Assembly: GCA_964467255.1 (NCBI GenBank)
Contig: CAYXPR010000001.1
Span: forward strand, 173,163-237,162
Reading direction: 5' to 3'
Origin: an uncultured Rickettsiales bacterium
Lineage (GTDB): Bacteria > Pseudomonadota > Alphaproteobacteria > Rickettsiales > RGZB01
DNA: 64,000 nucleotides
Position numbers and translations under genes: made by a program. The notes under the pieces were generated by a model. It saw nothing but the letters and a program-made list of their open reading frames with translations, ran no database searches and was not told the origin of the DNA. This document shows positions 1 to 64,000 of this stretch, one piece after another (position 1 is the stretch's first letter; each line of letters begins with the position of its first letter).

Positions 1-180
1 TTTTTTGCGCTGGCCTTCAATCTGTTCCTGAATGCCTTTGGTGGCTTTAGATTCGTTCAGGATTTTTTTAATGTCGATGATGGCAATCTGACCAGTAGTG
101 GCGTCTTGCGCGGCAGCGAAGGTAGGGGCCAGCAGCACAAAGCTAAGGCACAGTAAAAGGGCGAGTTTAAGCGATTTCAT
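1..180 (-). CDS. OmpH/Skp-family periplasmic chaperone, first 60 codons only (rest runs off the left window edge)
   Basis: Not in the ORF track because it is truncated. My reverse-strand translation from the ATG at 180 is MKSLKLALLLCLSFVLLAPTFAAAQDATTGQIAIIDIKKILNESKATKGIQEQIEGQRKK. This is a signal peptide followed by a Skp-like start. It lies directly downstream of bamA, as in the conserved bamA-skp arrangement. Confidence 0.7.
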   Translation of the reverse strand, partial: MKSLKLALLLCLSFVLLAPTFAAAQDATTGQIAIIDIKKILNESKATKGIQEQIEGQRKK

Positions 181-221
181 AGAGTCCTCATTTTCAAGTA
201 AAATAGTGGGTTATTAGGCAG

Positions 222-2528
222 TTAAAACTTGGTGCCGAAGCTGAAACGGACAAATTCCGTTTGGTCAAAGTCTTCCTTGAGGATGGCGTTGGCGAAGTTG
301 ATTCGCACCGGCCCAAGCGGGGATTTCCACGACAGGCCAGCACCGAGAGAAAGCCTCAGCGACTTTTCATCTACCACCTCAGGGCCCTCATCGTCCACTG
401 TAAAAAGACTGCCGAAGTCAGAAAATATCGCGCCGGAGAAGCCAAGTTCTTCGGCAAAGCCCAGTGGGAAGGATTGTTCGATGGTACCGGCGTAATAGGT
501 ATTGCCGCCAAGACCGTCGCCCGTGGTGATGTCGCGTGGGCCAAGGCCATAGGTTTCAAAGCCGCGGAGCTCGTTGCCGCCGATGAAGAAGCGGTTGTTG
601 ATTTCCACATCGCGCCCGCCATAGCCGAGCACGTTGCCGGTTTTACCGTTTATTTCTAAAATCCACTTGTTGTTAAAGATAGACCAGAAATGGCCAGCGC
701 GTAATTCGTTGCGGAAGAATTTGGAATCCCCGCCGAGGCCGGCTACGTCCTGATTCAGGCGCACATAATAGCCCTCGGTGGGCTCAAACTTGCTGTCGCG
801 TGTGTCGTACATCAGCGTGTGGCCAATGATGGAGGCCGTGGTTTTGCCTTCGCGGTCTTTGATGAAGCGGGAAGCGTCGGGGTCGATGCTTGAGATGTCG
901 TCGCTACGGAACGTGTACTTCACCGAATGTGAAAGATGCTCGCTGAGCGAGTAGGTGGCGCGCAGTGTGCCGCCGTTGGAATCAAGGTCGTAGCTGCGGC
1001 TGATGCGCGAGCTGCTGCCGTCGAGCTTGGTTTTGAACAGGTCAAACCCAGCGGCGACGTTTTTGTCCATGAAGTAAGGTTCGGTGAAGCCGATATCGAA
1101 TTCCTGACGGGCGGCGGAAACGGTGAAGTTTGCACGAATCTGCTGGCCTTTGCCGAGCAGGTTGCGTTCCGAGATGCTGATGTCGCCCAAGGGGCCGTCT
1201 GCCGTGGAGAAGCCTGCGCCCAGTGTGAGTTCGCCGGTGGATTTTTCTTCCACATCGACGTCAATATCCACTTTGTCAGGCACTTCGGCATCCGGTACGT
1301 TTTTAATGTCCACGGTTTTAAAGAACCCGAGATTGTTGATACGCTGCTGCGTACGCTTCAGCTTTGAGGCGTTGTAGGGGTCACCCTCAGCCAAGCGGAA
1401 CTCGCGGCGAATCACCTCATCTAGCGTGCGGGCATTGCCCTGAATATTGATGCGGTTCACGTACACGCGCGGGCCTTCTTTTACGGTGTAGTTGATGCCG
1501 ATGATGTGGTTTGTGGTGTCGCGGTTAAACTGGCTGTCGATATCGACGAACGCGTAACCGAGGTTGCCCAGTTTCTGCGTCATCGCTTCGATGGTTTTTT
1601 CGATGGCCTCAGAATTAAACACGTCCCCTTCCTTGGTGAGGATAAGGCCGCGGAGTGATTCGGTATCAAGGTCCTGCACCTGACTGCTCACATCCATGCG
1701 GCCGAAGTTGTAAGCGGGGCCTTCTTCAATGGCGAACGTAACGAAGAAGGCATCGCGCTCCGGCGTGAGTTCCGCCGTGGCAGACACCACGCGGAAGTCA
1801 GCATAACCGCGTGCTACATAAAAGCGGCGCAGCAGTTCCTGGTCAAAGTTCAGGCGGTCTTGGTCGAACGTATCGTCGCTTGAAAAGAAGCGCCACCATT
1901 TGGTTTCACGTGTTTGCACCACCTCGCGCAGCTTGCGGTCGGAGAAGTTTTTATTGCCTGTGAAGGAGATGTTGCGGATTTCTGTGCGCGCGCCCTCATC
2001 GATTTCAAACACCAGATTTACACGGTTCTGGTCGAGGCGGATGACTTTCGGGGTGATGATGGCAGAGAAGCGGCCGCTTTTTTGGTAGACGTCCAATATG
2101 CGGCGCACATCGTTCTGCACGGCGGTTTTGGTGTAGACCGAGCGGGGGCGCAGCTTGACTTCTTTTTCAAGGTCGGCGTCTTCAATGCGCTTATTCCCCT
2201 CAAAGCTCACTTCGTTCACGATAGGGTTTTCCGCCACGGTGATAACGAGATTGCCTTCGCGGATGGCAAAGGAGACGTCTTCAAACAAGCCGGTGGCGAA
2301 CACGCGTTTTAGGGCCGTGTCAATCGCCTCAGAACTGTGCTTGGAATTTTCGGTAAGCTCAAGGTAGGAGGCCACAGTGCCAGACTCAATACGCTGCGTG
2401 CCTTCAATGACGATGTTGCGGATGGCAATAACATCGCTGGCATCTTGTGCGGAGGCGCGGAACGACGCTACCAGAAGTAGCGTGCCTAGAACGATCCCAC
2501 AAAACCAGCGCTTAGCCATCATCACCAT
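222..2528 (-). CDS. bamA: Outer membrane protein assembly factor BamA (Omp85)
   Basis: 768-aa ORF with a signal peptide (ASFRASAQD), repeated POTRA-like modules (IVIEGTQRI, VSFEGNKRI, ISFTGNKNF, INIQGNARTLDEVIRREF) and a C-terminal beta-barrel ending FSFGTKF. The start could be one of the ATGs a few codons inside (MAKRW). Confidence 0.93.
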   Translation of the reverse strand: MVMMAKRWFCGIVLGTLLLVASFRASAQDASDVIAIRNIVIEGTQRIESGTVASYLELTENSKHSSEAIDTALKRVFATGLFEDVSFAIREGNLVITVAENPIVNEVSFEGNKRIEDADLEKEVKLRPRSVYTKTAVQNDVRRILDVYQKSGRFSAIITPKVIRLDQNRVNLVFEIDEGARTEIRNISFTGNKNFSDRKLREVVQTRETKWWRFFSSDDTFDQDRLNFDQELLRRFYVARGYADFRVVSATAELTPERDAFFVTFAIEEGPAYNFGRMDVSSQVQDLDTESLRGLILTKEGDVFNSEAIEKTIEAMTQKLGNLGYAFVDIDSQFNRDTTNHIIGINYTVKEGPRVYVNRINIQGNARTLDEVIRREFRLAEGDPYNASKLKRTQQRINNLGFFKTVDIKNVPDAEVPDKVDIDVDVEEKSTGELTLGAGFSTADGPLGDISISERNLLGKGQQIRANFTVSAARQEFDIGFTEPYFMDKNVAAGFDLFKTKLDGSSSRISRSYDLDSNGGTLRATYSLSEHLSHSVKYTFRSDDISSIDPDASRFIKDREGKTTASIIGHTLMYDTRDSKFEPTEGYYVRLNQDVAGLGGDSKFFRNELRAGHFWSIFNNKWILEINGKTGNVLGYGGRDVEINNRFFIGGNELRGFETYGLGPRDITTGDGLGGNTYYAGTIEQSFPLGFAEELGFSGAIFSDFGSLFTVDDEGPEVVDEKSLRLSLGAGLSWKSPLGPVRINFANAILKEDFDQTEFVRFSFGTKF

Positions 2529-2539
2529 CGTTTTAGAAA

Positions 2540-3652
2540 CTAGAACCAGCCAAAGTGCCTGATGTCATTAAAGGTGGCAAACAGCATCAGTGCAACGAGT
2601 AGCACCATGCCCACCTTGAAACCATACTCTTGTGCCTTTTCCGCCAATGGCTTACCACTGGCTGCTTCTATGGCGTAATACATCAGGTGGCCGCCGTCAA
2701 GCATTGGAATCGGAAACAGGTTAATCAGCCCCAAGTTGATGGAAAGCAGTGCCATGAACCACAACACCATGCCGAGGCCCTGCTCGGTGGATTGGCCGGA
2801 GAATTTGGCGATGCGCATAATGCCGCTTAGTTCATCGGCACTGCGTTTGCCGGTAATCATCTGCCCCACCGCTTGTAGCGTGCTGGCCGTGATGTTCCAT
2901 GTTTCTTCCACGCTGGCAATAGCGCTTTGTGCAAAGTTGAGCTTGGAATATTCCACACTGCTCGGCGTGATACCGATGATACCCACTTTCACCGTGTTGC
3001 CGAACGCGTCGGTGGTTTCAGACAGTTTGGGGACCAGTGTGCCCTCTGTCAGCTGGCCTTTGCGGTCAATCGTGTAGGTGAGAGCGATGTCCGGATGCAG
3101 GCTGACAATACGGCGGATGTCTTCAAAGCGGGTGATGGCGCTACCATCAATCTCGATAAAGCGGTCACCTGGGAGAATGCCAGCTTCCGCCGCAGCGCTT
3201 TTTTCCATTACGGTGCCGACTTCCGGCAGGCTGATGGGGCGGCCATAGACCATGAACAAGCCCGTTAGCACTACCATGGCGAACAGGAAATTCACGGCAG
3301 GGCCGGCAAACACAATCGCGGCTTTCTGGTGCAGGGGCTTATACTGGAAGGCGACCTTCTTCTCCTTGGCGGTCATTTTTTTCAGTTTTTTGTTGTCGGG
3401 CGTGCTGGCGGCGGTTTCATCGCCGAACATTTTTACGTAGCCGCCGAGGGGGAATAAACTTACCTTCCAGCGCGTGCCTTTTTTATCGTTCCAACCGAAA
3501 ATTTCTGGACCAAATCCGATGGAGAAAGAATCCACCTTCACACCACACAGGCGGGCGATGTAAAAATGACCAAATTCATGCACAAAAACGATGATTGAAA
3601 TGATGGCAATGAACGAGGCGCTGTAGTGTAAAAGCTGAATGACGGATTCCAT
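2540..3652 (-). CDS. rseP: RIP metalloprotease RseP (site-2 protease, M50)
   Basis: 370 aa with an HEFGH zinc motif near the N-terminus, a central PDZ-like region (AAEAGILPGDRFIEIDG) and a C-terminal LNLGLINLFPIPMLDGG motif. Sits in the conserved dxr-rseP-bamA context. Confidence 0.92.
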   Translation of the reverse strand: MESVIQLLHYSASFIAIISIIVFVHEFGHFYIARLCGVKVDSFSIGFGPEIFGWNDKKGTRWKVSLFPLGGYVKMFGDETAASTPDNKKLKKMTAKEKKVAFQYKPLHQKAAIVFAGPAVNFLFAMVVLTGLFMVYGRPISLPEVGTVMEKSAAAEAGILPGDRFIEIDGSAITRFEDIRRIVSLHPDIALTYTIDRKGQLTEGTLVPKLSETTDAFGNTVKVGIIGITPSSVEYSKLNFAQSAIASVEETWNITASTLQAVGQMITGKRSADELSGIMRIAKFSGQSTEQGLGMVLWFMALLSINLGLINLFPIPMLDGGHLMYYAIEAASGKPLAEKAQEYGFKVGMVLLVALMLFATFNDIRHFGWF

Positions 3653-3672
3653 GATGATTTATGCTTCTTTTT

Positions 3673-4875
3673 CTAGTTTAAGTTTTTAATAAGATTGTTC
3701 ACGTAAATTCTTGTTTTTAAGTCTATATCATTAACTGCATCAACCGTTTTTAGCGTGGCGTTATTAGCCAGCGCATCGATAGCTTTTTCAACGGTTTCCG
3801 CAATGTCGAGGAAGCCGATAGTGCCATCGAGGAAATGCTGCACACACACCTCGTTGGCGGCATTCAAAATAGCAGGGGCATTGCCGCCATTTTGCAGGGC
3901 TGTTTTGGCCAGCCGAATGGCGGGGAATTTTTCTTCATCGGGTGCTTCAAACGTGAGCTTGCCGTGCGCAGTTAAATCGAGCCGCGAGGTGTTGGTGGTG
4001 ATGCGCTGCGGCCATGCTAAAGTGTGAGCAATCGGCACGCGCATATCCGGCGTGCTCATACCAGCCAGCACCGAGCCATCGGTGTAATGCACGAGACCGT
4101 GGATGATGGATTCAGGGTGCACAATCACATCGATTTGGTTTTTTTCGAGCGGGAAGAGGTAATAGGCTTCGATAATTTCGAGGCCCTTATTCATCATGGT
4201 GGCGGAATCGATAGAAATTTTTGCGCCCATGCTCCAATTCGGGTGCTTCACGGCTTGCGCGGCAGTCACGGCTTTCAGCGCTTCTTTCGGCGTGGTGCGG
4301 AAAGGCCCGCCGGATGCGGTGAGCGTAATTTTTTCAACCGTTTCGGGCTTTTCAAAATCAAAAGACTGGAAGATGGCATTGTGCTCAGAGTCCACGGGGA
4401 GCAGTGTTGCGCCGGATTTTTTGGCAGCTTCCAGCACTAAATCACCCGCGCAGACCAAGCATTCTTTATTGGCAAGTGCAACCATGCCGCCGCGGCGGAT
4501 GGCGGCGAGGGTGGGCGGTAGTGCGGCCGCGCCGACGATGGCGGAGATCGTCCAGTCCGCATCCATCTCCGCAGCTTCGACCACGGCTTTAGCGCCAGCA
4601 CCGATTTTAATGTTGCTGCCCTCTAAGCCTGCCTTTAATTGGGCGTAATGGCCTTCTTCTTCGATGGCGACAAAGGCGGGGCGCAGTTCCAAAGCCTGCT
4701 GGACTAACAAGTCCACGTTGTTTTTGGAGGCAAGTGCCACCACGCGATAGCGCTCAGGCGCTTGTTTAATAAGGTCAATTGTGCTGCGGCCAATAGAGCC
4801 CGTAGCACCAAGAACGGAAACGCTCTTTGGCTGGGTGGCGGGCGTGATAACTGGTTTAGCCGCTTTAAAATTCAT
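3673..4875 (-). CDS. dxr: 1-deoxy-D-xylulose 5-phosphate reductoisomerase
   Basis: Has the GATGSIG NADPH motif, plus LANKE and SEH motifs. The longest ORF begins at a TTG (4905). I prefer the ATG at 4875 (MNFKAAKP), which overlaps the cdsA stop in ATGAATTTTAA. Confidence 0.92.
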   Translation of the reverse strand: MNFKAAKPVITPATQPKSVSVLGATGSIGRSTIDLIKQAPERYRVVALASKNNVDLLVQQALELRPAFVAIEEEGHYAQLKAGLEGSNIKIGAGAKAVVEAAEMDADWTISAIVGAAALPPTLAAIRRGGMVALANKECLVCAGDLVLEAAKKSGATLLPVDSEHNAIFQSFDFEKPETVEKITLTASGGPFRTTPKEALKAVTAAQAVKHPNWSMGAKISIDSATMMNKGLEIIEAYYLFPLEKNQIDVIVHPESIIHGLVHYTDGSVLAGMSTPDMRVPIAHTLAWPQRITTNTSRLDLTAHGKLTFEAPDEEKFPAIRLAKTALQNGGNAPAILNAANEVCVQHFLDGTIGFLDIAETVEKAIDALANNATLKTVDAVNDIDLKTRIYVNNLIKNLN

Positions 4876-5623
4876 ATCCGTAAACGCTGTAAACAAGCAG
4901 TGCAAATGCTGGTGCTGCGAACATTAATCCGTCCACGCGGTCGAGTATGCCGCCATGGCCGGGAATGATGTTGCCGCTATCTTTTACACCAAAACGCCGC
5001 TTAACCCAAGACTCAAATAAGTCCCCCGCCTGCGAAATGACGGCAAATGCCATGCCGACAATGAAAGGCTGCGCTGGCATGGTGACAAGCACCTGCCAGA
5101 AAACACTTTGCCGGAGTAGTATTTCTGAAACTGCCGCAGCACAGGCTATGCCGCCAATGAGCCCTGCCCATGTTTTTTTCGGGCTGATGCGTGGGGCGAG
5201 TTTTGGGCCGCCAATAGCACGCCCTGCGGCATAGGCGCCGATGTCGGTTGCCCACACCACGGCCATGAGCCAAATAAGTGGGTGGGCGGAGGGGTCTTTT
5301 AAGGTGGTGTCGCAGGGCGCAATCATGTCAAGAAAAGGGGCGCACATGGGCAGGGGAAGAAGGCGGATATAGAGGATGGCGGCGACGGGCAGGGCGATGT
5401 AAAAAATGCCGCCAATCCACCATGAAATAACCGCATTTTTTGATTTAAGTGATGCTTCAGGAATTTTATTTAATATCATGTTTTTCCACTCGAATAACAT
5501 AATGCATGCCGCAACAACAACGAAGGCTGAAAAACTCCAGCCGCCGAGCACTGTCACACCGATGGCAAGGGGAATCAGCACCAGTGCAGAGAGGGTTCGT
5601 TGTACAAGATTACTGAGTGCCAC
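4865..5623 (-). CDS. cdsA: Phosphatidate cytidylyltransferase
   Basis: 252-aa polytopic membrane protein carrying the CdsA signature SWVKRRFGVKDSGNIIPGHGGILDRVD. Confidence 0.9.
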   Translation of the reverse strand: MALSNLVQRTLSALVLIPLAIGVTVLGGWSFSAFVVVAACIMLFEWKNMILNKIPEASLKSKNAVISWWIGGIFYIALPVAAILYIRLLPLPMCAPFLDMIAPCDTTLKDPSAHPLIWLMAVVWATDIGAYAAGRAIGGPKLAPRISPKKTWAGLIGGIACAAAVSEILLRQSVFWQVLVTMPAQPFIVGMAFAVISQAGDLFESWVKRRFGVKDSGNIIPGHGGILDRVDGLMFAAPAFALLVYSVYGYEF

Positions 5624-5640
5624 GGGGCTCTCCTTCGTGG

Positions 5641-6387
5641 CTAGGAATTGGCGGCGCTTAGGGCACCGTTTTCAGATGCATTTTCAGCCTGCTCAGAGGT
5701 GCCGCCGAAGCGGCGCTGACGGCGACCAAATTCTTCCACTGCAGCCTTCATGGATTCGAGGTTAAAATCAGGCCAGAGCATGTCCGTAAAATAAAACTCA
5801 GTGTAAGCACACTGCCAGAGCAGGAAGTTGCTGATGCGTTCCTCACCACCCGTGCGGATGAGCAGGTCAGGGTCGGGGATACCGGTTGTGTAAAGATAGG
5901 CGGAGAAGGTTTCTTCTGAAATATCCTCCGGTGTGATTTTTCCGGCGGCGACATCGGCGGCAATTTTTGTGGCCGCGTGACTGATTTCCTGACGGCTGCC
6001 ATAACTTAAGGCAAGGTTTAGGAAGAGCTTGGTGTTGTCTTTCGTGAGGGCCTCGGCTTTTTCGACACGCTTTCTAATGTCGGCATCCAAGCGCGCAATA
6101 TCGCCAATCACCTTCAGGCAAATACCGTTTTTGTGCAGGTTATTGATTTCATGGTCGAGGTAGTAACGCAGCAGCTGCATTAAATCACTCACCTCACCAG
6201 CGGGGCGTTTCCAGTTTTCAGAGGAAAAAGCGTATAGTGTGAGGTAAGGGATGCCAAGCGTGATGCAGCTTTCCATCGCTTCTTTTGCGGCATCGGCACC
6301 TTTTTTGTGCCCACGCGTGCGCGACATCTTCCGCGCAGTAGCCCAGCGACCATTTCCGTCCATGATGATGGCAATGTGCTTTAGCAT
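5641..6387 (-). CDS. uppS: Undecaprenyl diphosphate synthase
   Basis: Starts HIAIIMDGNGRWA, then FSSENWKRP and a RTGGEERISNFLLWQ motif. Confidence 0.93.
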   Translation of the reverse strand: MLKHIAIIMDGNGRWATARKMSRTRGHKKGADAAKEAMESCITLGIPYLTLYAFSSENWKRPAGEVSDLMQLLRYYLDHEINNLHKNGICLKVIGDIARLDADIRKRVEKAEALTKDNTKLFLNLALSYGSRQEISHAATKIAADVAAGKITPEDISEETFSAYLYTTGIPDPDLLIRTGGEERISNFLLWQCAYTEFYFTDMLWPDFNLESMKAAVEEFGRRQRRFGGTSEQAENASENGALSAANS

Positions 6388-6426
6388 GTGCGGCGCTGCC
6401 CCTTTCTCACGGGCGTTATTCGGTCA

Positions 6427-6981
6427 TCAGACCGTCATGATTTCTTTTTCTTTATTCTTCAGCAGCTCGTCCACTTTGCCGATGAATTCATCGGTGAGTT
6501 TCTGCACCTGATCGCTTTTACCGCGGGATTCATCTTCAGAAATGGCTTTGTCTTTTTCCATTTTCTTGAAACCGTCCATGCCGTCGCGGCGGATGTTGCG
6601 GATGGCAACGCGTGCGGTTTCAGCAAATTTATGCGCCACTTTCACCAGTTCTTTGCGGCGTTCTTCCGAAAGGTCGGGCATGGGGATGCGTACGAGCTGG
6701 CCGTCTACCGATGGGTTGAGGCCAAGGTTTGCCGCGCGAATGGCTTTTTCTACCGAGGCAACGAGACCTTTGTCCCACACTTGCACGGTGAGCATGCGCG
6801 GCTCTGGCGCGCTCACGGAACCGGTTTGGTTAATCGGCATCATGCTGCCATAGGCTTCTACCTGCACACCATCCAGCAAGCTGGTGGAGGCACGGCCCGT
6901 GCGCAGGCCAGACAGTTCTTGTTTGAAGGATGCTGCAGCACCTTCCATACGACGTTTTAAATCATTCAAATCAGCAGCCAT
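6427..6981 (-). CDS. frr: Ribosome recycling factor
   Basis: 184 aa, reads as typical RRF throughout ([26 protein letters not shown]). Confidence 0.93.
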
Positions 6982-7001
6982 GAGACAGAACCTCCGGATG
7001 G

Positions 7002-7751
7002 TTAATCAATAATTGTGAATTTGCCTTTGCCTTCCACCACTTTGGCAAACTCGCCATGCGTGTGGATGGAAAACACAAGAATCGGTAATTTATTTTCACG
7101 CGAGAGCGATACAGCCGAAGCATCCATCACGTTCAAATCATTGTTCAGCACGTCTTTATAGCTGAGGCGGTCATAGCGCTTGGCTTTTTTATCCTTCTTC
7201 GGATCAGCGGAATAGACGCCATCCACTTGCGTGCCTTTGATCAGCGCATCGCAGCGCATTTCCACCGCACGCAGCGCAGCAGCCGTGTCAGTGGTGAAGA
7301 ACGGGTTGCCCGTGCCTGCAGCGAAAATCACCACGCGGCCTTTTTCCATGTGGCGGATGGCGCGGCGGCGAATGTAAGGTTCGCACACTGTCATCATAGG
7401 GATGGCGGAAAGTACGCGCGTGTTTACACCCATTTTTTCAAGCGTGTTTTGCAGCGCGAGGGAGTTGATAACCGTGGCCAGCATGCCCATGTAGTCAGCC
7501 GCTGCGCGGTCCATACCCGCTGCAGCACCGGCGATGCCGCGGTAAATATTGCCGCCGCCCACCACCAGGCATATCTCTACGCCCTTGCGGTTTACGTCTT
7601 TGATTTCATTGCAAATACGCAGGAGCGTTTCGAGGTCATGACCGTAACTGCCGGGGCCCATTAAGGCTTCGCCCGAAAGCTTCAGCAGCACGCGCTTATA
7701 TTTCAGCGCGCCCGATGCTGCTTTGGGTGTTACGACTTTGACCTTCGACAT
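7002..7751 (-). CDS. pyrH: UMP kinase
   Basis: [14 protein letters not shown] start, GGGNIYRG and [20 protein letters not shown] motifs. Confidence 0.94.
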
Positions 7752-7790
7752 GCCGGCTTCCTCCTACCGCCTTAAACAAGCGGTGTTTGA

Positions 7791-8717
7791 TTAGCGCTGG
7801 CCGACTGCGGCTGCCACTTCATCGGCAAAGTTCTTCTCTTCCTTCTGAACACCTTCGCCTAAGGCAAAACGCACAAAGCCAGTGACTTTCACCGGAGCGC
7901 CAATTTCCTTCGCAGCGTTTTCTACCGCTTCGCGGACTTTGGTTTTGCCGTCAATCACGAACAGCTGCTCCAGCAGTACCACTTCTTCATAGAACTTCCG
8001 GATGCGACCTTCAATCATCTTTTCAATGATGTTCTCTGGTTTGCCGGAAGCGCGGGCCTGATCCGCGAAAATTTCGCGTTCGCGCTGAACGAGAGACTGG
8101 TCGAGCGATTCAGTGTTCAGCGATTCTGGGCGGGCAGCAGCGATGTGCATCGCAATCTGCTTGCCGAGGTTCTGAAGTTTATTCTTGTCGCCCGTGGATT
8201 CCAGCGCCACCAGCACAGCAATTTTGCCCATGCCTTCTGCAATGGCGTTGTGCAGGTAGGTGGCAACAACGCCCGTGCCCACTTCCAAAAAGGCCGTGCG
8301 GCGCAGCGTGAGGTTTTCACCAATCGTGGCGATACCATCTACCACTAGCTCTTCTACTTTTTTGCCGTTAGCAGACTGAACTTTCAATGCTTCCAAATTA
8401 CCTTTCGCAACCAGTGCGCTGTTGGCAACGGTTTTCACCAGCTGCTGGAACTTTTCGTTTTTGGAAACGAAGTCAGTTTCAGAGTTGATTTCCACCAGTG
8501 CGGCAGCATTTTCACCTTTGCTGGCGATGCCCACGAGGCCTTCTGCTGCAACGCGTCCAGCCTTTTTTGCGGCACCGGAAATGCCTTTTTTACGCAGCCA
8601 GTCAACGGCGGCTTCAAAGTCACCCTTCGTTTCGGCGAGGGCCTTTTTGCAGTCCATCATCCCAGCACCGGTTTTTTCGCGCAGTTCTTTTACGATTGTT
8701 GCGGTAATTTCAGCCAT
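7791..8717 (-). CDS. tsf: Elongation factor Ts
   Basis: N-terminus [24 protein letters not shown] (UBA-like). Full-length 308 aa. Confidence 0.95.
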
Positions 8718-8775
8718 GACTTTTGTCCTTCCGTTTATGGAAATTGAATCCGTGATTTAAGTGTAGCGTGCGAGC

Positions 8776-9651
8776 TTAAGAAGCAGCAGCGGCTTTAGCC
8801 GGAGCTTCGTCTGCGCTTTCTTCAGCAGACTTAGCGGCGGGCTTCTTCGCAACAGGCTTTTTGCCTTTTGCACCAGCAGGGCCTTTGCCTTTGGCGCCTT
8901 CGCCCAACGCTTTTTCCTGTGGGTTTTCAGAAGCGCCCAGATCCACACCAGAATGGGCAAGGCCACCTTCAATACCGGCCAACACCGTGTCGGAAATCAG
9001 CTGGCAGTAAAGCTGGATGGCGCGCGTGGCGTCATCGTTGCCTGGGATTGGGTGAGTGATGCCATCCGGATCGGAGTTGCTGTCCAGAATTGCAACGACC
9101 GGAATACCGAGGCGCTGCGCTTCTTTAATGGCGAGGTCTTCTTTGTTCGTGTCGACAACGAACAGAATGTCAGGCAGGCCACCCATGTCTTTGATGCCGC
9201 CCAAGGAGCGTTCCAGCTTTTCTTTGCCGCGCGCAACTTGCAGCAGCTCTTTTTTAGAACGGATGCTGTTTTCTTCCGCCAGAATTGCATCATATTCGCG
9301 TAAGGTGCGGATAGACTGGGACACCGTATTCCAGTTGGTGAGCATGCCGCCCAGCCAGCGGTGGTTTACGTAATATTGACCGCAGCGTTTTGCCGCTTCA
9401 GCGATGAATGGGGAAGCCTGACGCTTCGTGCCCACGAACAGCACGCGGCCATTTTTCGCAGTCACATCATACACGGCCTGCATGGCACGGTAGAGCATCG
9501 GCACAGTCTGCTGAAGGTCGATGATATGTACACCGGTGCGTTCACCGAAGATGTACGGCTTCATTTTTGGGTTCCAGCGCAGCGTTTTGTGGCCGAAGTG
9601 AACACCAGCATCAAGCAGCTGGCGCATCGAGAATTTAGGAAGATTAGACAT
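8776..9651 (-). CDS. rpsB: 30S ribosomal protein S2 with a Lys/Ala/Pro-rich C-terminal tail
   Basis: [22 protein letters not shown] start. The last ~50 residues are a low-complexity K/A/G/P tail. Confidence 0.95.
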
Positions 9652-9685
9652 GGTAATAATAACTCCAATTTATCGGTTGTTCCTC

Positions 9686-9746
9686 CGCAGAAAATGTGGA
9701 GCCTCTAAAAGAAGCACCGAATGGCTGGAAAGCCTTGTTTTCTGCG
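9686..9746 (-). promoter_or_regulatory. Candidate structured rpsB 5-prime leader (long-range 9-bp stem)
   Basis: On the rpsB-sense strand, CGCAGAAAA (complement of 9738..9746) pairs with TTTTCTGCG (complement of 9686..9694) and encloses 43 nt. The stem ends about 35 nt upstream of the rpsB ATG. Confidence 0.3.
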
Positions 9747-9924
9747 TGTGAAATGCCCCTGTAAGGGGTTCCCCGCTTTATGCAGGGAGCGCTTAATTAC
9801 CCCGTTTGGGGGTGTTTTGCAAGTAAAATCAGGGGGCTGTGGTGCGATTTACCCTTGGAGGGGTGGCCCACAATATAATATACTGCCCAGAGACAGCGAT
9901 TATAGGTGTAGATGGGGTAGTGGT

Positions 9925-10107
9925 ATGTTATTGATAATTCTGGCCGTTATGCTTGCGGTTGTGGTGGTGATGGTCATCGGCGTGGTGCTCATGGCCAAGG
10001 GCGGAAAAGCCAATGAAAAATATGGCAATAAACTGATGGTGGCCCGCGTGACACTGCAGGGCTTGGCGGTGTTGCTGCTGGGCATGATGTATTTCGTGAA
10101 GCATTAA
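9925..10107 (+). CDS. Twin-transmembrane-helix small protein (HIG1-like)
   Basis: The in-frame ATG at 9925 gives a 60-aa product, MLLIILAVMLAVVVVMVIGVVLMAKGGKANEKYGNKLMVARVTLQGLAVLLLGMMYFVKH. It has two hydrophobic helices joined by the MAKGG...NKLM..RV.LQG motif typical of bacterial HIG1-domain proteins. The 68 codons upstream in the track ORF (9721) look non-coding. Confidence 0.7.
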   Translation: MLLIILAVMLAVVVVMVIGVVLMAKGGKANEKYGNKLMVARVTLQGLAVLLLGMMYFVKH

Positions 10108-10133
10108 TAAGATAATAAGAAGAGAGAGAGCGA

Positions 10134-10883
10134 ATGAAAATTCTGGTGCCGGTCAAACGAGTGGTGGATTACAACGTGAAGGTGCGCGTGAAGGCAGACG
10201 GCACGGGGGTGGAAACCGCCAACGTGAAGATGTCGATGAATCCGTTTGATGAAATTGCCGTGGAAGAAGCCATCCGCCTGAAAGAAAAAAGCGGCGCGAA
10301 AGAGGTGGTGGTGGTTTCCATCGGCCCTGCGAAGGCAGAAGAAACACTCCGCACTGCGCTCGCGATGGGCGCCGATAAAGCCATTTTGATTGAAACCGAA
10401 AAAGAAGTGCAACCGCTCGCTGTGGCAAAACTTCTTGCCGCCGTGGTGAAGCAGGAAAACCCGAACTTGGTGGTGATGGGCAAGCAGGCGATTGACGACG
10501 ATAGCAACCAAACCGGCCAGATGCTGGCAGGGCTGCTGGGCTGGGCGCAGGGCACGTTTGCCTCGAAGCTGGAACTGGCGGGTAGCGACGCGAATGTGAC
10601 GCGCGAGGTGGATGGCGGTCTTGTGACGGTAAAAATCAAACTGCCTGCGATTGTGACGACGGATTTGCGTTTGAACGAGCCGCGTTATGTGGCGCTGCCG
10701 AACATTATGAAAGCACGCAGTAAACCCTTAGAGAAGAAAAAGCCGGAAGATTACGGCGTGGATATCGCACCGCGTTTGACCACATTGAAAGTGGAAGAGC
10801 CAAAGAAACGCAAAGGCGGCGCCAAGGTGAAAACTGTGGAAGAGCTGGTCGATAAGCTGAAAAACGAAGCCAAAGTATTATAA
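10134..10883 (+). CDS. etfB: Electron transfer flavoprotein beta subunit
   Basis: [19 protein letters not shown] start, 249 aa, followed by etfA. Confidence 0.94.
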
Positions 10884-10915
10884 ATCTACTGCGCGGGCCG
10901 TCTATGACCGATTTA

Positions 10916-10972
10916 TTTAAGCTTCCGTTGCTCACGTACTGTAACGTACGTTCCGCTACGGTTCTTAAAAAA
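10916..10972. repeat. Palindromic intergenic repeat, copy 1 (second copy at 43118..43178)
   Basis: Sequence is TTTAAGCTTCCGTTGCTCACGTACTGTAACGTACGTTCCGCTACGGTTCTTAAAAAA. With two 1-nt indels it shares, in order, CTTCCGYTGCTCACGTACT..GTACGTT.CGC..CGG.TTC.TTAAAA with the copy downstream of rpmA. Confidence 0.7.
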
Positions 10973-11025
10973 TCAGTCATATCCAATTCCTCGCAGCGAT
11001 TTCTTTAAGGAAGGATAAATAAAAA

Positions 11026-11961
11026 ATGACAGTTCTTGTAATTGCAGAACACGAAAAAGGAAAACTTAAAGCCGGTACGCATAGCACGGTGACGGCGGCC
11101 GCCAAAATCGGCGGCGGTGTGCATGTGCTGGTGGCGGGCGGTGCAGGCAGCGAAGCGGTGGCACAAGCCGCAGCCAAAATCACCGGCGTAGAAAAAGTGT
11201 TGCTGGCAGAAGATGCTGCCTATCAGCATTTTTTGGCCGAAAACATGGCGAAGCTGATTGTGGATATTGCCAAAAACTACTCGCATATTCTGGCGCCCGG
11301 CTCGACTTTTGGGAAAGATTTTATGCCGCGTGCGGCCGCGCTGTTAGATGTGGCGCAGGTTTCGGACATTCTTTCGGTAGAGTCGGCGGACACATTCAAA
11401 CGCCCGATTTATGCCGGTAACGCGATTGCAACGGTGAAGTCTGCTGACAAAATCAAAGTTATCACCGTGCGCACCACAGCGTTTGACCGTGCAGCCGAAG
11501 GCGGCAGCGCTACGGTAGAAAAAATCGCCAGCAAGGGAGATGCCGGGCTTTCAAGCTTTGTTTCTGCGCAGGTAACGGAATCAGACAGGCCAGACTTAAG
11601 CACGGCGCGCATTGTGGTTTCCGGCGGGCGCGGCTTCGGCAGCGGCGAGAAATTTAAAATGCTGGAATCACTGGCTGCCAAACTTGGCGCGGCCATTGGT
11701 GCTAGCCGTGCAGCGGTGGATGCAGGCTATGTGCCGAACGATTATCAGGTGGGGCAAACCGGAAAAATCATTGCGCCAGACTTATATATCGCTATTGGTA
11801 TCTCGGGTGCCATTCAGCATCTTGCCGGTATGAAAGACAGCAAGGTGATTGTGGCGATTAACAAAGACGAGAGCGCGCCGATTTTTGAAATCGCGGATTA
11901 TGGGCTGGTGGGCGATTTGTTTGAAATCCTCCCGCAGCTTGAGGCAGCGCTCGCGAAGTAA
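11026..11961 (+). CDS. etfA: Electron transfer flavoprotein alpha subunit
   Basis: 311 aa with the C-terminal FAD-binding signature YIAIGISGAIQHLAGMKDSKVIVAINKD. Confidence 0.94.
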   Translation: MTVLVIAEHEKGKLKAGTHSTVTAAAKIGGGVHVLVAGGAGSEAVAQAAAKITGVEKVLLAEDAAYQHFLAENMAKLIVDIAKNYSHILAPGSTFGKDFMPRAAALLDVAQVSDILSVESADTFKRPIYAGNAIATVKSADKIKVITVRTTAFDRAAEGGSATVEKIASKGDAGLSSFVSAQVTESDRPDLSTARIVVSGGRGFGSGEKFKMLESLAAKLGAAIGASRAAVDAGYVPNDYQVGQTGKIIAPDLYIAIGISGAIQHLAGMKDSKVIVAINKDESAPIFEIADYGLVGDLFEILPQLEAALAK

Positions 11962-11972
11962 AGGCTAATGGC

Positions 11973-12671
11973 ATGGATAGGCTCACGGGCATGTGGAAGC
12001 GTTTCAGGTTCGCCCGCAAGGCGGCAGAAGCCACGCCTTCAGCCGCGATGCTGCACTCGCGCCGCAAAATAGAAAATGAAAAAAGCGCCCGCCATTTGGG
12101 TTACACGTTGGCGGCCACGGCGCTTTCGGCCAAGTTGGCGAAGGCCGATGGCGGCATTCACAAAGCCGAGATGGAATCGTTCCACCGTTTTATGCCGCAT
12201 ATTGCGGCGGAATCACGCGAGATGTTGTTCAATGAAGCCGCGCTCGACAGCGCAGGGTTTGAACATTACGCCCGCCGCATGAAAGCTTATTTTAAAGAAG
12301 ACGCTGCATTTTTGAAAAAAACACTCAGTGCCTTGTTTGATTTTGCCGCCGCCGATGGCCCGATTAACAGCGACGAAATCGTGTTCTTAAAAAAAGTGAA
12401 TCACATTTTTGGCTTTGCAGACGAGCATTTTTACGCCGAGCTTAAGGGACATATTCTGCCGAAAACCAAAGAGCCTTATGCGGTGCTGGGTGTTCACAAA
12501 GGCGCATCGGTTGCCGCAATTAAGAAGGCTTACTATAAGGCGGCATCATCGTATCATCCGGATAAGCTGGCATCGGTCGGCTCGAAAGAATTACTCGTGA
12601 TTGCCAACCAGCGCATGACGGTGGTGCAGCATGCGTATGAAAGCCTGTCAAAACGCGCGCGGATGCATTAG
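11973..12671 (+). CDS. J-domain co-chaperone with a TerB-like N-terminal domain (DjlA-like, no obvious TM)
   Basis: C-terminal J domain (PYAVLGVHKGASVAAIKKAYYKAASSYHPDK). The upstream region resembles TerB/DjlA (LAKADGGIHKAEMESF ... AAADGPINSDEIVFLKKV). The start is uncertain, with an alternative at MWKRF. Confidence 0.7.
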   Translation: MDRLTGMWKRFRFARKAAEATPSAAMLHSRRKIENEKSARHLGYTLAATALSAKLAKADGGIHKAEMESFHRFMPHIAAESREMLFNEAALDSAGFEHYARRMKAYFKEDAAFLKKTLSALFDFAAADGPINSDEIVFLKKVNHIFGFADEHFYAELKGHILPKTKEPYAVLGVHKGASVAAIKKAYYKAASSYHPDKLASVGSKELLVIANQRMTVVQHAYESLSKRARMH

Positions 12672-12676
12672 CCGCC

Positions 12677-13414
12677 ATGCCAAAAACGCACAAAGCCCCA
12701 TCACCGAATTTTGATGATCGCCCCGCAGGCGAGGCGATTGATACGCTGCTGCTGCATTACACGGGAATGAAAACGGCAGATGCGGCGCTAACCCGCCTTG
12801 TAGACCCGCAAGCAAAAGTAAGCGCCCATTACATGGTGCACCGGAATGGTGATGTATATGAAATGGTGGCGGAAGAAAAACGCGCATGGCACGCAGGGGT
12901 GAGTTTTTGGCGTGGGAAGAATCATTTGAATTCGCGCTCCATCGGCATCGAGATTGATAACCCCGGCCATGAGTTTGGTTATATTCCGTTTACCGAGGTG
13001 CAAATGGCATCGGTGGTAAAACTGTGCCAAGGCATTTTAAAACGTCACGCGATTGCACCCCGCAACGTGATTGCCCATTCCGACGTGGCACCTGACCGCA
13101 AAGAAGACCCCGGCGAATTATTTGATTGGTCGATGCTGGCGCGTGAAGGCATCGGCTTATTCCCCGCGCTGCCTGCGATGAAAGCGCGCGCGCTGTTCAA
13201 ACAGGGCGATAAAGGCGCAGGCGTACTTTCGATGCAGAAACGCCTGCTGGCTTATGGTTATAATGTGCCAGTGACAGGCGAGTTTTGCGCCGCCACTGCC
13301 GCCGTGGTGCGCGCCTTTCAGCGCCATTTTGACGGCATCCGCCGCGAGATTGACGGCGTGTGGGACACGCAAGCCGATGAGATGATATCGGCACTCATTA
13401 ATATGGTGGATTAG
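12677..13414 (+). CDS. N-acetylmuramoyl-L-alanine amidase (AmpD/Amidase_2 family) with a C-terminal peptidoglycan-binding domain
   Basis: SPNFDDRP..IDTLLLHYTGM, AHYMVHRNGDVYEM, AWHAGVSFW and IGIEIDNPGH match the AmpD-type catalytic core. The C-terminus GVLSMQKRLLAYGYNVPVTGEFCAATAAVVRAFQ resembles PG_binding_1. Confidence 0.85.
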   Translation: MPKTHKAPSPNFDDRPAGEAIDTLLLHYTGMKTADAALTRLVDPQAKVSAHYMVHRNGDVYEMVAEEKRAWHAGVSFWRGKNHLNSRSIGIEIDNPGHEFGYIPFTEVQMASVVKLCQGILKRHAIAPRNVIAHSDVAPDRKEDPGELFDWSMLAREGIGLFPALPAMKARALFKQGDKGAGVLSMQKRLLAYGYNVPVTGEFCAATAAVVRAFQRHFDGIRREIDGVWDTQADEMISALINMVD

Positions 13415-13423
13415 AAGAAGTAT

Positions 13424-13791
13424 CCAGATGGCCGGTAAGCCGGGTTTTGTCGAGGACAATCATTTATCTGGGATGGCTGTTACCAACCACCTCTAGCAGC
13501 CTACCCGAACAGCAAAGGACGGGGAAAAACCATCCGGCTTACGCCTGCTGTTCCTATTTGGCCTTGCTCCCGGCGGGGTTTTCCATGCCGCGACACATTA
13601 CTGCGCGCGCGGTGCGCTCTTACCGCACCTTTTCACCCTTACCTGCCTGCTTGCGCAAACGGGCGGTATATTTTCTGTGGCACTTTCCCTGGGGTCGCCC
13701 CCGGCGGGTGTTACCCGCCACCGTTTTTCCGTGGAGCCCGGACTTTCCTCTCGCTGCTTTAAGGGCAGAAAGCGATCATCTGGCCATCTGG
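13424..13791 (-). ncRNA. rnpB: RNase P RNA, bacterial type A
   Basis: The reverse strand reads CCAGATGGCCAG...GAGAGGAAAGTCCGGGCTCCACGG (universal P4 5-prime strand). It continues ...GGGTAGGCTGCT...GATAAATGATTGTCCTCGACAAAACCCGGCTTACCGGCCATCTGG (P4 3-prime strand and P1 closure). The 5-prime CCAGATGGCC pairs with the 3-prime GGCCATCTGG. End positions are good to a few nt. Confidence 0.95.
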
Positions 13792-13830
13792 AACGGCGGA
13801 AGATAGCCCCAAATATGCGGAAAAGCAAGC

Positions 13831-14658
13831 CTAGCGGCGAAGTTGCTGGTTTTTGGCACCCGGGCGGCAAGCATCCAGCGCGTGGTATAGATAAGCCGCG
13901 TGGAGGAGGAAATAAATCAGCATGGCGTTTTTGAAAATGCGCACTCCGAGCACCGCCTGAATACCTTCCAACATGAGGAGGGGCGTGGTGGTGACCACCG
14001 CCAGCCGCACGACATCTTTAAAGGTAAGACCGGTTTTCAGCACGTTGCTGATAAGCAAACCCGCGCCGCCCAGCACAAAGGCATTCACCGTGAGGAAGAT
14101 GAACATATAGATCATGTTGCTCGGCAGCATGATGAGCGGCAGCCAGCGCATAACGGGCATGAGTGCTTCTTTGTTAATGACGCCATCTTCAATTTTGGCG
14201 AAATCGGCACGGACGATGTCTTTCTTGCCGCTTTTGGTAATAAAGGCCTTGTCAGTAATCAGCGCCACGGCGGCAGAGCCCGCGAGAGAAGTGACCTTGC
14301 CCGTGGTATCGATAATCATGAACGGGTCCTGCGAGTAAGGATTCTTTATAATATAGGGCTGCGGCACATCGGTGCGCGCCACGCCGTTTTCAATAATGAT
14401 TTCCGGAAACTCATTGATGATGGAAAGGAACACTGTGTTGGTGAGGCTCTGGAAGCTGGCGCCCGCAAAACCTTCGTTCACCGCCCGTTCTGGTTTAAAG
14501 GTGATGGTTTGCACCAAGGCTGTGCCACCGCCAAAAATAATAATCATCAGCAGCATGAAAATAAGGCCTAAGCCTTTCCAGCGGCGGGCAACGTCGCGGT
14601 AAAACCCCTCGGAATAAAGGGAGAGGCCAATGGCCTTAATATAAGAGTAGCGGTTCAT
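13831..14658 (-). CDS. DUF1189-like polytopic membrane protein
   Basis: 275 aa. N-terminus YIKAIGLSLYSEGFYRDVARRWKGLGLIFMLL, then several hydrophobic helices. Resembles the DUF1189 family as I recall it. Confidence 0.6.
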   Translation of the reverse strand: MNRYSYIKAIGLSLYSEGFYRDVARRWKGLGLIFMLLMIIIFGGGTALVQTITFKPERAVNEGFAGASFQSLTNTVFLSIINEFPEIIIENGVARTDVPQPYIIKNPYSQDPFMIIDTTGKVTSLAGSAAVALITDKAFITKSGKKDIVRADFAKIEDGVINKEALMPVMRWLPLIMLPSNMIYMFIFLTVNAFVLGGAGLLISNVLKTGLTFKDVVRLAVVTTTPLLMLEGIQAVLGVRIFKNAMLIYFLLHAAYLYHALDACRPGAKNQQLRR

Positions 14659-14778
14659 TGATAGTTGTCTTTCTTTACTTGGTTCCCGTTCGGGCGTGCC
14701 GCCCTCACATGGAACGCCGCCGTACGCGGCGGGCTGACGGCTCTCATTAAAAAAACGCCAAAAATGGCGGAAATCCTC

Positions 14779-14794
14779 ATGGGAGCGCGTGGGA
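14779..14794 (+). promoter_or_regulatory. Two RTGGGA pentamer repeats at 10-bp spacing (possible distal MraZ-type site)
   Basis: ATGGGAgcgcGTGGGA. The TGGGA repeats start at 14780 and 14790, about 225 bp upstream of mraZ and in the same orientation as mraZ. Confidence 0.25.
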
Positions 14795-14893
14795 AGATAG
14801 CATAATTGCCTACAATTTTAAATAAAATCGAACATTTTGTTGGGGGTATAACCCCATATTTCACTTGCCATAGACCATCAAAAGGGATAATTT

Positions 14894-14929
14894 CCCATCT
14901 ATACCCATGCCAGCCCATGTTTACCCCAT
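14894..14929 (-). promoter_or_regulatory. Four phased CCCAT (ATGGG on the minus strand) direct repeats: candidate MraZ operator / Pmra region
   Basis: CCCAT occurs at 14894, 14904, 14914 and 14925 (spacing 10, 10, 11 bp), 87-122 bp upstream of the mraZ ATG. A fifth CCCAT lies at 14853. Confidence 0.45.
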
Positions 14930-15015
14930 AAGGGACCAAAATGCGGCAGGCAGGAGAGGGAACCAAGGGAAAACAAGGCAGGTAGCTATGTTTTTCCGCG
15001 GAAGGAATAGGGAAA

Positions 15016-15480
15016 ATGGCGCTCTTTTTATCGACATACGTCAATAAAATTGACAAGAAAGGCAGGGTCTCGGTGCCCGCGCAGTTCCGTGCTGTGCTCG
15101 CTAATGAAAATTTCCCCGGCATTATTGCCTACGCCTCATTTGTGAATCCATGTGTAGAAGCCTGCGGCATTCAGCGCATTGAGCGTATGGCCGAAAGCAT
15201 CGACAGCCTCGACCCGTTCTCAGATCAGCGCGACGCATTCGCTACCAGCATTCTAGGCGGTTCGGTGCAGTTGCCGTTTGACAGCGAAGGCCGCGTGGTG
15301 ATTCCAGAAGACCTGATGAAAGAATCTGGCCTTGTTGAGCAAGCTGTGTTCGTGGGCAAAGGCGCCACGTTTGAAATCTGGTCGCCGAAAACATTCGAGC
15401 AATATGCAGAAAAAGCACGCAACCTTGCTAAGCAAGAACGCGGATTGCTGCGTCTTTCGCCGAAAGGGGGTCAGTCATGA
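15016..15480 (+). CDS. mraZ: Transcriptional regulator MraZ
   Basis: FLSTYVNKIDKKGRVSVPAQFR plus a second SpoVT/AbrB-like half (FDSEGRVVIPEDL). First gene of the dcw cluster, with a 4-nt overlap onto rsmH. Confidence 0.93.
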   Translation: MALFLSTYVNKIDKKGRVSVPAQFRAVLANENFPGIIAYASFVNPCVEACGIQRIERMAESIDSLDPFSDQRDAFATSILGGSVQLPFDSEGRVVIPEDLMKESGLVEQAVFVGKGATFEIWSPKTFEQYAEKARNLAKQERGLLRLSPKGGQS

Positions 15481-16463
15481 ACGCTCCCCGTATGACCTAT
15501 GCGTTAAAAGAAATGAATCACAATCCGGTGCTGATTAACGAAGTGCTGGAAAACATGGCGCCGAAAGACGGCGAAGTCTATGTGGATGGCACGTTCGGTG
15601 CTGGCGGTTACACCAAGGCGCTGCTGAAATCCGCCAAGTGCAAAGTATTCGGCATCGACCGCGACCCGTTCGTGGAAGTGTTCGTTGAAAAAGTGTCAGA
15701 AGAATATGCAGACCGCTTCACTTTCCTTTCCGGCAAGTTCGGCGACATGCAGCTTTTATTGCAGGCAGAGGGCGTAACGCAAGTGAACGGCGTGGTGTTG
15801 GACATTGGCGTTTCATCGATGCAGCTGGAAACGCCGCGCCGCGGCTTTTCCTTCATGAATGATGGCCCGCTGGATATGCGTATGGATACCGAGGGCGCCA
15901 CGGCGGCCGATATTGTGAACGGTGCCAAGGAGGAGGAACTCGCTGGCATCATATTCAAGTTCGGCGGTGAGCGTTTTTCGCGCAAAATAGCGCGTGCTAT
16001 CGTGACAGCACGGGGTCACGAACCAATTACGCGCACGGGCCAGCTGGCAGATATTATCCGTCGCGCTGTGCGCACCTATAACGATACGATTGATCCTGCC
16101 ACGCGTACATTTCAGGCGCTGCGCATCTGGGTGAATGATGAGCTGGGCGAGCTTGCCAACGCACTGGAAGGTGCAGAGCGCGTGCTGGCACCGGGTGGCC
16201 GCCTTGTGGTGGTTTCGTTCCACTCGGAAGAAGACGCCATCGTGAAACAATTTTTAAAAGAACGCAGCGGCAGAGCTGACAGCGTATCGCGCCATCAGCC
16301 CATGCCCAATGCCAACCGTGTTCCCCCCACGTTTTCACTTCTTTCCCCAAAGGCAGTGAAAGCGAGTTCCCAAGAGGTGGCCGCAAATCCAAGGGCGCGT
16401 TCTGCGCGTCTGCGGGCGGCCACCCGCACCTCCGCAAAACCACGCGGGCAGAAGGAGATTTAG
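15477..16463 (+). CDS. rsmH: 16S rRNA (cytosine1402-N4)-methyltransferase
   Basis: HNPVLINEVLENM, DGTFGAGGYT, GVVLDIGVSSMQLE, and the C-terminal EVAANPRARSARLRA motif. Confidence 0.94.
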   Translation: MNAPRMTYALKEMNHNPVLINEVLENMAPKDGEVYVDGTFGAGGYTKALLKSAKCKVFGIDRDPFVEVFVEKVSEEYADRFTFLSGKFGDMQLLLQAEGVTQVNGVVLDIGVSSMQLETPRRGFSFMNDGPLDMRMDTEGATAADIVNGAKEEELAGIIFKFGGERFSRKIARAIVTARGHEPITRTGQLADIIRRAVRTYNDTIDPATRTFQALRIWVNDELGELANALEGAERVLAPGGRLVVVSFHSEEDAIVKQFLKERSGRADSVSRHQPMPNANRVPPTFSLLSPKAVKASSQEVAANPRARSARLRAATRTSAKPRGQKEI

Positions 16464-16825
16464 TGATGAAAAAATTATTCAACGCTTTTGCCGCAGTGAA
16501 AAAGATGATTACCGAACGCAGCAACGCCGAGGAAGCCTTTGTACGCAAAGCACCGCGTTTGCAAGCCAGCAGTGTTCCCCCCACGCTTCTACTTCTGACC
16601 CAAAAGGTAGTAGAGGCGAGTTCCCAAGAGGTGGCCGCACAACCCGGAATGCACCCCATGCATCTCGGGGCGGCCACCCACCCCATCGCGCATTCGTGGG
16701 AACGTAAAGGAGTTTAGGTATGAAACGTAAAGCATTCGTTATTGGTACGGTCATGTTCTGCGCACTGGCGTTTGCGGTGTTCAAAGTGGAATATAAAGTG
16801 CGCTCGCTGCGCGCCGAGCTGGCGG
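16318..16825 (+). repeat. Tandem duplication: two ~254-bp units spanning the rsmH 3-prime end / ftsL 5-prime end junction
   Basis: 16318..16430 aligns without gaps to 16572..16684, including the perfect 24-mer GCGAGTTCCCAAGAGGTGGCCGCA at 16362 and 16616. The stop-SD-start junction AAGGAG(A)TTTAGnnATGAAA recurs at 16452..16471 and 16707..16725. Weaker similarity continues into the ORF84 N-terminus versus the FtsL N-terminus. Confidence 0.75.
16463..16717 (+). CDS. Hypothetical 84-aa ORF, chimeric product of the duplication (FtsL-N-like head without the TM, decayed RsmH-C-like tail)
   Basis: SD GAAGGAG lies 8 nt before the ATG at 16466. The tail VPPTLLLLTQKVVEASSQEVAAQPGMHPMHLGAATHP mirrors RsmH PPTFSLLSPKAVKASSQEVAANPRARSARLRAATR. 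The head AFAAVKKMITERSNAEEAFVRK resembles FtsL AFAVFKVEYKVRSLRAELAEVNR. It may be translated, or it may be a decaying remnant. Confidence 0.3.
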   Translation: MMKKLFNAFAAVKKMITERSNAEEAFVRKAPRLQASSVPPTLLLLTQKVVEASSQEVAAQPGMHPMHLGAATHPIAHSWERKGV

Positions 16826-17070
16826 AAGTGAATCGCCAGATTCTGCAAAATTATGAAGACATCCACGTGCTGAAAACCGAATGGGTGTATTTAAATAGTC
16901 CGCAGCGCGTGAAAGAACTTGCCAGCCGTTACTTGGATATGGATTATGTGAATTACGCGCAGCTGCGTGGTGTGGAAACCATCCCAGCGATGCCGATTAT
17001 GATCAGCCAAAACAAAGACACGGCGCCGGTTAAAGTGGCACGTGTATATGCCGGGGGTAATAGGGAGTGA
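16720..17070 (+). CDS. ftsL: Cell division protein FtsL
   Basis: 116 aa: short basic N-terminus, a single TM (FVIGTVMFCALAFAVF), then a coiled-coil region. Occupies the canonical position between rsmH and ftsI. Confidence 0.85.
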   Translation: MKRKAFVIGTVMFCALAFAVFKVEYKVRSLRAELAEVNRQILQNYEDIHVLKTEWVYLNSPQRVKELASRYLDMDYVNYAQLRGVETIPAMPIMISQNKDTAPVKVARVYAGGNRE

Positions 17071-18818
17071 GTATCGGAAGAGATTTCGGTCATGCACATA
17101 ACAAAAAGTTTGTTTCGGTTGATGGTGCTGTAAAACAAACTCTGGATATCAGCCGCCCTCGTATTATTTTCATCTGCGCCTTTTTCTGCCTCGCTTACAT
17201 CGCCTTAGCAATTCGTTTACTAGAACTTGGCACCGCCGGTAGTGCCGAAGAGGTAATGAATCGCCGCGTGGTGCCGATGATGCCAGAGTTTCATCTTTCG
17301 CGCGGTGCGATTGTGGATCGCAATGGCGAAATGATTGCCACGAACCTCACCACCGCCTCGCTCTATGCCAATGCCCGTGAAGTGATTGATGCCGAAGAGG
17401 CGGCCAAACAGCTTACGCATGTTTTTCCGTCGCTGAGCTACCAAGAGCTGCATGAAAAACTAACGTCTAAAAAATCCTTCGTATGGCTGAAACGTAAAAT
17501 TACGCCGAAAGAGCAGGAAGTGGTCAATACGCTTGGCATTCCCGGCTTATATTTCCAGCGTGAAGAAAAGCGCGTTTATCCGCACGGCAATGTGGTGTCG
17601 CATGTTTTAGGCATGGTCGGCATGGATGGCCGCGGGCTGATGGGTATCGAAAAATCGTATGATGCTTATCTGCAGTCGGAAGAAAACATGACGCATCCGC
17701 TGGTGCTTTCGATGGATGTGCGCGTGCAGAATATTTTGCACGAAGAGCTTATGTCGGCGATGCATCAGTTCCGTGCACTAGGTGCTGCGGGCGTGATTAT
17801 GGATGCCAATAATGGTGAGGTGATTGCCATGGCATCGCTGCCGGATTTTGACCCCAATAACCCCGCCCGAGTGGATCAGGAAGCTACATTTAATCGCGCC
17901 ACGCTAGGTGTGTATGAAATGGGTTCCACGTTTAAGGCATTTACCACCGCGCAGGCGCTAGACCAAAAAATTGTGAAGCTGAACGATAGTTACGATGCCA
18001 CTAAGCCATTGGTGTTTGGCCGCCACCGCATCAGCGACTTTCACCCCGAAAACCGCTGGTTGACCATTCCGGAAATTTTTGTGCATTCCTCAAACATCGG
18101 CACGGCGCGCATGGCGATTGATATCGGCGAAAAGCGCCAACGTGCGTTTATGGAAAAGCTGGGAATGCTGAAGCCGCTCGCAACCGATTTACCAGAACGC
18201 GGTAGCCCATTATTCCCTGAAAAATGGCGCCGCATTAACGCGATGACGATTGCCTATGGCCACGGTATTGCGGTAACGCCGATGCATCTGGTGCGCGCCA
18301 CTGCGGCGATGGTAAACGGCGGCTACCTGATGACGCCGACCTTCGTAAAGCAGAAAGACGGAGAGCCATTGGTGAAAGAACAGGTTATCAACAACCGCAC
18401 CTCTGCCATTATGCGCAAGCTCTACCAAAAAGTGGTGTATGAGGGTACGGGCGGCAAGGCAAAAGCAGAAGGTTATCTGGTGGGCGGCAAAACCGGTACG
18501 GCGGAAAAGCTAGAAAATGGGCGCTATAAGCCCGGTGCCACGCTTTCCTCCTTTGTGGGTGCATTCCCGATTGATAACCCGCAATATGTGATTTTCGTGG
18601 TGGTGGACGAACCTAAGGGTGATGCCTCTACCTTTGGTTTCGCAACGGGTGGCTACACAGCCGCGCCAGTGGTGGGTTCAGTGGTAAGGCGTATCGCCCC
18701 GATGCTTGGCATTATGCCAACGGTGATTCAGCAGGAGGCAGCCATTAGCCCCAAGGCTTCGGCTAAGGCGAAGGCAGGTGCAGCTCATGTGAAGGAGCCC
18801 GCCCTTGCAGCTAACTAA
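17067..18818 (+). CDS. ftsI: Peptidoglycan D,D-transpeptidase FtsI (PBP3)
   Basis: Class B PBP motifs STFK (GSTFKAF), SSN (HSSNIG) and KTGT (GGKTGTAE), plus an N-terminal TM anchor. The only canonical start is a GTG overlapping the ftsL stop, so the start is somewhat uncertain. Confidence 0.92.
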   Translation: MSIGRDFGHAHNKKFVSVDGAVKQTLDISRPRIIFICAFFCLAYIALAIRLLELGTAGSAEEVMNRRVVPMMPEFHLSRGAIVDRNGEMIATNLTTASLYANAREVIDAEEAAKQLTHVFPSLSYQELHEKLTSKKSFVWLKRKITPKEQEVVNTLGIPGLYFQREEKRVYPHGNVVSHVLGMVGMDGRGLMGIEKSYDAYLQSEENMTHPLVLSMDVRVQNILHEELMSAMHQFRALGAAGVIMDANNGEVIAMASLPDFDPNNPARVDQEATFNRATLGVYEMGSTFKAFTTAQALDQKIVKLNDSYDATKPLVFGRHRISDFHPENRWLTIPEIFVHSSNIGTARMAIDIGEKRQRAFMEKLGMLKPLATDLPERGSPLFPEKWRRINAMTIAYGHGIAVTPMHLVRATAAMVNGGYLMTPTFVKQKDGEPLVKEQVINNRTSAIMRKLYQKVVYEGTGGKAKAEGYLVGGKTGTAEKLENGRYKPGATLSSFVGAFPIDNPQYVIFVVVDEPKGDASTFGFATGGYTAAPVVGSVVRRIAPMLGIMPTVIQQEAAISPKASAKAKAGAAHVKEPALAAN

Positions 18819-20286
18819 ACTGATTGAGATTGGCGTTAGCCTTGAAGTATCCGGTATTGCTACCGCCAGCGTGGACGTTCGCGGCTTAACCGAAGATTCG
18901 CGCGAGGTGGAAGAAGGTTTTTTATTTGCCGCCTTCCAAGGCACCAGCGTGCATGGCGGAAAATTCGTTCCTGATGTGATTAAAAAAGGTGCGAAGGTAA
19001 TTCTGACAGACCGCGAAACGGCAGTGGATGATAAAGACGTTGCGGTGCTGCGGCACGAAAACCCGCGTTTTATATTAGGTCTGCTTGCGGCAAAATATTT
19101 TGGCCGCCAGCCGGAAGTGATTGCGGCGGTGACGGGCACGAACGGTAAAACATCTACGGCACATTTTATTCGCCAGCTCTGGCATTTTTCCGGCCGTCAG
19201 GCAGCAAGCCTTGGTACGCTGGGGCTGATAAAAGGTATGAACACTCCGCAGAACGAGCAGAAGGCGATGACCACGCCGGACGTGGTGCATCTGCACAAAA
19301 CGCTCAAAGGTTTACAACTGGCAGGCATCACCCATTTGGCGATGGAAGCCTCAAGTCATGGGCTTGACCAATACCGCATGGCAGGCGCGAATATTAAAAT
19401 TGGTGCGTTCACCAATTTCACCCGCGACCACATGGATTACCATAAAACGGAAGAGCATTATTTTGATTCCAAAATGAAGCTGTTTACCGAAACCATGCCG
19501 CAAGGCAGCCACGCTGTGCTGAATGCCGATATTCCGGAATATGCAAAAATCAAAGCGCTTTGCGAGGCGCGCCAGCACAAGGTGATTGCTTACGGTAAAG
19601 CAGCGGAAGATGATTTGCGCCTGATCAGCATCAGCCCGCGCGAAGATGGGCAGGAAATGCACTTCATGCTGGAGGGCAAAGACCGCCGCGTGGTGGTGCC
19701 GCTCTTGGGTGAATTCCAGATTTCAAACCTGATGTGCGCCATGGGTGTGATGAAAGCCAATGGTATGTCTGCCGAAATGCTGATGGCGGCAGTACGCCGC
19801 GTGACGCCGGTGACAGGTCGTATGGAAAAAGTGGGCACACATGCCAGCGGCGCAAACGTGTATGTGGATTATGCACACACGCCGGATGCGCTCGCGAAAG
19901 TGTTAACGGCACTGCGCCCGCACGTGGCGGAGAGCGCAAAACTGATGGTGCTATTTGGCTGCGGTGGTGATAGAGACAAAGGCAAGCGCCCGCAAATGGG
20001 TGAGATTGCCTGCCGCTTAGCGGATAAAGTGGTGGTAACAGACGATAATCCACGCACTGAAAATGCAGCGACCATCCGCAAGGAAATTATGAAAGCCTGC
20101 AACGACAAAGCCGAAGAAATTGCAGGCCGCGAGGATGCGATAAAAAAAACCATCAAGACGCTCAAAAAAGGTGACTTGCTGCTGCTAGCTGGCAAGGGCC
20201 ATGAGAAGTATCAGATTATCGGCAAAGAAACCTTGCCGTTTGATGAAGTCGAAATTGCAGGCAACCTGCTGGAGCGTGAAGAATGA
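18805..20286 (+). CDS. murE: UDP-N-acetylmuramoyl-L-alanyl-D-glutamate--2,6-diaminopimelate ligase
   Basis: GTNGKTST P-loop and DDNPRTE motif. TTG start with SD GAAGGAG 7 nt upstream. Confidence 0.93.
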   Translation: MQLTKLIEIGVSLEVSGIATASVDVRGLTEDSREVEEGFLFAAFQGTSVHGGKFVPDVIKKGAKVILTDRETAVDDKDVAVLRHENPRFILGLLAAKYFGRQPEVIAAVTGTNGKTSTAHFIRQLWHFSGRQAASLGTLGLIKGMNTPQNEQKAMTTPDVVHLHKTLKGLQLAGITHLAMEASSHGLDQYRMAGANIKIGAFTNFTRDHMDYHKTEEHYFDSKMKLFTETMPQGSHAVLNADIPEYAKIKALCEARQHKVIAYGKAAEDDLRLISISPREDGQEMHFMLEGKDRRVVVPLLGEFQISNLMCAMGVMKANGMSAEMLMAAVRRVTPVTGRMEKVGTHASGANVYVDYAHTPDALAKVLTALRPHVAESAKLMVLFGCGGDRDKGKRPQMGEIACRLADKVVVTDDNPRTENAATIRKEIMKACNDKAEEIAGREDAIKKTIKTLKKGDLLLLAGKGHEKYQIIGKETLPFDEVEIAGNLLEREE

Positions 20287-21689
20287 GTACAACCGTGTTA
20301 TGGCAGGGCAGTGAGATTGCAAAAGCATGCGGCGGTGTGCTGAAGAAGCCATTTGCCGTGGAAGGTGTTTCGATTGACTCCCGCACCGTGAAGAAAGGCG
20401 ACTTGTTCGTGGCGCTGAAAGGTGACCGTTTTGACGGGCATGATTATGTGAAGGATGTGCTGGCCGCTGGCGCTGCCGGTGCGCTGGTGAGTGCCGTGCC
20501 GAACGGTGTGGCAGCGGATGCACCATTGGTTATGGTGAAGGATGTGCAGCAGGCATTAGAGGTGCTGGGCAAAGCTGCACGTGTGCGCAGCCAAGCAAAA
20601 TTTGTGGCGGTCACGGGTAGCGTGGGTAAAACCAGCACGAAAGAAATGCTGCATGTGATGCTGCAAGACCAAGGCAAAACACACGCGACCATTGGCAACC
20701 TGAATAACCATATCGGCCTGCCGCTTTCACTGACGCGCATGCCGCAGGATACCGCTTACGGGGTGTTTGAACTGGGCATGAATCATGCTGGTGAAATTTC
20801 TGTGCTGACGAAAATACTGCGCCCGCATGTGGCGGTGATTACTACCGTGGAAGCGGTGCATATCGAGTTTTTTGATTCTGTAGCGGGCATCGCCCGTGCG
20901 AAGGCTGAAATTATGGAAGGGCTTGAAGAAGGTGGCATTGCGGTGCTGCCGCTTAATAACCCACATTTTGGCGTACTGAAAGCCGAGGCAGAGAAGCATA
21001 AAGTAGCGCGTATTTTGACCTTTGGCGTTTCAAAGGATGCCGATTTCAGGTTGATGGATTATCGCCCCACGCGCGAAGGTAGTCAGGTGGTGGCGCAGTG
21101 TGAAGGTGTGGAGATACGCTATGAAACGGGGATGCTCGGCAAGCATCAGGCGGTGAATAGCCTTGCGGCGCTAGCGGCAGTGAAAGCGATGGGCGGTGAT
21201 GTGAAGCAGGCTGCGCAGTCGCTTAAAAAAGCAACGCCTGCAAAAGGACGCGGCAGACTGATGCAGGTGAAAATCGGCGGCAAAAAAATTACGCTGCTGG
21301 ATGATAGTTATAATGCCAGCCCCGCCTCGATGCGCGCAGGCATGGCTGTGCTGGCAGAACTGGCAAGTGCCTTAAAGGCAAGACCGGTTGCCGCGCTCGG
21401 CGATATGCGTGAACTGGGCGAGAACTCGCAGAAGTTTCATGAGGGTTTGGCGGAAGCTGTGGTGGGCAACGGCATTAAACAGGTCTTTACGGCAGGGCAG
21501 TGGATGCGGTATCTACATAACGCGCTGCCGACAGAAAAAAAAGCGGGCCATGTGGATGAGCCGCTCAAACTGATTCCGCTGCTGGAAAATGATTTAAAGG
21601 AAAACGATGTGCTGCTGGTAAAGGGTTCTAACGGTAGCCTGATGTGGAAATTAGTTGAAGCCGTTGCTTCAAACAAAACAGGAGTGTAA
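20283..21689 (+). CDS. murF: UDP-N-acetylmuramoyl-tripeptide--D-alanyl-D-alanine ligase
   Basis: GSVGKTSTKEM P-loop. ATGA overlap with murE. 468 aa. Confidence 0.93.
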   Translation: MSTTVLWQGSEIAKACGGVLKKPFAVEGVSIDSRTVKKGDLFVALKGDRFDGHDYVKDVLAAGAAGALVSAVPNGVAADAPLVMVKDVQQALEVLGKAARVRSQAKFVAVTGSVGKTSTKEMLHVMLQDQGKTHATIGNLNNHIGLPLSLTRMPQDTAYGVFELGMNHAGEISVLTKILRPHVAVITTVEAVHIEFFDSVAGIARAKAEIMEGLEEGGIAVLPLNNPHFGVLKAEAEKHKVARILTFGVSKDADFRLMDYRPTREGSQVVAQCEGVEIRYETGMLGKHQAVNSLAALAAVKAMGGDVKQAAQSLKKATPAKGRGRLMQVKIGGKKITLLDDSYNASPASMRAGMAVLAELASALKARPVAALGDMRELGENSQKFHEGLAEAVVGNGIKQVFTAGQWMRYLHNALPTEKKAGHVDEPLKLIPLLENDLKENDVLLVKGSNGSLMWKLVEAVASNKTGV

Positions 21690-21692
21690 CCG

Positions 21693-22781
21693 GTGCTGTA
21701 TCATCTTCTCGTACCATTCGCGCAGGAACATATTTTTTTCAACGTGTTCCGCTACATTACCTTCCGCAGCATGGGTGCCGTTCTTACCGCGCTGATTTTT
21801 TGTTTTATCGTGGGGCCGCGCCTGATTGTGTGGCTGAAATCCAAACAAGGCAAAGGCCAACCGATTCGTGATGACGGTCCGCAAAGCCATCTACTGACTA
21901 AGCAAGGCACACCCACGATGGGTGGTTTGCTTATTCTGATGAGCATCTGTTTTTCCACCCTGCTGTGGGCGGACCTTTCAAACCATTATATCTGGATTAC
22001 ACTACTGGTGACGCTGGGTTATGCGTTCCTCGGCTTTATGGATGATTACCTGAAGGTGACGAAGCGCAACACCAAAGGGCTTTCCGGTAAAAAGAAACTG
22101 CTCGGCCAGTTTGCGATTGGTACGGCCGCGACGCTGTGGATTATGAGCATTGCACCGGAATCGCAAGCCACACATCTGGCGTTACCGTTTTTTAAATCAC
22201 TGCTGATTGATTTGGGCTGGTTTTACTTACCATTTATTCTGGTGGTGCTGGTGGGTGCGTCAAATGCCGTAAATCTGACGGATGGGCTCGACGGCCTTGC
22301 GATTGTACCGGTGATGATTGCCTGTGCGTGCTTCGCGCTAATTTCTTACCTTACAGGCAATGCGGTATTTGCGAACTACCTGCAAATTCACGCGGTGCCC
22401 GGTGCGGGTGAGCTGACGGTGCTGTGCGCTGCCACCATTGGCAGCGGGCTTGGCTTTTTATGGTATAACGCACCGCCGGCCCGCATCTTTATGGGTGACG
22501 TGGGTAGCCTTGCGCTTGGCGGCCTTATCGGCACGATTGCCGTGATTACCAAGCACGAAATTGTGCTCGCCATTATCGGCGGCCTGTTCGTGATGGAAGC
22601 GCTCTCGGTGATGATTCAGGTTGCCTCGTATAAAACGCGCAAGAAGCGCGTATTCGCTATGGCGCCGATTCACCATCACTTCGAGAAAAAAGGCTGGTCG
22701 GAACCCACCGTGGTGGTGCGCTTCTGGATTATTGCCGTGGTGTTTGCACTCATCGGCCTTGCCACGCTGAAGCTGAGATAA
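21693..22781 (+). CDS. mraY: Phospho-N-acetylmuramoyl-pentapeptide transferase
   Basis: Polytopic, with [13 protein letters not shown] and [11 protein letters not shown] motifs. GTG start with SD CAGGAG. Confidence 0.94.
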
Positions 22782-22784
22782 ACC

Positions 22785-24164
22785 ATGCTGACCGTTCCTG
22801 ATTTTAGCGGCAAAACCGTTGCGGTATTCGGGCTTGGAAAAGCTGGACTCGCGTCGGTGGCGCTGCTGCATAACTCAGGCGCGCGCGTGCTGGCGTGGGA
22901 TGATAATGATGCCAGCCGCTCTGCGCTGCTGAAACAGCCCTATGCTTCAGATGTGCTGATTGCCCCGCCGGAAAGTTACCAGTGGTATGATATTGCGGCG
23001 TTGGTGCTAAGCCCCGGTATTCCGTTCACGCACCCTGAGCCGCACAAAATAGTAAAGCTGGCTACCGCAGCCCGCTGCCCGATTATCTGCGATGTGGATT
23101 TGCTCTACCGCGCCTGCCCACATGCGCGGTTTGTGGGCATTACCGGCACGAATGGAAAATCCACCACCACGGCGCTGATTGGCCATTTGTTTAAAACAGC
23201 AGGAATTCCGACAGAAGTGGGTGGTAATATCGGTGTCGCTGCTTCTGATCTGAAGGAGCTGGATGCTAAAGGCACGTATGTGATTGAGCTTTCCTCCTAT
23301 CAGCTGGATTTGATGGAGCGTTTTCATGCGAACATGGCGGTGTTTTTGAACCTGACGCCCGACCATTTGGACCGTCATGGCGATATGGAAGGGTATCTGA
23401 AAGCTAAGATGCATATTTTTGACCGCCAGTCGCGCCGCGATGTGGCGATTATTGCTGTGGATGATGCGTTTACGCAGTTTGCCTATAAAAGGCTCGAAAA
23501 ACTTGGCCGCCAGCAACTGGTTGCCGTTTCCGCCACGCGAGAACTGGACAAGGGTGTCTATGTGCTGAAAGGCGAAGTGCATATCCGCCTGCCGGTGAAG
23601 CGTGCGGATTTCGGTTTGGGGCACCTAATACATTTGCGCGGCCAGCATAACTGGCAGAATATTGCCGCAGCCGTTGCCACGCTGGTGATGGCAGGTGTGC
23701 CCGTAGCGGTGATTGAAAAAGGCATTAAGTCATTCGTTGGGTTGCCGCACCGCATTCAACAGGTGGCGGAAAAAAATGGCGTACTCTTTATTAACGATAG
23801 TAAAGCCACCAATGCCGAAGCAGCAGAAAAAGCCATTAGTGCATTTGACAGCGTATTGCTGATTGCTGGTGGAAAACCTAAAGCGGGTGGCATTAAAATG
23901 CTCGAGCCGCTCTTTAAGCGCTTGAAGCATGTGTACTTGATTGGTGATGCCGCGCAGGAATTTGCCACCACACTGCAGGGCAAAGTGCCATTCACGCATT
24001 GTGGTACGCTCGATAAAGCAGTTGCCGCTGCGGCAAAAGAAGCATTCGCTACCCAAGGAAAAAAGCCTGTGGTATTGTTATCGCCAGCGTGCGCGTCCTT
24101 CGACCAGTTTAAAAGCTACGAGGATCGCGGCGAGCAATTTATTCAGCTCGTGAAGGCGCTCTAA
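22785..24164 (+). CDS. murD: UDP-N-acetylmuramoylalanine--D-glutamate ligase
   Basis: GITGTNGKSTT P-loop, Mur ligase architecture, position after mraY. Confidence 0.93.
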   Translation: MLTVPDFSGKTVAVFGLGKAGLASVALLHNSGARVLAWDDNDASRSALLKQPYASDVLIAPPESYQWYDIAALVLSPGIPFTHPEPHKIVKLATAARCPIICDVDLLYRACPHARFVGITGTNGKSTTTALIGHLFKTAGIPTEVGGNIGVAASDLKELDAKGTYVIELSSYQLDLMERFHANMAVFLNLTPDHLDRHGDMEGYLKAKMHIFDRQSRRDVAIIAVDDAFTQFAYKRLEKLGRQQLVAVSATRELDKGVYVLKGEVHIRLPVKRADFGLGHLIHLRGQHNWQNIAAAVATLVMAGVPVAVIEKGIKSFVGLPHRIQQVAEKNGVLFINDSKATNAEAAEKAISAFDSVLLIAGGKPKAGGIKMLEPLFKRLKHVYLIGDAAQEFATTLQGKVPFTHCGTLDKAVAAAAKEAFATQGKKPVVLLSPACASFDQFKSYEDRGEQFIQLVKAL

Positions 24165-24189
24165 CGTAACCATAGAATGTCTGCGGCAC

Positions 24190-25326
24190 ATGCTCAGCAA
24201 GTTCAGTATCGGGCTGGATAGGACGAACACCAATTTTATCGGTCAATGGTGGTGGACGGTAGATCGCTGGCTACTGGCTGCCGTTGGTTCGCTCATGTTT
24301 TTGGGTGCGGTGCTGATTATGGCTTCCAGCCATGCCGTGGCCGAGCGCATTGGCCTGCATCCGTTTTATTTCGCCAACCGTCAGCTATTTTTTTTAGTGA
24401 TAGGTATCGGCTTCCTGTTTTTATTTTCGATGCTGAACCAAGTGCAGATGCGCCGCGTGGCGGTGATATCGTTTGCGCTGAGCATGATATTGCTCATGCT
24501 GCTACCGCTGATTGGTGATGAAACCAAAGGCGCCCGCCGCTGGATTGATGTGTTTGGTACATCCATTCAGCCCTCTGAAATTGCCAAACCATTTTTTACG
24601 GTGGTAATGGCCTGGGTGCTTTCGCTGATGCACACGAAGCAAGCATTTCCCGGCTTTAAGATTGCCACTGGCGTGTATCTGCTCACAGTACTTTTTTTAG
24701 TGATACAGCCCGATATTGGCATGACGGTGGTCTACACCGTGGTGTGGGGTGCGATGATGTTTTTAGCGGGCATGCCGGTGCTGATTGCAGCCATATTGGC
24801 AGGGCTTGGTATACTGGGGATGGTGGCGGCCTATTTTGTTTTTCCGCACGTGAGTCAGCGTATCAATACATTCCTTGACCCAACGAAGGGTGATAATTAT
24901 CAGGTAAATAAATCGCTGCAATCGTTTGCCAATGGCGGCCTGCTGGGGCAGGGGCCGGGCGATGGTGAAATCAAGGCATCACTGCCGGACTCGCACACCG
25001 ATTTTATTTTTGCCGTGGCAGGGGAAGAACTGGGCGTAATTGCCTGCATCGGCATTGTGAGTATTTTCGCCTTTATTTTGCTGCGCGGCTTCCGGCGCGC
25101 GATGCAGGAAAATGATTTGTTTGTGGTATACGCCTTGGCAGGCTTGCTGATTCAATTTGGTTTTCAGGCGCTGGTGAATATGGGGGTGGCGGTGAACCTG
25201 CTACCTAATAAAGGCATTACATTGCCATTCATTAGCTATGGCGGGTCGTCGATGATTTCCGTTAGCATCACCATGGGGATGGTGCTGGGTTTAACACGAA
25301 GGCGTTTCGGTACACTGCATCGTTGA
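24190..25326 (+). CDS. ftsW: SEDS-family peptidoglycan polymerase FtsW
   Basis: 378-aa polytopic SEDS protein (PDSHTDFIFAVAGEELG, LPFISYGGSS) between murD and murG. Confidence 0.92.
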   Translation: MLSKFSIGLDRTNTNFIGQWWWTVDRWLLAAVGSLMFLGAVLIMASSHAVAERIGLHPFYFANRQLFFLVIGIGFLFLFSMLNQVQMRRVAVISFALSMILLMLLPLIGDETKGARRWIDVFGTSIQPSEIAKPFFTVVMAWVLSLMHTKQAFPGFKIATGVYLLTVLFLVIQPDIGMTVVYTVVWGAMMFLAGMPVLIAAILAGLGILGMVAAYFVFPHVSQRINTFLDPTKGDNYQVNKSLQSFANGGLLGQGPGDGEIKASLPDSHTDFIFAVAGEELGVIACIGIVSIFAFILLRGFRRAMQENDLFVVYALAGLLIQFGFQALVNMGVAVNLLPNKGITLPFISYGGSSMISVSITMGMVLGLTRRRFGTLHR

Positions 25327-25339
25327 GGGAGAGATTAGT

Positions 25340-26440
25340 ATGAAAAAAGGTACGATTGTTTTGGCATCCGGCGGTACGGGTGGGCATATTTTTCCCGCAG
25401 AAGCACTGGCAGAGGAACTGAACATCCGTGGTTATCGTACCGTGTTAGTGACGGACAGCCGCCACCAGAATTACGGCGGTAAAACCTCGGCGCAGAAAAC
25501 GTACATCATTCAAAGTAGCAGTTTTGCAGGCAATATACTGAAACGCTTGAAAGGCTTTGCCAGCCTGTTCATCGGGTTTTTTCAATCCATCCGCGCCCTA
25601 CGCAAGGAAACCCCTGCGGTGGTGGTGGGATTTGGCGGATACCCTTCATTTCCGACCATGGTTGCCGCGCATGTGATGAGTTGTAAGATGATAATTCATG
25701 AGCAGAACTCGATGCTAGGTAAGGCCAATGTGGTGCTGGCGCCGAAGGTGAATACAATTGCGACGTCGTTTGATGATGTGAAGGGCATTGCTGAGGGTGA
25801 TAAAGCAAAAGTGAAGCTTACGGGTAATCCGGTGCGCCCTGCCATTCGCGCGCTGAATGACTTGCCGTATCCCGACATCAGCGAAGACGGCATGTTCCGC
25901 ATTCTGGTGACAGGCGGTAGCCAAGGTGCTTCGGTGTTTTCAAAGGTAGTGCCGGAGGCAATTGGCTTGTTGCCGCAGTCGATGCGTAGCCGCATCCGCG
26001 TGGACCAGCAATGCCGGCCGGATGATATCAGCGCAGCCCGCGCGGCCTATGACGCGCTTGGTGTGAGCGCAGACCTTGCGACCTTCTTTACCGATATGCC
26101 GGTGCGCATCGCGAGCGCCCATTTGCTGATTGTACGCTCCGGGGCTTCCACGCTGGCGGAGCTGACCGTGGCTGGAAGGCCAGCCATTATGGTGCCATAC
26201 CCCCATTCAGCGGATAACCACCAGATGGCAAATGCCACCGCGCTGGAAGATAAAGGCGTCGGCTGGGTAATGCCGCAGGAAGCGTTTACACCCGAGGCGC
26301 TTTCCGCACGCATTGAATCGTTCCTGAACTTACCTTCTACCTTGAAAGACGCAGCAGAAAAGTCTAAACAGGCAGGGGTGCCGGATGCAGCAAAAAATCT
26401 GGCCAATTGCGTAGAAGCATTAATCGCCGCGCCGCGCTAA
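25340..26440 (+). CDS. murG: Lipid II synthase MurG (UDP-GlcNAc transferase)
   Basis: ASGGTGGHIFPA N-terminal motif, and GASTLAELTVAGRPAIMVPYP in the C-terminal domain. Confidence 0.93.
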   Translation: MKKGTIVLASGGTGGHIFPAEALAEELNIRGYRTVLVTDSRHQNYGGKTSAQKTYIIQSSSFAGNILKRLKGFASLFIGFFQSIRALRKETPAVVVGFGGYPSFPTMVAAHVMSCKMIIHEQNSMLGKANVVLAPKVNTIATSFDDVKGIAEGDKAKVKLTGNPVRPAIRALNDLPYPDISEDGMFRILVTGGSQGASVFSKVVPEAIGLLPQSMRSRIRVDQQCRPDDISAARAAYDALGVSADLATFFTDMPVRIASAHLLIVRSGASTLAELTVAGRPAIMVPYPHSADNHQMANATALEDKGVGWVMPQEAFTPEALSARIESFLNLPSTLKDAAEKSKQAGVPDAAKNLANCVEALIAAPR

Positions 26441-26467
26441 TTATAATTTATTGTAACGGAGTTTCAC

Positions 26468-27958
26468 TTGCCCGCAGCCCGCAAAAAAACCGCTTCTGTA
26501 AAATCATTCCGCCGTTCACTTCCGGCAAAGACCATGCCGCTTGAGGTGGGCACGATTCATATTATCGGTATCGGCGGCATCGGTATGAGCGGTATTGCAG
26601 AAATTCTGCATAACCTCGGCTACCGCGTGACGGGCTCTGATATGTCAGAGAACGCGAACGTGGTGCGCCTCAAGGGCATGGGCATCCGCGTGGATATTGG
26701 TCATAAGGCGGAGAATGTGAAAGACGCATCGGTGGTGGTGAAATCCACCGCTGTGCCGAATACGAATCCTGAAATTGTGGCCGCGCGCGATTTGCGTATT
26801 CCGGTGGTGAAGCGCGCCGAAATGCTGGCCGAGCTGGCGCGCTTGAAAGCCACAGTGGCGATTGCAGGCACGCACGGTAAAACCACCACCACATCGTTGG
26901 TGGCGCTGATGTTTGAATCGGGCGGGAAAAACCCCACGGTGATTAACGGCGGTATTATCAACGCCTATGGTACGAATGCCTATCTAGGCAAGGGTGAATG
27001 GCTCGTGGTGGAAGCCGATGAATCAGATGGTACCTTTATCAAACTGCCATCCACCATTGGGGTGATTACGAATATCGACCCTGAACATTTGGATTACTGG
27101 GGCACATTCGATGCGCTCCGCACGGGCTTCCGTACGTTTATCGAGAACCTGCCGTTCTATGGCCTTGCCGTGCTGTGCAACGACCATGCCGAAGTGCGCG
27201 CCATGATGAAGCATATTACTGACCGCCGCATCATTACCTATGGTATTGACCGCGAGGCGGACATTATGGGCACGAATCTGCGTAGCGATGTGTCGGGCAC
27301 CACGTTTGACGTGAAGATTGCGGAGTCTGTTTCCGGCGGCAAAGCCTATGTGCTGAAAAATGTGAAGCTGCCCGTGCCTGGCAGGCACAATGTGCAGAAC
27401 TCGCTGGCAGCGATTGCGATTGGTCTTGAGTTGAAATTTGGCGATGAGGTGATTCGCGACGGCTTTAAAAAATTCGCGGGCGTGAAGCGCCGCTTTACCC
27501 GCACGGGTGAGGTGGATGGCGTGACGGTGATTGATGATTACGGCCACCACCCCGAAGAAATTAAAGCCACGCTACGCGCGGGGCGCGACGTGCTAAAGGG
27601 AAGCAAGGGGCGCATTATTGCCGTGGTACAGCCGCACCGCTACTCGCGCTTAAACAGCTTGTTTGAACAATTCTGCCAGTGTTTTAAAGATGCTGACCAT
27701 GTGATTATCTCTGAGGTGTATGCGGCGGGCGAGAAACCAATCCCCGGCGTGACGGGTGATGCGCTGGTGGAGGGTGTGAAGGCGCAGAGCAAGAGTGCAG
27801 AGTTCCTTGAATCACCGGAACGTTTGGCGACGTTGGTGCATAAGCAGGCTAAAGATGGCGACCTTGTGATTTGCCTTGGCGCCGGTAGCGTGACCACATG
27901 GGCCGCACAACTGCCACAGCAGCTTGCTGAACTCCGCGGAAAGAAAGTAAAGAAATAA
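26468..27958 (+). CDS. murC: UDP-N-acetylmuramate--L-alanine ligase
   Basis: IHIIGIGGIGMSGIAE and GTHGKTTTT motifs. TTG start with SD ACGGAG. An alternative ATG lies at 26534. Confidence 0.92.
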   Translation: MPAARKKTASVKSFRRSLPAKTMPLEVGTIHIIGIGGIGMSGIAEILHNLGYRVTGSDMSENANVVRLKGMGIRVDIGHKAENVKDASVVVKSTAVPNTNPEIVAARDLRIPVVKRAEMLAELARLKATVAIAGTHGKTTTTSLVALMFESGGKNPTVINGGIINAYGTNAYLGKGEWLVVEADESDGTFIKLPSTIGVITNIDPEHLDYWGTFDALRTGFRTFIENLPFYGLAVLCNDHAEVRAMMKHITDRRIITYGIDREADIMGTNLRSDVSGTTFDVKIAESVSGGKAYVLKNVKLPVPGRHNVQNSLAAIAIGLELKFGDEVIRDGFKKFAGVKRRFTRTGEVDGVTVIDDYGHHPEEIKATLRAGRDVLKGSKGRIIAVVQPHRYSRLNSLFEQFCQCFKDADHVIISEVYAAGEKPIPGVTGDALVEGVKAQSKSAEFLESPERLATLVHKQAKDGDLVICLGAGSVTTWAAQLPQQLAELRGKKVKK

Positions 27959-28866
27959 TGCCGACCGCCGCGGAGCAGCTGATGGCGCGCCTGCCCAAAG
28001 TGCGCGGCAGCTATCGACCCGATTATCAACTTTCCAAAATCAACTGGTTTCAAGTGGGCGGCCCGGCGGACGTGCTGTTCCGGCCGGAAGATTTTGACGA
28101 CCTAGTACACTTCTTGAAAGAAAAGCCGCAGGACATTCCAGTAACGCTGGTGGGTGTTGGCTCGAATCTTTTGGTGCGTGATGGTGGCGTGGAAGGCGTG
28201 GTGATTCGCCTTGCACGCGGCTTTACTGACATCACCGTGCAGGGCGATGAGGTTACCGCAGGCTGCGGCGCACTTGATGTGAACGTGGCGCTCACCGCGC
28301 AGCAGCATGGTGTGGGTGGCCTTGAGTTTTTAAGCGGCATCCCCGGCACAATTGGCGGCGCGCTCGTGATGAACGCCGGTGCGTATGGCAAAGAAACGAA
28401 AGACGTGCTGCTATGGGCTGAGGCGCTGGATGAAAAGGGCGGCATCCACCGCCTGACCTGCGAACAGATGCATTTCAGCTACCGCAAAAGTGGAGTGAAC
28501 CCGAACTGGATTTTTGTACGCGGCATTTTTAAAGGCCAGAAGGCAGAACCTGCCGCGATTGCAGAAAAAATGCAGCAGATTAACAGCCAGCGCGAAAGCA
28601 CACAGCCGGTGCGCGAACGCACCACTGGCAGCACCTTTGCGAACCCACCCGGTAAAAAAGCATGGCAACTGATTGACGAAGCCGGTGGCCGCGGGTTACA
28701 AATTGGTGGCGCGAAGATGTCGGACATGCATTGTAATTTTATGATTAACACCGGCACGGCGACTGCCGCTGACCTTGAGAATTTGGGGGAAGAAGTGCGT
28801 CGCCGCGTGAAAGAAAAAAGTGGTGTGGAACTGCACTGGGAAGTGCGCCGCATCGGCCGTAAATAA
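27958..28866 (+). CDS. murB: UDP-N-acetylenolpyruvoylglucosamine reductase
   Basis: FAD-binding N-terminus (VGGPADVLFRP, LVGVGSNLLVRDGG) and C-terminal GSTFANP motif. 1-nt overlap with the murC stop. Confidence 0.92.
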   Translation: MPTAAEQLMARLPKVRGSYRPDYQLSKINWFQVGGPADVLFRPEDFDDLVHFLKEKPQDIPVTLVGVGSNLLVRDGGVEGVVIRLARGFTDITVQGDEVTAGCGALDVNVALTAQQHGVGGLEFLSGIPGTIGGALVMNAGAYGKETKDVLLWAEALDEKGGIHRLTCEQMHFSYRKSGVNPNWIFVRGIFKGQKAEPAAIAEKMQQINSQRESTQPVRERTTGSTFANPPGKKAWQLIDEAGGRGLQIGGAKMSDMHCNFMINTGTATAADLENLGEEVRRRVKEKSGVELHWEVRRIGRK

Positions 28867-28885
28867 AGAAACGTAGGTAAAGATC

Positions 28886-29800
28886 ATGGGTATTGTTCAC
28901 GTGGCTGTTCTGAAAGGCGGCCTTTCTGCAGAACGCGAAGTGTCGCTCAAAAGCGGGGGTGCTGTGGCAGAAGCATTGCGCAGCCTTGGCTATCGCGTGA
29001 CGGAGGTGGATATGGACCACGGCCTTGCGCAGCAGCTGGACAGCATTAAACCAAACGTGGTGTTTAATGCGCTGCATGGTACCTATGGCGAAGATGGTTG
29101 CGTGCCCGGCCTTTTGGAAGTAATGGGCATTCCTTATACGCACTCTGGTGTTCTGGCTTCTGCCGTGGCGATGGATAAGCCCATGGCCAAGCGCATTTTT
29201 GAAGGCGCAGGTATACGCTGCGCGCCGGGTAAAGTGGTGCGGGGCGAGGAGGCGATTAAAGGCCATGTGCTGGACAGGCCCTATGTGCTGAAGCCCGTGG
29301 CGAATGGCTCGAGCGTGGGCGTGTATATTGTGAAGAAGGGCGACCCTGTGCCTGTGAAGGCAGGAGATGTGGACCCTGAAGAATTGCTGCTGGCCGAAGA
29401 ATTCATCGAGGGTAAAGAACTGACCGTTGGTGTGATGGACGGCAAATTACTGGGCATTATTGAAGTGCGCCCCAAGCAAGGCTTTTACGATTATAAAAAC
29501 AAATATACCTCAGGTATGACGGAATATATTATTCCTGCGCCGATTGAGAAAAACATCGCCAAGAAAGTAGAAGAAATGGCCGTGAAAGCCCATGAAGTGC
29601 TTGGGTGCCGTGGCGTGAGTCGTGCGGATCTGCGCTTTGATGAAACCAAGGGCGAGAAGGGGCTGTATATGCTGGAGGTGAATACACATCCGGGCATGAC
29701 GGCGACATCGCTGGTGCCGAAAATGGCGGCAAGTCAAGGTATGAGCTTCCCCGATTTGGTGGAAAGAATTTTGAAAACCGCGCGGCTGGAAAATGCCTAG
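28886..29800 (+). CDS. ddl: D-alanine--D-alanine ligase
   Basis: ALHGTYGEDGCVPGLLE, ATP-grasp core, LEVNTHPGMT. Confidence 0.93.
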   Translation: MGIVHVAVLKGGLSAEREVSLKSGGAVAEALRSLGYRVTEVDMDHGLAQQLDSIKPNVVFNALHGTYGEDGCVPGLLEVMGIPYTHSGVLASAVAMDKPMAKRIFEGAGIRCAPGKVVRGEEAIKGHVLDRPYVLKPVANGSSVGVYIVKKGDPVPVKAGDVDPEELLLAEEFIEGKELTVGVMDGKLLGIIEVRPKQGFYDYKNKYTSGMTEYIIPAPIEKNIAKKVEEMAVKAHEVLGCRGVSRADLRFDETKGEKGLYMLEVNTHPGMTATSLVPKMAASQGMSFPDLVERILKTARLENA

Positions 29801-30653
29801 GAAGCAGCAAAGGCCTGCCTATAAAACCTCACGCAGCTATGCGGATAAGAATAAACGCATTGCCTATAAACGCCGCGCACGCTTGTGGGTGCGACGCAGC
29901 GTGCATGTGGCACTGCTTTTATTGGTGCTTGGATTTTTGATCCACACGGGTTGGACGTGGTATCACGGGAATATCGGCACCATGCGTGAGAATTTTGGCT
30001 TGAAGCTGATTGAGTATTCGAAGAAGCTCGGCCTTACCCTTGAGAATGTGTACATCAGCGGCCAGTATAATCTGCAAACCGAAGAAGTAACGGAAGCGCT
30101 GGCACTGCGGCAGGGCGAACCCATTATGGATATTTCACTGAACGAGTTGAAAGATAAAGTGGAAGCGCTTGGCTGGGTGCGTGAAGCAACGATTGAGCGC
30201 CAGCTGCCCGGCACACTGCATGTACGCATTGTGGAGCGCCGCCCCGTGGCGATTTGGCAGAATCAGGGCGAGCTGCGGCTGGTGGATATTGAAGGAAAAA
30301 TTATCACCAAGGGCGTGGAGGGTGCAAAAGAGAATTTTGGCAACCTGCCGATTGTGGTAGGCGAAAATGCCAACGCGCATGTCAGTGTGGTATTTGGATT
30401 TTTAATGAAAGAACCCGAGCTTTTTATGCTGGTTTCTTCCGTAATTCGCGTGGGTGACAGGCGTTGGAATGTGCGCCTTAAAAACGGTATGGAAGTAAAG
30501 CTACCAGAGAAGCAGCCGGACGTTGCGTGGCGGTACTTCGGTAAGTTGAACCGCGAGAAGGCTATTTTAAAGCGCGATATTGAATCGGTTGATTTGCGCC
30601 TCCCTGACCGTGTTTTCATTAAAACACGCAACGGCCAAGCGATTACGCCATAG
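29793..30653 (+). CDS. ftsQ: Cell division protein FtsQ
   Basis: Basic N-terminus, a single TM (VHVALLLLVLGFLI), and a POTRA-like region (VYISGQYNLQTEEV...LGWVREATIERQLPGTLHVRIVERRPVA). Canonical position. Confidence 0.88.
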   Translation: MPRKQQRPAYKTSRSYADKNKRIAYKRRARLWVRRSVHVALLLLVLGFLIHTGWTWYHGNIGTMRENFGLKLIEYSKKLGLTLENVYISGQYNLQTEEVTEALALRQGEPIMDISLNELKDKVEALGWVREATIERQLPGTLHVRIVERRPVAIWQNQGELRLVDIEGKIITKGVEGAKENFGNLPIVVGENANAHVSVVFGFLMKEPELFMLVSSVIRVGDRRWNVRLKNGMEVKLPEKQPDVAWRYFGKLNREKAILKRDIESVDLRLPDRVFIKTRNGQAITP

Positions 30654-30688
30654 CAAGCACCGGATTTTTTTGATACAACTATTGCCCT

Positions 30689-31945
30689 ATGCGTAGCGAA
30701 ATTATTGCCATACTGGATATTGGTAGCTCCAAAATTGTGTGCCTGATTGCCGAGGTGGACCCCAGTGGCCGCCCGAAAATTATTGGTATTGGGCATCAGG
30801 TGTCGCAGGGCATCCGCGGTGGTATGGTGATTGATATCAAGCAGGCCGAAGGCGCGATTGTGGCTGCTGTGCATGCCGCTGAAAAAATGGCAGGTGACAC
30901 GATTGACCGTGTGTTTATCAATGTGTCTGCCACGAACCTCACCTCGCGCAACCTGAAGGTGGAAACGAATATTTCCGGCACACAGGTGACAGACCGCGAC
31001 ATTCAGGAAATCATCAGCGAAGGCATTCAGTATTTTTCCAAAGATGATTTGGAAGTGCTGCACCCCATTCCGATGGATTATCAACTTGACCACACCGAGG
31101 GTATCCGCGACCCGCGCGGTATGACGGGCGACAAGCTCAGCACCAACATGCATGTGATTACCTCTTCCACCACGGCCATCAAAAACTTGGCGAACTGTCT
31201 GGCGCGTTGCCATCTGGATATTGAGGATTGCGTGGCAGCACCCTATGCCTCGGGCCTTGCATGTTTAACGGAAGATGAAAAAAATCTGGGCGTGATTTTG
31301 CTCGACATTGGTGGCGGAAATACCTCCGTTGCGGTGTTCGCTAACGGCAATATTACCTACACGAACAACGTGCCGATTGGCGGCCAGCACATTACGCGGG
31401 ATATTGCGCGCGGCCTTTCGACCTCACTGCACGCCGCAGAGCGCATCAAGACATTATACGGTTCGGCGGTGAGCATGCCCGGTGAGCGGCAGGAAGTGGT
31501 AGATGTGCCGATTTACGATGAGAACGCCGAAGAAGGTGTGGATGACCCGCGGGAGACGATGCATGTGTCGCGTGCGGAATTGATGAGCATCATCCGCCCG
31601 CGTGTGGAAGAAATTCTGGAATTGGCAAAAAAGAAAATCCGCGCCGCAGGTGCTGCTGAAACAGAAGGTTCACGCATTGTGCTGACGGGCGGCACCGCGC
31701 AGCTGATGGGTATTAAAGATTTAGCGGGTGAAGTGTTCGGCCGGCAGGCGCGCATCGGCAAGCCGAGTGTGGTGGAAGGCATGGCGGAGTCCACCAAGGG
31801 CCCAGCCTTTACCTGTGCGATCGGTATGCTGAAATACGCGCTGATAAAAGATGGTTTGGCGCCGGAGAACTTTGGTTCAGGTCATTCGCTGTTTACGCGC
31901 GGGAAGATCGGCAAACTGGTACAGTGGTTCCAGCAGAATTTTTAA
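30689..31945 (+). CDS. ftsA: Cell division protein FtsA
   Basis: Actin-fold motifs (ILDIGSSKIVCLI, LLDIGGGNTSVAVF, VLTGGTAQLMGI). 418 aa. Confidence 0.94.
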   Translation: MRSEIIAILDIGSSKIVCLIAEVDPSGRPKIIGIGHQVSQGIRGGMVIDIKQAEGAIVAAVHAAEKMAGDTIDRVFINVSATNLTSRNLKVETNISGTQVTDRDIQEIISEGIQYFSKDDLEVLHPIPMDYQLDHTEGIRDPRGMTGDKLSTNMHVITSSTTAIKNLANCLARCHLDIEDCVAAPYASGLACLTEDEKNLGVILLDIGGGNTSVAVFANGNITYTNNVPIGGQHITRDIARGLSTSLHAAERIKTLYGSAVSMPGERQEVVDVPIYDENAEEGVDDPRETMHVSRAELMSIIRPRVEEILELAKKKIRAAGAAETEGSRIVLTGGTAQLMGIKDLAGEVFGRQARIGKPSVVEGMAESTKGPAFTCAIGMLKYALIKDGLAPENFGSGHSLFTRGKIGKLVQWFQQNF

Positions 31946-31954
31946 GGCTATAAG

Positions 31955-32320
31955 TTAGCCGCGGGAAAAACCACTGCTTTTTGCGGGGCCGCTAGGTTGT
32001 TGCGGCGTAGGGGCGCTGACCTCATTATTTGCAGAAGAGGATGTTCCAAGCGCAAAATCCCTAGAGCTAAATTCACCTTGCGCCAGCACGCTACCAAAGC
32101 GGCCTTGGCTTTGCGGCGCTTCCTGTGCGCTTCTTACTTCAGCGCCATACTCGGATGATGCAACGGGTTCATGGCTGTGCTTTGTCTTAACATCAATGTC
32201 TTTTTCCGGCGGGTCAGCATCTCCGGCAATGAGGCCTACGACCAAAGTAAAGGCCTGCACAGCCTTTGCAAAAGTGGTGTTCCCATTCATTTTTTCCATT
32301 ATGCCCATGGTTCTTGCCAT
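31955..32320 (-). CDS. Hypothetical small protein (121 aa): one hydrophobic segment plus a polar low-complexity tail; paralogue of the next ORF
   Basis: With its neighbour, the only long ORF in any frame of the ftsA-ftsZ gap. Shares TF.K...A...VV.GLI.GD with ORF 32328..32762. The start is ambiguous (M1/M5/M8/M11, weak SDs). Confidence 0.45.
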   Translation of the reverse strand: MARTMGIMEKMNGNTTFAKAVQAFTLVVGLIAGDADPPEKDIDVKTKHSHEPVASSEYGAEVRSAQEAPQSQGRFGSVLAQGEFSSRDFALGTSSSANNEVSAPTPQQPSGPAKSSGFSRG

Positions 32321-32327
32321 TCCATAA

Positions 32328-32762
32328 TTATATAGATCTGCCGCCGTCTTTTTTTACCTCTGTTGAAGGCGTTTCAGACTGCGGCCTTTTTAAAATATGA
32401 CTAAGGATGGACGCAAGATCAACTGCGCCATTCTCTTTCAGTCTACCAGCAAAAGGCCTTTCGATCACTAGCCCGTTCGCTTGGGATACGGAAAGCGGTT
32501 TGCTTTCAACCGCTTTCTCATCGTCTTCCTGTTTTAAGCCGTCTTTTTGGTTAGAGGCGTGTAAGATAGTTTTGGCAGTATCATCCCTTTGAGTCTGTGT
32601 TTCGCCTCGGGCAAGATCGCCTGGAATTAAACCCGCCACGACGATGAGTGCCGCTTTGGCCCATTTCATGAAGGTCTCCGAAAGGCCAAATCGTAAATCG
32701 TGCGTAACTTCGTCGCGTCCGGCGAGCTTGTTTTCAGGGGCTGTATTGGGTTCATCTGGCAT
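32328..32762 (-). CDS. Hypothetical small protein (144 aa): one hydrophobic segment plus a polar low-complexity tail; paralogue of the previous ORF
   Basis: SD AGAGG lies ~9 nt upstream of the ATG at 32762. Motif ETFMKWAKAALIVVAGLIPGD. No family recognised. Confidence 0.55.
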   Translation of the reverse strand: MPDEPNTAPENKLAGRDEVTHDLRFGLSETFMKWAKAALIVVAGLIPGDLARGETQTQRDDTAKTILHASNQKDGLKQEDDEKAVESKPLSVSQANGLVIERPFAGRLKENGAVDLASILSHILKRPQSETPSTEVKKDGGRSI

Positions 32763-32797
32763 AAAAATACCTCTAGTTACAGACTATCGCAGATTTG

Positions 32798-32812
32798 TTA
32801 ATAAAACCTTAA
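32798..32812. promoter_or_regulatory. Candidate CtrA box (TTAA-N7-TTAA)
   Basis: TTAAtaaaaccTTAA is an exact match to the spacing and half-sites of the CtrA consensus. It sits in the divergent region between ORF144 and ftsZ. The context is AT-rich, so a chance match is possible. Confidence 0.35.
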
Positions 32813-32922
32813 TCCAGACGTAGACAGAGAAGAAAAAGCCATTGTAATTTGGCGCGGAGTGGTATCGAAATGGGCGGTTTTGCAGGGCAAAATGAGGCCG
32901 CCATTAAAAGGCGTTATGTGGT

Positions 32923-32960
32923 ATATTGTGGTTGCGGCGGCCACAATATGTTGATATAAA
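32923..32960 (+). promoter_or_regulatory. 9-bp inverted repeat overlapping a putative ftsZ promoter
   Basis: ATATTGTGG (32923..32931) and CCACAATAT (32941..32949) are separated by 9 nt. A possible -35 TTGCGG (32932..32937) and -10 TATAAA (32955..32960) have a 17-nt spacer, ~50 bp upstream of the ftsZ ATG. Confidence 0.3.
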
Positions 32961-33009
32961 TGGCTATTACTCGTTTATTTAACCCCCTGCATGTAGCTAA
33001 GGAGCGCAC

Positions 33010-34596
33010 ATGACCATTAACCTGCAACTGCCCAAAAAACCCTACCTGAAACCCTCAATCACCGTATTTGGGGTGGGTGGCGCAGGTGGTAATGCTGTGA
33101 ATAATATGATTTCCGCCCGTTTAGAGGGTGTGAATTTCGTGATTGCGAATACGGACGCGCAGGCGGTCGAACATTCGCTTTCCGAGCAGCGCATTCAGCT
33201 GGGTGAAAGCATTACGCAGGGTTTGGGTGCCGGTTCTTACCCAGAAGTGGGCCGCGCAGCGGCGGAGGAATCCACCGAAGAAGTATTAGATCATCTGCAA
33301 GGCAGCAACATGGTGTTCGTGACCGCCGGTATGGGCGGTGGTACGGGTACGGGTGCTGCGCCGGTGGTGGCGCGTCTTGCACGTGAGCAGGGCATCCTGA
33401 CGGTAGCTGTGGTGACCAAGCCATTCCATTTTGAAGGCTCGCACCGTATGCGTGTGGCCGAGCAGGGCATCGAAGAATTGCAGAAATATGTAGATACGCT
33501 GATTATCATTCCGAACCAGAATTTGTTCCGTGTGGCTGATAAAAGCACCACATTCAAAGATGCATTCAAAATGGCCGATGACGTGCTGCGCCAAGGTGTG
33601 CAGGGCATTACGGACCTGATGGTGATGCCGGGTCTTATCAACCTTGATTTTGCTGACATTCGCAGTGTGATGAGTGAAATGGGCAAAGCCATGATGGGCA
33701 CCGGTCAAGCGCAGGGCGATGGCCGTGCGACGCAGGCTGCCGAAGCTGCTATTTCCAACCCGCTGCTGGATAATGTTTCAATGAAAGGCGCCAAAGGCGT
33801 GCTCATTAATATTACGGGCGGTGCCGACCTGACGCTGTTTGAAGTGGATGAAGCCGCAAACCGCATCCGTGACGAAGTCGACCCTGATGCAAACATCATT
33901 TTCGGCTCTACGTTTGATGAAACACTGGAAGGCTCCATCCGTGTGTCGGTGGTGGCAACCGGTATTGAAAACGAAGTGGGCTATCAGCGCCGCGATACGC
34001 ACAAAGCCTCTGCGCCACAACAGCAGTCGCGCCGTGTAGAAACGCATGCCGTAGCCGCGCAGGATATATATGAAGAAGAAGCGCCCGCGCAGGCAATCCC
34101 TACGATTCGCCTGAAATCCGCCCGCCCGACAGAAGATCAGGTGAGCCCGATTGCTGCGAGCGTGCGTGACATTATTAAAGGTGCTGCACAGGATGAAGAT
34201 GAATCGGTGTTTATTGCACCGGAAGTGCTTGAGCCGGAAGAAATTCCAGTCGCGCAGTATCGTGCTACCAGCCCTGCGCCGCGTGCGCCGGAAGCAGATT
34301 CCCGCGCTGCTGCAGGCATGAAAGCAGAGGGCCGCCGTTTGAATATTGCGCCTGCTGTGACCCATGCTGATGTGCAGTCATCTGAAGATAATGACGCGGG
34401 GAGGCGCGGCCGCGGCTTCCCTTTTTTCGGTTTCGGAAATAGCCGCAGGGACGAAGTAGACGCACCACGCGAATATGAGCGTGCAGCGGTTTCTTCCTCG
34501 GTTAGCGTGAGCGAAAAATCCCGCGAGGAAGACCTTTTTGCCCGCGATGATTTAGATATTCCGGCGTATCTGCGCCGCACGAAACCCGCTAATTAA
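33010..34596 (+). CDS. ftsZ: Cell division GTPase FtsZ (long disordered linker, conserved C-terminal peptide)
   Basis: [11 protein letters not shown] and [10 protein letters not shown] tubulin signature. The linker of roughly 170 residues is low-complexity. The C-terminal [11 protein letters not shown] peptide is present. Confidence 0.96.
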
Positions 34597-34616
34597 TTGG
34601 GTTTCCTGCGATTTAC

Positions 34617-34650
34617 AAAAAGAGGCAGTCCACACGGACTGCCTCTTTTT
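34617..34650 (+). terminator. Rho-independent terminator after ftsZ
   Basis: AAAAAGAGGCAGTCC-acac-GGACTGCCTCTTTTT: an 11-bp GC-rich stem, 4-nt loop and T-run. The flanking A-run makes it potentially bidirectional. Confidence 0.85.
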
Positions 34651-34667
34651 GTAACAATTTGTAACAA
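34648..34667 (+). promoter_or_regulatory. Perfect tandem 10-mer TTTGTAACAA x2 (GTAAC-N5-GTAAC) upstream of lpxC
   Basis: 34648..34657 and 34658..34667 are identical. The repeat lies between the ftsZ terminator and the lpxC start. Confidence 0.3.
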
Positions 34668-34710
34668 AGATTTCATTGCTCCGCCGCAGCCCTGTTGGTA
34701 CTTCTCATAG

Positions 34711-35652
34711 TTGAGAATAATTATTAACCATCAGGACTACCTTACCGTGACATTCCCCTACCAGCATACGCTTGCACATAAAATCAGCTGCGAAGGCATT
34801 GGCCTGCATACCGGCAAAAAGGTGAAAATGACGCTTCACCCTGCCGAAGAAGACGTAGGCATTGTATTCCGCCGTAACGATGTAAAAGGTGAAGCAGGTT
34901 ATATTCAAGCCAGCTATTTAAATGTTTCGAGCACGAACCTCGGCACAACGCTCACGAACAATGCAGGCTATTCGGTTGCAACGGTAGAGCACTTGATGGC
35001 AGCCTTCTGGGGCTGCAGCGTGGATAACGCCATGGTGGAACTGGATGGGCCAGAAATCCCTATTATGGATGGCAGCTCTGAACCGTTTGTGTTCTTGCTG
35101 GAATGCGCCAGTGTGGTGAAGCAAGCCAAACACCGCCGCGTGATTGAAGTATTGAAAAAAATAGAAGTGACGGACGACAATAAGCGCGTGGCGATTATGC
35201 CATCGGACAGCTTTTCTGTGAGCTTGGAAATAGATTTCCACGACAAGATTATCTCCAGCCAGTCCTGCGTATTTAACAGCGCCGACGTTTCTTTTAAGTC
35301 AGACCTGTGCCGCGCACGTTCTTTCTGCTTCGAGCATGAAGTGGATATGATGCGCAAAGCCGGCCTCGCTCAAGGCGGCTCGCTCGACAACGCCATTGTG
35401 GTGGGTAAAGAAGGCGTGCTGAATGAAGGCGGCCTTCGCTACCGTGATGAATTCGTGCGCCACAAGGTGCTGGACTGCATCGGTGATTTTTACCTGACGA
35501 ATGCATTTGTGCTGGGCCGTTTCCACGGCTTCCGCTCGGGCCATGCGCTCAACAACAAATTGCTGCGTAGCTTCTTTGCGGATAAAGACGCATGGCGCGT
35601 GGTGAAAGCGCCGGAAGAGCTGACCTTTCCGCCGAGTTTTGTGAACGCCTAA
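34711..35652 (+). CDS. lpxC: UDP-3-O-acyl-N-acetylglucosamine deacetylase
   Basis: QHTLAHKISCEGIGLHTGKKVKMTLHPA, TVEHLMAA, and HKVLDCIGD motifs. The longest ORF starts at TTG 34711; GTG at 34747 is an alternative start. Confidence 0.92.
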   Translation: MRIIINHQDYLTVTFPYQHTLAHKISCEGIGLHTGKKVKMTLHPAEEDVGIVFRRNDVKGEAGYIQASYLNVSSTNLGTTLTNNAGYSVATVEHLMAAFWGCSVDNAMVELDGPEIPIMDGSSEPFVFLLECASVVKQAKHRRVIEVLKKIEVTDDNKRVAIMPSDSFSVSLEIDFHDKIISSQSCVFNSADVSFKSDLCRARSFCFEHEVDMMRKAGLAQGGSLDNAIVVGKEGVLNEGGLRYRDEFVRHKVLDCIGDFYLTNAFVLGRFHGFRSGHALNNKLLRSFFADKDAWRVVKAPEELTFPPSFVNA

Positions 35653-35721
35653 ACCTCGCGCACTATTTCCTTGAAAAATTGCTGTTTATCCGGCTTTATG
35701 GCCTAGCGGGAATGTGCCCGT

Positions 35722-36654
35722 GTGTACTATAATCAGGCTATGGCAAAACGTTACTCTTCGCTGCTGAATGTGATTCTTCCCGTGCTGGTATCCGGCATGG
35801 TGCTGGCGGCGTGCAGCACTACCGACAAAGAAGATGCAGCAGTCACATTGCCCGCCGAAGAGCTTTATGCCATCGGGACGGAAGCTATTTCCGATAAGAA
35901 GTTTAAAACGGCAGCCGAAAATCTACTCGATATTGAGAAGAATTACCCGTATTCACCGCTGGCTGCGAAGGGGCAGGTGATGGCCGCGTTTGCGTATTAC
36001 CGTGACCAAGAATATGACGATGCGATTGATTTGATTGAGCGCTTCGTGAAGGTGAACCCAGGGCATAAAGACACGCCGTATATGTATTACCTGCGCGCGC
36101 TGTCATATTACGAACGCATTGCCGACGTGCGCCGTGACCAGAGAATGACTGAAATGGCGCAAGCCGCGCTGAATGACGTGATGTTGCGTTACCCTGAAAG
36201 CGATTATGCGCGTGATGCTAAATTGAAGCTTGATCTGGTGCGCGACCACCTTGCGGGCAAGCAGATGGAAATCGGCCGCTTTTATCAAAAGAATGGCCGC
36301 TACATTGCTGCCATTAACCGCTTTAAAGATGTGGTGAAGAATTACGAGACCACCAGCCACGCGCAAGAAGCGCTCTACCGCCTTGCGGAAGTGTATCTGG
36401 CGATGGGAGTGAAGGATGAAGCAAAGAAATATGCGGCCGTGCTGGGCCATAACTACCCTGGCAGCAAATGGTATCAATATGCCTACACGCTGGTGGAAAA
36501 AGGCTCGAACTCGCCGGTGAAAACAAAATCCTCGTGGATTTCAGAAGCACTCACCTTTGAACAACGCGAAGACACCAGCCAGTGCGAAGCAGATGACGAC
36601 GCCTGCTTCACCGATAAAAAAGGTTTGTTTGATAAAGTGGGTGACTGGTTTTAA
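35722..36654 (+). CDS. bamD: Outer membrane protein assembly factor BamD (YfiO) lipoprotein
   Basis: Signal peptide with lipobox (VLAAC), then TPR-like repeats (AEELYAIGTEAISDKKFKTAAENLLDIEKNYPYSPLA...). The start is GTG 35722 or ATG 35740. Confidence 0.85.
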   Translation: MYYNQAMAKRYSSLLNVILPVLVSGMVLAACSTTDKEDAAVTLPAEELYAIGTEAISDKKFKTAAENLLDIEKNYPYSPLAAKGQVMAAFAYYRDQEYDDAIDLIERFVKVNPGHKDTPYMYYLRALSYYERIADVRRDQRMTEMAQAALNDVMLRYPESDYARDAKLKLDLVRDHLAGKQMEIGRFYQKNGRYIAAINRFKDVVKNYETTSHAQEALYRLAEVYLAMGVKDEAKKYAAVLGHNYPGSKWYQYAYTLVEKGSNSPVKTKSSWISEALTFEQREDTSQCEADDDACFTDKKGLFDKVGDWF

Positions 36655-36689
36655 CCGCACCTCTTAATCTGTTTTAAGAAACGGAACCG

Positions 36690-40445
<3,756 letters not shown>

Positions 40446-40446
<1 letters not shown>

Positions 40447-42203
40447 TGGACAAGCTGAAGCTGCTGCGTGCAGAAATGAAGAAGCACAAAGTGCAGGGCT
40501 TCATCGTGCCTTCCAGCGACGAATTTCAGGGTGAATATGTGCCGCCATCAGGCAAGCGTCTGTTCTGGCTCACGGGGTTTGATGGTTCCGCCGGAACCGC
40601 TGTGGTGCTGGATAAAAAAGCGGCCTTCTTCACTGACGGGCGCTACACGCTGCAAGCGGAAAAGCAACTGAAAGACCAGCCTTACGCTATTTTAAACACT
40701 GCTGAAAAAAGCACCGCCGACTGGCTGAAGGAAGAAGCCAAGGGCACAATAGGTTATGACCCATGGCTACACACGCCGCGCCAGATTCGCCGTTTAGAGG
40801 CGTTCGCCAAGCAAGGCGATTTTGAATTAAAGCCCGTGCCGAATCTGGTAGATGCGGTGTGGAAGGGCCGCCCTGCCTTTCCACAAGCGCCTGCTGTGGT
40901 GCATGAAGAGCGCTATGCGGGCAAAGCCTCGCTCGACAAGCGTCGCGATGTGGTGGGTGTTCTAAAAGAAAAGAAAGCCGCCGCTGTGTTGCTGACCGCG
41001 CCGGATTCCATTTGTTGGCTTTTGAACATCCGCGGCAGCGACGTGCCGCGCACGCCGTTTTTGCTCAGCTACGCGCTGGTGATGGCAACAGGCCGTGTGG
41101 TGCTGTTTGCTCCGCCGAAAAAAATCACGAAAGAAGTGCGCAAACATTTAGGCGCTGCGGTGCAAGTGTTACCGCTGGAAGGCAAGGCTATTAAAGCGGA
41201 ACTTGCCAAGCTGAAGGGCAAGCGCGTGATGGTGGACGCAAACATGGCGGCTAGCTGGTTTACCGACACGATGAAACAATGCGGCGTAAAGGCGCTGGAG
41301 GTGGATGATCCTTGCCAATTGCCGAAGGCGTGCAAGAACCCCGTGGAGCTAACAGGCATGCGCCGCGCGCACCAGCGCGACGGGCTGGCGGTGGTGAAGT
41401 GCCTCTATTGGATTGAGAAGAACTTCCGCAAAGGGAATATCAGCGAATTGGAAATCGCCACGAAGCTGGAAGGCTTTCGCCGTGAAAGCGACATGCTGAA
41501 AGATTTGAGTTTCGACACGATTGCGGGTTTTGGTTCAAATGGTGCGATTGTGCATTACCGCGCCACGGAAGAGAGCGCCAAAACCTTAAAGGACGGCAAT
41601 TTGCTGCTGCTGGATTCCGGCGGGCAATATCTGGATGGCACGACGGACATCACGCGTACGGTGGCGGTGGGCAAACCGAAGGCCGAGCATAAAGAGCATT
41701 TCACGCGTGTGCTGAAAGGGCATATTGCGCTGGCGCGTGCGCGCTTCCCCGAAGGCACGGCGGGTGGGCAGCTGGATATATTGGCGAGGAACAGTCTGTG
41801 GCAGGTGGGGCTCGATTACGACCACGGTACTGGCCACGGCGTGGGGAGCTATCTAAGTGTGCATGAAGGGCCGCAGCGCATCAGCCGCACTAGCGACGTG
41901 CCCTTAAAAGAAGGCATGATTCTTTCCAACGAACCGGGTTACTACGAAACGGGCAGTCACGGCATCCGCATCGAGAACCTTGTGGCGGTGCGCGAAAGCA
42001 AACAATCGGGCGGCAAACGCTTCTTTGAATTTGAGACACTGACCGCAGCCCCATTTGACCAGCGGCTTATTGATAAAAAAATGCTTGAAACATATGAAAT
42101 ACAATGGATTAATGTTTACCACCGCCATGTGTATGAAGCCTTGGCTGCACGCCTGCCGCGCCCCGAGCGCCAGTGGCTGAAAAAGGCGACCCGCCCACTG
42201 TAG
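40446..42203 (+). CDS. Aminopeptidase P family (M24B, Xaa-Pro) protein
   Basis: Creatinase-like N-terminal domains, plus the M24 catalytic motifs DSGGQYLDGTTDITRT, HGTGHGVG and SNEPGYY. I prefer the ATG at 40446 (MDKLKLL), which overlaps the ligA TGA. The track ORF starts at 40419. Confidence 0.88.
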
Positions 42204-42224
42204 TTCCGTTTTAAGTGATTTTCG

Positions 42225-42252
42225 TTGACAATGCAGCGCTTACCACTATATT
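42225..42252 (+). promoter_or_regulatory. Putative sigma-70 promoter of rplU-rpmA
   Basis: TTGACA (42225..42230), a 16-nt spacer, then TATATT (42247..42252), ~70 nt upstream of the rplU ATG. Confidence 0.5.
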
Positions 42253-42321
42253 TACCGTTCCCTGCGCCGGAAACTAGCGCATGAAAATTATTTAAACCAT
42301 TGAAATATAGAAGATTTAGCC

Positions 42322-42753
42322 ATGTTTGCAGTCGTACGTTATGGTGCCAAGCAATACAAAGTACAGAAAGACGATGTACTGAAGCTTGAGCGTGTTGAAG
42401 GTGATGAAGGTGCCGTAGTGGTGCTGGAAGATGTATTGGCCTCAGGCGATGCATCTGGCCTTAAAATCGGTGCCAAAGTGAAGGTGGCCGTGGAAATCCT
42501 CGGTCAGGCAAAAGATGAAAAGAAAATCATCTTCAAAAAGCGCCGCCGCCAGAATTACCGCCGTACGCGTGGTCACCGCCAGCAGGTAACGTGGGTAAAA
42601 GTGCAAGACATTGGCGAAAACGTGCAAGCGAAAGCTGCACCTGCCGAAAAGAAGCAGAAAAAAGAAGCTGCTGCCCCCGCTAAAAAAGCGGAAGCAAAGC
42701 CAGCCGAAGCAAAGAAAACCGCGGCCAAAAAGCCAGCGGCCAAAAAAGAATAG
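42322..42753 (+). CDS. rplU: 50S ribosomal protein L21 with a K/A/P/E-rich C-terminal extension
   Basis: MFAVVRYGAKQYKV start. The last ~45 residues are AKAAPAEKKQKKEAAAPAKKAEAKPAEAKKTAAKKPAAKKE. Confidence 0.95.
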   Translation: MFAVVRYGAKQYKVQKDDVLKLERVEGDEGAVVVLEDVLASGDASGLKIGAKVKVAVEILGQAKDEKKIIFKKRRRQNYRRTRGHRQQVTWVKVQDIGENVQAKAAPAEKKQKKEAAAPAKKAEAKPAEAKKTAAKKPAAKKE

Positions 42754-42768
42754 TTAGGGAGATAAACC

Positions 42769-43029
42769 ATGGCACATAAAAAAGCAGGTGGTAGTTCCAG
42801 GAACGGTCGTGATTCCGCTGGTAGAAGGCTTGGCGTGAAAAAATGGGGTGGTCAGGATGTAATTCCGGGCAACATTATCGTGCGTCAGCGCGGTACGAAA
42901 TTTAAGCCGCTCGCCAATGTTGGCCTCGGCAAAGACCATACGATTTTCGCCGTGGTGGAAGGCAAAGTGAAGTTCACCACCAAGGCAAATGATCGCGTTT
43001 ACGTTTCCGTAGTGCCCACAAAGGCATAA
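42769..43029 (+). CDS. rpmA: 50S ribosomal protein L27
   Basis: [24 protein letters not shown] start. 86 aa. Confidence 0.96.
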
Positions 43030-43051
43030 GCGCGAACGAACCGACAGGTAG

Positions 43052-43083
43052 AAGGGGATGGATGGCTGCCATCCCCTTTTTTT
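43052..43083 (+). terminator. Rho-independent terminator after rpmA
   Basis: AAGGGGATGG-atggctg-CCATCCCCTTTTTTT: a 10-bp stem and a 7-T run. Confidence 0.85.
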
Positions 43084-43117
43084 ATGGAGAAACTGCTATT
43101 CGTGGCATCTAGCGGCC

Positions 43118-43178
43118 TTTTAAAAACTTCCGCTGCTCACGTACTTTTAAGTACGTTGCGCGGCGGCTTCGTTAAAAG
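43118..43178. repeat. Palindromic intergenic repeat, copy 2 (first copy at 10916..10972)
   Basis: Sequence is TTTTAAAAACTTCCGCTGCTCACGTACTTTTAAGTACGTTGCGCGGCGGCTTCGTTAAAAG. It has the same ordered blocks as copy 1. Inner arm is ACGTAC/GTACGT; outer arm is CCGCTGC/GCGGCGG. Confidence 0.7.
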
Positions 43179-43225
43179 CCCACTATCTGCACAAGACTAG
43201 CAGTTTCAAGAAACAAAGATGCGTT

Positions 43226-44263
43226 ATGCAGTTTATTGATGAAGTAAAAATATTCGTGAAGAGCGGTGATGGCGGGCAGGGCTGCGTCAGCTTTTTGCGT
43301 GCGGCGAATATGCCGCTCGGCGGGCCGGACGGCGGCGATGGCGGCCGTGGCGGCAGCGTAATTTTAGAATGCGTGCAGGGCCTGAACACGCTCATCGACT
43401 TCCGCTACACCCAGCACTTCAAAGCCAAAAAAGGCGGGCAGGGCATGGGCAAACAGCGCACGGGTGAGTCCGGCGAAGACCTTATTATCAAAGTACCCGC
43501 AGGCACACAGGTGTTTGACGAAAGCGGCGAAGAGCTGGTGATCGACATGACGCATGTGGGGCAACGCATCATCCTTGCGAAGGGTGGTGATGGCGGCCTT
43601 GGCAACTTGCATTTTAAAACGTCAACCAACCGTGCGCCGCGAAAAGCTACACCAGGTTGGCCCGGAAATGAGAAGTGGTTATGGCTTCGCCTGAAGCTGC
43701 TTTCTGATGCTGGTTTGGTGGGTATGCCGAACGCAGGCAAATCGACTTTCCTTAGCAAAGTTTCGCGCGCAAAACCGAAGATTGCTGACTACCCGTTTAC
43801 CACACTCAAGCCACAGCTTGGGGTGGTGTATGTGGACGAGAAGGAATTTGTGCTGGCGGACATTCCCGGCCTTATCGAGGGGGCGCATGAAGGCCTCGGT
43901 TTGGGCGATAGATTTTTGAAACATGTGGAGCGCTGCGGGGTGCTGCTGCACCTGATTGACGGCACGCTGGACGATGTGGCGAAGGCGTATAAAACCATTC
44001 GCCACGAGCTGGAGCAATACAGCGATTTATTAATTGATAAACAGGAAATTATCGCAATTAATAAATGTGATGCATTAACAGACGATGTGATTGCAAAAAA
44101 GAAAAAAGCGCTCGAAAAAGCAACCAAGAAAAAAGTGCACACGATTTCCACCGCCAGCGGTCAAGGTTTAGAACCCGTGCTGCGTGAGTTGTATAAAAAC
44201 ATCAAAGCATTCCGCGCGGAAAACGCGCCCGAGCCGCTGGCGGAATTTGCTGAAAAAGACTAA
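43226..44263 (+). CDS. obg: GTPase Obg/CgtA
   Basis: [23 protein letters not shown] Obg fold. G motifs [18 protein letters not shown] and NKCD. Confidence 0.95.
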
Positions 44264-44268
44264 TCAGT

Positions 44269-45099
44269 CTAAACAATCTTTAATTGCGTGTTATTGACGT
44301 TCGGCACTGCGCCGGCGGCTTGCTCGAGCGCTTCGCTTTCTAAATGTGCAATAGCGACATTGCCCGAGACGGAGCACAGCTCTCCAATCTGTTTTTCATT
44401 TAAGCTTACAGACGTGCCTTTGGCGGGTAAGTTTGCATCCGCTTTTACACTGTAAGAAAGACGGCGAACCGTGCCGCGATGTTTGGTGCGTGCGGTGACT
44501 TCCTGCCCCACATAGCAACCTTTGTTAAAATCAATCGCGCCAAGTTCATCCATCCGGAACTGGAGCGGGAATGATTTTTCGGCATCCATGTCGTTACTAT
44601 CCGGCACGCCGAGCAGTATGCGGTGTGTGTTGTAAGCTGCAAGGCTGCTTTCTGTGAGGCCAAGTGATTCAAGATGTTTCGCGCCTTCGCTTTGCATAAG
44701 CATGGCGCGAGAGCCCAGTTCTTTTTTGCGCGGGTCGGTATACACAATGCCGTGGGCGGATTGTTCCGGCGCGGCTTCGCCAGTGATGGCGTAGCAGGCA
44801 AGTGCGCTGGCATCCGCGATTTCGACTTTCGAGCGCAGGCGATACATGGCAAGACGCTTCATGAGTGCATCTTTGCGCTCGGCATCTACATCCAGCAGAA
44901 TGCTGCCGTCACCAGCCTCTACCACAAACATATCGAAATAAAATTTACCCTGCGGTGTGAGCATCAGCGCATAGAGCGGCTGCGTGGGTGAAAGCTTGGT
45001 GATGTCGTTCGTGACGATGCCTTGCAGGAAGGTTTTTGCGTCCTCGCCATTTAAGGCCAGCACCGTGCGTGATGGGAGTGGAGTATAGGTACTGCTCAT
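44269..45099 (-). CDS. ygfZ: Folate-binding YgfZ-family protein (GcvT-like)
   Basis: 276 aa with the diagnostic KGCYVGQEV motif and a GcvT-like N-terminus (LNGEDAKTFLQGIVTNDI). Confidence 0.8.
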   Translation of the reverse strand: MSSTYTPLPSRTVLALNGEDAKTFLQGIVTNDITKLSPTQPLYALMLTPQGKFYFDMFVVEAGDGSILLDVDAERKDALMKRLAMYRLRSKVEIADASALACYAITGEAAPEQSAHGIVYTDPRKKELGSRAMLMQSEGAKHLESLGLTESSLAAYNTHRILLGVPDSNDMDAEKSFPLQFRMDELGAIDFNKGCYVGQEVTARTKHRGTVRRLSYSVKADANLPAKGTSVSLNEKQIGELCSVSGNVAIAHLESEALEQAAGAVPNVNNTQLKIV

Positions 45100-46157
45100 T
45101 ATGCTGCCTCGTGCAGTGAAACAATGTTGTGTAAGGCCGCTTCAATTCTTTGGGACACGATAGGCATATTGTAATTCGCCTTTACCGTTTCAAGCCCTGC
45201 TTTGGCGATGCGTGATGCATTGATGGAATCCACCACCATGCCGGCGATGGTGTCTGCCAGCGCTTGGGCATTGCCTTTGGGCGTGATGAGCGCGTTTTTG
45301 CCATGCGTGGCGATTTCCACAGGCCCTTCGCTGTCGGTGGTGACAACGGGTACGCCATGCGCAAAGGCTTCAATCAACACAATGCCGAACGGTTCATGCA
45401 GCGAGGGCAGCACGAAAATATCGAGGCTTTCAAAGAAATTGCCTTTGTCTTTCACCCAGCCGAGGAAAGTGAGTTGGTCGATTACGCCCTTGGCTTTTGC
45501 CAGCGCCAGCAATTTGCTTTTTTCTGCACCGGTGCCACCGAGTACGGCGTTAAATGGAATATGCCGCTCTTTTAAAATGGCGAGTGCCTGAATGAAATCG
45601 GCAAAGCCCTTCTTTTCGACAAAGCGCCCCATGCTGCCGATGGTAACGGGCAGGCGCAGCGCCTTGCGCGGCGTAATGCCAGCGGGCAGGCGAATCATGT
45701 TCGGCATGTGGTACACAGCTTCTTTTGGCTGACCGAGTTCAACCGCTTTTTTAGCAATATCGTTCGTGATGGCAAAAATAGCGGTGCTGCCAACAAGGCG
45801 CGCGATGGAGTAATTATGCGCGAGGCTTACCACCGGAAAACTTTTCCCCGCCGCTTTCCGAAGCAGCGATGATGCGCGCCCCCCATGTGTGATGATGGCG
45901 CTGGGTTTGAGTGCCGCAAGCTTGCGGTTGAGCTGCGCGACGGCAAACATATCCCACAGGCCAAAATTGCGGAAAGGCACGATGCGCGTTTTGGGGAATT
46001 GTTTTTTGAGGGCCTGCGCCTGCGGCATAACCTTCGCGTCGGGCCTGAGGATAAGCGTAACCTCATGACCGCGCTCTAGCAGCGCTTCGGCGTAATCAAT
46101 AAATGCTTGCTCGATGCCGCCAAGGCCGCGGCCAAACATTGCATTAACAATGTGCAT
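45099..46157 (-). CDS. Glycosyltransferase, GT4 family (GT-B fold)
   Basis: 352 aa. N-terminus GGIEQAFIDY; C-terminal FVLPSLHEPFGIVLIEAFAHGVPVVTTDSEGP (E-x7-E type motif). The substrate is not inferable. Confidence 0.8.
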   Translation of the reverse strand: MHIVNAMFGRGLGGIEQAFIDYAEALLERGHEVTLILRPDAKVMPQAQALKKQFPKTRIVPFRNFGLWDMFAVAQLNRKLAALKPSAIITHGGRASSLLRKAAGKSFPVVSLAHNYSIARLVGSTAIFAITNDIAKKAVELGQPKEAVYHMPNMIRLPAGITPRKALRLPVTIGSMGRFVEKKGFADFIQALAILKERHIPFNAVLGGTGAEKSKLLALAKAKGVIDQLTFLGWVKDKGNFFESLDIFVLPSLHEPFGIVLIEAFAHGVPVVTTDSEGPVEIATHGKNALITPKGNAQALADTIAGMVVDSINASRIAKAGLETVKANYNMPIVSQRIEAALHNIVSLHEAA

Positions 46158-46205
46158 AATCTGCTTTCAGGAATGTTAGGGAAGGAAGGCTAGCGGAGCG
46201 GGAGA

Positions 46206-46469
46206 TTACTGTAAATAAAATTCCCCTTTGGCGACCACCAATTCGGATGGTTTGATGAGCTCTACCTTTGCCACCTTCACGGAATGTAGGCGACCTTCAA
46301 TGCTGCGCTCCCAGAAGTTCAGGAAGCGTTTCAGCTCCGGAAATTCGGGTGACTGGTCGTAATCCTGCCAGACATAGGTTTGCAGCAAACTCGGAAAATC
46401 AGGAAAATGATAAAGGATTTCGGCGGTGGTGAGCCGATAATCGCGCAGCATGAGCTCAATAGACTTCAT
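46206..46469 (-). CDS. usg: Usg-like family protein
   Basis: 87 aa. LRDYRLTTAEILYHFPDFPSLLQTYVWQDYDQSPEFPELKRFLNFW closely matches the alphaproteobacterial Usg family as I recall it. Good SD (GGAGG). Confidence 0.75.
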   Translation of the reverse strand: MKSIELMLRDYRLTTAEILYHFPDFPSLLQTYVWQDYDQSPEFPELKRFLNFWERSIEGRLHSVKVAKVELIKPSELVVAKGEFYLQ

Positions 46470-46552
46470 AAGTAAATAACCTCCGATACTACCTGTATCA
46501 AACAGCTATATGGTAACACGGTTTAGTGAAAAAATCACTAGGCAGGTGTGAT

Positions 46553-47233
46553 TTAAGCTAGCTGCAGGTGGCGCTGGATAAAGGCGAGGGCGATGTCGAT
46601 GCCCCCTTGGTCGATGCCATGCGCCACATTCGGGCGGGCATGCGTTTCAACTTTAACACCTTCTTTTTCAAGGGATTTTTTTGCCCGTTCCATTAGGTAA
46701 AACGGCACGACAGGATCTTCCTCGCCATGCAGCAGGCAGATGGGCGGACGGCAGGTGATTTCGCTGGCGAGCAAGTCTGCCCCTAGTAAGGCACCGGAAA
46801 AGCCGATAATGACCGCCGGAGGGGACTTACGGCGTAACCCCACATGCAGTGCCATCATGGTGCCTTGCGAAAAACCAATCAGAATCAGGTCTTTTTCATG
46901 CAGGCCGAAATGTTTCAATTTTTCATCGAGGAATTTTTGGAGCAGTGGAGCGGAGTGTTTCGCGCCTTCAAAACGCCCAGCTTGGTCGAAGGCGAGTTTC
47001 ATGTCCTGCTGTGCATATTCTTTCAGGCTAAACCACTGATAACCGAACGGTGCCATATCGAACACCTCGGGTGCGTTGGGGGAAATAAAATGCGCATCCG
47101 GTAGCTTAGCGGCCATTTCATAGGCAAGGCCAATCAGGTCGTTGCCGTCTGCGCCCACACCATGCAGGAATACAACGAGCTGCTTTGGCTTTCCACCAGA
47201 GGAAGGCTTTAGTTCCGGGCCGGAGAGGGGCAT
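46553..47233 (-). CDS. Alpha/beta hydrolase, phospholipase/carboxylesterase family
   Basis: 226 aa. LVVFLHGVGADGND, the nucleophile elbow GFSQG, and LLHGEEDPVVP plus a downstream His. Confidence 0.85.
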   Translation of the reverse strand: MPLSGPELKPSSGGKPKQLVVFLHGVGADGNDLIGLAYEMAAKLPDAHFISPNAPEVFDMAPFGYQWFSLKEYAQQDMKLAFDQAGRFEGAKHSAPLLQKFLDEKLKHFGLHEKDLILIGFSQGTMMALHVGLRRKSPPAVIIGFSGALLGADLLASEITCRPPICLLHGEEDPVVPFYLMERAKKSLEKEGVKVETHARPNVAHGIDQGGIDIALAFIQRHLQLA

Positions 47234-47236
47234 GTT

Positions 47237-47665
47237 TTATTTTCCTTTTTCAACAGTCGTGGAGCGGCTGAAGAAATTATGCAAGGTTTGCCCGGAAAGC
47301 AAGCCGAGAAAGCCATAGAGGCCCGAGACCAAGAAATAAGCGGCAATGCCGGTGCGGAGTGCGCCCTGCGGAACGTTCAGCCCCAGCGCGGTGAAACCCT
47401 GGTGTGCAAGCAGCGCGAAGAAGAAATGTCCGACAAGGAACAGAGACGTGCCAATCCATGCGATTTTACGCTCCATGCGGAGGCCCACGACCAGTGCTTC
47501 AGTGATACCCATCATGACAATAAAAGGAAGGCAGCGCAGCACAATGCCAAGAATGGGGGAGTCCTGAAGAAAGGAGGTTCCGGCAATCAGCAGTGCCAGC
47601 ACCACGAATAAGATAGAGTCAGCGTGCAGCACCGTGTAGGTTTTTTTAATCGGTCTTCCGCCCAT
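47237..47665 (-). CDS. Hypothetical integral membrane protein (about four TM helices)
   Basis: 142 aa, strongly hydrophobic, no family recognised. The start overlaps the xerD 3-prime end by 20 nt, so an internal start is possible. Confidence 0.5.
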   Translation of the reverse strand: MGGRPIKKTYTVLHADSILFVVLALLIAGTSFLQDSPILGIVLRCLPFIVMMGITEALVVGLRMERKIAWIGTSLFLVGHFFFALLAHQGFTALGLNVPQGALRTGIAAYFLVSGLYGFLGLLSGQTLHNFFSRSTTVEKGK

Positions 47666-48614
47666 CGTTCGTTCCTTTCGCCATGTTTTTACTGGCCAGT
47701 GGATGCGCCTGATTCACCACGGAGTGTAAACGATTGCCAGAAAGATGTGTATAAATTTGTGTGGTGGAGATGTCGGCATGGCCCAGCAATTCTTGTAGCA
47801 CACGCAGGTCAGCGCCGTGTTCCAACATGTGGCTGGCAAACGAATGGCGCAGCACGTGCGGCGAAACTTTTGCCGGATCGATATTGGCGTTTATCGCGAG
47901 TTCTTTTAACAATTGGCCGAGGCGCTGGCGGGTGAGGTGGCCTTCCTTGCTGTTTGACGGAAACAGCCACGGCGAGAAGCTGTCGTTGGTAAATGTTTCC
48001 CGCACCGATAAATAATTGGAAAGTGCTGTGATGGCAGATTCATTAAGCGGTGCGATGCGCTCTTTGCTGCCCTTGCCGCGAATGAGCAGATAAGGCCGAA
48101 GTTCGCCCTCTTTGCCGCCCGCACGTTCCAGTGCGGAGAGTTTAAGCTCCACAAGTTCAGACACACGCAGGCCGGAAGCATAGAGCATCTCGAGCAGTGC
48201 GCTGAGGCGCACGCCTTCGGCAGAAGTGTTTTTCTGCGCGGTGGCAAGCAGTGCCAGTGTTTCTTTTTCGGTAAGGTATTTGGGTAGATTGCGCCCACGC
48301 TTGGGGCTTTCGAAATTGAGCGATGGGTTGTCGGCGCGATAATTTTCCGTTGCAAGAAACAGAAAAAACTGGCGGAGGGCAGAGAGTTTGCGTGCGCTGC
48401 TGGTGGCGGCAATACCAGAGGCAGAAAGCTGGCGCATATAAGCGGCGATGTCATCCGCCGCTGCGACCTCTGCGGTTTTTGTTTTGAGAAAGGTGAGGAA
48501 GTCGCGCAAGTCGCGGCGATAAGAGCTGAGTGTGTGTTTGGATGCACCGCGCTCTGCTGCCATCATCTCGAGGAATGCTTCCAGCAGATGGTGGCGTGGT
48601 GCAGTGTTACTCAT
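47646..48614 (-). CDS. xerD: Site-specific tyrosine recombinase XerD
   Basis: N-terminal SAM-like domain (FLEMMAAERGASKHTLSSYRRDL) and catalytic C-terminus (RHSFASHMLEHGADLRVLQELLGHADISTTQIYTH). I prefer the ATG at 48614 (MSNTAPRH), which overlaps the upstream stop by 8 nt. The track ORF starts at 48665. Confidence 0.9.
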   Translation of the reverse strand: MSNTAPRHHLLEAFLEMMAAERGASKHTLSSYRRDLRDFLTFLKTKTAEVAAADDIAAYMRQLSASGIAATSSARKLSALRQFFLFLATENYRADNPSLNFESPKRGRNLPKYLTEKETLALLATAQKNTSAEGVRLSALLEMLYASGLRVSELVELKLSALERAGGKEGELRPYLLIRGKGSKERIAPLNESAITALSNYLSVRETFTNDSFSPWLFPSNSKEGHLTRQRLGQLLKELAINANIDPAKVSPHVLRHSFASHMLEHGADLRVLQELLGHADISTTQIYTHLSGNRLHSVVNQAHPLASKNMAKGTNDGRKTD

Positions 48615-49836
48615 TTTTCGGCTCGAAATAGTAAATAGCTTCAGTGGCGATATGTTCCGCTTCATCTTTTAAGCCCACGCGGTTTAAGGCACGGATAACG
48701 CGGGCGGCGGTGTAGGCATCGGCCTTGCCGGGGCCATTTTCACCCAGCGCTACTAGCGCCAGCAATGCGGTTTCGCCAATCTTTTTTTCAGAAGCGGCTT
48801 TATCAAGCTTTGTAATCAACGCAGCGAGCGGTGAGTTAGGGTCAGGTGAGGGAATATCGCGCAGCGGTAGTGGTTGCCATGCGGCAGGTGGCAGGCGCAA
48901 ACCAAGGCTTTCCATCAGCACGAAGCTGCGCAGTGCGTAGGCAGCTTTGGTGGTTTCGGAAAGGCTATGTGGTGTTTTCCACCATGCTTCTATCCGGTCG
49001 GGCTTCCACTCGGCGCGGTAGCTCTTGCCCATAACCATCATGGGGTAAAGCAGCCCCATGTTTTCAACCATCAGCGCATGGTTGGCGGCGGGCAGTGTGA
49101 AACCCGCGGCCAGCAGCATAGGGACTTCCAGAATGTTTTGCGTTTCAATGGCAGGCAGTGGTGATGTGGGTTCTTCGGGCGTACGTGCCTTGATGCGCTC
49201 AAGTAATGTGCGATACGGAATGTTGCAGCAGGTGAGCAGGATGGGTTTTTTTTCAATTTCTTCCAGCAGTTTGAGCGCAAGCTCGGCTTCGTCGTATTTA
49301 CCTTGCACGGCAAGGCACAGCACGTTTGCACGCGGCCAGAAATTGCTTTGGTAACGCTGAATGCCTTCTGTTGTGGCGGCGCAGCCCGCAGCATAGTCCT
49401 TTGCGCGCAGCAGCGCGGCGACACGGGTTTGTTCGGTGGCTTCATTCTTTTTTTCAGGCGGCATTAAGGCGATGAAATCATCCAGTGACTTACCCACACC
49501 CAGCTGCACAATATGCTTTAGGCGGATGTCGACCATGGATTTATCTTCCGGAAGGCCCGCAGGTGGGCGTGCCTTGGTGAGCAGTACGCGCTGCATCAGT
49601 TGTTTCATGGCGGGGGAGTGTGTGCCGGATGGAAGTGCTTCCAGTAGCGAGATAATGGCGCCGCCATCGCTGCCATACCACATGTCATCAGCCAGACCAC
49701 CATTGGTGCTGTCGAGCACGCCGATGCTTTCTGCGGTCAGGTCGATTTTTTTCTTCGCCTCTTTAGTGGGGGCGGCTGCGGCAGCAAAATCTGCCAGAGC
49801 AATCAGGCAAAAAAGCGTGATGCAAATAAAGCGCAT
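48607..49836 (-). CDS. Secreted hypothetical protein (409 aa, signal peptide, helical-repeat-like)
   Basis: N-terminus MRFICITLFCLIALADFAAAAAP reads as a signal peptide. The rest is Leu/Ala-rich and helical in appearance. No domain recognised. Confidence 0.65.
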   Translation of the reverse strand: MRFICITLFCLIALADFAAAAAPTKEAKKKIDLTAESIGVLDSTNGGLADDMWYGSDGGAIISLLEALPSGTHSPAMKQLMQRVLLTKARPPAGLPEDKSMVDIRLKHIVQLGVGKSLDDFIALMPPEKKNEATEQTRVAALLRAKDYAAGCAATTEGIQRYQSNFWPRANVLCLAVQGKYDEAELALKLLEEIEKKPILLTCCNIPYRTLLERIKARTPEEPTSPLPAIETQNILEVPMLLAAGFTLPAANHALMVENMGLLYPMMVMGKSYRAEWKPDRIEAWWKTPHSLSETTKAAYALRSFVLMESLGLRLPPAAWQPLPLRDIPSPDPNSPLAALITKLDKAASEKKIGETALLALVALGENGPGKADAYTAARVIRALNRVGLKDEAEHIATEAIYYFEPKNE

Positions 49837-49845
49837 CGCGATTAC

Positions 49846-49995
49846 TTACTGCTGTGGGGCAGAAGTATCAATTTCTTTCAGAACCGGCTTACGCTCAGGC
49901 GCAACGTTGGCAACACTGAGGTAAACAAGGCCGCCAGCAAGAACAAGTATGACGGTTAAAACGATAAAACGTTTAAATTTGCTTTTTTTAGACAT
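49846..49995 (-). CDS. Hypothetical 49-aa single-TM protein (below the ORF-track cut-off)
   Basis: My translation is MSKKSKFKRFIVLTVILVLAGGLVYLSVANVAPERKPVLKEIDTSAPQQ: a basic N-terminus, one TM and a short tail. It ends 9 nt before the 409-aa ORF start. Confidence 0.4.
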   Translation of the reverse strand: MSKKSKFKRFIVLTVILVLAGGLVYLSVANVAPERKPVLKEIDTSAPQQ

Positions 49996-50072
49996 ACACA
50001 CCACTTCAAAAACGGGTAGCGAATAGAAGAAACACTTTAACTTCGCTTGCGCATTCGTTATGTATAGCCCGA

Positions 50073-50594
50073 ATGGGACAGGAAGTAAATAAAACGATTG
50101 TGTTGGTGGGGCTGATGGGAGCAGGGAAAACTGCTATCGGCACGCGCCTTGCTAAGCATCTTTCGGTGACGTTTGTGGACACCGACCACTTGATTGAAGA
50201 AAAAGCCGGAAAATCCGTCTCCAAAATTTTTGAAGAGCAGGGCGAAAAAGCATTCCGCGACATGGAACGCGCGGTAATTACTGAAGAAATTGCCAAGCCC
50301 CCGCATGTGATGGCTACGGGTGGCGGTGCGTTCATGGATTCCGCCACGCGTACACTTATCAAACAAAAGGCTATTTCTGTGTGGTTGCAGGCGGATCTAG
50401 ACACGCTGCTAGGGCGTGTTTCACGCAAGAACACTCGCCCGCTTCTTGAAAAAGGTGACAAAGCGGCGGTGCTAAAAGAGCTGATGGAAAAGCGCTACCC
50501 TACCTATGCGGAAGCTGATATTGTGGTCGAAAGCACCGATGGCCCCCATCAGGCTGTGGTGGATAAAATTATTGAAGCGCTTTCAACATTATGA
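50073..50594 (+). CDS. aroK: Shikimate kinase
   Basis: Walker A GLMGAGKT, 173 aa, ATGA-type overlap with aroB. Confidence 0.92.
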   Translation: MGQEVNKTIVLVGLMGAGKTAIGTRLAKHLSVTFVDTDHLIEEKAGKSVSKIFEEQGEKAFRDMERAVITEEIAKPPHVMATGGGAFMDSATRTLIKQKAISVWLQADLDTLLGRVSRKNTRPLLEKGDKAAVLKELMEKRYPTYAEADIVVESTDGPHQAVVDKIIEALSTL

Positions 50595-51733
50595 CGGCTG
50601 ATCATTCATCGCCCGCCAAAGTGCACCTTAACTTGGGTGCCCGCAGTTACGATATTCTGATTGGCAGAGGGCTTTTGGAAACCACCGGCGAGAGGCTAAA
50701 AAGCCTTGGTATTGCCCGGCAGGTGTTCGTGCTGACCGACAGCCACGTGGCCGATTACCACCTCAAAACCCTGAAGCTTTCGCTCGAAAAAACAGGCATT
50801 GCGCACCACGAGATGATTCTGCCACCCGGTGAGCAGACCAAAAGCTTTGAGAATTTGCAGAAAATTCTGAATGAGATTTTAAAACATAAGCCGGAACGTA
50901 AATCCGCTATTGTGGCGCTGGGCGGCGGTGTGATTGGCGATTTGGCAGGCTTTGCAGCGAGCATTCTGCTGCGTGGCGTGCCGTTTGTGCAAATTCCCAC
51001 CACGCTGCTTTCTATGGTGGATAGTTCGGTGGGCGGCAAAACCGGCATCAACACCACGCACGGCAAAAACCTGATTGGCAGCTTCTATCAGCCGAAGTTG
51101 GTGCTGGCGGATATCGGCTTGCTGGATACGCTGCCCAAACGTGAGTTCCTTTCGGGTTATGCTGAAGTGGTGAAATATGGCTTCATCAATGACCGCCCGT
51201 TTTTTGACTGGCTGAAAACAAAAGAAGAAGCGATTCGCTCTGCGCGCATTTTGGTGCCAGAAGAAAGCGAAAGCCTGATTAAGATGATTAAAACCAGCTG
51301 TGAGGCGAAAGCCGCCGTGGTGGCAGACGATGAGCGCGAGTCGGGCGCCCGCGCGCTGCTGAATTTAGGGCATACGTTTGGCCACGCGCTGGAGCTTGAA
51401 ACCGGTTACTCCAGTGAATTGCTGCACGGCGAAGGCGTGGCGATTGGCATGGTGTTGGCGTTTCAGCTTTCTGCCAAGTTAGGGCTGTGCAGCGCAAAAG
51501 ACGTTACTGAAGTAGAAAAGCATCTTGCCGCCGTTGGCCTACGCACCGCCCCGAAGCAAATTCAAAAACCGATGGAAGCAAAAGCACTGCTCTCGCATAT
51601 GGCGGGTGATAAAAAAGTGAAGGATGGCAAGTTGGTTTTTATTCTCGCTAAGGCAATTGGGCAGGCATTTATTGCTGAAAATATCCGCACAGCAGATGTA
51701 GAAGCACTGCTGAACGCGGCGCTGGAGGCGTAG
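50591..51733 (+). CDS. aroB: 3-dehydroquinate synthase
   Basis: ALGGGVIGDLAGFAAS, IPTTLLSMVDSSVGGKTGIN, and LNLGHTFGHALE motifs. Confidence 0.94.
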   Translation: MTADHSSPAKVHLNLGARSYDILIGRGLLETTGERLKSLGIARQVFVLTDSHVADYHLKTLKLSLEKTGIAHHEMILPPGEQTKSFENLQKILNEILKHKPERKSAIVALGGGVIGDLAGFAASILLRGVPFVQIPTTLLSMVDSSVGGKTGINTTHGKNLIGSFYQPKLVLADIGLLDTLPKREFLSGYAEVVKYGFINDRPFFDWLKTKEEAIRSARILVPEESESLIKMIKTSCEAKAAVVADDERESGARALLNLGHTFGHALELETGYSSELLHGEGVAIGMVLAFQLSAKLGLCSAKDVTEVEKHLAAVGLRTAPKQIQKPMEAKALLSHMAGDKKVKDGKLVFILAKAIGQAFIAENIRTADVEALLNAALEA

Positions 51734-51736
51734 GCG

Positions 51737-53044
51737 ATGTCAGATGATGATTTGTTATTTACGGCGTTAGCGGTGGGCGGCTTGCTCGTGTTGGCCGCAT
51801 TTTTCTCAGCGGCTGAAACGGGCTTGACCGGCGTTTCCCGCGCGATGGTTCACCGTCTAAAAACAGAAGGCAATCGCCGTGCGCGCATCATCAGCCGTCT
51901 GCATGAAGACAAAGACCGCCTGATTGCCGCCATTCTGCTCGGTAATAACGTAGTAAACATTCTGGGTTCTGCTGTTGCCACAGCATTTTGCATCCGCGCC
52001 TTTGGTGACGATGGGCTTGCTTATGCCACAGTAATAATGACTGTGCTGATTACAATATTTTCAGAAGTGCTGCCCAAAGCCTATGCGTTTCGTAAGTCAG
52101 AGAAAGTTGCGCTGTTTGTGGCGCCCGTGATGTCAGTTGTCGTCAAAATTCTGACACCGTTTACCATTATGGTGGAAATGATTGTGGATGGTCTGCTGCG
52201 AATGCTTGGTGTGCAGAGTAGCGAGGATAGCGCTGGCGATGTGATGGAAGCCTCGGAAGAATTACGCGGTGCAATTGACCTCCACCACAGCGAAGGCGCG
52301 GTGGTGAAGAATGATAGGGACATGCTGGGTGGCATTCTTGATCTTTCCGAGATGGCGGTGGCGGATATCATGGTGCACCGTAAAAACATGGTGCGGCTGG
52401 ACATAAGCCTAAAGCCTGAAAGCGTGATGCAGCAGGTGCTGAACACGCCTTACTCACGCCTACCAGTATGGAAAGACAACCCCGATAATATCGTGGGCTT
52501 GCTGCATGTAAAAACATACTTGAAGCAGTTGCAGCAAGCGGTGCAATGCCAAGGCACAGTGGATATTAATGACGTATTGACCAAGCCGTGGTTCGTGCCA
52601 GCAACAACCTCGCTCAAAGAACAGCTACAGGCATTTTTGGTGAAGCACCAGCATGCTGCCTTTGTGGTGGATGAATATGGTGCGTTGCTCGGCATGATTA
52701 CACTTGAGGACATTCTGGAAGAAATCGTGGGCCAGATTGATGATGAGCACGATACGGTGCGCGGTACGCAACGTCTGAAGCGTGAAGCCGATGGCTCCTG
52801 CATTGTGGATGGGACGATGGCGATTCGTGACCTGAACCGCGATATGGAGTGGGGCATTCCGGATGAGGAAGCCTCCACGCTCGCAGGCTTGATTATTTAT
52901 GAAGCGGAGCGCATTCCCGACAGCGGTGAGGCGTTCCAGTTTCATGGTTACCGCTTTGAGGTGATAGAAAAACAGCGCCACCAGATTTCCCGCGTGAAAG
53001 TCAGCCGCGTGCTGGGCGATGAAGACGAAGGAAGTGACGTTTAG
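51737..53044 (+). CDS. CNNM/TlyC-family membrane protein (DUF21 - CBS pair - CorC/HlyC C-terminal domain)
   Basis: 435 aa. N-terminal four-TM DUF21-like region, a central CBS pair ([10 protein letters not shown]..., [29 protein letters not shown]), and a C-terminal transporter-associated domain. Confidence 0.85.
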
Positions 53045-53487
53045 GCTTTAGGGATGGCCGCACGCGCCAGCGCGTCCACACGCTCATTCTCGGGGTGGCC
53101 GCTATGTCCCTTCACCCAATGCCACGACATATGATGCTTCGCCGCGAGGTCAGAAAGCTCGTGCCACAGCTCCATGTTTTTAACAGGCTTTTTATTGGCC
53201 GTGCGCCAGCCATTGGCTTTCCAGCCCTCCACCCACTTGGTGATGCCGTCTTTCACATAGCTGCTGTCGGTATATAATTCCACGCGGCAATGTTTTTTGA
53301 GCGCCCGCAGTGCTTCAATAGCGGCCATGAGTTCCATGCGGTTGTTGGTGGTCATCTCTTCGCCACCGCTTAGTTCCTTCTCGGTGGTTTTAAACGTGAG
53401 GAGCGCGCCCCACCCACCAGGGCCGGGGTTGCCGGAACAAGCGCCATCGGTGTAGATGCGGACGGTGGTGTCATGTTTCTTGTGCAT
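53041..53487 (-). CDS. rnhA: Ribonuclease HI
   Basis: [32 protein letters not shown], and [18 protein letters not shown] motifs. I prefer the ATG at 53487 (MHKKHDTT). The track ORF extends to 53586, and ATG 53499 is also possible. Confidence 0.9.
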
Positions 53488-53647
53488 GGGTGCTATCATG
53501 CCCAAGTTTGAAACAAGTGCAATATCTGCCTTGTAAAACAGGCAAATTCTTTGTTGCAGCGCAGCACATGTTTTTGGCTTTGGCATTGCAAATTGTGCGC
53601 GATGCGTCTAACGTCCGTTAGCTTTTCTAAGCGAGGAAAAATAGCCA

Positions 53648-54676
53648 ATGCCAAAATCTTCCAGCGCTAAAAAATCATTAAATCTTGCTCTGCAAGGCGG
53701 CGGTGCGCATGGTGCATTCACATGGGGCGTGCTCGACCGCCTGCTGGAAGATGAGCGCATCAGTATCGATGGTATTAGCGGCACCAGCGCGGGTGGAATG
53801 AATGCTGCGCTGCTGTGTTATGGCATGGCCAAAGGTGGGCGCACGGAAGCCCGCACAATGCTGGAGAAGTTCTGGAAGCGTGTGAGCCAAGCTGCTGCCA
53901 TGACCCCGCTGCAGCCCAGTATTTTTGATAAAATGATTGGCTCGCATGATTTTGCGATGACGCCGAGTTTTATGGCGATGGAATTTATGACGCGCGTGTT
54001 TTCGCCGTCGCAGCTGAACATTTTTGATATCAACCCGTTCCGCGATATTTTAGAAGACTTGGTGGATTTTGATGTGCTCCGTAAGTTTAAGGATATCAAA
54101 TTGTTCATCAATGCCACAAACGTGCGGACCGGAAAAATCAAAGTGTTCGACAGCAACAAACTAACGATTGAGATGCTGCTGGCATCATCGTGCCTGCCGT
54201 TCCTGTTTAAAACGGTGGAGGTAGATGGCGAGCCTTACTGGGATGGTGGCTATTCCGGTAACCCCGCGCTCTTCCCGCTGATTTACGAATGCCTCTGCAA
54301 AGATATTATGGTGGTGCAGGTGAACCCCATTCACATTCAGCAGGTGCCGACTTCAGCGCACGATATTCTAGATCGCGTGAATGAAATCAGTTTCAACACC
54401 ACGCTGATGCGTGAGGTGCGCGCTATCGCTTTCGTCAGCAAGCTGATTGATAACGGCAAGGTGAAGAGCGATGAATATAAAAGCATGAAGATTCACGTGA
54501 TTGAGGCAGAAGAAATCATGGCAGGCCTTGGTCATGCCAGCAAATTTAACGCGGATTGGGAGTTTTTACGCCACCTGAAAGACGTCGGCCGCCAAAGTGC
54601 GGATGAATGGATACAGAAGAATTACGACAAGATTGGCGTGGAATCATCTATCGACGTAAAGGAATACTTCCTTTAG
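53648..54676 (+). CDS. Patatin-like phospholipase family protein
   Basis: Oxyanion GGGAHGAF, the nucleophile GTSAG, and the catalytic Asp in YWDGGYSGNP. 342 aa. Confidence 0.88.
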   Translation: MPKSSSAKKSLNLALQGGGAHGAFTWGVLDRLLEDERISIDGISGTSAGGMNAALLCYGMAKGGRTEARTMLEKFWKRVSQAAAMTPLQPSIFDKMIGSHDFAMTPSFMAMEFMTRVFSPSQLNIFDINPFRDILEDLVDFDVLRKFKDIKLFINATNVRTGKIKVFDSNKLTIEMLLASSCLPFLFKTVEVDGEPYWDGGYSGNPALFPLIYECLCKDIMVVQVNPIHIQQVPTSAHDILDRVNEISFNTTLMREVRAIAFVSKLIDNGKVKSDEYKSMKIHVIEAEEIMAGLGHASKFNADWEFLRHLKDVGRQSADEWIQKNYDKIGVESSIDVKEYFL

Positions 54677-54693
54677 GCCATGTTTCAGGCATG

Positions 54694-54724
54694 AAAAAAG
54701 GGCGCAGAATCTGCGCCCTTTTTT
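54694..54724. terminator. Bidirectional Rho-independent terminator between the convergent patatin gene and rpmE
   Basis: AAAAAAGGGCGCAG-aat-CTGCGCCCTTTTTT: an 8-bp GC stem flanked by an A-run and a T-run. Confidence 0.85.
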
Positions 54725-54743
54725 ATTCTAACAGAAAAAGAAG

Positions 54744-54983
54744 TTATTTCTTTTCCGTGTTGTCTTTCAGGCCAAGGCCAGCAAAACGCTTGTTGAACTT
54801 CGCCACCTGACCGGCGTTTTTCACCTGTGCGGTGCCGCCAGTCCATGCCGGATGGGTTTTCGGGTCAATGTCCAGACGCAGCTCATCACCTGGCTTGCCA
54901 TAGGTGGAGCGGGTCTTGAATTTCGTACCATCGGTCATCACAACGGTGATTTCGTGGTAATCGGGGTGAATCTTTTCTTTCAT
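54744..54983 (-). CDS. rpmE: 50S ribosomal protein L31 (no CxxC zinc motif)
   Basis: [27 protein letters not shown] start. 79 aa. Confidence 0.93.
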
Positions 54984-55067
54984 GGTCTTAATCTCTCATG
55001 CGTTCGTGGCGTTTATTTATCGCCGGAGTTCCCTGTAGGAAGGGGGCTTATACACGAAATAAATACC

Positions 55068-55877
55068 CTAAACAAGCGATTTTTCGGCCTGCATCCAGCC
55101 GTGATTCAGCGGGCCATGCCCCGTTCCCAGTTTTGGGGCGTTTTTAATGGCGCCTTGCACGTAATTCCGGGCTTCTGCCACGGCAGTTTCGAGGGGCTTA
55201 TATTGTGCCAGACCGCAGGCAATGGCCGAAGCCAGTGTGCAGCCCGTGCCATGGGTGTTTTCAGTATTAATACGCTGATTTTTATATGCTTTTGTAGAAT
55301 TTTCTTGAATCAGCACATCGGTGATTTCAGCCCCTTGCAAGTGCCCGCCTTTCACCAAAACAGTCTTGCAGCCCATGGCGAGGATGGCGCGGCCCGCTTT
55401 TTCCATGTCCTCAGGGTTGTGGATGCGGATGCCGCTTAGGGCTTCGGCCTCGGGCACGTTAGGGGTCACGATAGTAGCAAGGGGTATAAGGCGGTTTTTA
55501 AGAGCCTCTACAGCTGCAGCCTGCAAAAGCGGTGCGCCGCCTTTGGCAATCATCACGGGGTCTACCACTAACGGGGCTTTGCTGCCGGAGATACTGGCCA
55601 CAACGGCTTCAATCACCTCGGCAGAATGTAGCATGCCGGTTTTGATGGCATCGGTGCCAATATCGGCCAGTACGAGTTCAATTTGTTGGCGCAGGAAGGG
55701 CATGGGTACTTCATGAATGCCGAACACGCCTTTTGTGTTTTGGGCGGTGAGGGCGGTGATGGCCGTGGTGGCAAACACGCCGAGCGCGCTAGCGGTTTTG
55801 ATGTCGCCTTGAATGCCGGCGCCACCGCCGGAGTCAGAACCGGCAATAATCAGTAGTCGTGGGGTGCTTAAAGCCAT
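55068..55877 (-). CDS. thiD: Hydroxymethylpyrimidine/phosphomethylpyrimidine kinase
   Basis: IAGSDSGGGAGIQGDIKT start, VVDPVM, and GTGCTLASAIA motifs. Confidence 0.92.
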   Translation of the reverse strand: MALSTPRLLIIAGSDSGGGAGIQGDIKTASALGVFATTAITALTAQNTKGVFGIHEVPMPFLRQQIELVLADIGTDAIKTGMLHSAEVIEAVVASISGSKAPLVVDPVMIAKGGAPLLQAAAVEALKNRLIPLATIVTPNVPEAEALSGIRIHNPEDMEKAGRAILAMGCKTVLVKGGHLQGAEITDVLIQENSTKAYKNQRINTENTHGTGCTLASAIACGLAQYKPLETAVAEARNYVQGAIKNAPKLGTGHGPLNHGWMQAEKSLV

Positions 55878-55882
55878 GGCGC

Positions 55883-57238
55883 TTACGCCCGCTTTATTTC
55901 TGCGGCAATGTCGTGTGCAATTTGCTGGATAGTGGTGCGGTCTTTGCCTTCAACCATCACGCGGATCAGTGGTTCGGTGCCGGACTTGCGGATGAACACG
56001 CGGCCTTCGTTTTTGAGTTTCTTCTTACCAGCCTCAATGGCTTTTTTAACGGAAGCATTTTCCAGCGGGTCTTTTTTGCTGTCTGCCTTCAGGCGTACAT
56101 TTTCCAGTACCTGCGGGAAGGGCTTGAACACATGCAGTGCCTCGCTGGCTTTTTTGCCGCTGGCAATCAGCATGGCAAGTACCTGCAATGCCGCCACCAA
56201 GCCATCACCCGTGGTGGTGTAGTCGTTAAACACGATATGGCCGGACTGTTCGCCGCCGAGATTGTAATTCTTCTTCAGCATGGTTTCGATAACGTAGCGG
56301 TCCCCCACCTGTGTGCGCTCCAGCTTCAGACCCTGCTTTTGCAAATATTCATCGAGCCCCATGTTCGACATTTGTGTGGCCACGATGCCGCCGCCCTGCA
56401 GGCGGTTTTTACTGTTCCAGTAGGTAGCGATGCAAGCCATAATCTGGTCGCCATCGACCAGCTGGCCTTTTTCGTCGCACACGATGATGCGGTCTGCGTC
56501 ACCATCTAGCGCAATACCGATATCGGCTTTGTGCTCGATGGTTTTAGAGCAAATCAGTTCAGGGTGGGTGGAGCCGCACATCATGTTAATGTTAAACCCG
56601 TTTGGTTCCACGCAGATGGGGATAATGTCTGCACCCAGTTCCCACAGCACGGTGGGGGCCATTTTGTAAGCCGCGCCATTGGCGCAATCGAGCACAATTT
56701 TAATGCCGTCGAGTTTTTTCTTTTTCGGGAAGGTGGATTTTACATATTCCACGTAACGGCCTGCAGCGTCATCGAGCCTTTTAGCGCGGCCCAGTTTTTT
56801 GGGGGATACATGCAGTTTGCTGGTGTCGCTATCCATGAGTTTTTCGATGGCACTTTGCACTTCGTCGGAAAGCTTCATACCATTTGGGTCGAAAAGCTTG
56901 ATGCCGTTGTCTTCATACGGATTATGCGAGGCGGAAATCATCAGCCCTAAATCGGCGCGCAGTGAGCGCGTAATCATTGCCACGGCAGGTGTGGGCATCG
57001 GGCCAACAAGCACTACGTCCATCCCCACAGCAATAAAGCCTGCGGTGAGGGCGGGTTCAATGAGGTAGCCGGAAAGGCGTGTGTCCTTACCAATCACCAC
57101 GCGGTGGCGATGCGAACCGCGGGTGAAATAACTGCCCGCTGCCATGCCCACGCGCATGGCGGTTTCTGCATCCATCGGTGGTTTGTTGGATTGCCCGCGA
57201 ATACCATCGGTACCAAAATAACGCCGCTGCTTAGCCAT
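55883..57238 (-). CDS. glmM: Phosphoglucosamine mutase
   Basis: YFGTDGIRG start, the active-site [20 protein letters not shown], and GGEQSGH. Confidence 0.95.
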
Positions 57239-57252
57239 ACAAAATTACCAGC

Positions 57253-59190
57253 CTATACTTGCTGCGGCTTAGGGTCAGACGATGCATCGTCACCCGGTTT
57301 TTTGCGCCCACGCGGCAGAGAAGACTTGCGGGGCTGTTCCGGTGCTGAGCCATTGTCGTTCGACGAATCAAAGTTGCGCTCAATCTTTTTGCCCGCGAGC
57401 AGGTCTTTGATTTCATCGCCCGACAATGTTTCGTATTCGATGAGGCCTTTTGCAAGCGTTTCAAGATCCGCGCGATTTTCCTGGAGGATTTTCTTGGCGC
57501 GGTTATGGCCGGCTTCCACAAGGCGCTTCACTTCAGAGTCAATCAGACTGGCCGTTTCATCGGAGCCAGTGCTACCGCGCTGCACGAGCGAATGACCGAG
57601 GAACACTTCGTCATTATCGCTGCCGTGATAAAGCGGCCCGATTTTTTCACTCATGCCCCATGAGGTCACCATGTTGCGTGCCATTTCGGTCGCGTATTTG
57701 ATATCAGAGGATGCACCGCTGGTGACTTTGTCGTGACCAAAAATCAATTCTTCGGCTACGCGTCCACCCATTGCTACGGCAATATCGGATTCCAATTTTT
57801 CACGCGTGACGGAATAGCGGTCACGTTCTGGCAGGCGCATCACCATACCAAGCGCACGTCCACGCGGAATGATGGTGGCTTTGTGAATTGGGTCAGACGC
57901 TGGGCAATGCAGCGACACAATCGCGTGACCACCTTCGTGGTAAGCGGTGAGTTTTTTCTCATCTTCCGTCATCACCATCGACTTGCGTTCAGAGCCCATC
58001 ATGACTTTATCTTTGGCTTCTTCCAACTCCTGCATGGTGACTACTTTGCGGTTGGTGCGAGCAGCAAGGAGCGCCGCTTCGTTCACCAAGTTCGCAAGGT
58101 CGGCACCTGAAAAACCAGGCGTGCCGCGTGCAAGCACGTGTGGGTTTACGTCTGGTGAGGCAGGCACTTTTTTCAAATGCACGCGCAGGATTTTTTCACG
58201 GCCCATAATATCAGGCGTGGGTACTACAATCTGGCGGTCGAAACGACCAGGGCGCAGCAGCGCAGGGTCGAGCACGTCTGGGCGGTTGGTGGCGGCAATG
58301 ATAATCACGCCGTCATTGGCTTCAAAGCCATCCATCTCCACCAGCATCTGGTTTAAGGTTTGTTCACGCTCGTCGTTACCGCCGCCAAGACCCGCGCCAC
58401 GGTGACGGCCCACGGCATCGATTTCGTCGATGAAGATAATGCATGGTGCATTCTTTTTACCCTGTTCGAACATGTCGCGTACGCGGCTGGCGCCGACGCC
58501 CACGAACATTTCCACAAAATCAGAGCCGGAGATGGTGAAGAACGGCACGTTTGCTTCACCCGCGATGGCGCGTGCGAGCAATGTTTTACCCGTACCCGGT
58601 GAACCGACCAGCAAGCAGCCTTTGGGGATTTTAGCGCCGAGCTTGGTGTATTTCTGCGGGTCTTTCAGAAAGTCGACGATTTCAGAGAGCTCTTCTTTAG
58701 CTTCGTCAATACCGGCCACATCATCAAACGTGACGCGACCCTGTTTTTCAGTAAGCATGCGCGCGCGCGATTTACCAAAACCCATGGCGCCGCCCTTGCC
58801 ACCGCCCTGCATTTGTTTCATGAAGAAAATCCACACGCCGATGAGCAGCAGAATGGGGAACCAGCCGAGCAATACGCCGAAGAGTGAACCGGAGGAGCTT
58901 TCCATCGGCACGGCGTTGATGCGCACGCCATTATCGCGCAGTTTATCGACTAAACCGGGGTATTCAGTGCTGTAGCTGCTGAAGCTGGTGCCATCAGACA
59001 GCTGGCCTTCAATCGAGCGGCCCTGAATTTTTACGCTGGCTACGCGGCCCTGCTCCACTTCAGCGAGGAAGTCGGAAAACGGCATGGCAGAACTCTTGCT
59101 GCTGTCGCCTGAGGCAAAAAAGTCGTACGCCGACACTAAAATGATGATGGCAATGAACCAAAGCAGGATGTTTTTACCGGTGGAACCCAT
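57253..59190 (-). CDS. ftsH: ATP-dependent zinc metalloprotease FtsH
   Basis: Two N-terminal TM helices, Walker A GSPGTGKT, the SRH region, and the zinc motif HEGGH. 645 aa. Confidence 0.96.
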
Positions 59191-59217
59191 GGTATTTCCT
59201 TTGTGTTTTAAGCGGGG

Positions 59218-60567
59218 CTAGACTACATGATAAACCGTGGCACGGCAATAGGCAAAGGCAGAGATTTCCAGCTTTTTACGCGGTGTGTGGCTGGTTGAGA
59301 GCCCGTCTTTAAGTGCCGTGTTTTTCACCCTTTTTATGTGGGGTGCAAACAGCAATGTTTCAAGCCCCTTTTCATTCTTTTTCCATACCGAAGGAAGGCT
59401 TAAAAGCGCCCGCTTGGGCATATTGGTGGGGGCTGATGCGATGTCAGCCGCAGCAAGCGGGCGAATAGTCACGTGGGTTTTAGTGGCAAAAGTAAAGCGG
59501 TTATCCCACAGATATTGTTCATTTTTATTTAGTTTTGTGGCAGCGGGTAGGCGGCTCGGCTCGCGGTAAAAAAACAGGGCGTTCTTCTGATATGGCTCCA
59601 CCATGCAGCCCGAAAGGGTGCGCGGGCGGCTGAGTGTGCCGGATAAAATGGCTTGGTGCAGCGGCTCCAAGCTTTCAAACCGTGCCATTTCGTCCTGCTG
59701 GCCTGCATAGGCCAAAAGCTGTGATAATACGCGCAAGGCAATTTCCTCGTGCAGGGTTTTATAGCCCTTTATATCCAGTCGGCAGATGCTAGGCAGGGGT
59801 TCGGCCACATGGGTTTTTAACGCTTTATTCACTTCTGCATCCACCACGGCGCGTGTGCGCCCCATGCTGCGCGCGCTTTCAAACAGGCGCTGGGTTAACT
59901 CGTCTTTTGTTTTGAGATTGCTGTTTAGTGCCATGCGCAGGCTGTTGCGAGCATATTGCGGGTCGGCATTCGTGGGGTCTTCCAGCCATGGTTGTTTGCG
60001 CTGTTTGAGGTATGCCTCAAGATGCTGCCGCTTTACGGCAAGCAGTGGGCGCATTACGCGGATTCCGAAGCGCTCGGCACTTTCCGGCATGCAGGCAAGG
60101 CCTGAAGCGCCCGTACCGCGCTGCAAGCGCAGCAGGAAGGTTTCTGCTTGGTCCTCCAAATTATGTGCTACCAACAAACCAGCCTTATGTTCGCGGCACC
60201 AGCCGAACAGCAATTGGTAGCGGATGGAGCGCGCCTCCGCCATGATGTTGGCGGTGGGTTTTTCACCTTCATAGCGAAGTGTTTGATGCGCGATGCCCTG
60301 CTTTTTGCACCACTTCGCTACTTGCAGCGCTTCTTTGGTTGCAGCTTTGCGCAAGCCATGATTGACCGTGAGGCAGGTGAGGTCGAAGCCGTTTTTTTTA
60401 GCCCATTGGTGCGCCAGCAGCGTAAGCGCCATGCTATCCGCGCCGCCGGACACGGCAACGGCAAGCTGTTTGCTGCGCCAGCCTTTTGTCAGGCGGGTCA
60501 GCACATCTGCCGTGTAATGTTCCAGCATGGTAAGGCTAGCTGCACTTGAGGGATTTGCGGCTTTCAT
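59218..60567 (-). CDS. tilS: tRNA(Ile)-lysidine synthetase
   Basis: PP-loop AVSGGADSMAL and the LVAHNLEDQAETFLLRL motif. The start is either 60567 (32-nt overlap with cpoB) or ATG 60528 (MLEHYT). Confidence 0.9.
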   Translation of the reverse strand: MKAANPSSAASLTMLEHYTADVLTRLTKGWRSKQLAVAVSGGADSMALTLLAHQWAKKNGFDLTCLTVNHGLRKAATKEALQVAKWCKKQGIAHQTLRYEGEKPTANIMAEARSIRYQLLFGWCREHKAGLLVAHNLEDQAETFLLRLQRGTGASGLACMPESAERFGIRVMRPLLAVKRQHLEAYLKQRKQPWLEDPTNADPQYARNSLRMALNSNLKTKDELTQRLFESARSMGRTRAVVDAEVNKALKTHVAEPLPSICRLDIKGYKTLHEEIALRVLSQLLAYAGQQDEMARFESLEPLHQAILSGTLSRPRTLSGCMVEPYQKNALFFYREPSRLPAATKLNKNEQYLWDNRFTFATKTHVTIRPLAAADIASAPTNMPKRALLSLPSVWKKNEKGLETLLFAPHIKRVKNTALKDGLSTSHTPRKKLEISAFAYCRATVYHVV

Positions 60568-61297
60568 CGGCCTTTTTACGTACAGTTCCCTTCAGGTTCG
60601 GGAATTCACGGCTCAGCTTGTCGAGCGTGGTGCAGGCTTCTGCTTTTTTGTTCATTTTTTCCAGAGCGAGCGCCAGTTTGAGTAGGCTGTCAGCAGCTTT
60701 GTTACCCTTCGGGAAATTCTGGAAACCGCGGGCATATTGCAGCGAGGCTTTCTCAAAATTATCCTGCACATAGTAAGCTTCGCCCACCCAGAAATACACG
60801 TTCCCGCTGAGTTCGTGTTCAGGGTATTTCTGCAGGAACGCGTTGAAGGCGTTAATCGCATCATCGTATTTATTCTGGCGGAGCAGGGCGAAGGCATCGT
60901 CATATTCCTGCTGCGGCGTGCCGGATTTCGCTGGCTCCTTGCCCGTGGCCTTTACTGTGCCGATGGTGCGCGTGCCATCACCCGCTACGGCAGCCGCAGG
61001 TTTTGTGGTTGTGGTGGCTGGCGCCACGGGCTCAGCGGCGACGGAAGGAATTTCCGGCTTGGTGGCGAGTTCAGTAAAACGCAGCTCGGTATCTTTTTGC
61101 AGGTTTTCAATCTGGCTTTTCAGCTGGTCGTTCTGGTGCTCGAGCTCCTCAATTTTTCCGGTGGCAGCGCGCAGCGCTTCCTCAAGGTCAGAAAGGCGGT
61201 TTTCAAATTGCGCGGAGGCAGGCAGTTGCTGGGCTGCGGCAGAGAGTGGCGTTAGCAGCGTAAAACCAAGAACGAGGCAACGGAGGGAGGAACGCAT
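60536..61297 (-). CDS. cpoB: Tol-Pal system protein CpoB (YbgF)
   Basis: Signal peptide, an N-terminal coiled coil (LSDLEEALRAATGKIEELEHQNDQLKSQIENLQKD), and C-terminal TPR repeats (YDDAFALLRQNKYDDAINAFNAFLQKYPEHELSGNVYFWVGEAYY). Immediately downstream of pal. Confidence 0.88.
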   Translation of the reverse strand: MRSSLRCLVLGFTLLTPLSAAAQQLPASAQFENRLSDLEEALRAATGKIEELEHQNDQLKSQIENLQKDTELRFTELATKPEIPSVAAEPVAPATTTTKPAAAVAGDGTRTIGTVKATGKEPAKSGTPQQEYDDAFALLRQNKYDDAINAFNAFLQKYPEHELSGNVYFWVGEAYYVQDNFEKASLQYARGFQNFPKGNKAADSLLKLALALEKMNKKAEACTTLDKLSREFPNLKGTVRKKADESRKSLKCS

Positions 61298-61342
61298 GGC
61301 ATCATCTCTTTTATAAGTAAGTCATCTGATTCTAAGGGCAAC

Positions 61343-61382
61343 AAAAAACCCTGCCGGGATTATAGGCCGCAGCAGGGTTTTG
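61343..61382 (-). terminator. Weak hairpin with a T-run between pal and cpoB (possible attenuator/terminator)
   Basis: The minus strand reads AAACCCTGC-(17 nt)-GCAGGGTTTTTTG: a 6-bp GC stem extended by A:T pairs, with a large loop. Confidence 0.4.
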
Positions 61383-61406
61383 TTAAGCAGTTTTTTAAGA
61401 ACCGGC

Positions 61407-61916
61407 TTAGTTTGCAACCACCGTCACAGCGCGACGGTTTTTGCTCCAGGCCACTTCACTGGATTCAGGATCCACTGGGTGTTCTTTGCCATAGCTGATG
61501 ATGGAGATACGGGAACCATCAATACCAAGGCTTACGAGATAGTTTTTCGCAGCAGCAGCGCGGCGCTCGCCAAGGGCAAGGTTGTATTCGCGCGTACCAC
61601 GTTCATCACAGTGACCTTCGAGGATTACTTTCAGGTCTGGATTCATTTTCATCCATTCGCTCTGGCGCTGCATGGTGCGCTGTGCGTTTTCGCTCAGCTC
61701 GGAGCTGTCGAAACCGAAGAAAATACGGTCACCCACGTGGGAGACGAGGTCTTCCTGCGTGCCTGCTACATATTCTGGCAGGGCGGATTCATACACGCTG
61801 TCAGGAGAGCCTTCAGCATTCGCTGGGCGCTGTACGCCACGCTTGTCAGCGTCCGTGCTGGTGCACGCGGCAGTCAGTAACAGGACGGAAGCAAGCAGAA
61901 CAAATTTCTTAAACAT
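61407..61916 (-). CDS. pal: Peptidoglycan-associated lipoprotein Pal
   Basis: ATG at 61916 with SD GGAG. The lipobox is in [18 protein letters not shown]. OmpA-like domain: [23 protein letters not shown]. The track ORF extends to 61976. Confidence 0.93.
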
Positions 61917-62074
61917 CGGGGGTAGTCTCCTTCTTAAACATCTCTCGCAAAGAGTTTTATAGCGTAAAATATCCACAAATACCGGCGTTTTGCAATATGC
62001 CTTGCTCGGTAACCTGTTCTTTGTGCCAGCAAATTAATGAATTTGCAAAGGAAATGTATGAAATATGTACAAAC

Positions 62075-62107
62075 AAAAAACCCACCGTTTCAAACGGTGG
62101 GTTTTTT
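62075..62107 (-). terminator. Rho-independent terminator after rplQ (symmetrical, potentially bidirectional)
   Basis: AAAAAACCCACCGTT-tca-AACGGTGGGTTTTTT: a 9-bp stem with A- and T-runs on either side, 26 nt downstream of the rplQ stop. Confidence 0.85.
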
Positions 62108-62132
62108 GCAACAGGTGCGTTTTTAAAAACGC

Positions 62133-62588
62133 TTATGCTTTGAGCTGACCCTGCATGGCGGCCATTTCCTGTGCTTCTTTAACAGCACGTTCAGCGGCGG
62201 CGGCACGGTCTTTTTTGCCTTTGGCTTTTGCATCGCGCTCAACCAGCTCAATGACGGCCATCGGAGCGGTATCGCCCGTGCGGAAACCGGCTTTCAGTAC
62301 GCGGGCATAGCCACCATTGCGGGCTTTGTAACGCGTTGCCAGTTCAGAAAACAGCTTCTTGGTGATTTCTTCCGAACGCACCACAGCCAGTACGCGGCGG
62401 CGGGACTGAAGGTCGCCCTTCTTGCCGAGCGTGATAAGCTTTTCCACGAATGGACGGAGCTCTTTCGCCTTTGGCAGCGTGGTTTTAATCTGCTCATGTT
62501 CCAGCAAAGAAGCAGCAAGGCCATTCAGCAGAGCCGTGCGCTGTTCCGTGGTACGATTGAACTTTCTTCCTTTAACTGCGTGACGCAT
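62133..62588 (-). CDS. rplQ: 50S ribosomal protein L17
   Basis: [25 protein letters not shown] start. 151 aa. Confidence 0.95.
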
Positions 62589-62624
62589 AGTCCGTCCCCA
62601 TCTATTCTTGGGTTAATTAAAATT

Positions 62625-63638
62625 TTAGTATGGATCTTCAAATTTTTTAGCCAGCTCTTCAATGTTTTCTGGTGGCCAGCTGTCGATTTCCATGCCGAAG
62701 CGCAGACCCATCGATGCCAGCACTTCTTTGATTTCATTCAAAGACTTACGGCCGAAGTTCGGCGTTTTCAGCATTTCGCCTTCCGTTTTGCGCACTAAAT
62801 CGCCGATGTAAACGATGTTGTCGTTCTTCAGGCAGTTTGCAGAGCGTACGGAAAGTTCCAGCTCGTCCACCTTTTTGAGGAGGTATGGGCTGAACGGCAG
62901 GTCGGCTTCTTTCTTTTCTGGTGCTTCTTCCACTTCGTCGAAGTTGATGAAGACCTGAAGCTGGTCCTGCAGAATTTTTGCGGCATAGGCCACGGCGTTT
63001 TCCGGCGTGACGGTACCATCGGTTTCAAGCGTCAGCACCAGTTTGTCAAAGTCAGTCACCTGACCCACGCGGGCATCTTCCACTTTGTAGCTTACTTGGC
63101 GTACTGGGCTGAACAGCGCATCGACCGGAATCACGCCAATGGCGCTTTCAGGGTTGCGGTTCTGCGAAGCAGGCACATAGCCTTTGCCCGGTTCCACCAC
63201 CATTTCGCAGGTGAAGGAAGCGTCTTTATCCAGCGTGCAGATTTTTGCATCTTTGTTGACGATTTCAATGTCAGAGCTCGCCTGAATGGAGCCTGCCGTT
63301 ACAACGCAGGGGCCTTCGGCTTTAATCGTGACTTTGCGCTTATCAGAAGCGTGGGACTTAATCGCCAGCGTTTTGATGTTGAGGATGATATCAGTCACAT
63401 CTTCCATAACACCTGGTAGAGAAGAGAACTCGTGCAGCACGCCATCAATCTTTACAGACGTTACAGCAGCGCCCTGAAGGGAAGACAGCAGTACGCGACG
63501 CAGGGCGTTACCCAGCGTGATACCAAAACCGCGTTCCAGCGGCTCAATCGTGATAACGGCTTTGTTTTCGGCCTTCTTGGTGTTTACGTCAACCTTGGAA
63601 GGTTTAATCAGCTCAGACCAGTTACGAGAGATATTCAC
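62625..63638 (-). CDS. rpoA: DNA-directed RNA polymerase alpha subunit
   Basis: 337 aa. N-terminal domain [29 protein letters not shown]; C-terminal domain [23 protein letters not shown]. Confidence 0.96.
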
Positions 63639-63704
63639 GCGAGGACCCCATTTATCAAAAAAGTTAATCAGACCAAATCAAATTGAAGTACGTGTCAAAC
63701 TTCC

Positions 63705-64000
63705 TTACACGCGGCGGCGCTTCGGAGGGCGGCAGCCATTGTGTGGAATCGGGGTCACGTCTTTAATCGACGTAATCACAAAACCAACAGCGGAAAGCGC
63801 ACGCAGGGCGGACTCACGACCGGCGCCTGGGCCTTTCACTTCGACTTCAAGCGTTTTCACGCCATGTTCCTGAGCGGCACGACCAGCGATTTCAGCTGCA
63901 ACCTGTGCGGCGTATGGCGTGGATTTACGTGAGCCTTTGAAACCCTGCATACCGGAAGAAGACCATGAAATGGTGTTTCCCTGCAGGTCGGAAATCGTGA
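63705..64000 (-). CDS. rpsK: 30S ribosomal protein S11 (N-terminus beyond the right window edge)
   Basis: The frame stays open to the window end. The translation ...[36 protein letters not shown]...[10 protein letters not shown] is typical S11. The track lists only the part from the internal Met. Confidence 0.93.

Follow-up and report, generated by a model that had tools for sequence, protein, structure and literature searches.

The ftsA and ftsZ genes are usually adjacent across bacteria, as dcw synteny surveys have documented, and the pair is normally regarded as an invariant unit, with co-transcription contributing to the FtsA:FtsZ ratio. No gene is known to be present between ftsA and ftsZ in Caulobacter. 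The ftsZ gene of Caulobacter crescentus possesses its own regulated promoter, which carries DnaA and CtrA sites and a CGACTC methylation motif, and it can be expressed apart from ftsQ/ftsA (PMC3708114). In Agrobacterium tumefaciens, ddl, ftsQ, ftsA and ftsZ are co-transcribed, and the 93-bp ftsA-ftsZ spacer was without promoter activity when assayed with a reporter (bioRxiv 10.64898/2026.05.29.728657). A convergent gene cassette at this position would be expected to shut off ftsZ expression in that organism. The locus described here is located in the window (i.e. the whole stretch of 64,000 nucleotides that was analysed, derived from an uncultured Rickettsiales bacterium), and resembles that of Caulobacter in that ftsZ keeps an adjoining promoter-like block. 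Unlike in Caulobacter, a gene pair parts ftsA from ftsZ and no GANTC occurs anywhere in 32763..33009, on which basis Caulobacter-type GANTC/CGACTC control of ftsZ was rejected. The A. tumefaciens spacer is comparable to the spacers of 96 to ~200 bp found in relatives of the window, likewise at the distal end of an alphaproteobacterial dcw cluster, while the window differs from A. tumefaciens in having a conserved proximal promoter candidate for ftsZ.

The canonical order mraZ...ddl-ftsQ-ftsA-ftsZ is kept in the window with all of these genes on the plus strand, and the identities of MraZ, RsmH, MurG, MurC, MurB, Ddl, FtsQ, FtsA and FtsZ were confirmed by Pfam (Table 1). The original prediction described a tightly spaced plus-strand run from mraZ to ftsA, followed by two minus-strand ORFs that separate ftsA from ftsZ. 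ORF scanning and Pfam agreed with the first statement, as every long ORF from 15016 to 31945 is on the plus strand and densely packed, and for the second the coordinates and the gap of 1064 bp between the ftsA stop (31945) and the ftsZ start (33010) were reproduced. The closing gene of the co-directional run, ftsA, is therefore not directly followed by ftsZ, as it would be in a canonical dcw cluster, since ORF121 and ORF144 intervene; all other ORFs in 31946..33009 are of at most 61 aa, in agreement with the claim that no further long ORFs are present. The stops of ORF121 and ftsA are convergent and 9 bp apart. No hairpin or T-run had been seen between them, and indeed a terminator scan detected no intrinsic-terminator-like site there, while the junction region did not fold significantly better than shuffled sequences (z -1.3 and -1.5). 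Rfam yielded no match at E<=1 in 31500..33300.

Table 1. Coordinates of the features of the ftsA-ftsZ region and of the start of the dcw cluster in the window.
Feature	Coordinates	Strand	Description
mraZ	15016..15480	+	Identified by Pfam, as is rsmH
ftsA	30689..31945	+	418 aa; Pfam FtsA, SHS2_FTSA
Lineage-specific inserted DNA	31946..32905		Delimited by blastn against L004, extended by eye
ORF121	31955..32320	-	121 aa from M1; distal gene of the cassette
ORF121 residues 15-33	32222..32278	-	TTFAKAVQAFTLVVGLIAG then DA; signal-peptide-like or anchor segment
ORF144	32328..32762	-	144 aa; proximal gene of the cassette
ORF144 residues 30-48	32619..32675	-	TFMKWAKAALIVVAGLIPG then DLA; signal-peptide-like or anchor segment
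Cassette promoter candidate	32841..32868	-	TCGATA-16-TACAAT, sigma-70-like, ~72 nt ahead of the ORF144 start codon
Conserved ftsZ-proximal block	32912..32960	+	ATGTGGTAT, then promoter-like elements
ftsZ Shine-Dalgarno	32999..33004	+	AAGGAG, 5 nt before the ATG; read from the sequence
ftsZ	33010..34596	+	528 aa; Pfam Tubulin and FtsZ_C

The synteny comparison proposed with the original prediction revealed that ftsA and ftsZ are mostly contiguous in relatives, and homology searches detected no homologue of either ORF. In the FtsA tree, the window is sister to a lineage represented by three assemblies (L004, L007 and L008), with which it shares FtsA at 99% amino acid identity (~90% at nucleotide level) and a near-identical FtsZ; in this sister lineage the ftsA-ftsZ spacer measures 118 bp and there is no cassette. 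Of seven lineages at greater distance that were examined, six (L006, L009, L012, L014, L016 and L018) similarly have short spacers, of 96 to ~200 bp, that of L009 being 118 bp as in L004, and the cassette is missing from all nine other lineages examined, the sister lineage included. Its absence from the closest relatives indicates a lineage-specific accessory insertion, not a component that the division machinery has conserved, and thereby supports one of the two origins initially put forward, namely a recent insertion. Direct ftsA-ftsZ adjacency was seen in about 7-8 of the ten lineages (L004/L007/L008 counted once), and the junction is occupied or broken in three of the ten (the window, L005 and L017, the last of which has no ftsZ next after ftsA). 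The junction had been called the most conserved of the dcw cluster; the two genes are indeed usually adjacent in the lineages examined, but for this clade the designation was overstated.

When the window was aligned with L004 by blastn, homology stopped at 31944 and restarted at 32941 (by eye from ~32912, some 100 bp ahead of ftsZ). The insert, of ~0.9-1 kb, has an exact left edge at the ftsA stop and a right edge somewhere in 32827..32911, and stands in place of ~14-50 bp of native spacer (31945..32940 corresponds to 53 bp in L004); no other large indel interrupts the 13 kb over which the two sequences are colinear at 87-90% nucleotide identity. The sequence is 100% identical on three independently assembled contigs (SRR12816580, SRR12816581 and SRR12816583), which rules out an assembly artefact. 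As regards polarity, a gain in the window lineage is more probable than a deletion in the sister lineage. The GC content of the insert is 0.487 (window, 0.530), and the GC3 values of the two ORFs (0.448 and 0.475) are lower than that of any long host gene (n = 43; minimum 0.538) and within the lowest 0.7% of 130-codon host windows, an atypical composition that counts toward a foreign or young origin. Blastn searches with the insert against plasmids and phages returned no match, nor did tblastn and blastn searches of the remaining window sequence and of every locus retrieved for comparison. Pfam and PHROGs identified no transposase, integrase or phage gene in the insert, no tRNA was found at it, and neither terminal inverted repeats nor a target-site duplication were detected at 31946 or ~32905, where only short scattered repeats occur, so that no hallmark of an insertion mechanism was found. 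A mobile element (IS, transposon, MITE, integron cassette or prophage remnant) was rejected, as no such gene, boundary or collection match was obtained.

The explanation that we favour, with a probability of roughly 0.6, is that an operon of two orphan genes, opposite in strand to ftsA and ftsZ, was inserted, in this lineage specifically, between the ftsA stop and the conserved putative promoter of ftsZ. The insertion itself is present, is missing from the sister and most relatives, is without homologues, and leaves the block upstream of ftsZ in place. In the searches for homologues, both ORFs retrieved only themselves among ~15 billion proteins and in a word-seeded search of 5.8 billion clusters, as did ORF144 in an exhaustive phmmer search of 1.84 billion representatives, and the 90% clusters of ORF121 and ORF144 have one member each; no homologue outside its own genome was thus detected for either ORF. 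No match was obtained for ORF144 in a JGI metagenome scan, nor for either ORF in IMG/VR, PHROGs, PADLOC or a PDB sequence search, and Pfam and NCBIfam gave nothing at E<=1 for either except a sub-threshold hit to choice_anch_I (13.5 bits, cutoff 32). A toxin-antitoxin or anti-phage defence module was also considered and rejected, PADLOC, Pfam and NCBIfam being empty in this respect.

The two ORFs are arranged in tandem, ORF144 first, with 7 nt between them. Gene callers start ORF121 at M5 (32308; 117 aa), and did so on three contigs, while ORF144 has an alternative start at M32 (32669; 113 aa). AGAGG is located 7 nt before M1 of ORF144 and GGAGA 5 nt before M32, and no clear Shine-Dalgarno site was found for ORF121. 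A single split gene was rejected, as the reading frames of the two ORFs differ and both ORFs begin with a hydrophobic segment of their own near the N-terminus. The cassette promoter candidate, found by a consensus scan, matches 9 of 12 consensus positions; since sigma-70-like sites are no commoner in the region than in shuffled sequences, it is regarded as a candidate only.

Whether the insert encodes proteins at all was weighed against the unlikely reading that it is non-coding or decaying DNA, in which the ORFs would be spurious or remnants of a degraded foreign gene. Per-codon coding scores were 0.07 for ORF121 and 0.145 for ORF144, far under the 0.447±0.10 of host genes (lowest host gene 0.12) and counting against gene status, and that of ORF121 falls inside the range of 61 shadow ORFs (maximum 0.094), all of which are exceeded by ORF144. 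The singleton status of both ORFs among ~15 billion proteins, their GC3 unlike that of the host, their low complexity and disorder, and the lack of a fold in AF2 models also fit decay. However, when the 960-bp insert was shuffled 5000 times with dinucleotide content preserved, a same-strand pair of non-overlapping ORFs, one of >=144 aa and one of >=117 aa, arose with a frequency of 0.0004, the called frame was the best of six for both ORFs, and GC1 and GC2 of ORF144 (0.586 and 0.421) fit the host coding pattern (0.597 and 0.405). The Shine-Dalgarno-like sites, the 7-nt gap and the N-terminal architecture common to both products likewise argue against decay. Given that no orthologues exist, purifying selection on the ORFs cannot be demonstrated.

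Analysis of the predicted proteins by hydropathy and by eye identified, in both, a K-containing n-region, a hydrophobic core of 11-14 residues and then G-D-(L)-A, followed by an acidic, disordered, Cys-free tail with few aromatics. In ORF121, K10 and K19 precede AVQAFTLVVGLIAG, and in ORF144, K33 and K36 precede AALIVVAGLI, each constituting a positively charged n-region with a hydrophobic h-region within the 7-15 residues expected of Sec signal peptides, near the N-terminus; the N-terminal segments of the two proteins agree at 11 of 20 residues (E=0.004). The Kyte-Doolittle maxima are 2.31 (11 residues) and 1.43 (19 residues) for ORF121 and 2.58 and 1.32, respectively, for ORF144, the 19-residue values of 1.3-1.4 (<1.6) being low for a transmembrane helix. 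The c-region of ORF121, A-G-D-A|D, with G at -3 and A at -1, fits the AxA rule, while that of ORF144, G-D-L-A|R, has a disfavoured D at -3 of the best cleavage site. Proteins with Sec-dependent signal peptides have the same positive n-region, 10-14 residue hydrophobic core and, at the putative cleavage site, Ala at -1; in contrast to these, ORF144 would, if translated from M1, carry a 29-residue acidic extension ahead of the hydrophobic segment, and neither ORF has a lipobox Cys. Single-sequence AF2 models gave a mean pLDDT of 59 for ORF121 (long helix 16-31, four-residue helix 86-89) and 51 for ORF144 (long helix 29-44, short helices 105-110 and 116-124), with no fold in either model and the hydrophobic helix as the only long helix. 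Based on hydropathy, the putative signal peptides recognised by eye and the predicted disorder, the products are most likely exported orphan accessory proteins.

The second origin initially put forward, a lineage-specific division-linked module, fared less well, given that the ORFs have no homologues and no family and that the closest relatives divide without them. In this reading, the proteins would be modulators of the Z-ring or of the septal envelope, and their site beside ftsZ would be functional. Z-ring tethers often combine a membrane anchor with a disordered linker (ZipA-type), and this likeness, the position, the promoter candidate divergent from that of ftsZ and the opposite-strand ORF at the same site in L005 are in its favour. 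Against this, the sister lacks the cassette although its FtsA is 99% identical and its FtsZ nearly so, eight other lineages lack it too, Pfam and NCBIfam reveal no similarity to division families, the L005 ORF is non-homologous and no fold is predicted, all of which makes the module highly improbable. A comparison with known divisome and Z-ring regulators (ZipA, ZapA-D, FzlA/C, SidA/DidA, MipZ and others) gave no curated family match and no conserved co-occurrence of the cassette with ftsZ across the related genomes.

To return to the favoured insertion of an orphan operon, its compatibility with ftsZ expression depends on the region next to ftsZ. The conserved block there, which can be aligned upstream of ftsZ between the window and L004, L007, L009, L005 and L006 and in part L012 and L014, contains a putative -35 element TTGCGG (32932..32937), a 17-nt spacer and a putative extended -10 element TGaTATAAA (32952..32960), and TTGCnn-17-TGnTATAnn upstream of ftsZ is common to relatives with and without insertions. 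This promoter-like block is thus a putative promoter and, as the insertion is upstream of it, ftsZ probably retains a promoter of its own, an autonomy for which Caulobacter offers a precedent (PMC3708114); the earlier proposal that ftsZ must rely on signals within 32763..33009 thereby gains indirect support. The cassette, in turn, would be transcribed from its own sigma-70-like promoter (32868..32841), divergently from the ftsZ promoter, with ORF144 translated via a Shine-Dalgarno site and ORF121 presumably by translational coupling, because its start follows the ORF144 stop by 7 nt. Both products are predicted to be small, acidic and largely disordered, and to be exported by, or anchored via, the N-terminal Sec-type hydrophobic segment, and would represent accessory envelope or secreted proteins rather than parts of the divisome. 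Read-through from ftsQ/ftsA would meet a convergent unit without a terminator, so that ftsZ would probably be expressed mainly from its own retained promoter, and such dependence would explain why the insertion is tolerated at this particular spot.

In its size (<1 kb), absence from the sister, atypical GC3, lack of homologues and short disordered or membrane-associated products, the insert resembles strain- or species-specific orphan-gene islets; unlike typical islets, it interrupts the dcw cluster, between ftsA and ftsZ, and no integrase, tRNA or repeat boundary was found. Most likely, only the location of this accessory islet is unusual and the islet itself is ordinary, with no sign of a new mechanism. 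The ORF pair nonetheless provides a clean example of orphan genes that are either very young or foreign and whose presence/absence contrast is dated, the pair being present in the window and absent at ~90% nucleotide identity.

A further occupied junction is that of L005, in which a minus-strand ORF of 375 aa (or 349 aa), ORF375, is annotated by NCBI as a hypothetical protein (NDF11697.1, Proteobacteria bacterium WBA_2_307) and has no Pfam, PHROG or PADLOC match. It could be orthologous to the window cassette if a fast-evolving gene had been present since the ancestor of the window and L005 and was repeatedly lost in L004/L007, L006 and L009. Both are at the same site on the minus strand, upstream of the common ftsZ block and with stops 6-9 bp from the ftsA stop, and both have a hydrophobic N-terminus and an acidic, low-complexity body. 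However, L005 has one ORF and not two, and homology was rejected in view of BLASTP E values of 8 and 0.038 at best, on low-complexity stretches. The NCBI model of ORF375, which starts at M27, leaves out the hydrophobic N-terminus, the FtsA tree would require one gain and at least three losses instead of two gains, and the equal 118-bp spacers of L004 and L009 suggest that the short state is ancestral. Common ancestry is accordingly very doubtful, and the FtsA tree indicates that the L005 insertion is independent of that in the window.

Two apparently independent, unrelated insertions at the same position and in the same orientation among ten lineages might mark the short interval that separates the ftsA stop from the ftsZ promoter as a repeatedly used landing site of this clade, with genes captured there or born there from duplicated spacer DNA. 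Singleton ORFs with intermediate coding scores would suit this, as would a 12-nt direct repeat (31996..32007 and 32928..32939) and the resemblance of 32828..32866 to native L006 spacer sequence immediately 5' of the conserved block (P≈0.007 without correction for six comparisons). In contrast, only two cases are available, the repeat and spacer similarities are weak, with left-flank spacer alignments not significant (P 0.1-0.7), ~850 bp of the insert resembles no spacer at all, and no recombination site or mobile feature was found; the landing site is thus improbable. Flank duplication as an insertion signature is a hint at most, as the right side is marginal and the left not significant. In its fullest form, this reading would make the gap an orientation-constrained landing pad of a Rickettsiales-like clade, where captured or de novo orphan genes for exported proteins, convergent and without a terminator, insulate ftsZ from ftsQ/ftsA read-through and rewire the FtsA:FtsZ ratio, which we similarly regard as improbable. 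The unrelated minus-strand ORF of L005 and the absence of an adjacent ftsZ in L017 do indicate that the junction is plastic in this clade; taken with the window lineage, they suggest that it can be interrupted when ftsZ has its own promoter, which bears on how division-gene expression is laid out in little-studied uncultured Alphaproteobacteria.

The gap of 1064 bp between ftsA and ftsZ contains two minus-strand ORFs, ORF121 and ORF144 (together termed the cassette), while no further ORF longer than 61 aa was found there in the six-frame ORF list. The ORF list and the raw sequence match the original prediction with respect to the coordinates of both genes, the gap and the two ORFs, and the latter are indeed the only long ORFs in the gap. 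Similarly, every long ORF from 15016 to 31945 lies on the plus strand in a tightly packed run, as had been proposed, with the identities of MraZ and RsmH being supported by Pfam. The stop codons of ORF121 and ftsA converge at a distance of 9 bp, and the predicted lack of a hairpin or terminator between them was borne out, as a terminator scan of this junction was empty and folding of the 81-nt junction did not differ significantly from shuffles (z -1.3 and -1.5 for the two strands). Three contigs assembled independently of one another (SRR12816580, SRR12816581 and SRR12816583) carry an identical (100%) sequence, and gene callers predicted both ORFs there; the insert carrying the cassette (~960 bp, 31946..~32905) is therefore not an assembly artefact.

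Genes and putative promoter elements at the ftsA-ftsZ junction (window positions)
Feature	Position	Strand	Basis
ftsA	30689..31945	+	six-frame ORF list, raw sequence; Pfam FtsA
ORF121 (121 aa)	31955..32320	-	six-frame ORF list
ORF144 (144 aa)	32328..32762	-	six-frame ORF list
Putative ftsZ -35	32932..32937	+	upstream-region alignment
Putative ftsZ extended -10	32952..32960	+	upstream-region alignment
ftsZ	33010..34596	+	six-frame ORF list, raw sequence; Pfam FtsZ

Relatives were retrieved by FtsA similarity, and their contigs were then compared at ftsA-ftsZ. The sister lineage comprises L004 (a Lake Mendota MAG designated 'Rickettsiales bacterium') and the further assemblies L007 and L008; its ftsA matches that of the window at 99% amino-acid and ~90% nucleotide identity (114 synonymous and three non-synonymous codon differences). 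The cassette is absent from this lineage, the spacer being 118 bp in all three assemblies, which favours the suggestion of a recent insertion. Across 13 kb the window aligns colinearly with L004 (87-90% identity), the insert being the sole large indel; homology ends at the ftsA stop codon (31944) and is picked up again by blastn at 32941 (or ~32912 by eye), with ~960 bp in the window standing in place of ~14-50 bp in L004. Short spacers were also observed in L006 (~200 bp; FtsA identity 76%), L009 (118 bp; 65%), L014 (154 bp; 58%), L012 (144 bp; 57%), L016 (153 bp; 56%) and L018 (96 bp; 55%). In a neighbour-joining FtsA tree, L004/L007 form the sister group of the window; L006, L009 and L005 come next, and L012/L014 fall outside these lineages. 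The short spacers in sister and distant relatives, combined with this tree position, thus indicate that the cassette is a tip-specific gain, its acquisition after the split from L006 and subsequent loss in the sister lineage being less parsimonious. The alternative proposal of a division-linked module was not supported, since nothing links the two proteins to division, and the FtsA and FtsZ of the sister lineage are virtually identical to those of the window, yet it lacks the cassette.

The probability that ORF121 and ORF144 are both functional genes is estimated at ~0.6-0.7. In favour of this, among 5000 shuffles of the insert that preserved dinucleotide frequencies, two non-overlapping ORFs of at least 144 and at least 117 aa on one strand arose with a frequency of 0.0004, and in both ORFs the called frame outranks the other five by codon score. 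ORF144 (0.145 per codon) scores above every one of the 61 shadow ORFs of comparable length (mean -0.22, maximum 0.094), and its GC1/GC2 pattern agrees with that of host genes. Against it, ORF121 (0.07) falls inside the shadow-ORF range, and both scores are well below those of host genes (0.447±0.10, minimum 0.12). The GC3 values (0.448 and 0.475) likewise count against it, being lower than those of all 43 long host genes (minimum 0.538) and within the lowest 0.7% of 130-codon host windows, a composition that would fit a foreign or very young origin. Further in favour, potential ribosome-binding sequences precede M1 (AGAGG, 7 nt upstream) and M32 (GGAGA, 5 nt upstream) of ORF144, the stop of which is 7 nt from the ORF121 start, and a sigma-70-like site (TCGATA-16-TACAAT, 32868..32841) represents a candidate cassette promoter. 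An N-terminal motif common to the two products, TF.K...A..VV.GLI.GD (11/20 residues identical, E=0.004), also supports them as genes. On the opposing side, no homologues were identified in family, protein, structure, metagenome, viral, plasmid and phage collections.

A single short hydrophobic stretch occurs in each product (ORF144, AALIVVAGLI; ORF121, AFTLVVGLIAG), with lysines on its N-terminal side and G-D-(L)-A after it; the remainder is acidic, lacks Cys and contains few aromatic residues. Hydropathy maxima over 19 residues (1.3-1.4) would be more typical of a signal peptide than of a transmembrane helix, and ORF144 read from M32 starts MKWAKAALIVVAGLIPGDLA, which would represent a classical Sec signal layout. 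AF2 without alignment yielded pLDDT values of 51 and 59 (ORF144 and ORF121, respectively), with only short helices (4-9 residues) besides the hydrophobic one. Based on these features, the products are most likely small disordered proteins that are exported or N-terminally anchored.

Strict ftsA-ftsZ adjacency is broken in three of ten lineages (the window, L005 and L017), and the junction is therefore less inviolable in this clade than the textbook suggests. L005 (RGZB01000007.1, Proteobacteria bacterium WBA_2_307; FtsA 64%) has a gap of 1322 bp (L005 7258..8579) with a single minus-strand ORF of 375 aa (ORF375; NDF11697.1 in NCBI, a hypothetical protein with a 349-aa model), which stops 6 bp from the ftsA stop, starts 188 bp upstream of ftsZ and has no family match. 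ORF375 was considered as a homologue of ORF121 or ORF144, and displayed no significant similarity to them; it is an independent, non-homologous occupant of the same position and orientation. In L017 (FtsA 55%; 2.1-Mb contig ctg321779_81x_c, 4279..5638), an HK97-type Phage_capsid gene lies 151 bp past ftsA, ftsZ was not found near ftsA, and a CNNM/CorC gene precedes ftsQ in place of ddl, indicating that the dcw cluster is fragmented.

When the regions upstream of ftsZ were aligned, the window, L004, L007, L009, L005 and L006 (more weakly L012 and L014) proved to share a conserved block. It consists of ATGTGGTAT followed by TTGC(G/A)N and, after a 17-nt spacer, TG-n-TATA(A/G)N, the extended -10 in the window being located ~50 nt before the ftsZ AAGGAG Shine-Dalgarno site and ATG. 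This block is presumed to be the ftsZ promoter. Both the window and L005 insertions lie 3' of the ftsA stop and 5' of this block, the sole short dispensable stretch of native spacer. The cassette would constitute an autonomous convergent transcription unit inserted between ftsA and the ftsZ promoter; because neither side has a terminator, ftsQ/ftsA read-through would meet cassette transcription head-on and generate mutual antisense RNA, with ftsZ being expressed mainly from the proximal promoter that it has retained. In Caulobacter, ftsZ is served by a regulated promoter of its own (PMC3708114), whereas Agrobacterium tumefaciens co-transcribes ddl-ftsQ-ftsA-ftsZ, and its 93-bp ftsA-ftsZ spacer showed no promoter activity in a reporter assay (bioRxiv 10.64898/2026.05.29.728657). 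The arrangement in this clade appears nearer to that of Caulobacter although, unlike Caulobacter-type control, 32763..33009 contains no GANTC. Across the whole window GANTC is under-represented (126 versus 168.7±12, all 100 shuffles having at least 126), a scarcity possibly indicative of CcrM-type methylation. A perfect 9-bp inverted repeat (32923..32949; ATATTGTGG at 32923..32931 and CCACAATAT at 32941..32949) flanks the putative -35 hexamer TTGCGG on both sides and could represent an operator; it occurs as a 9/10 version in L006 and is absent in L004.

With regard to the origin of the insert, a search for a transposase, integrase, tRNA, terminal repeat or target duplication was negative, and no tRNA genes were detected across the 64-kb window. 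The stretch at 32828..32866 of the window is similar to the part of the L006 spacer immediately 5' of the conserved block (P≈0.007 without correction for the six comparisons). In addition, a 12-nt direct repeat, identical at 11/12 positions, connects the left of the insert (31996..32007) with the ftsZ promoter block (32928..32939), while left-flank alignments lacked significance. These weak hints suggest that part of the cassette promoter region might be duplicated native spacer, and may be traces of spacer duplication at insertion; no donor was found for the remaining ~850 bp. That the junction acts as a recurrent landing pad or gene-birth site insulating ftsZ from upstream transcription, a reading based on two cases and weak repeats, is very improbable. 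The cassette is an islet of two orphan genes that is specific to this lineage and occupies an unusual, though evidently permissive, position.

Elsewhere in the window, two small ORFs lack Pfam matches: 16720..17070 (+), at the ftsL position of the dcw cluster with a host-like codon score (0.47), and 47237..47665 (-; 142 aa, 0.27). A 128-aa ORF (9721..10107, +) with a low codon score (0.04) contains a HIG_1_N domain (hypoxia-induced protein; E=6e-5), and a bacterial class A RNase P RNA (13420..13791, -; 311 bits) is located upstream of the dcw cluster.
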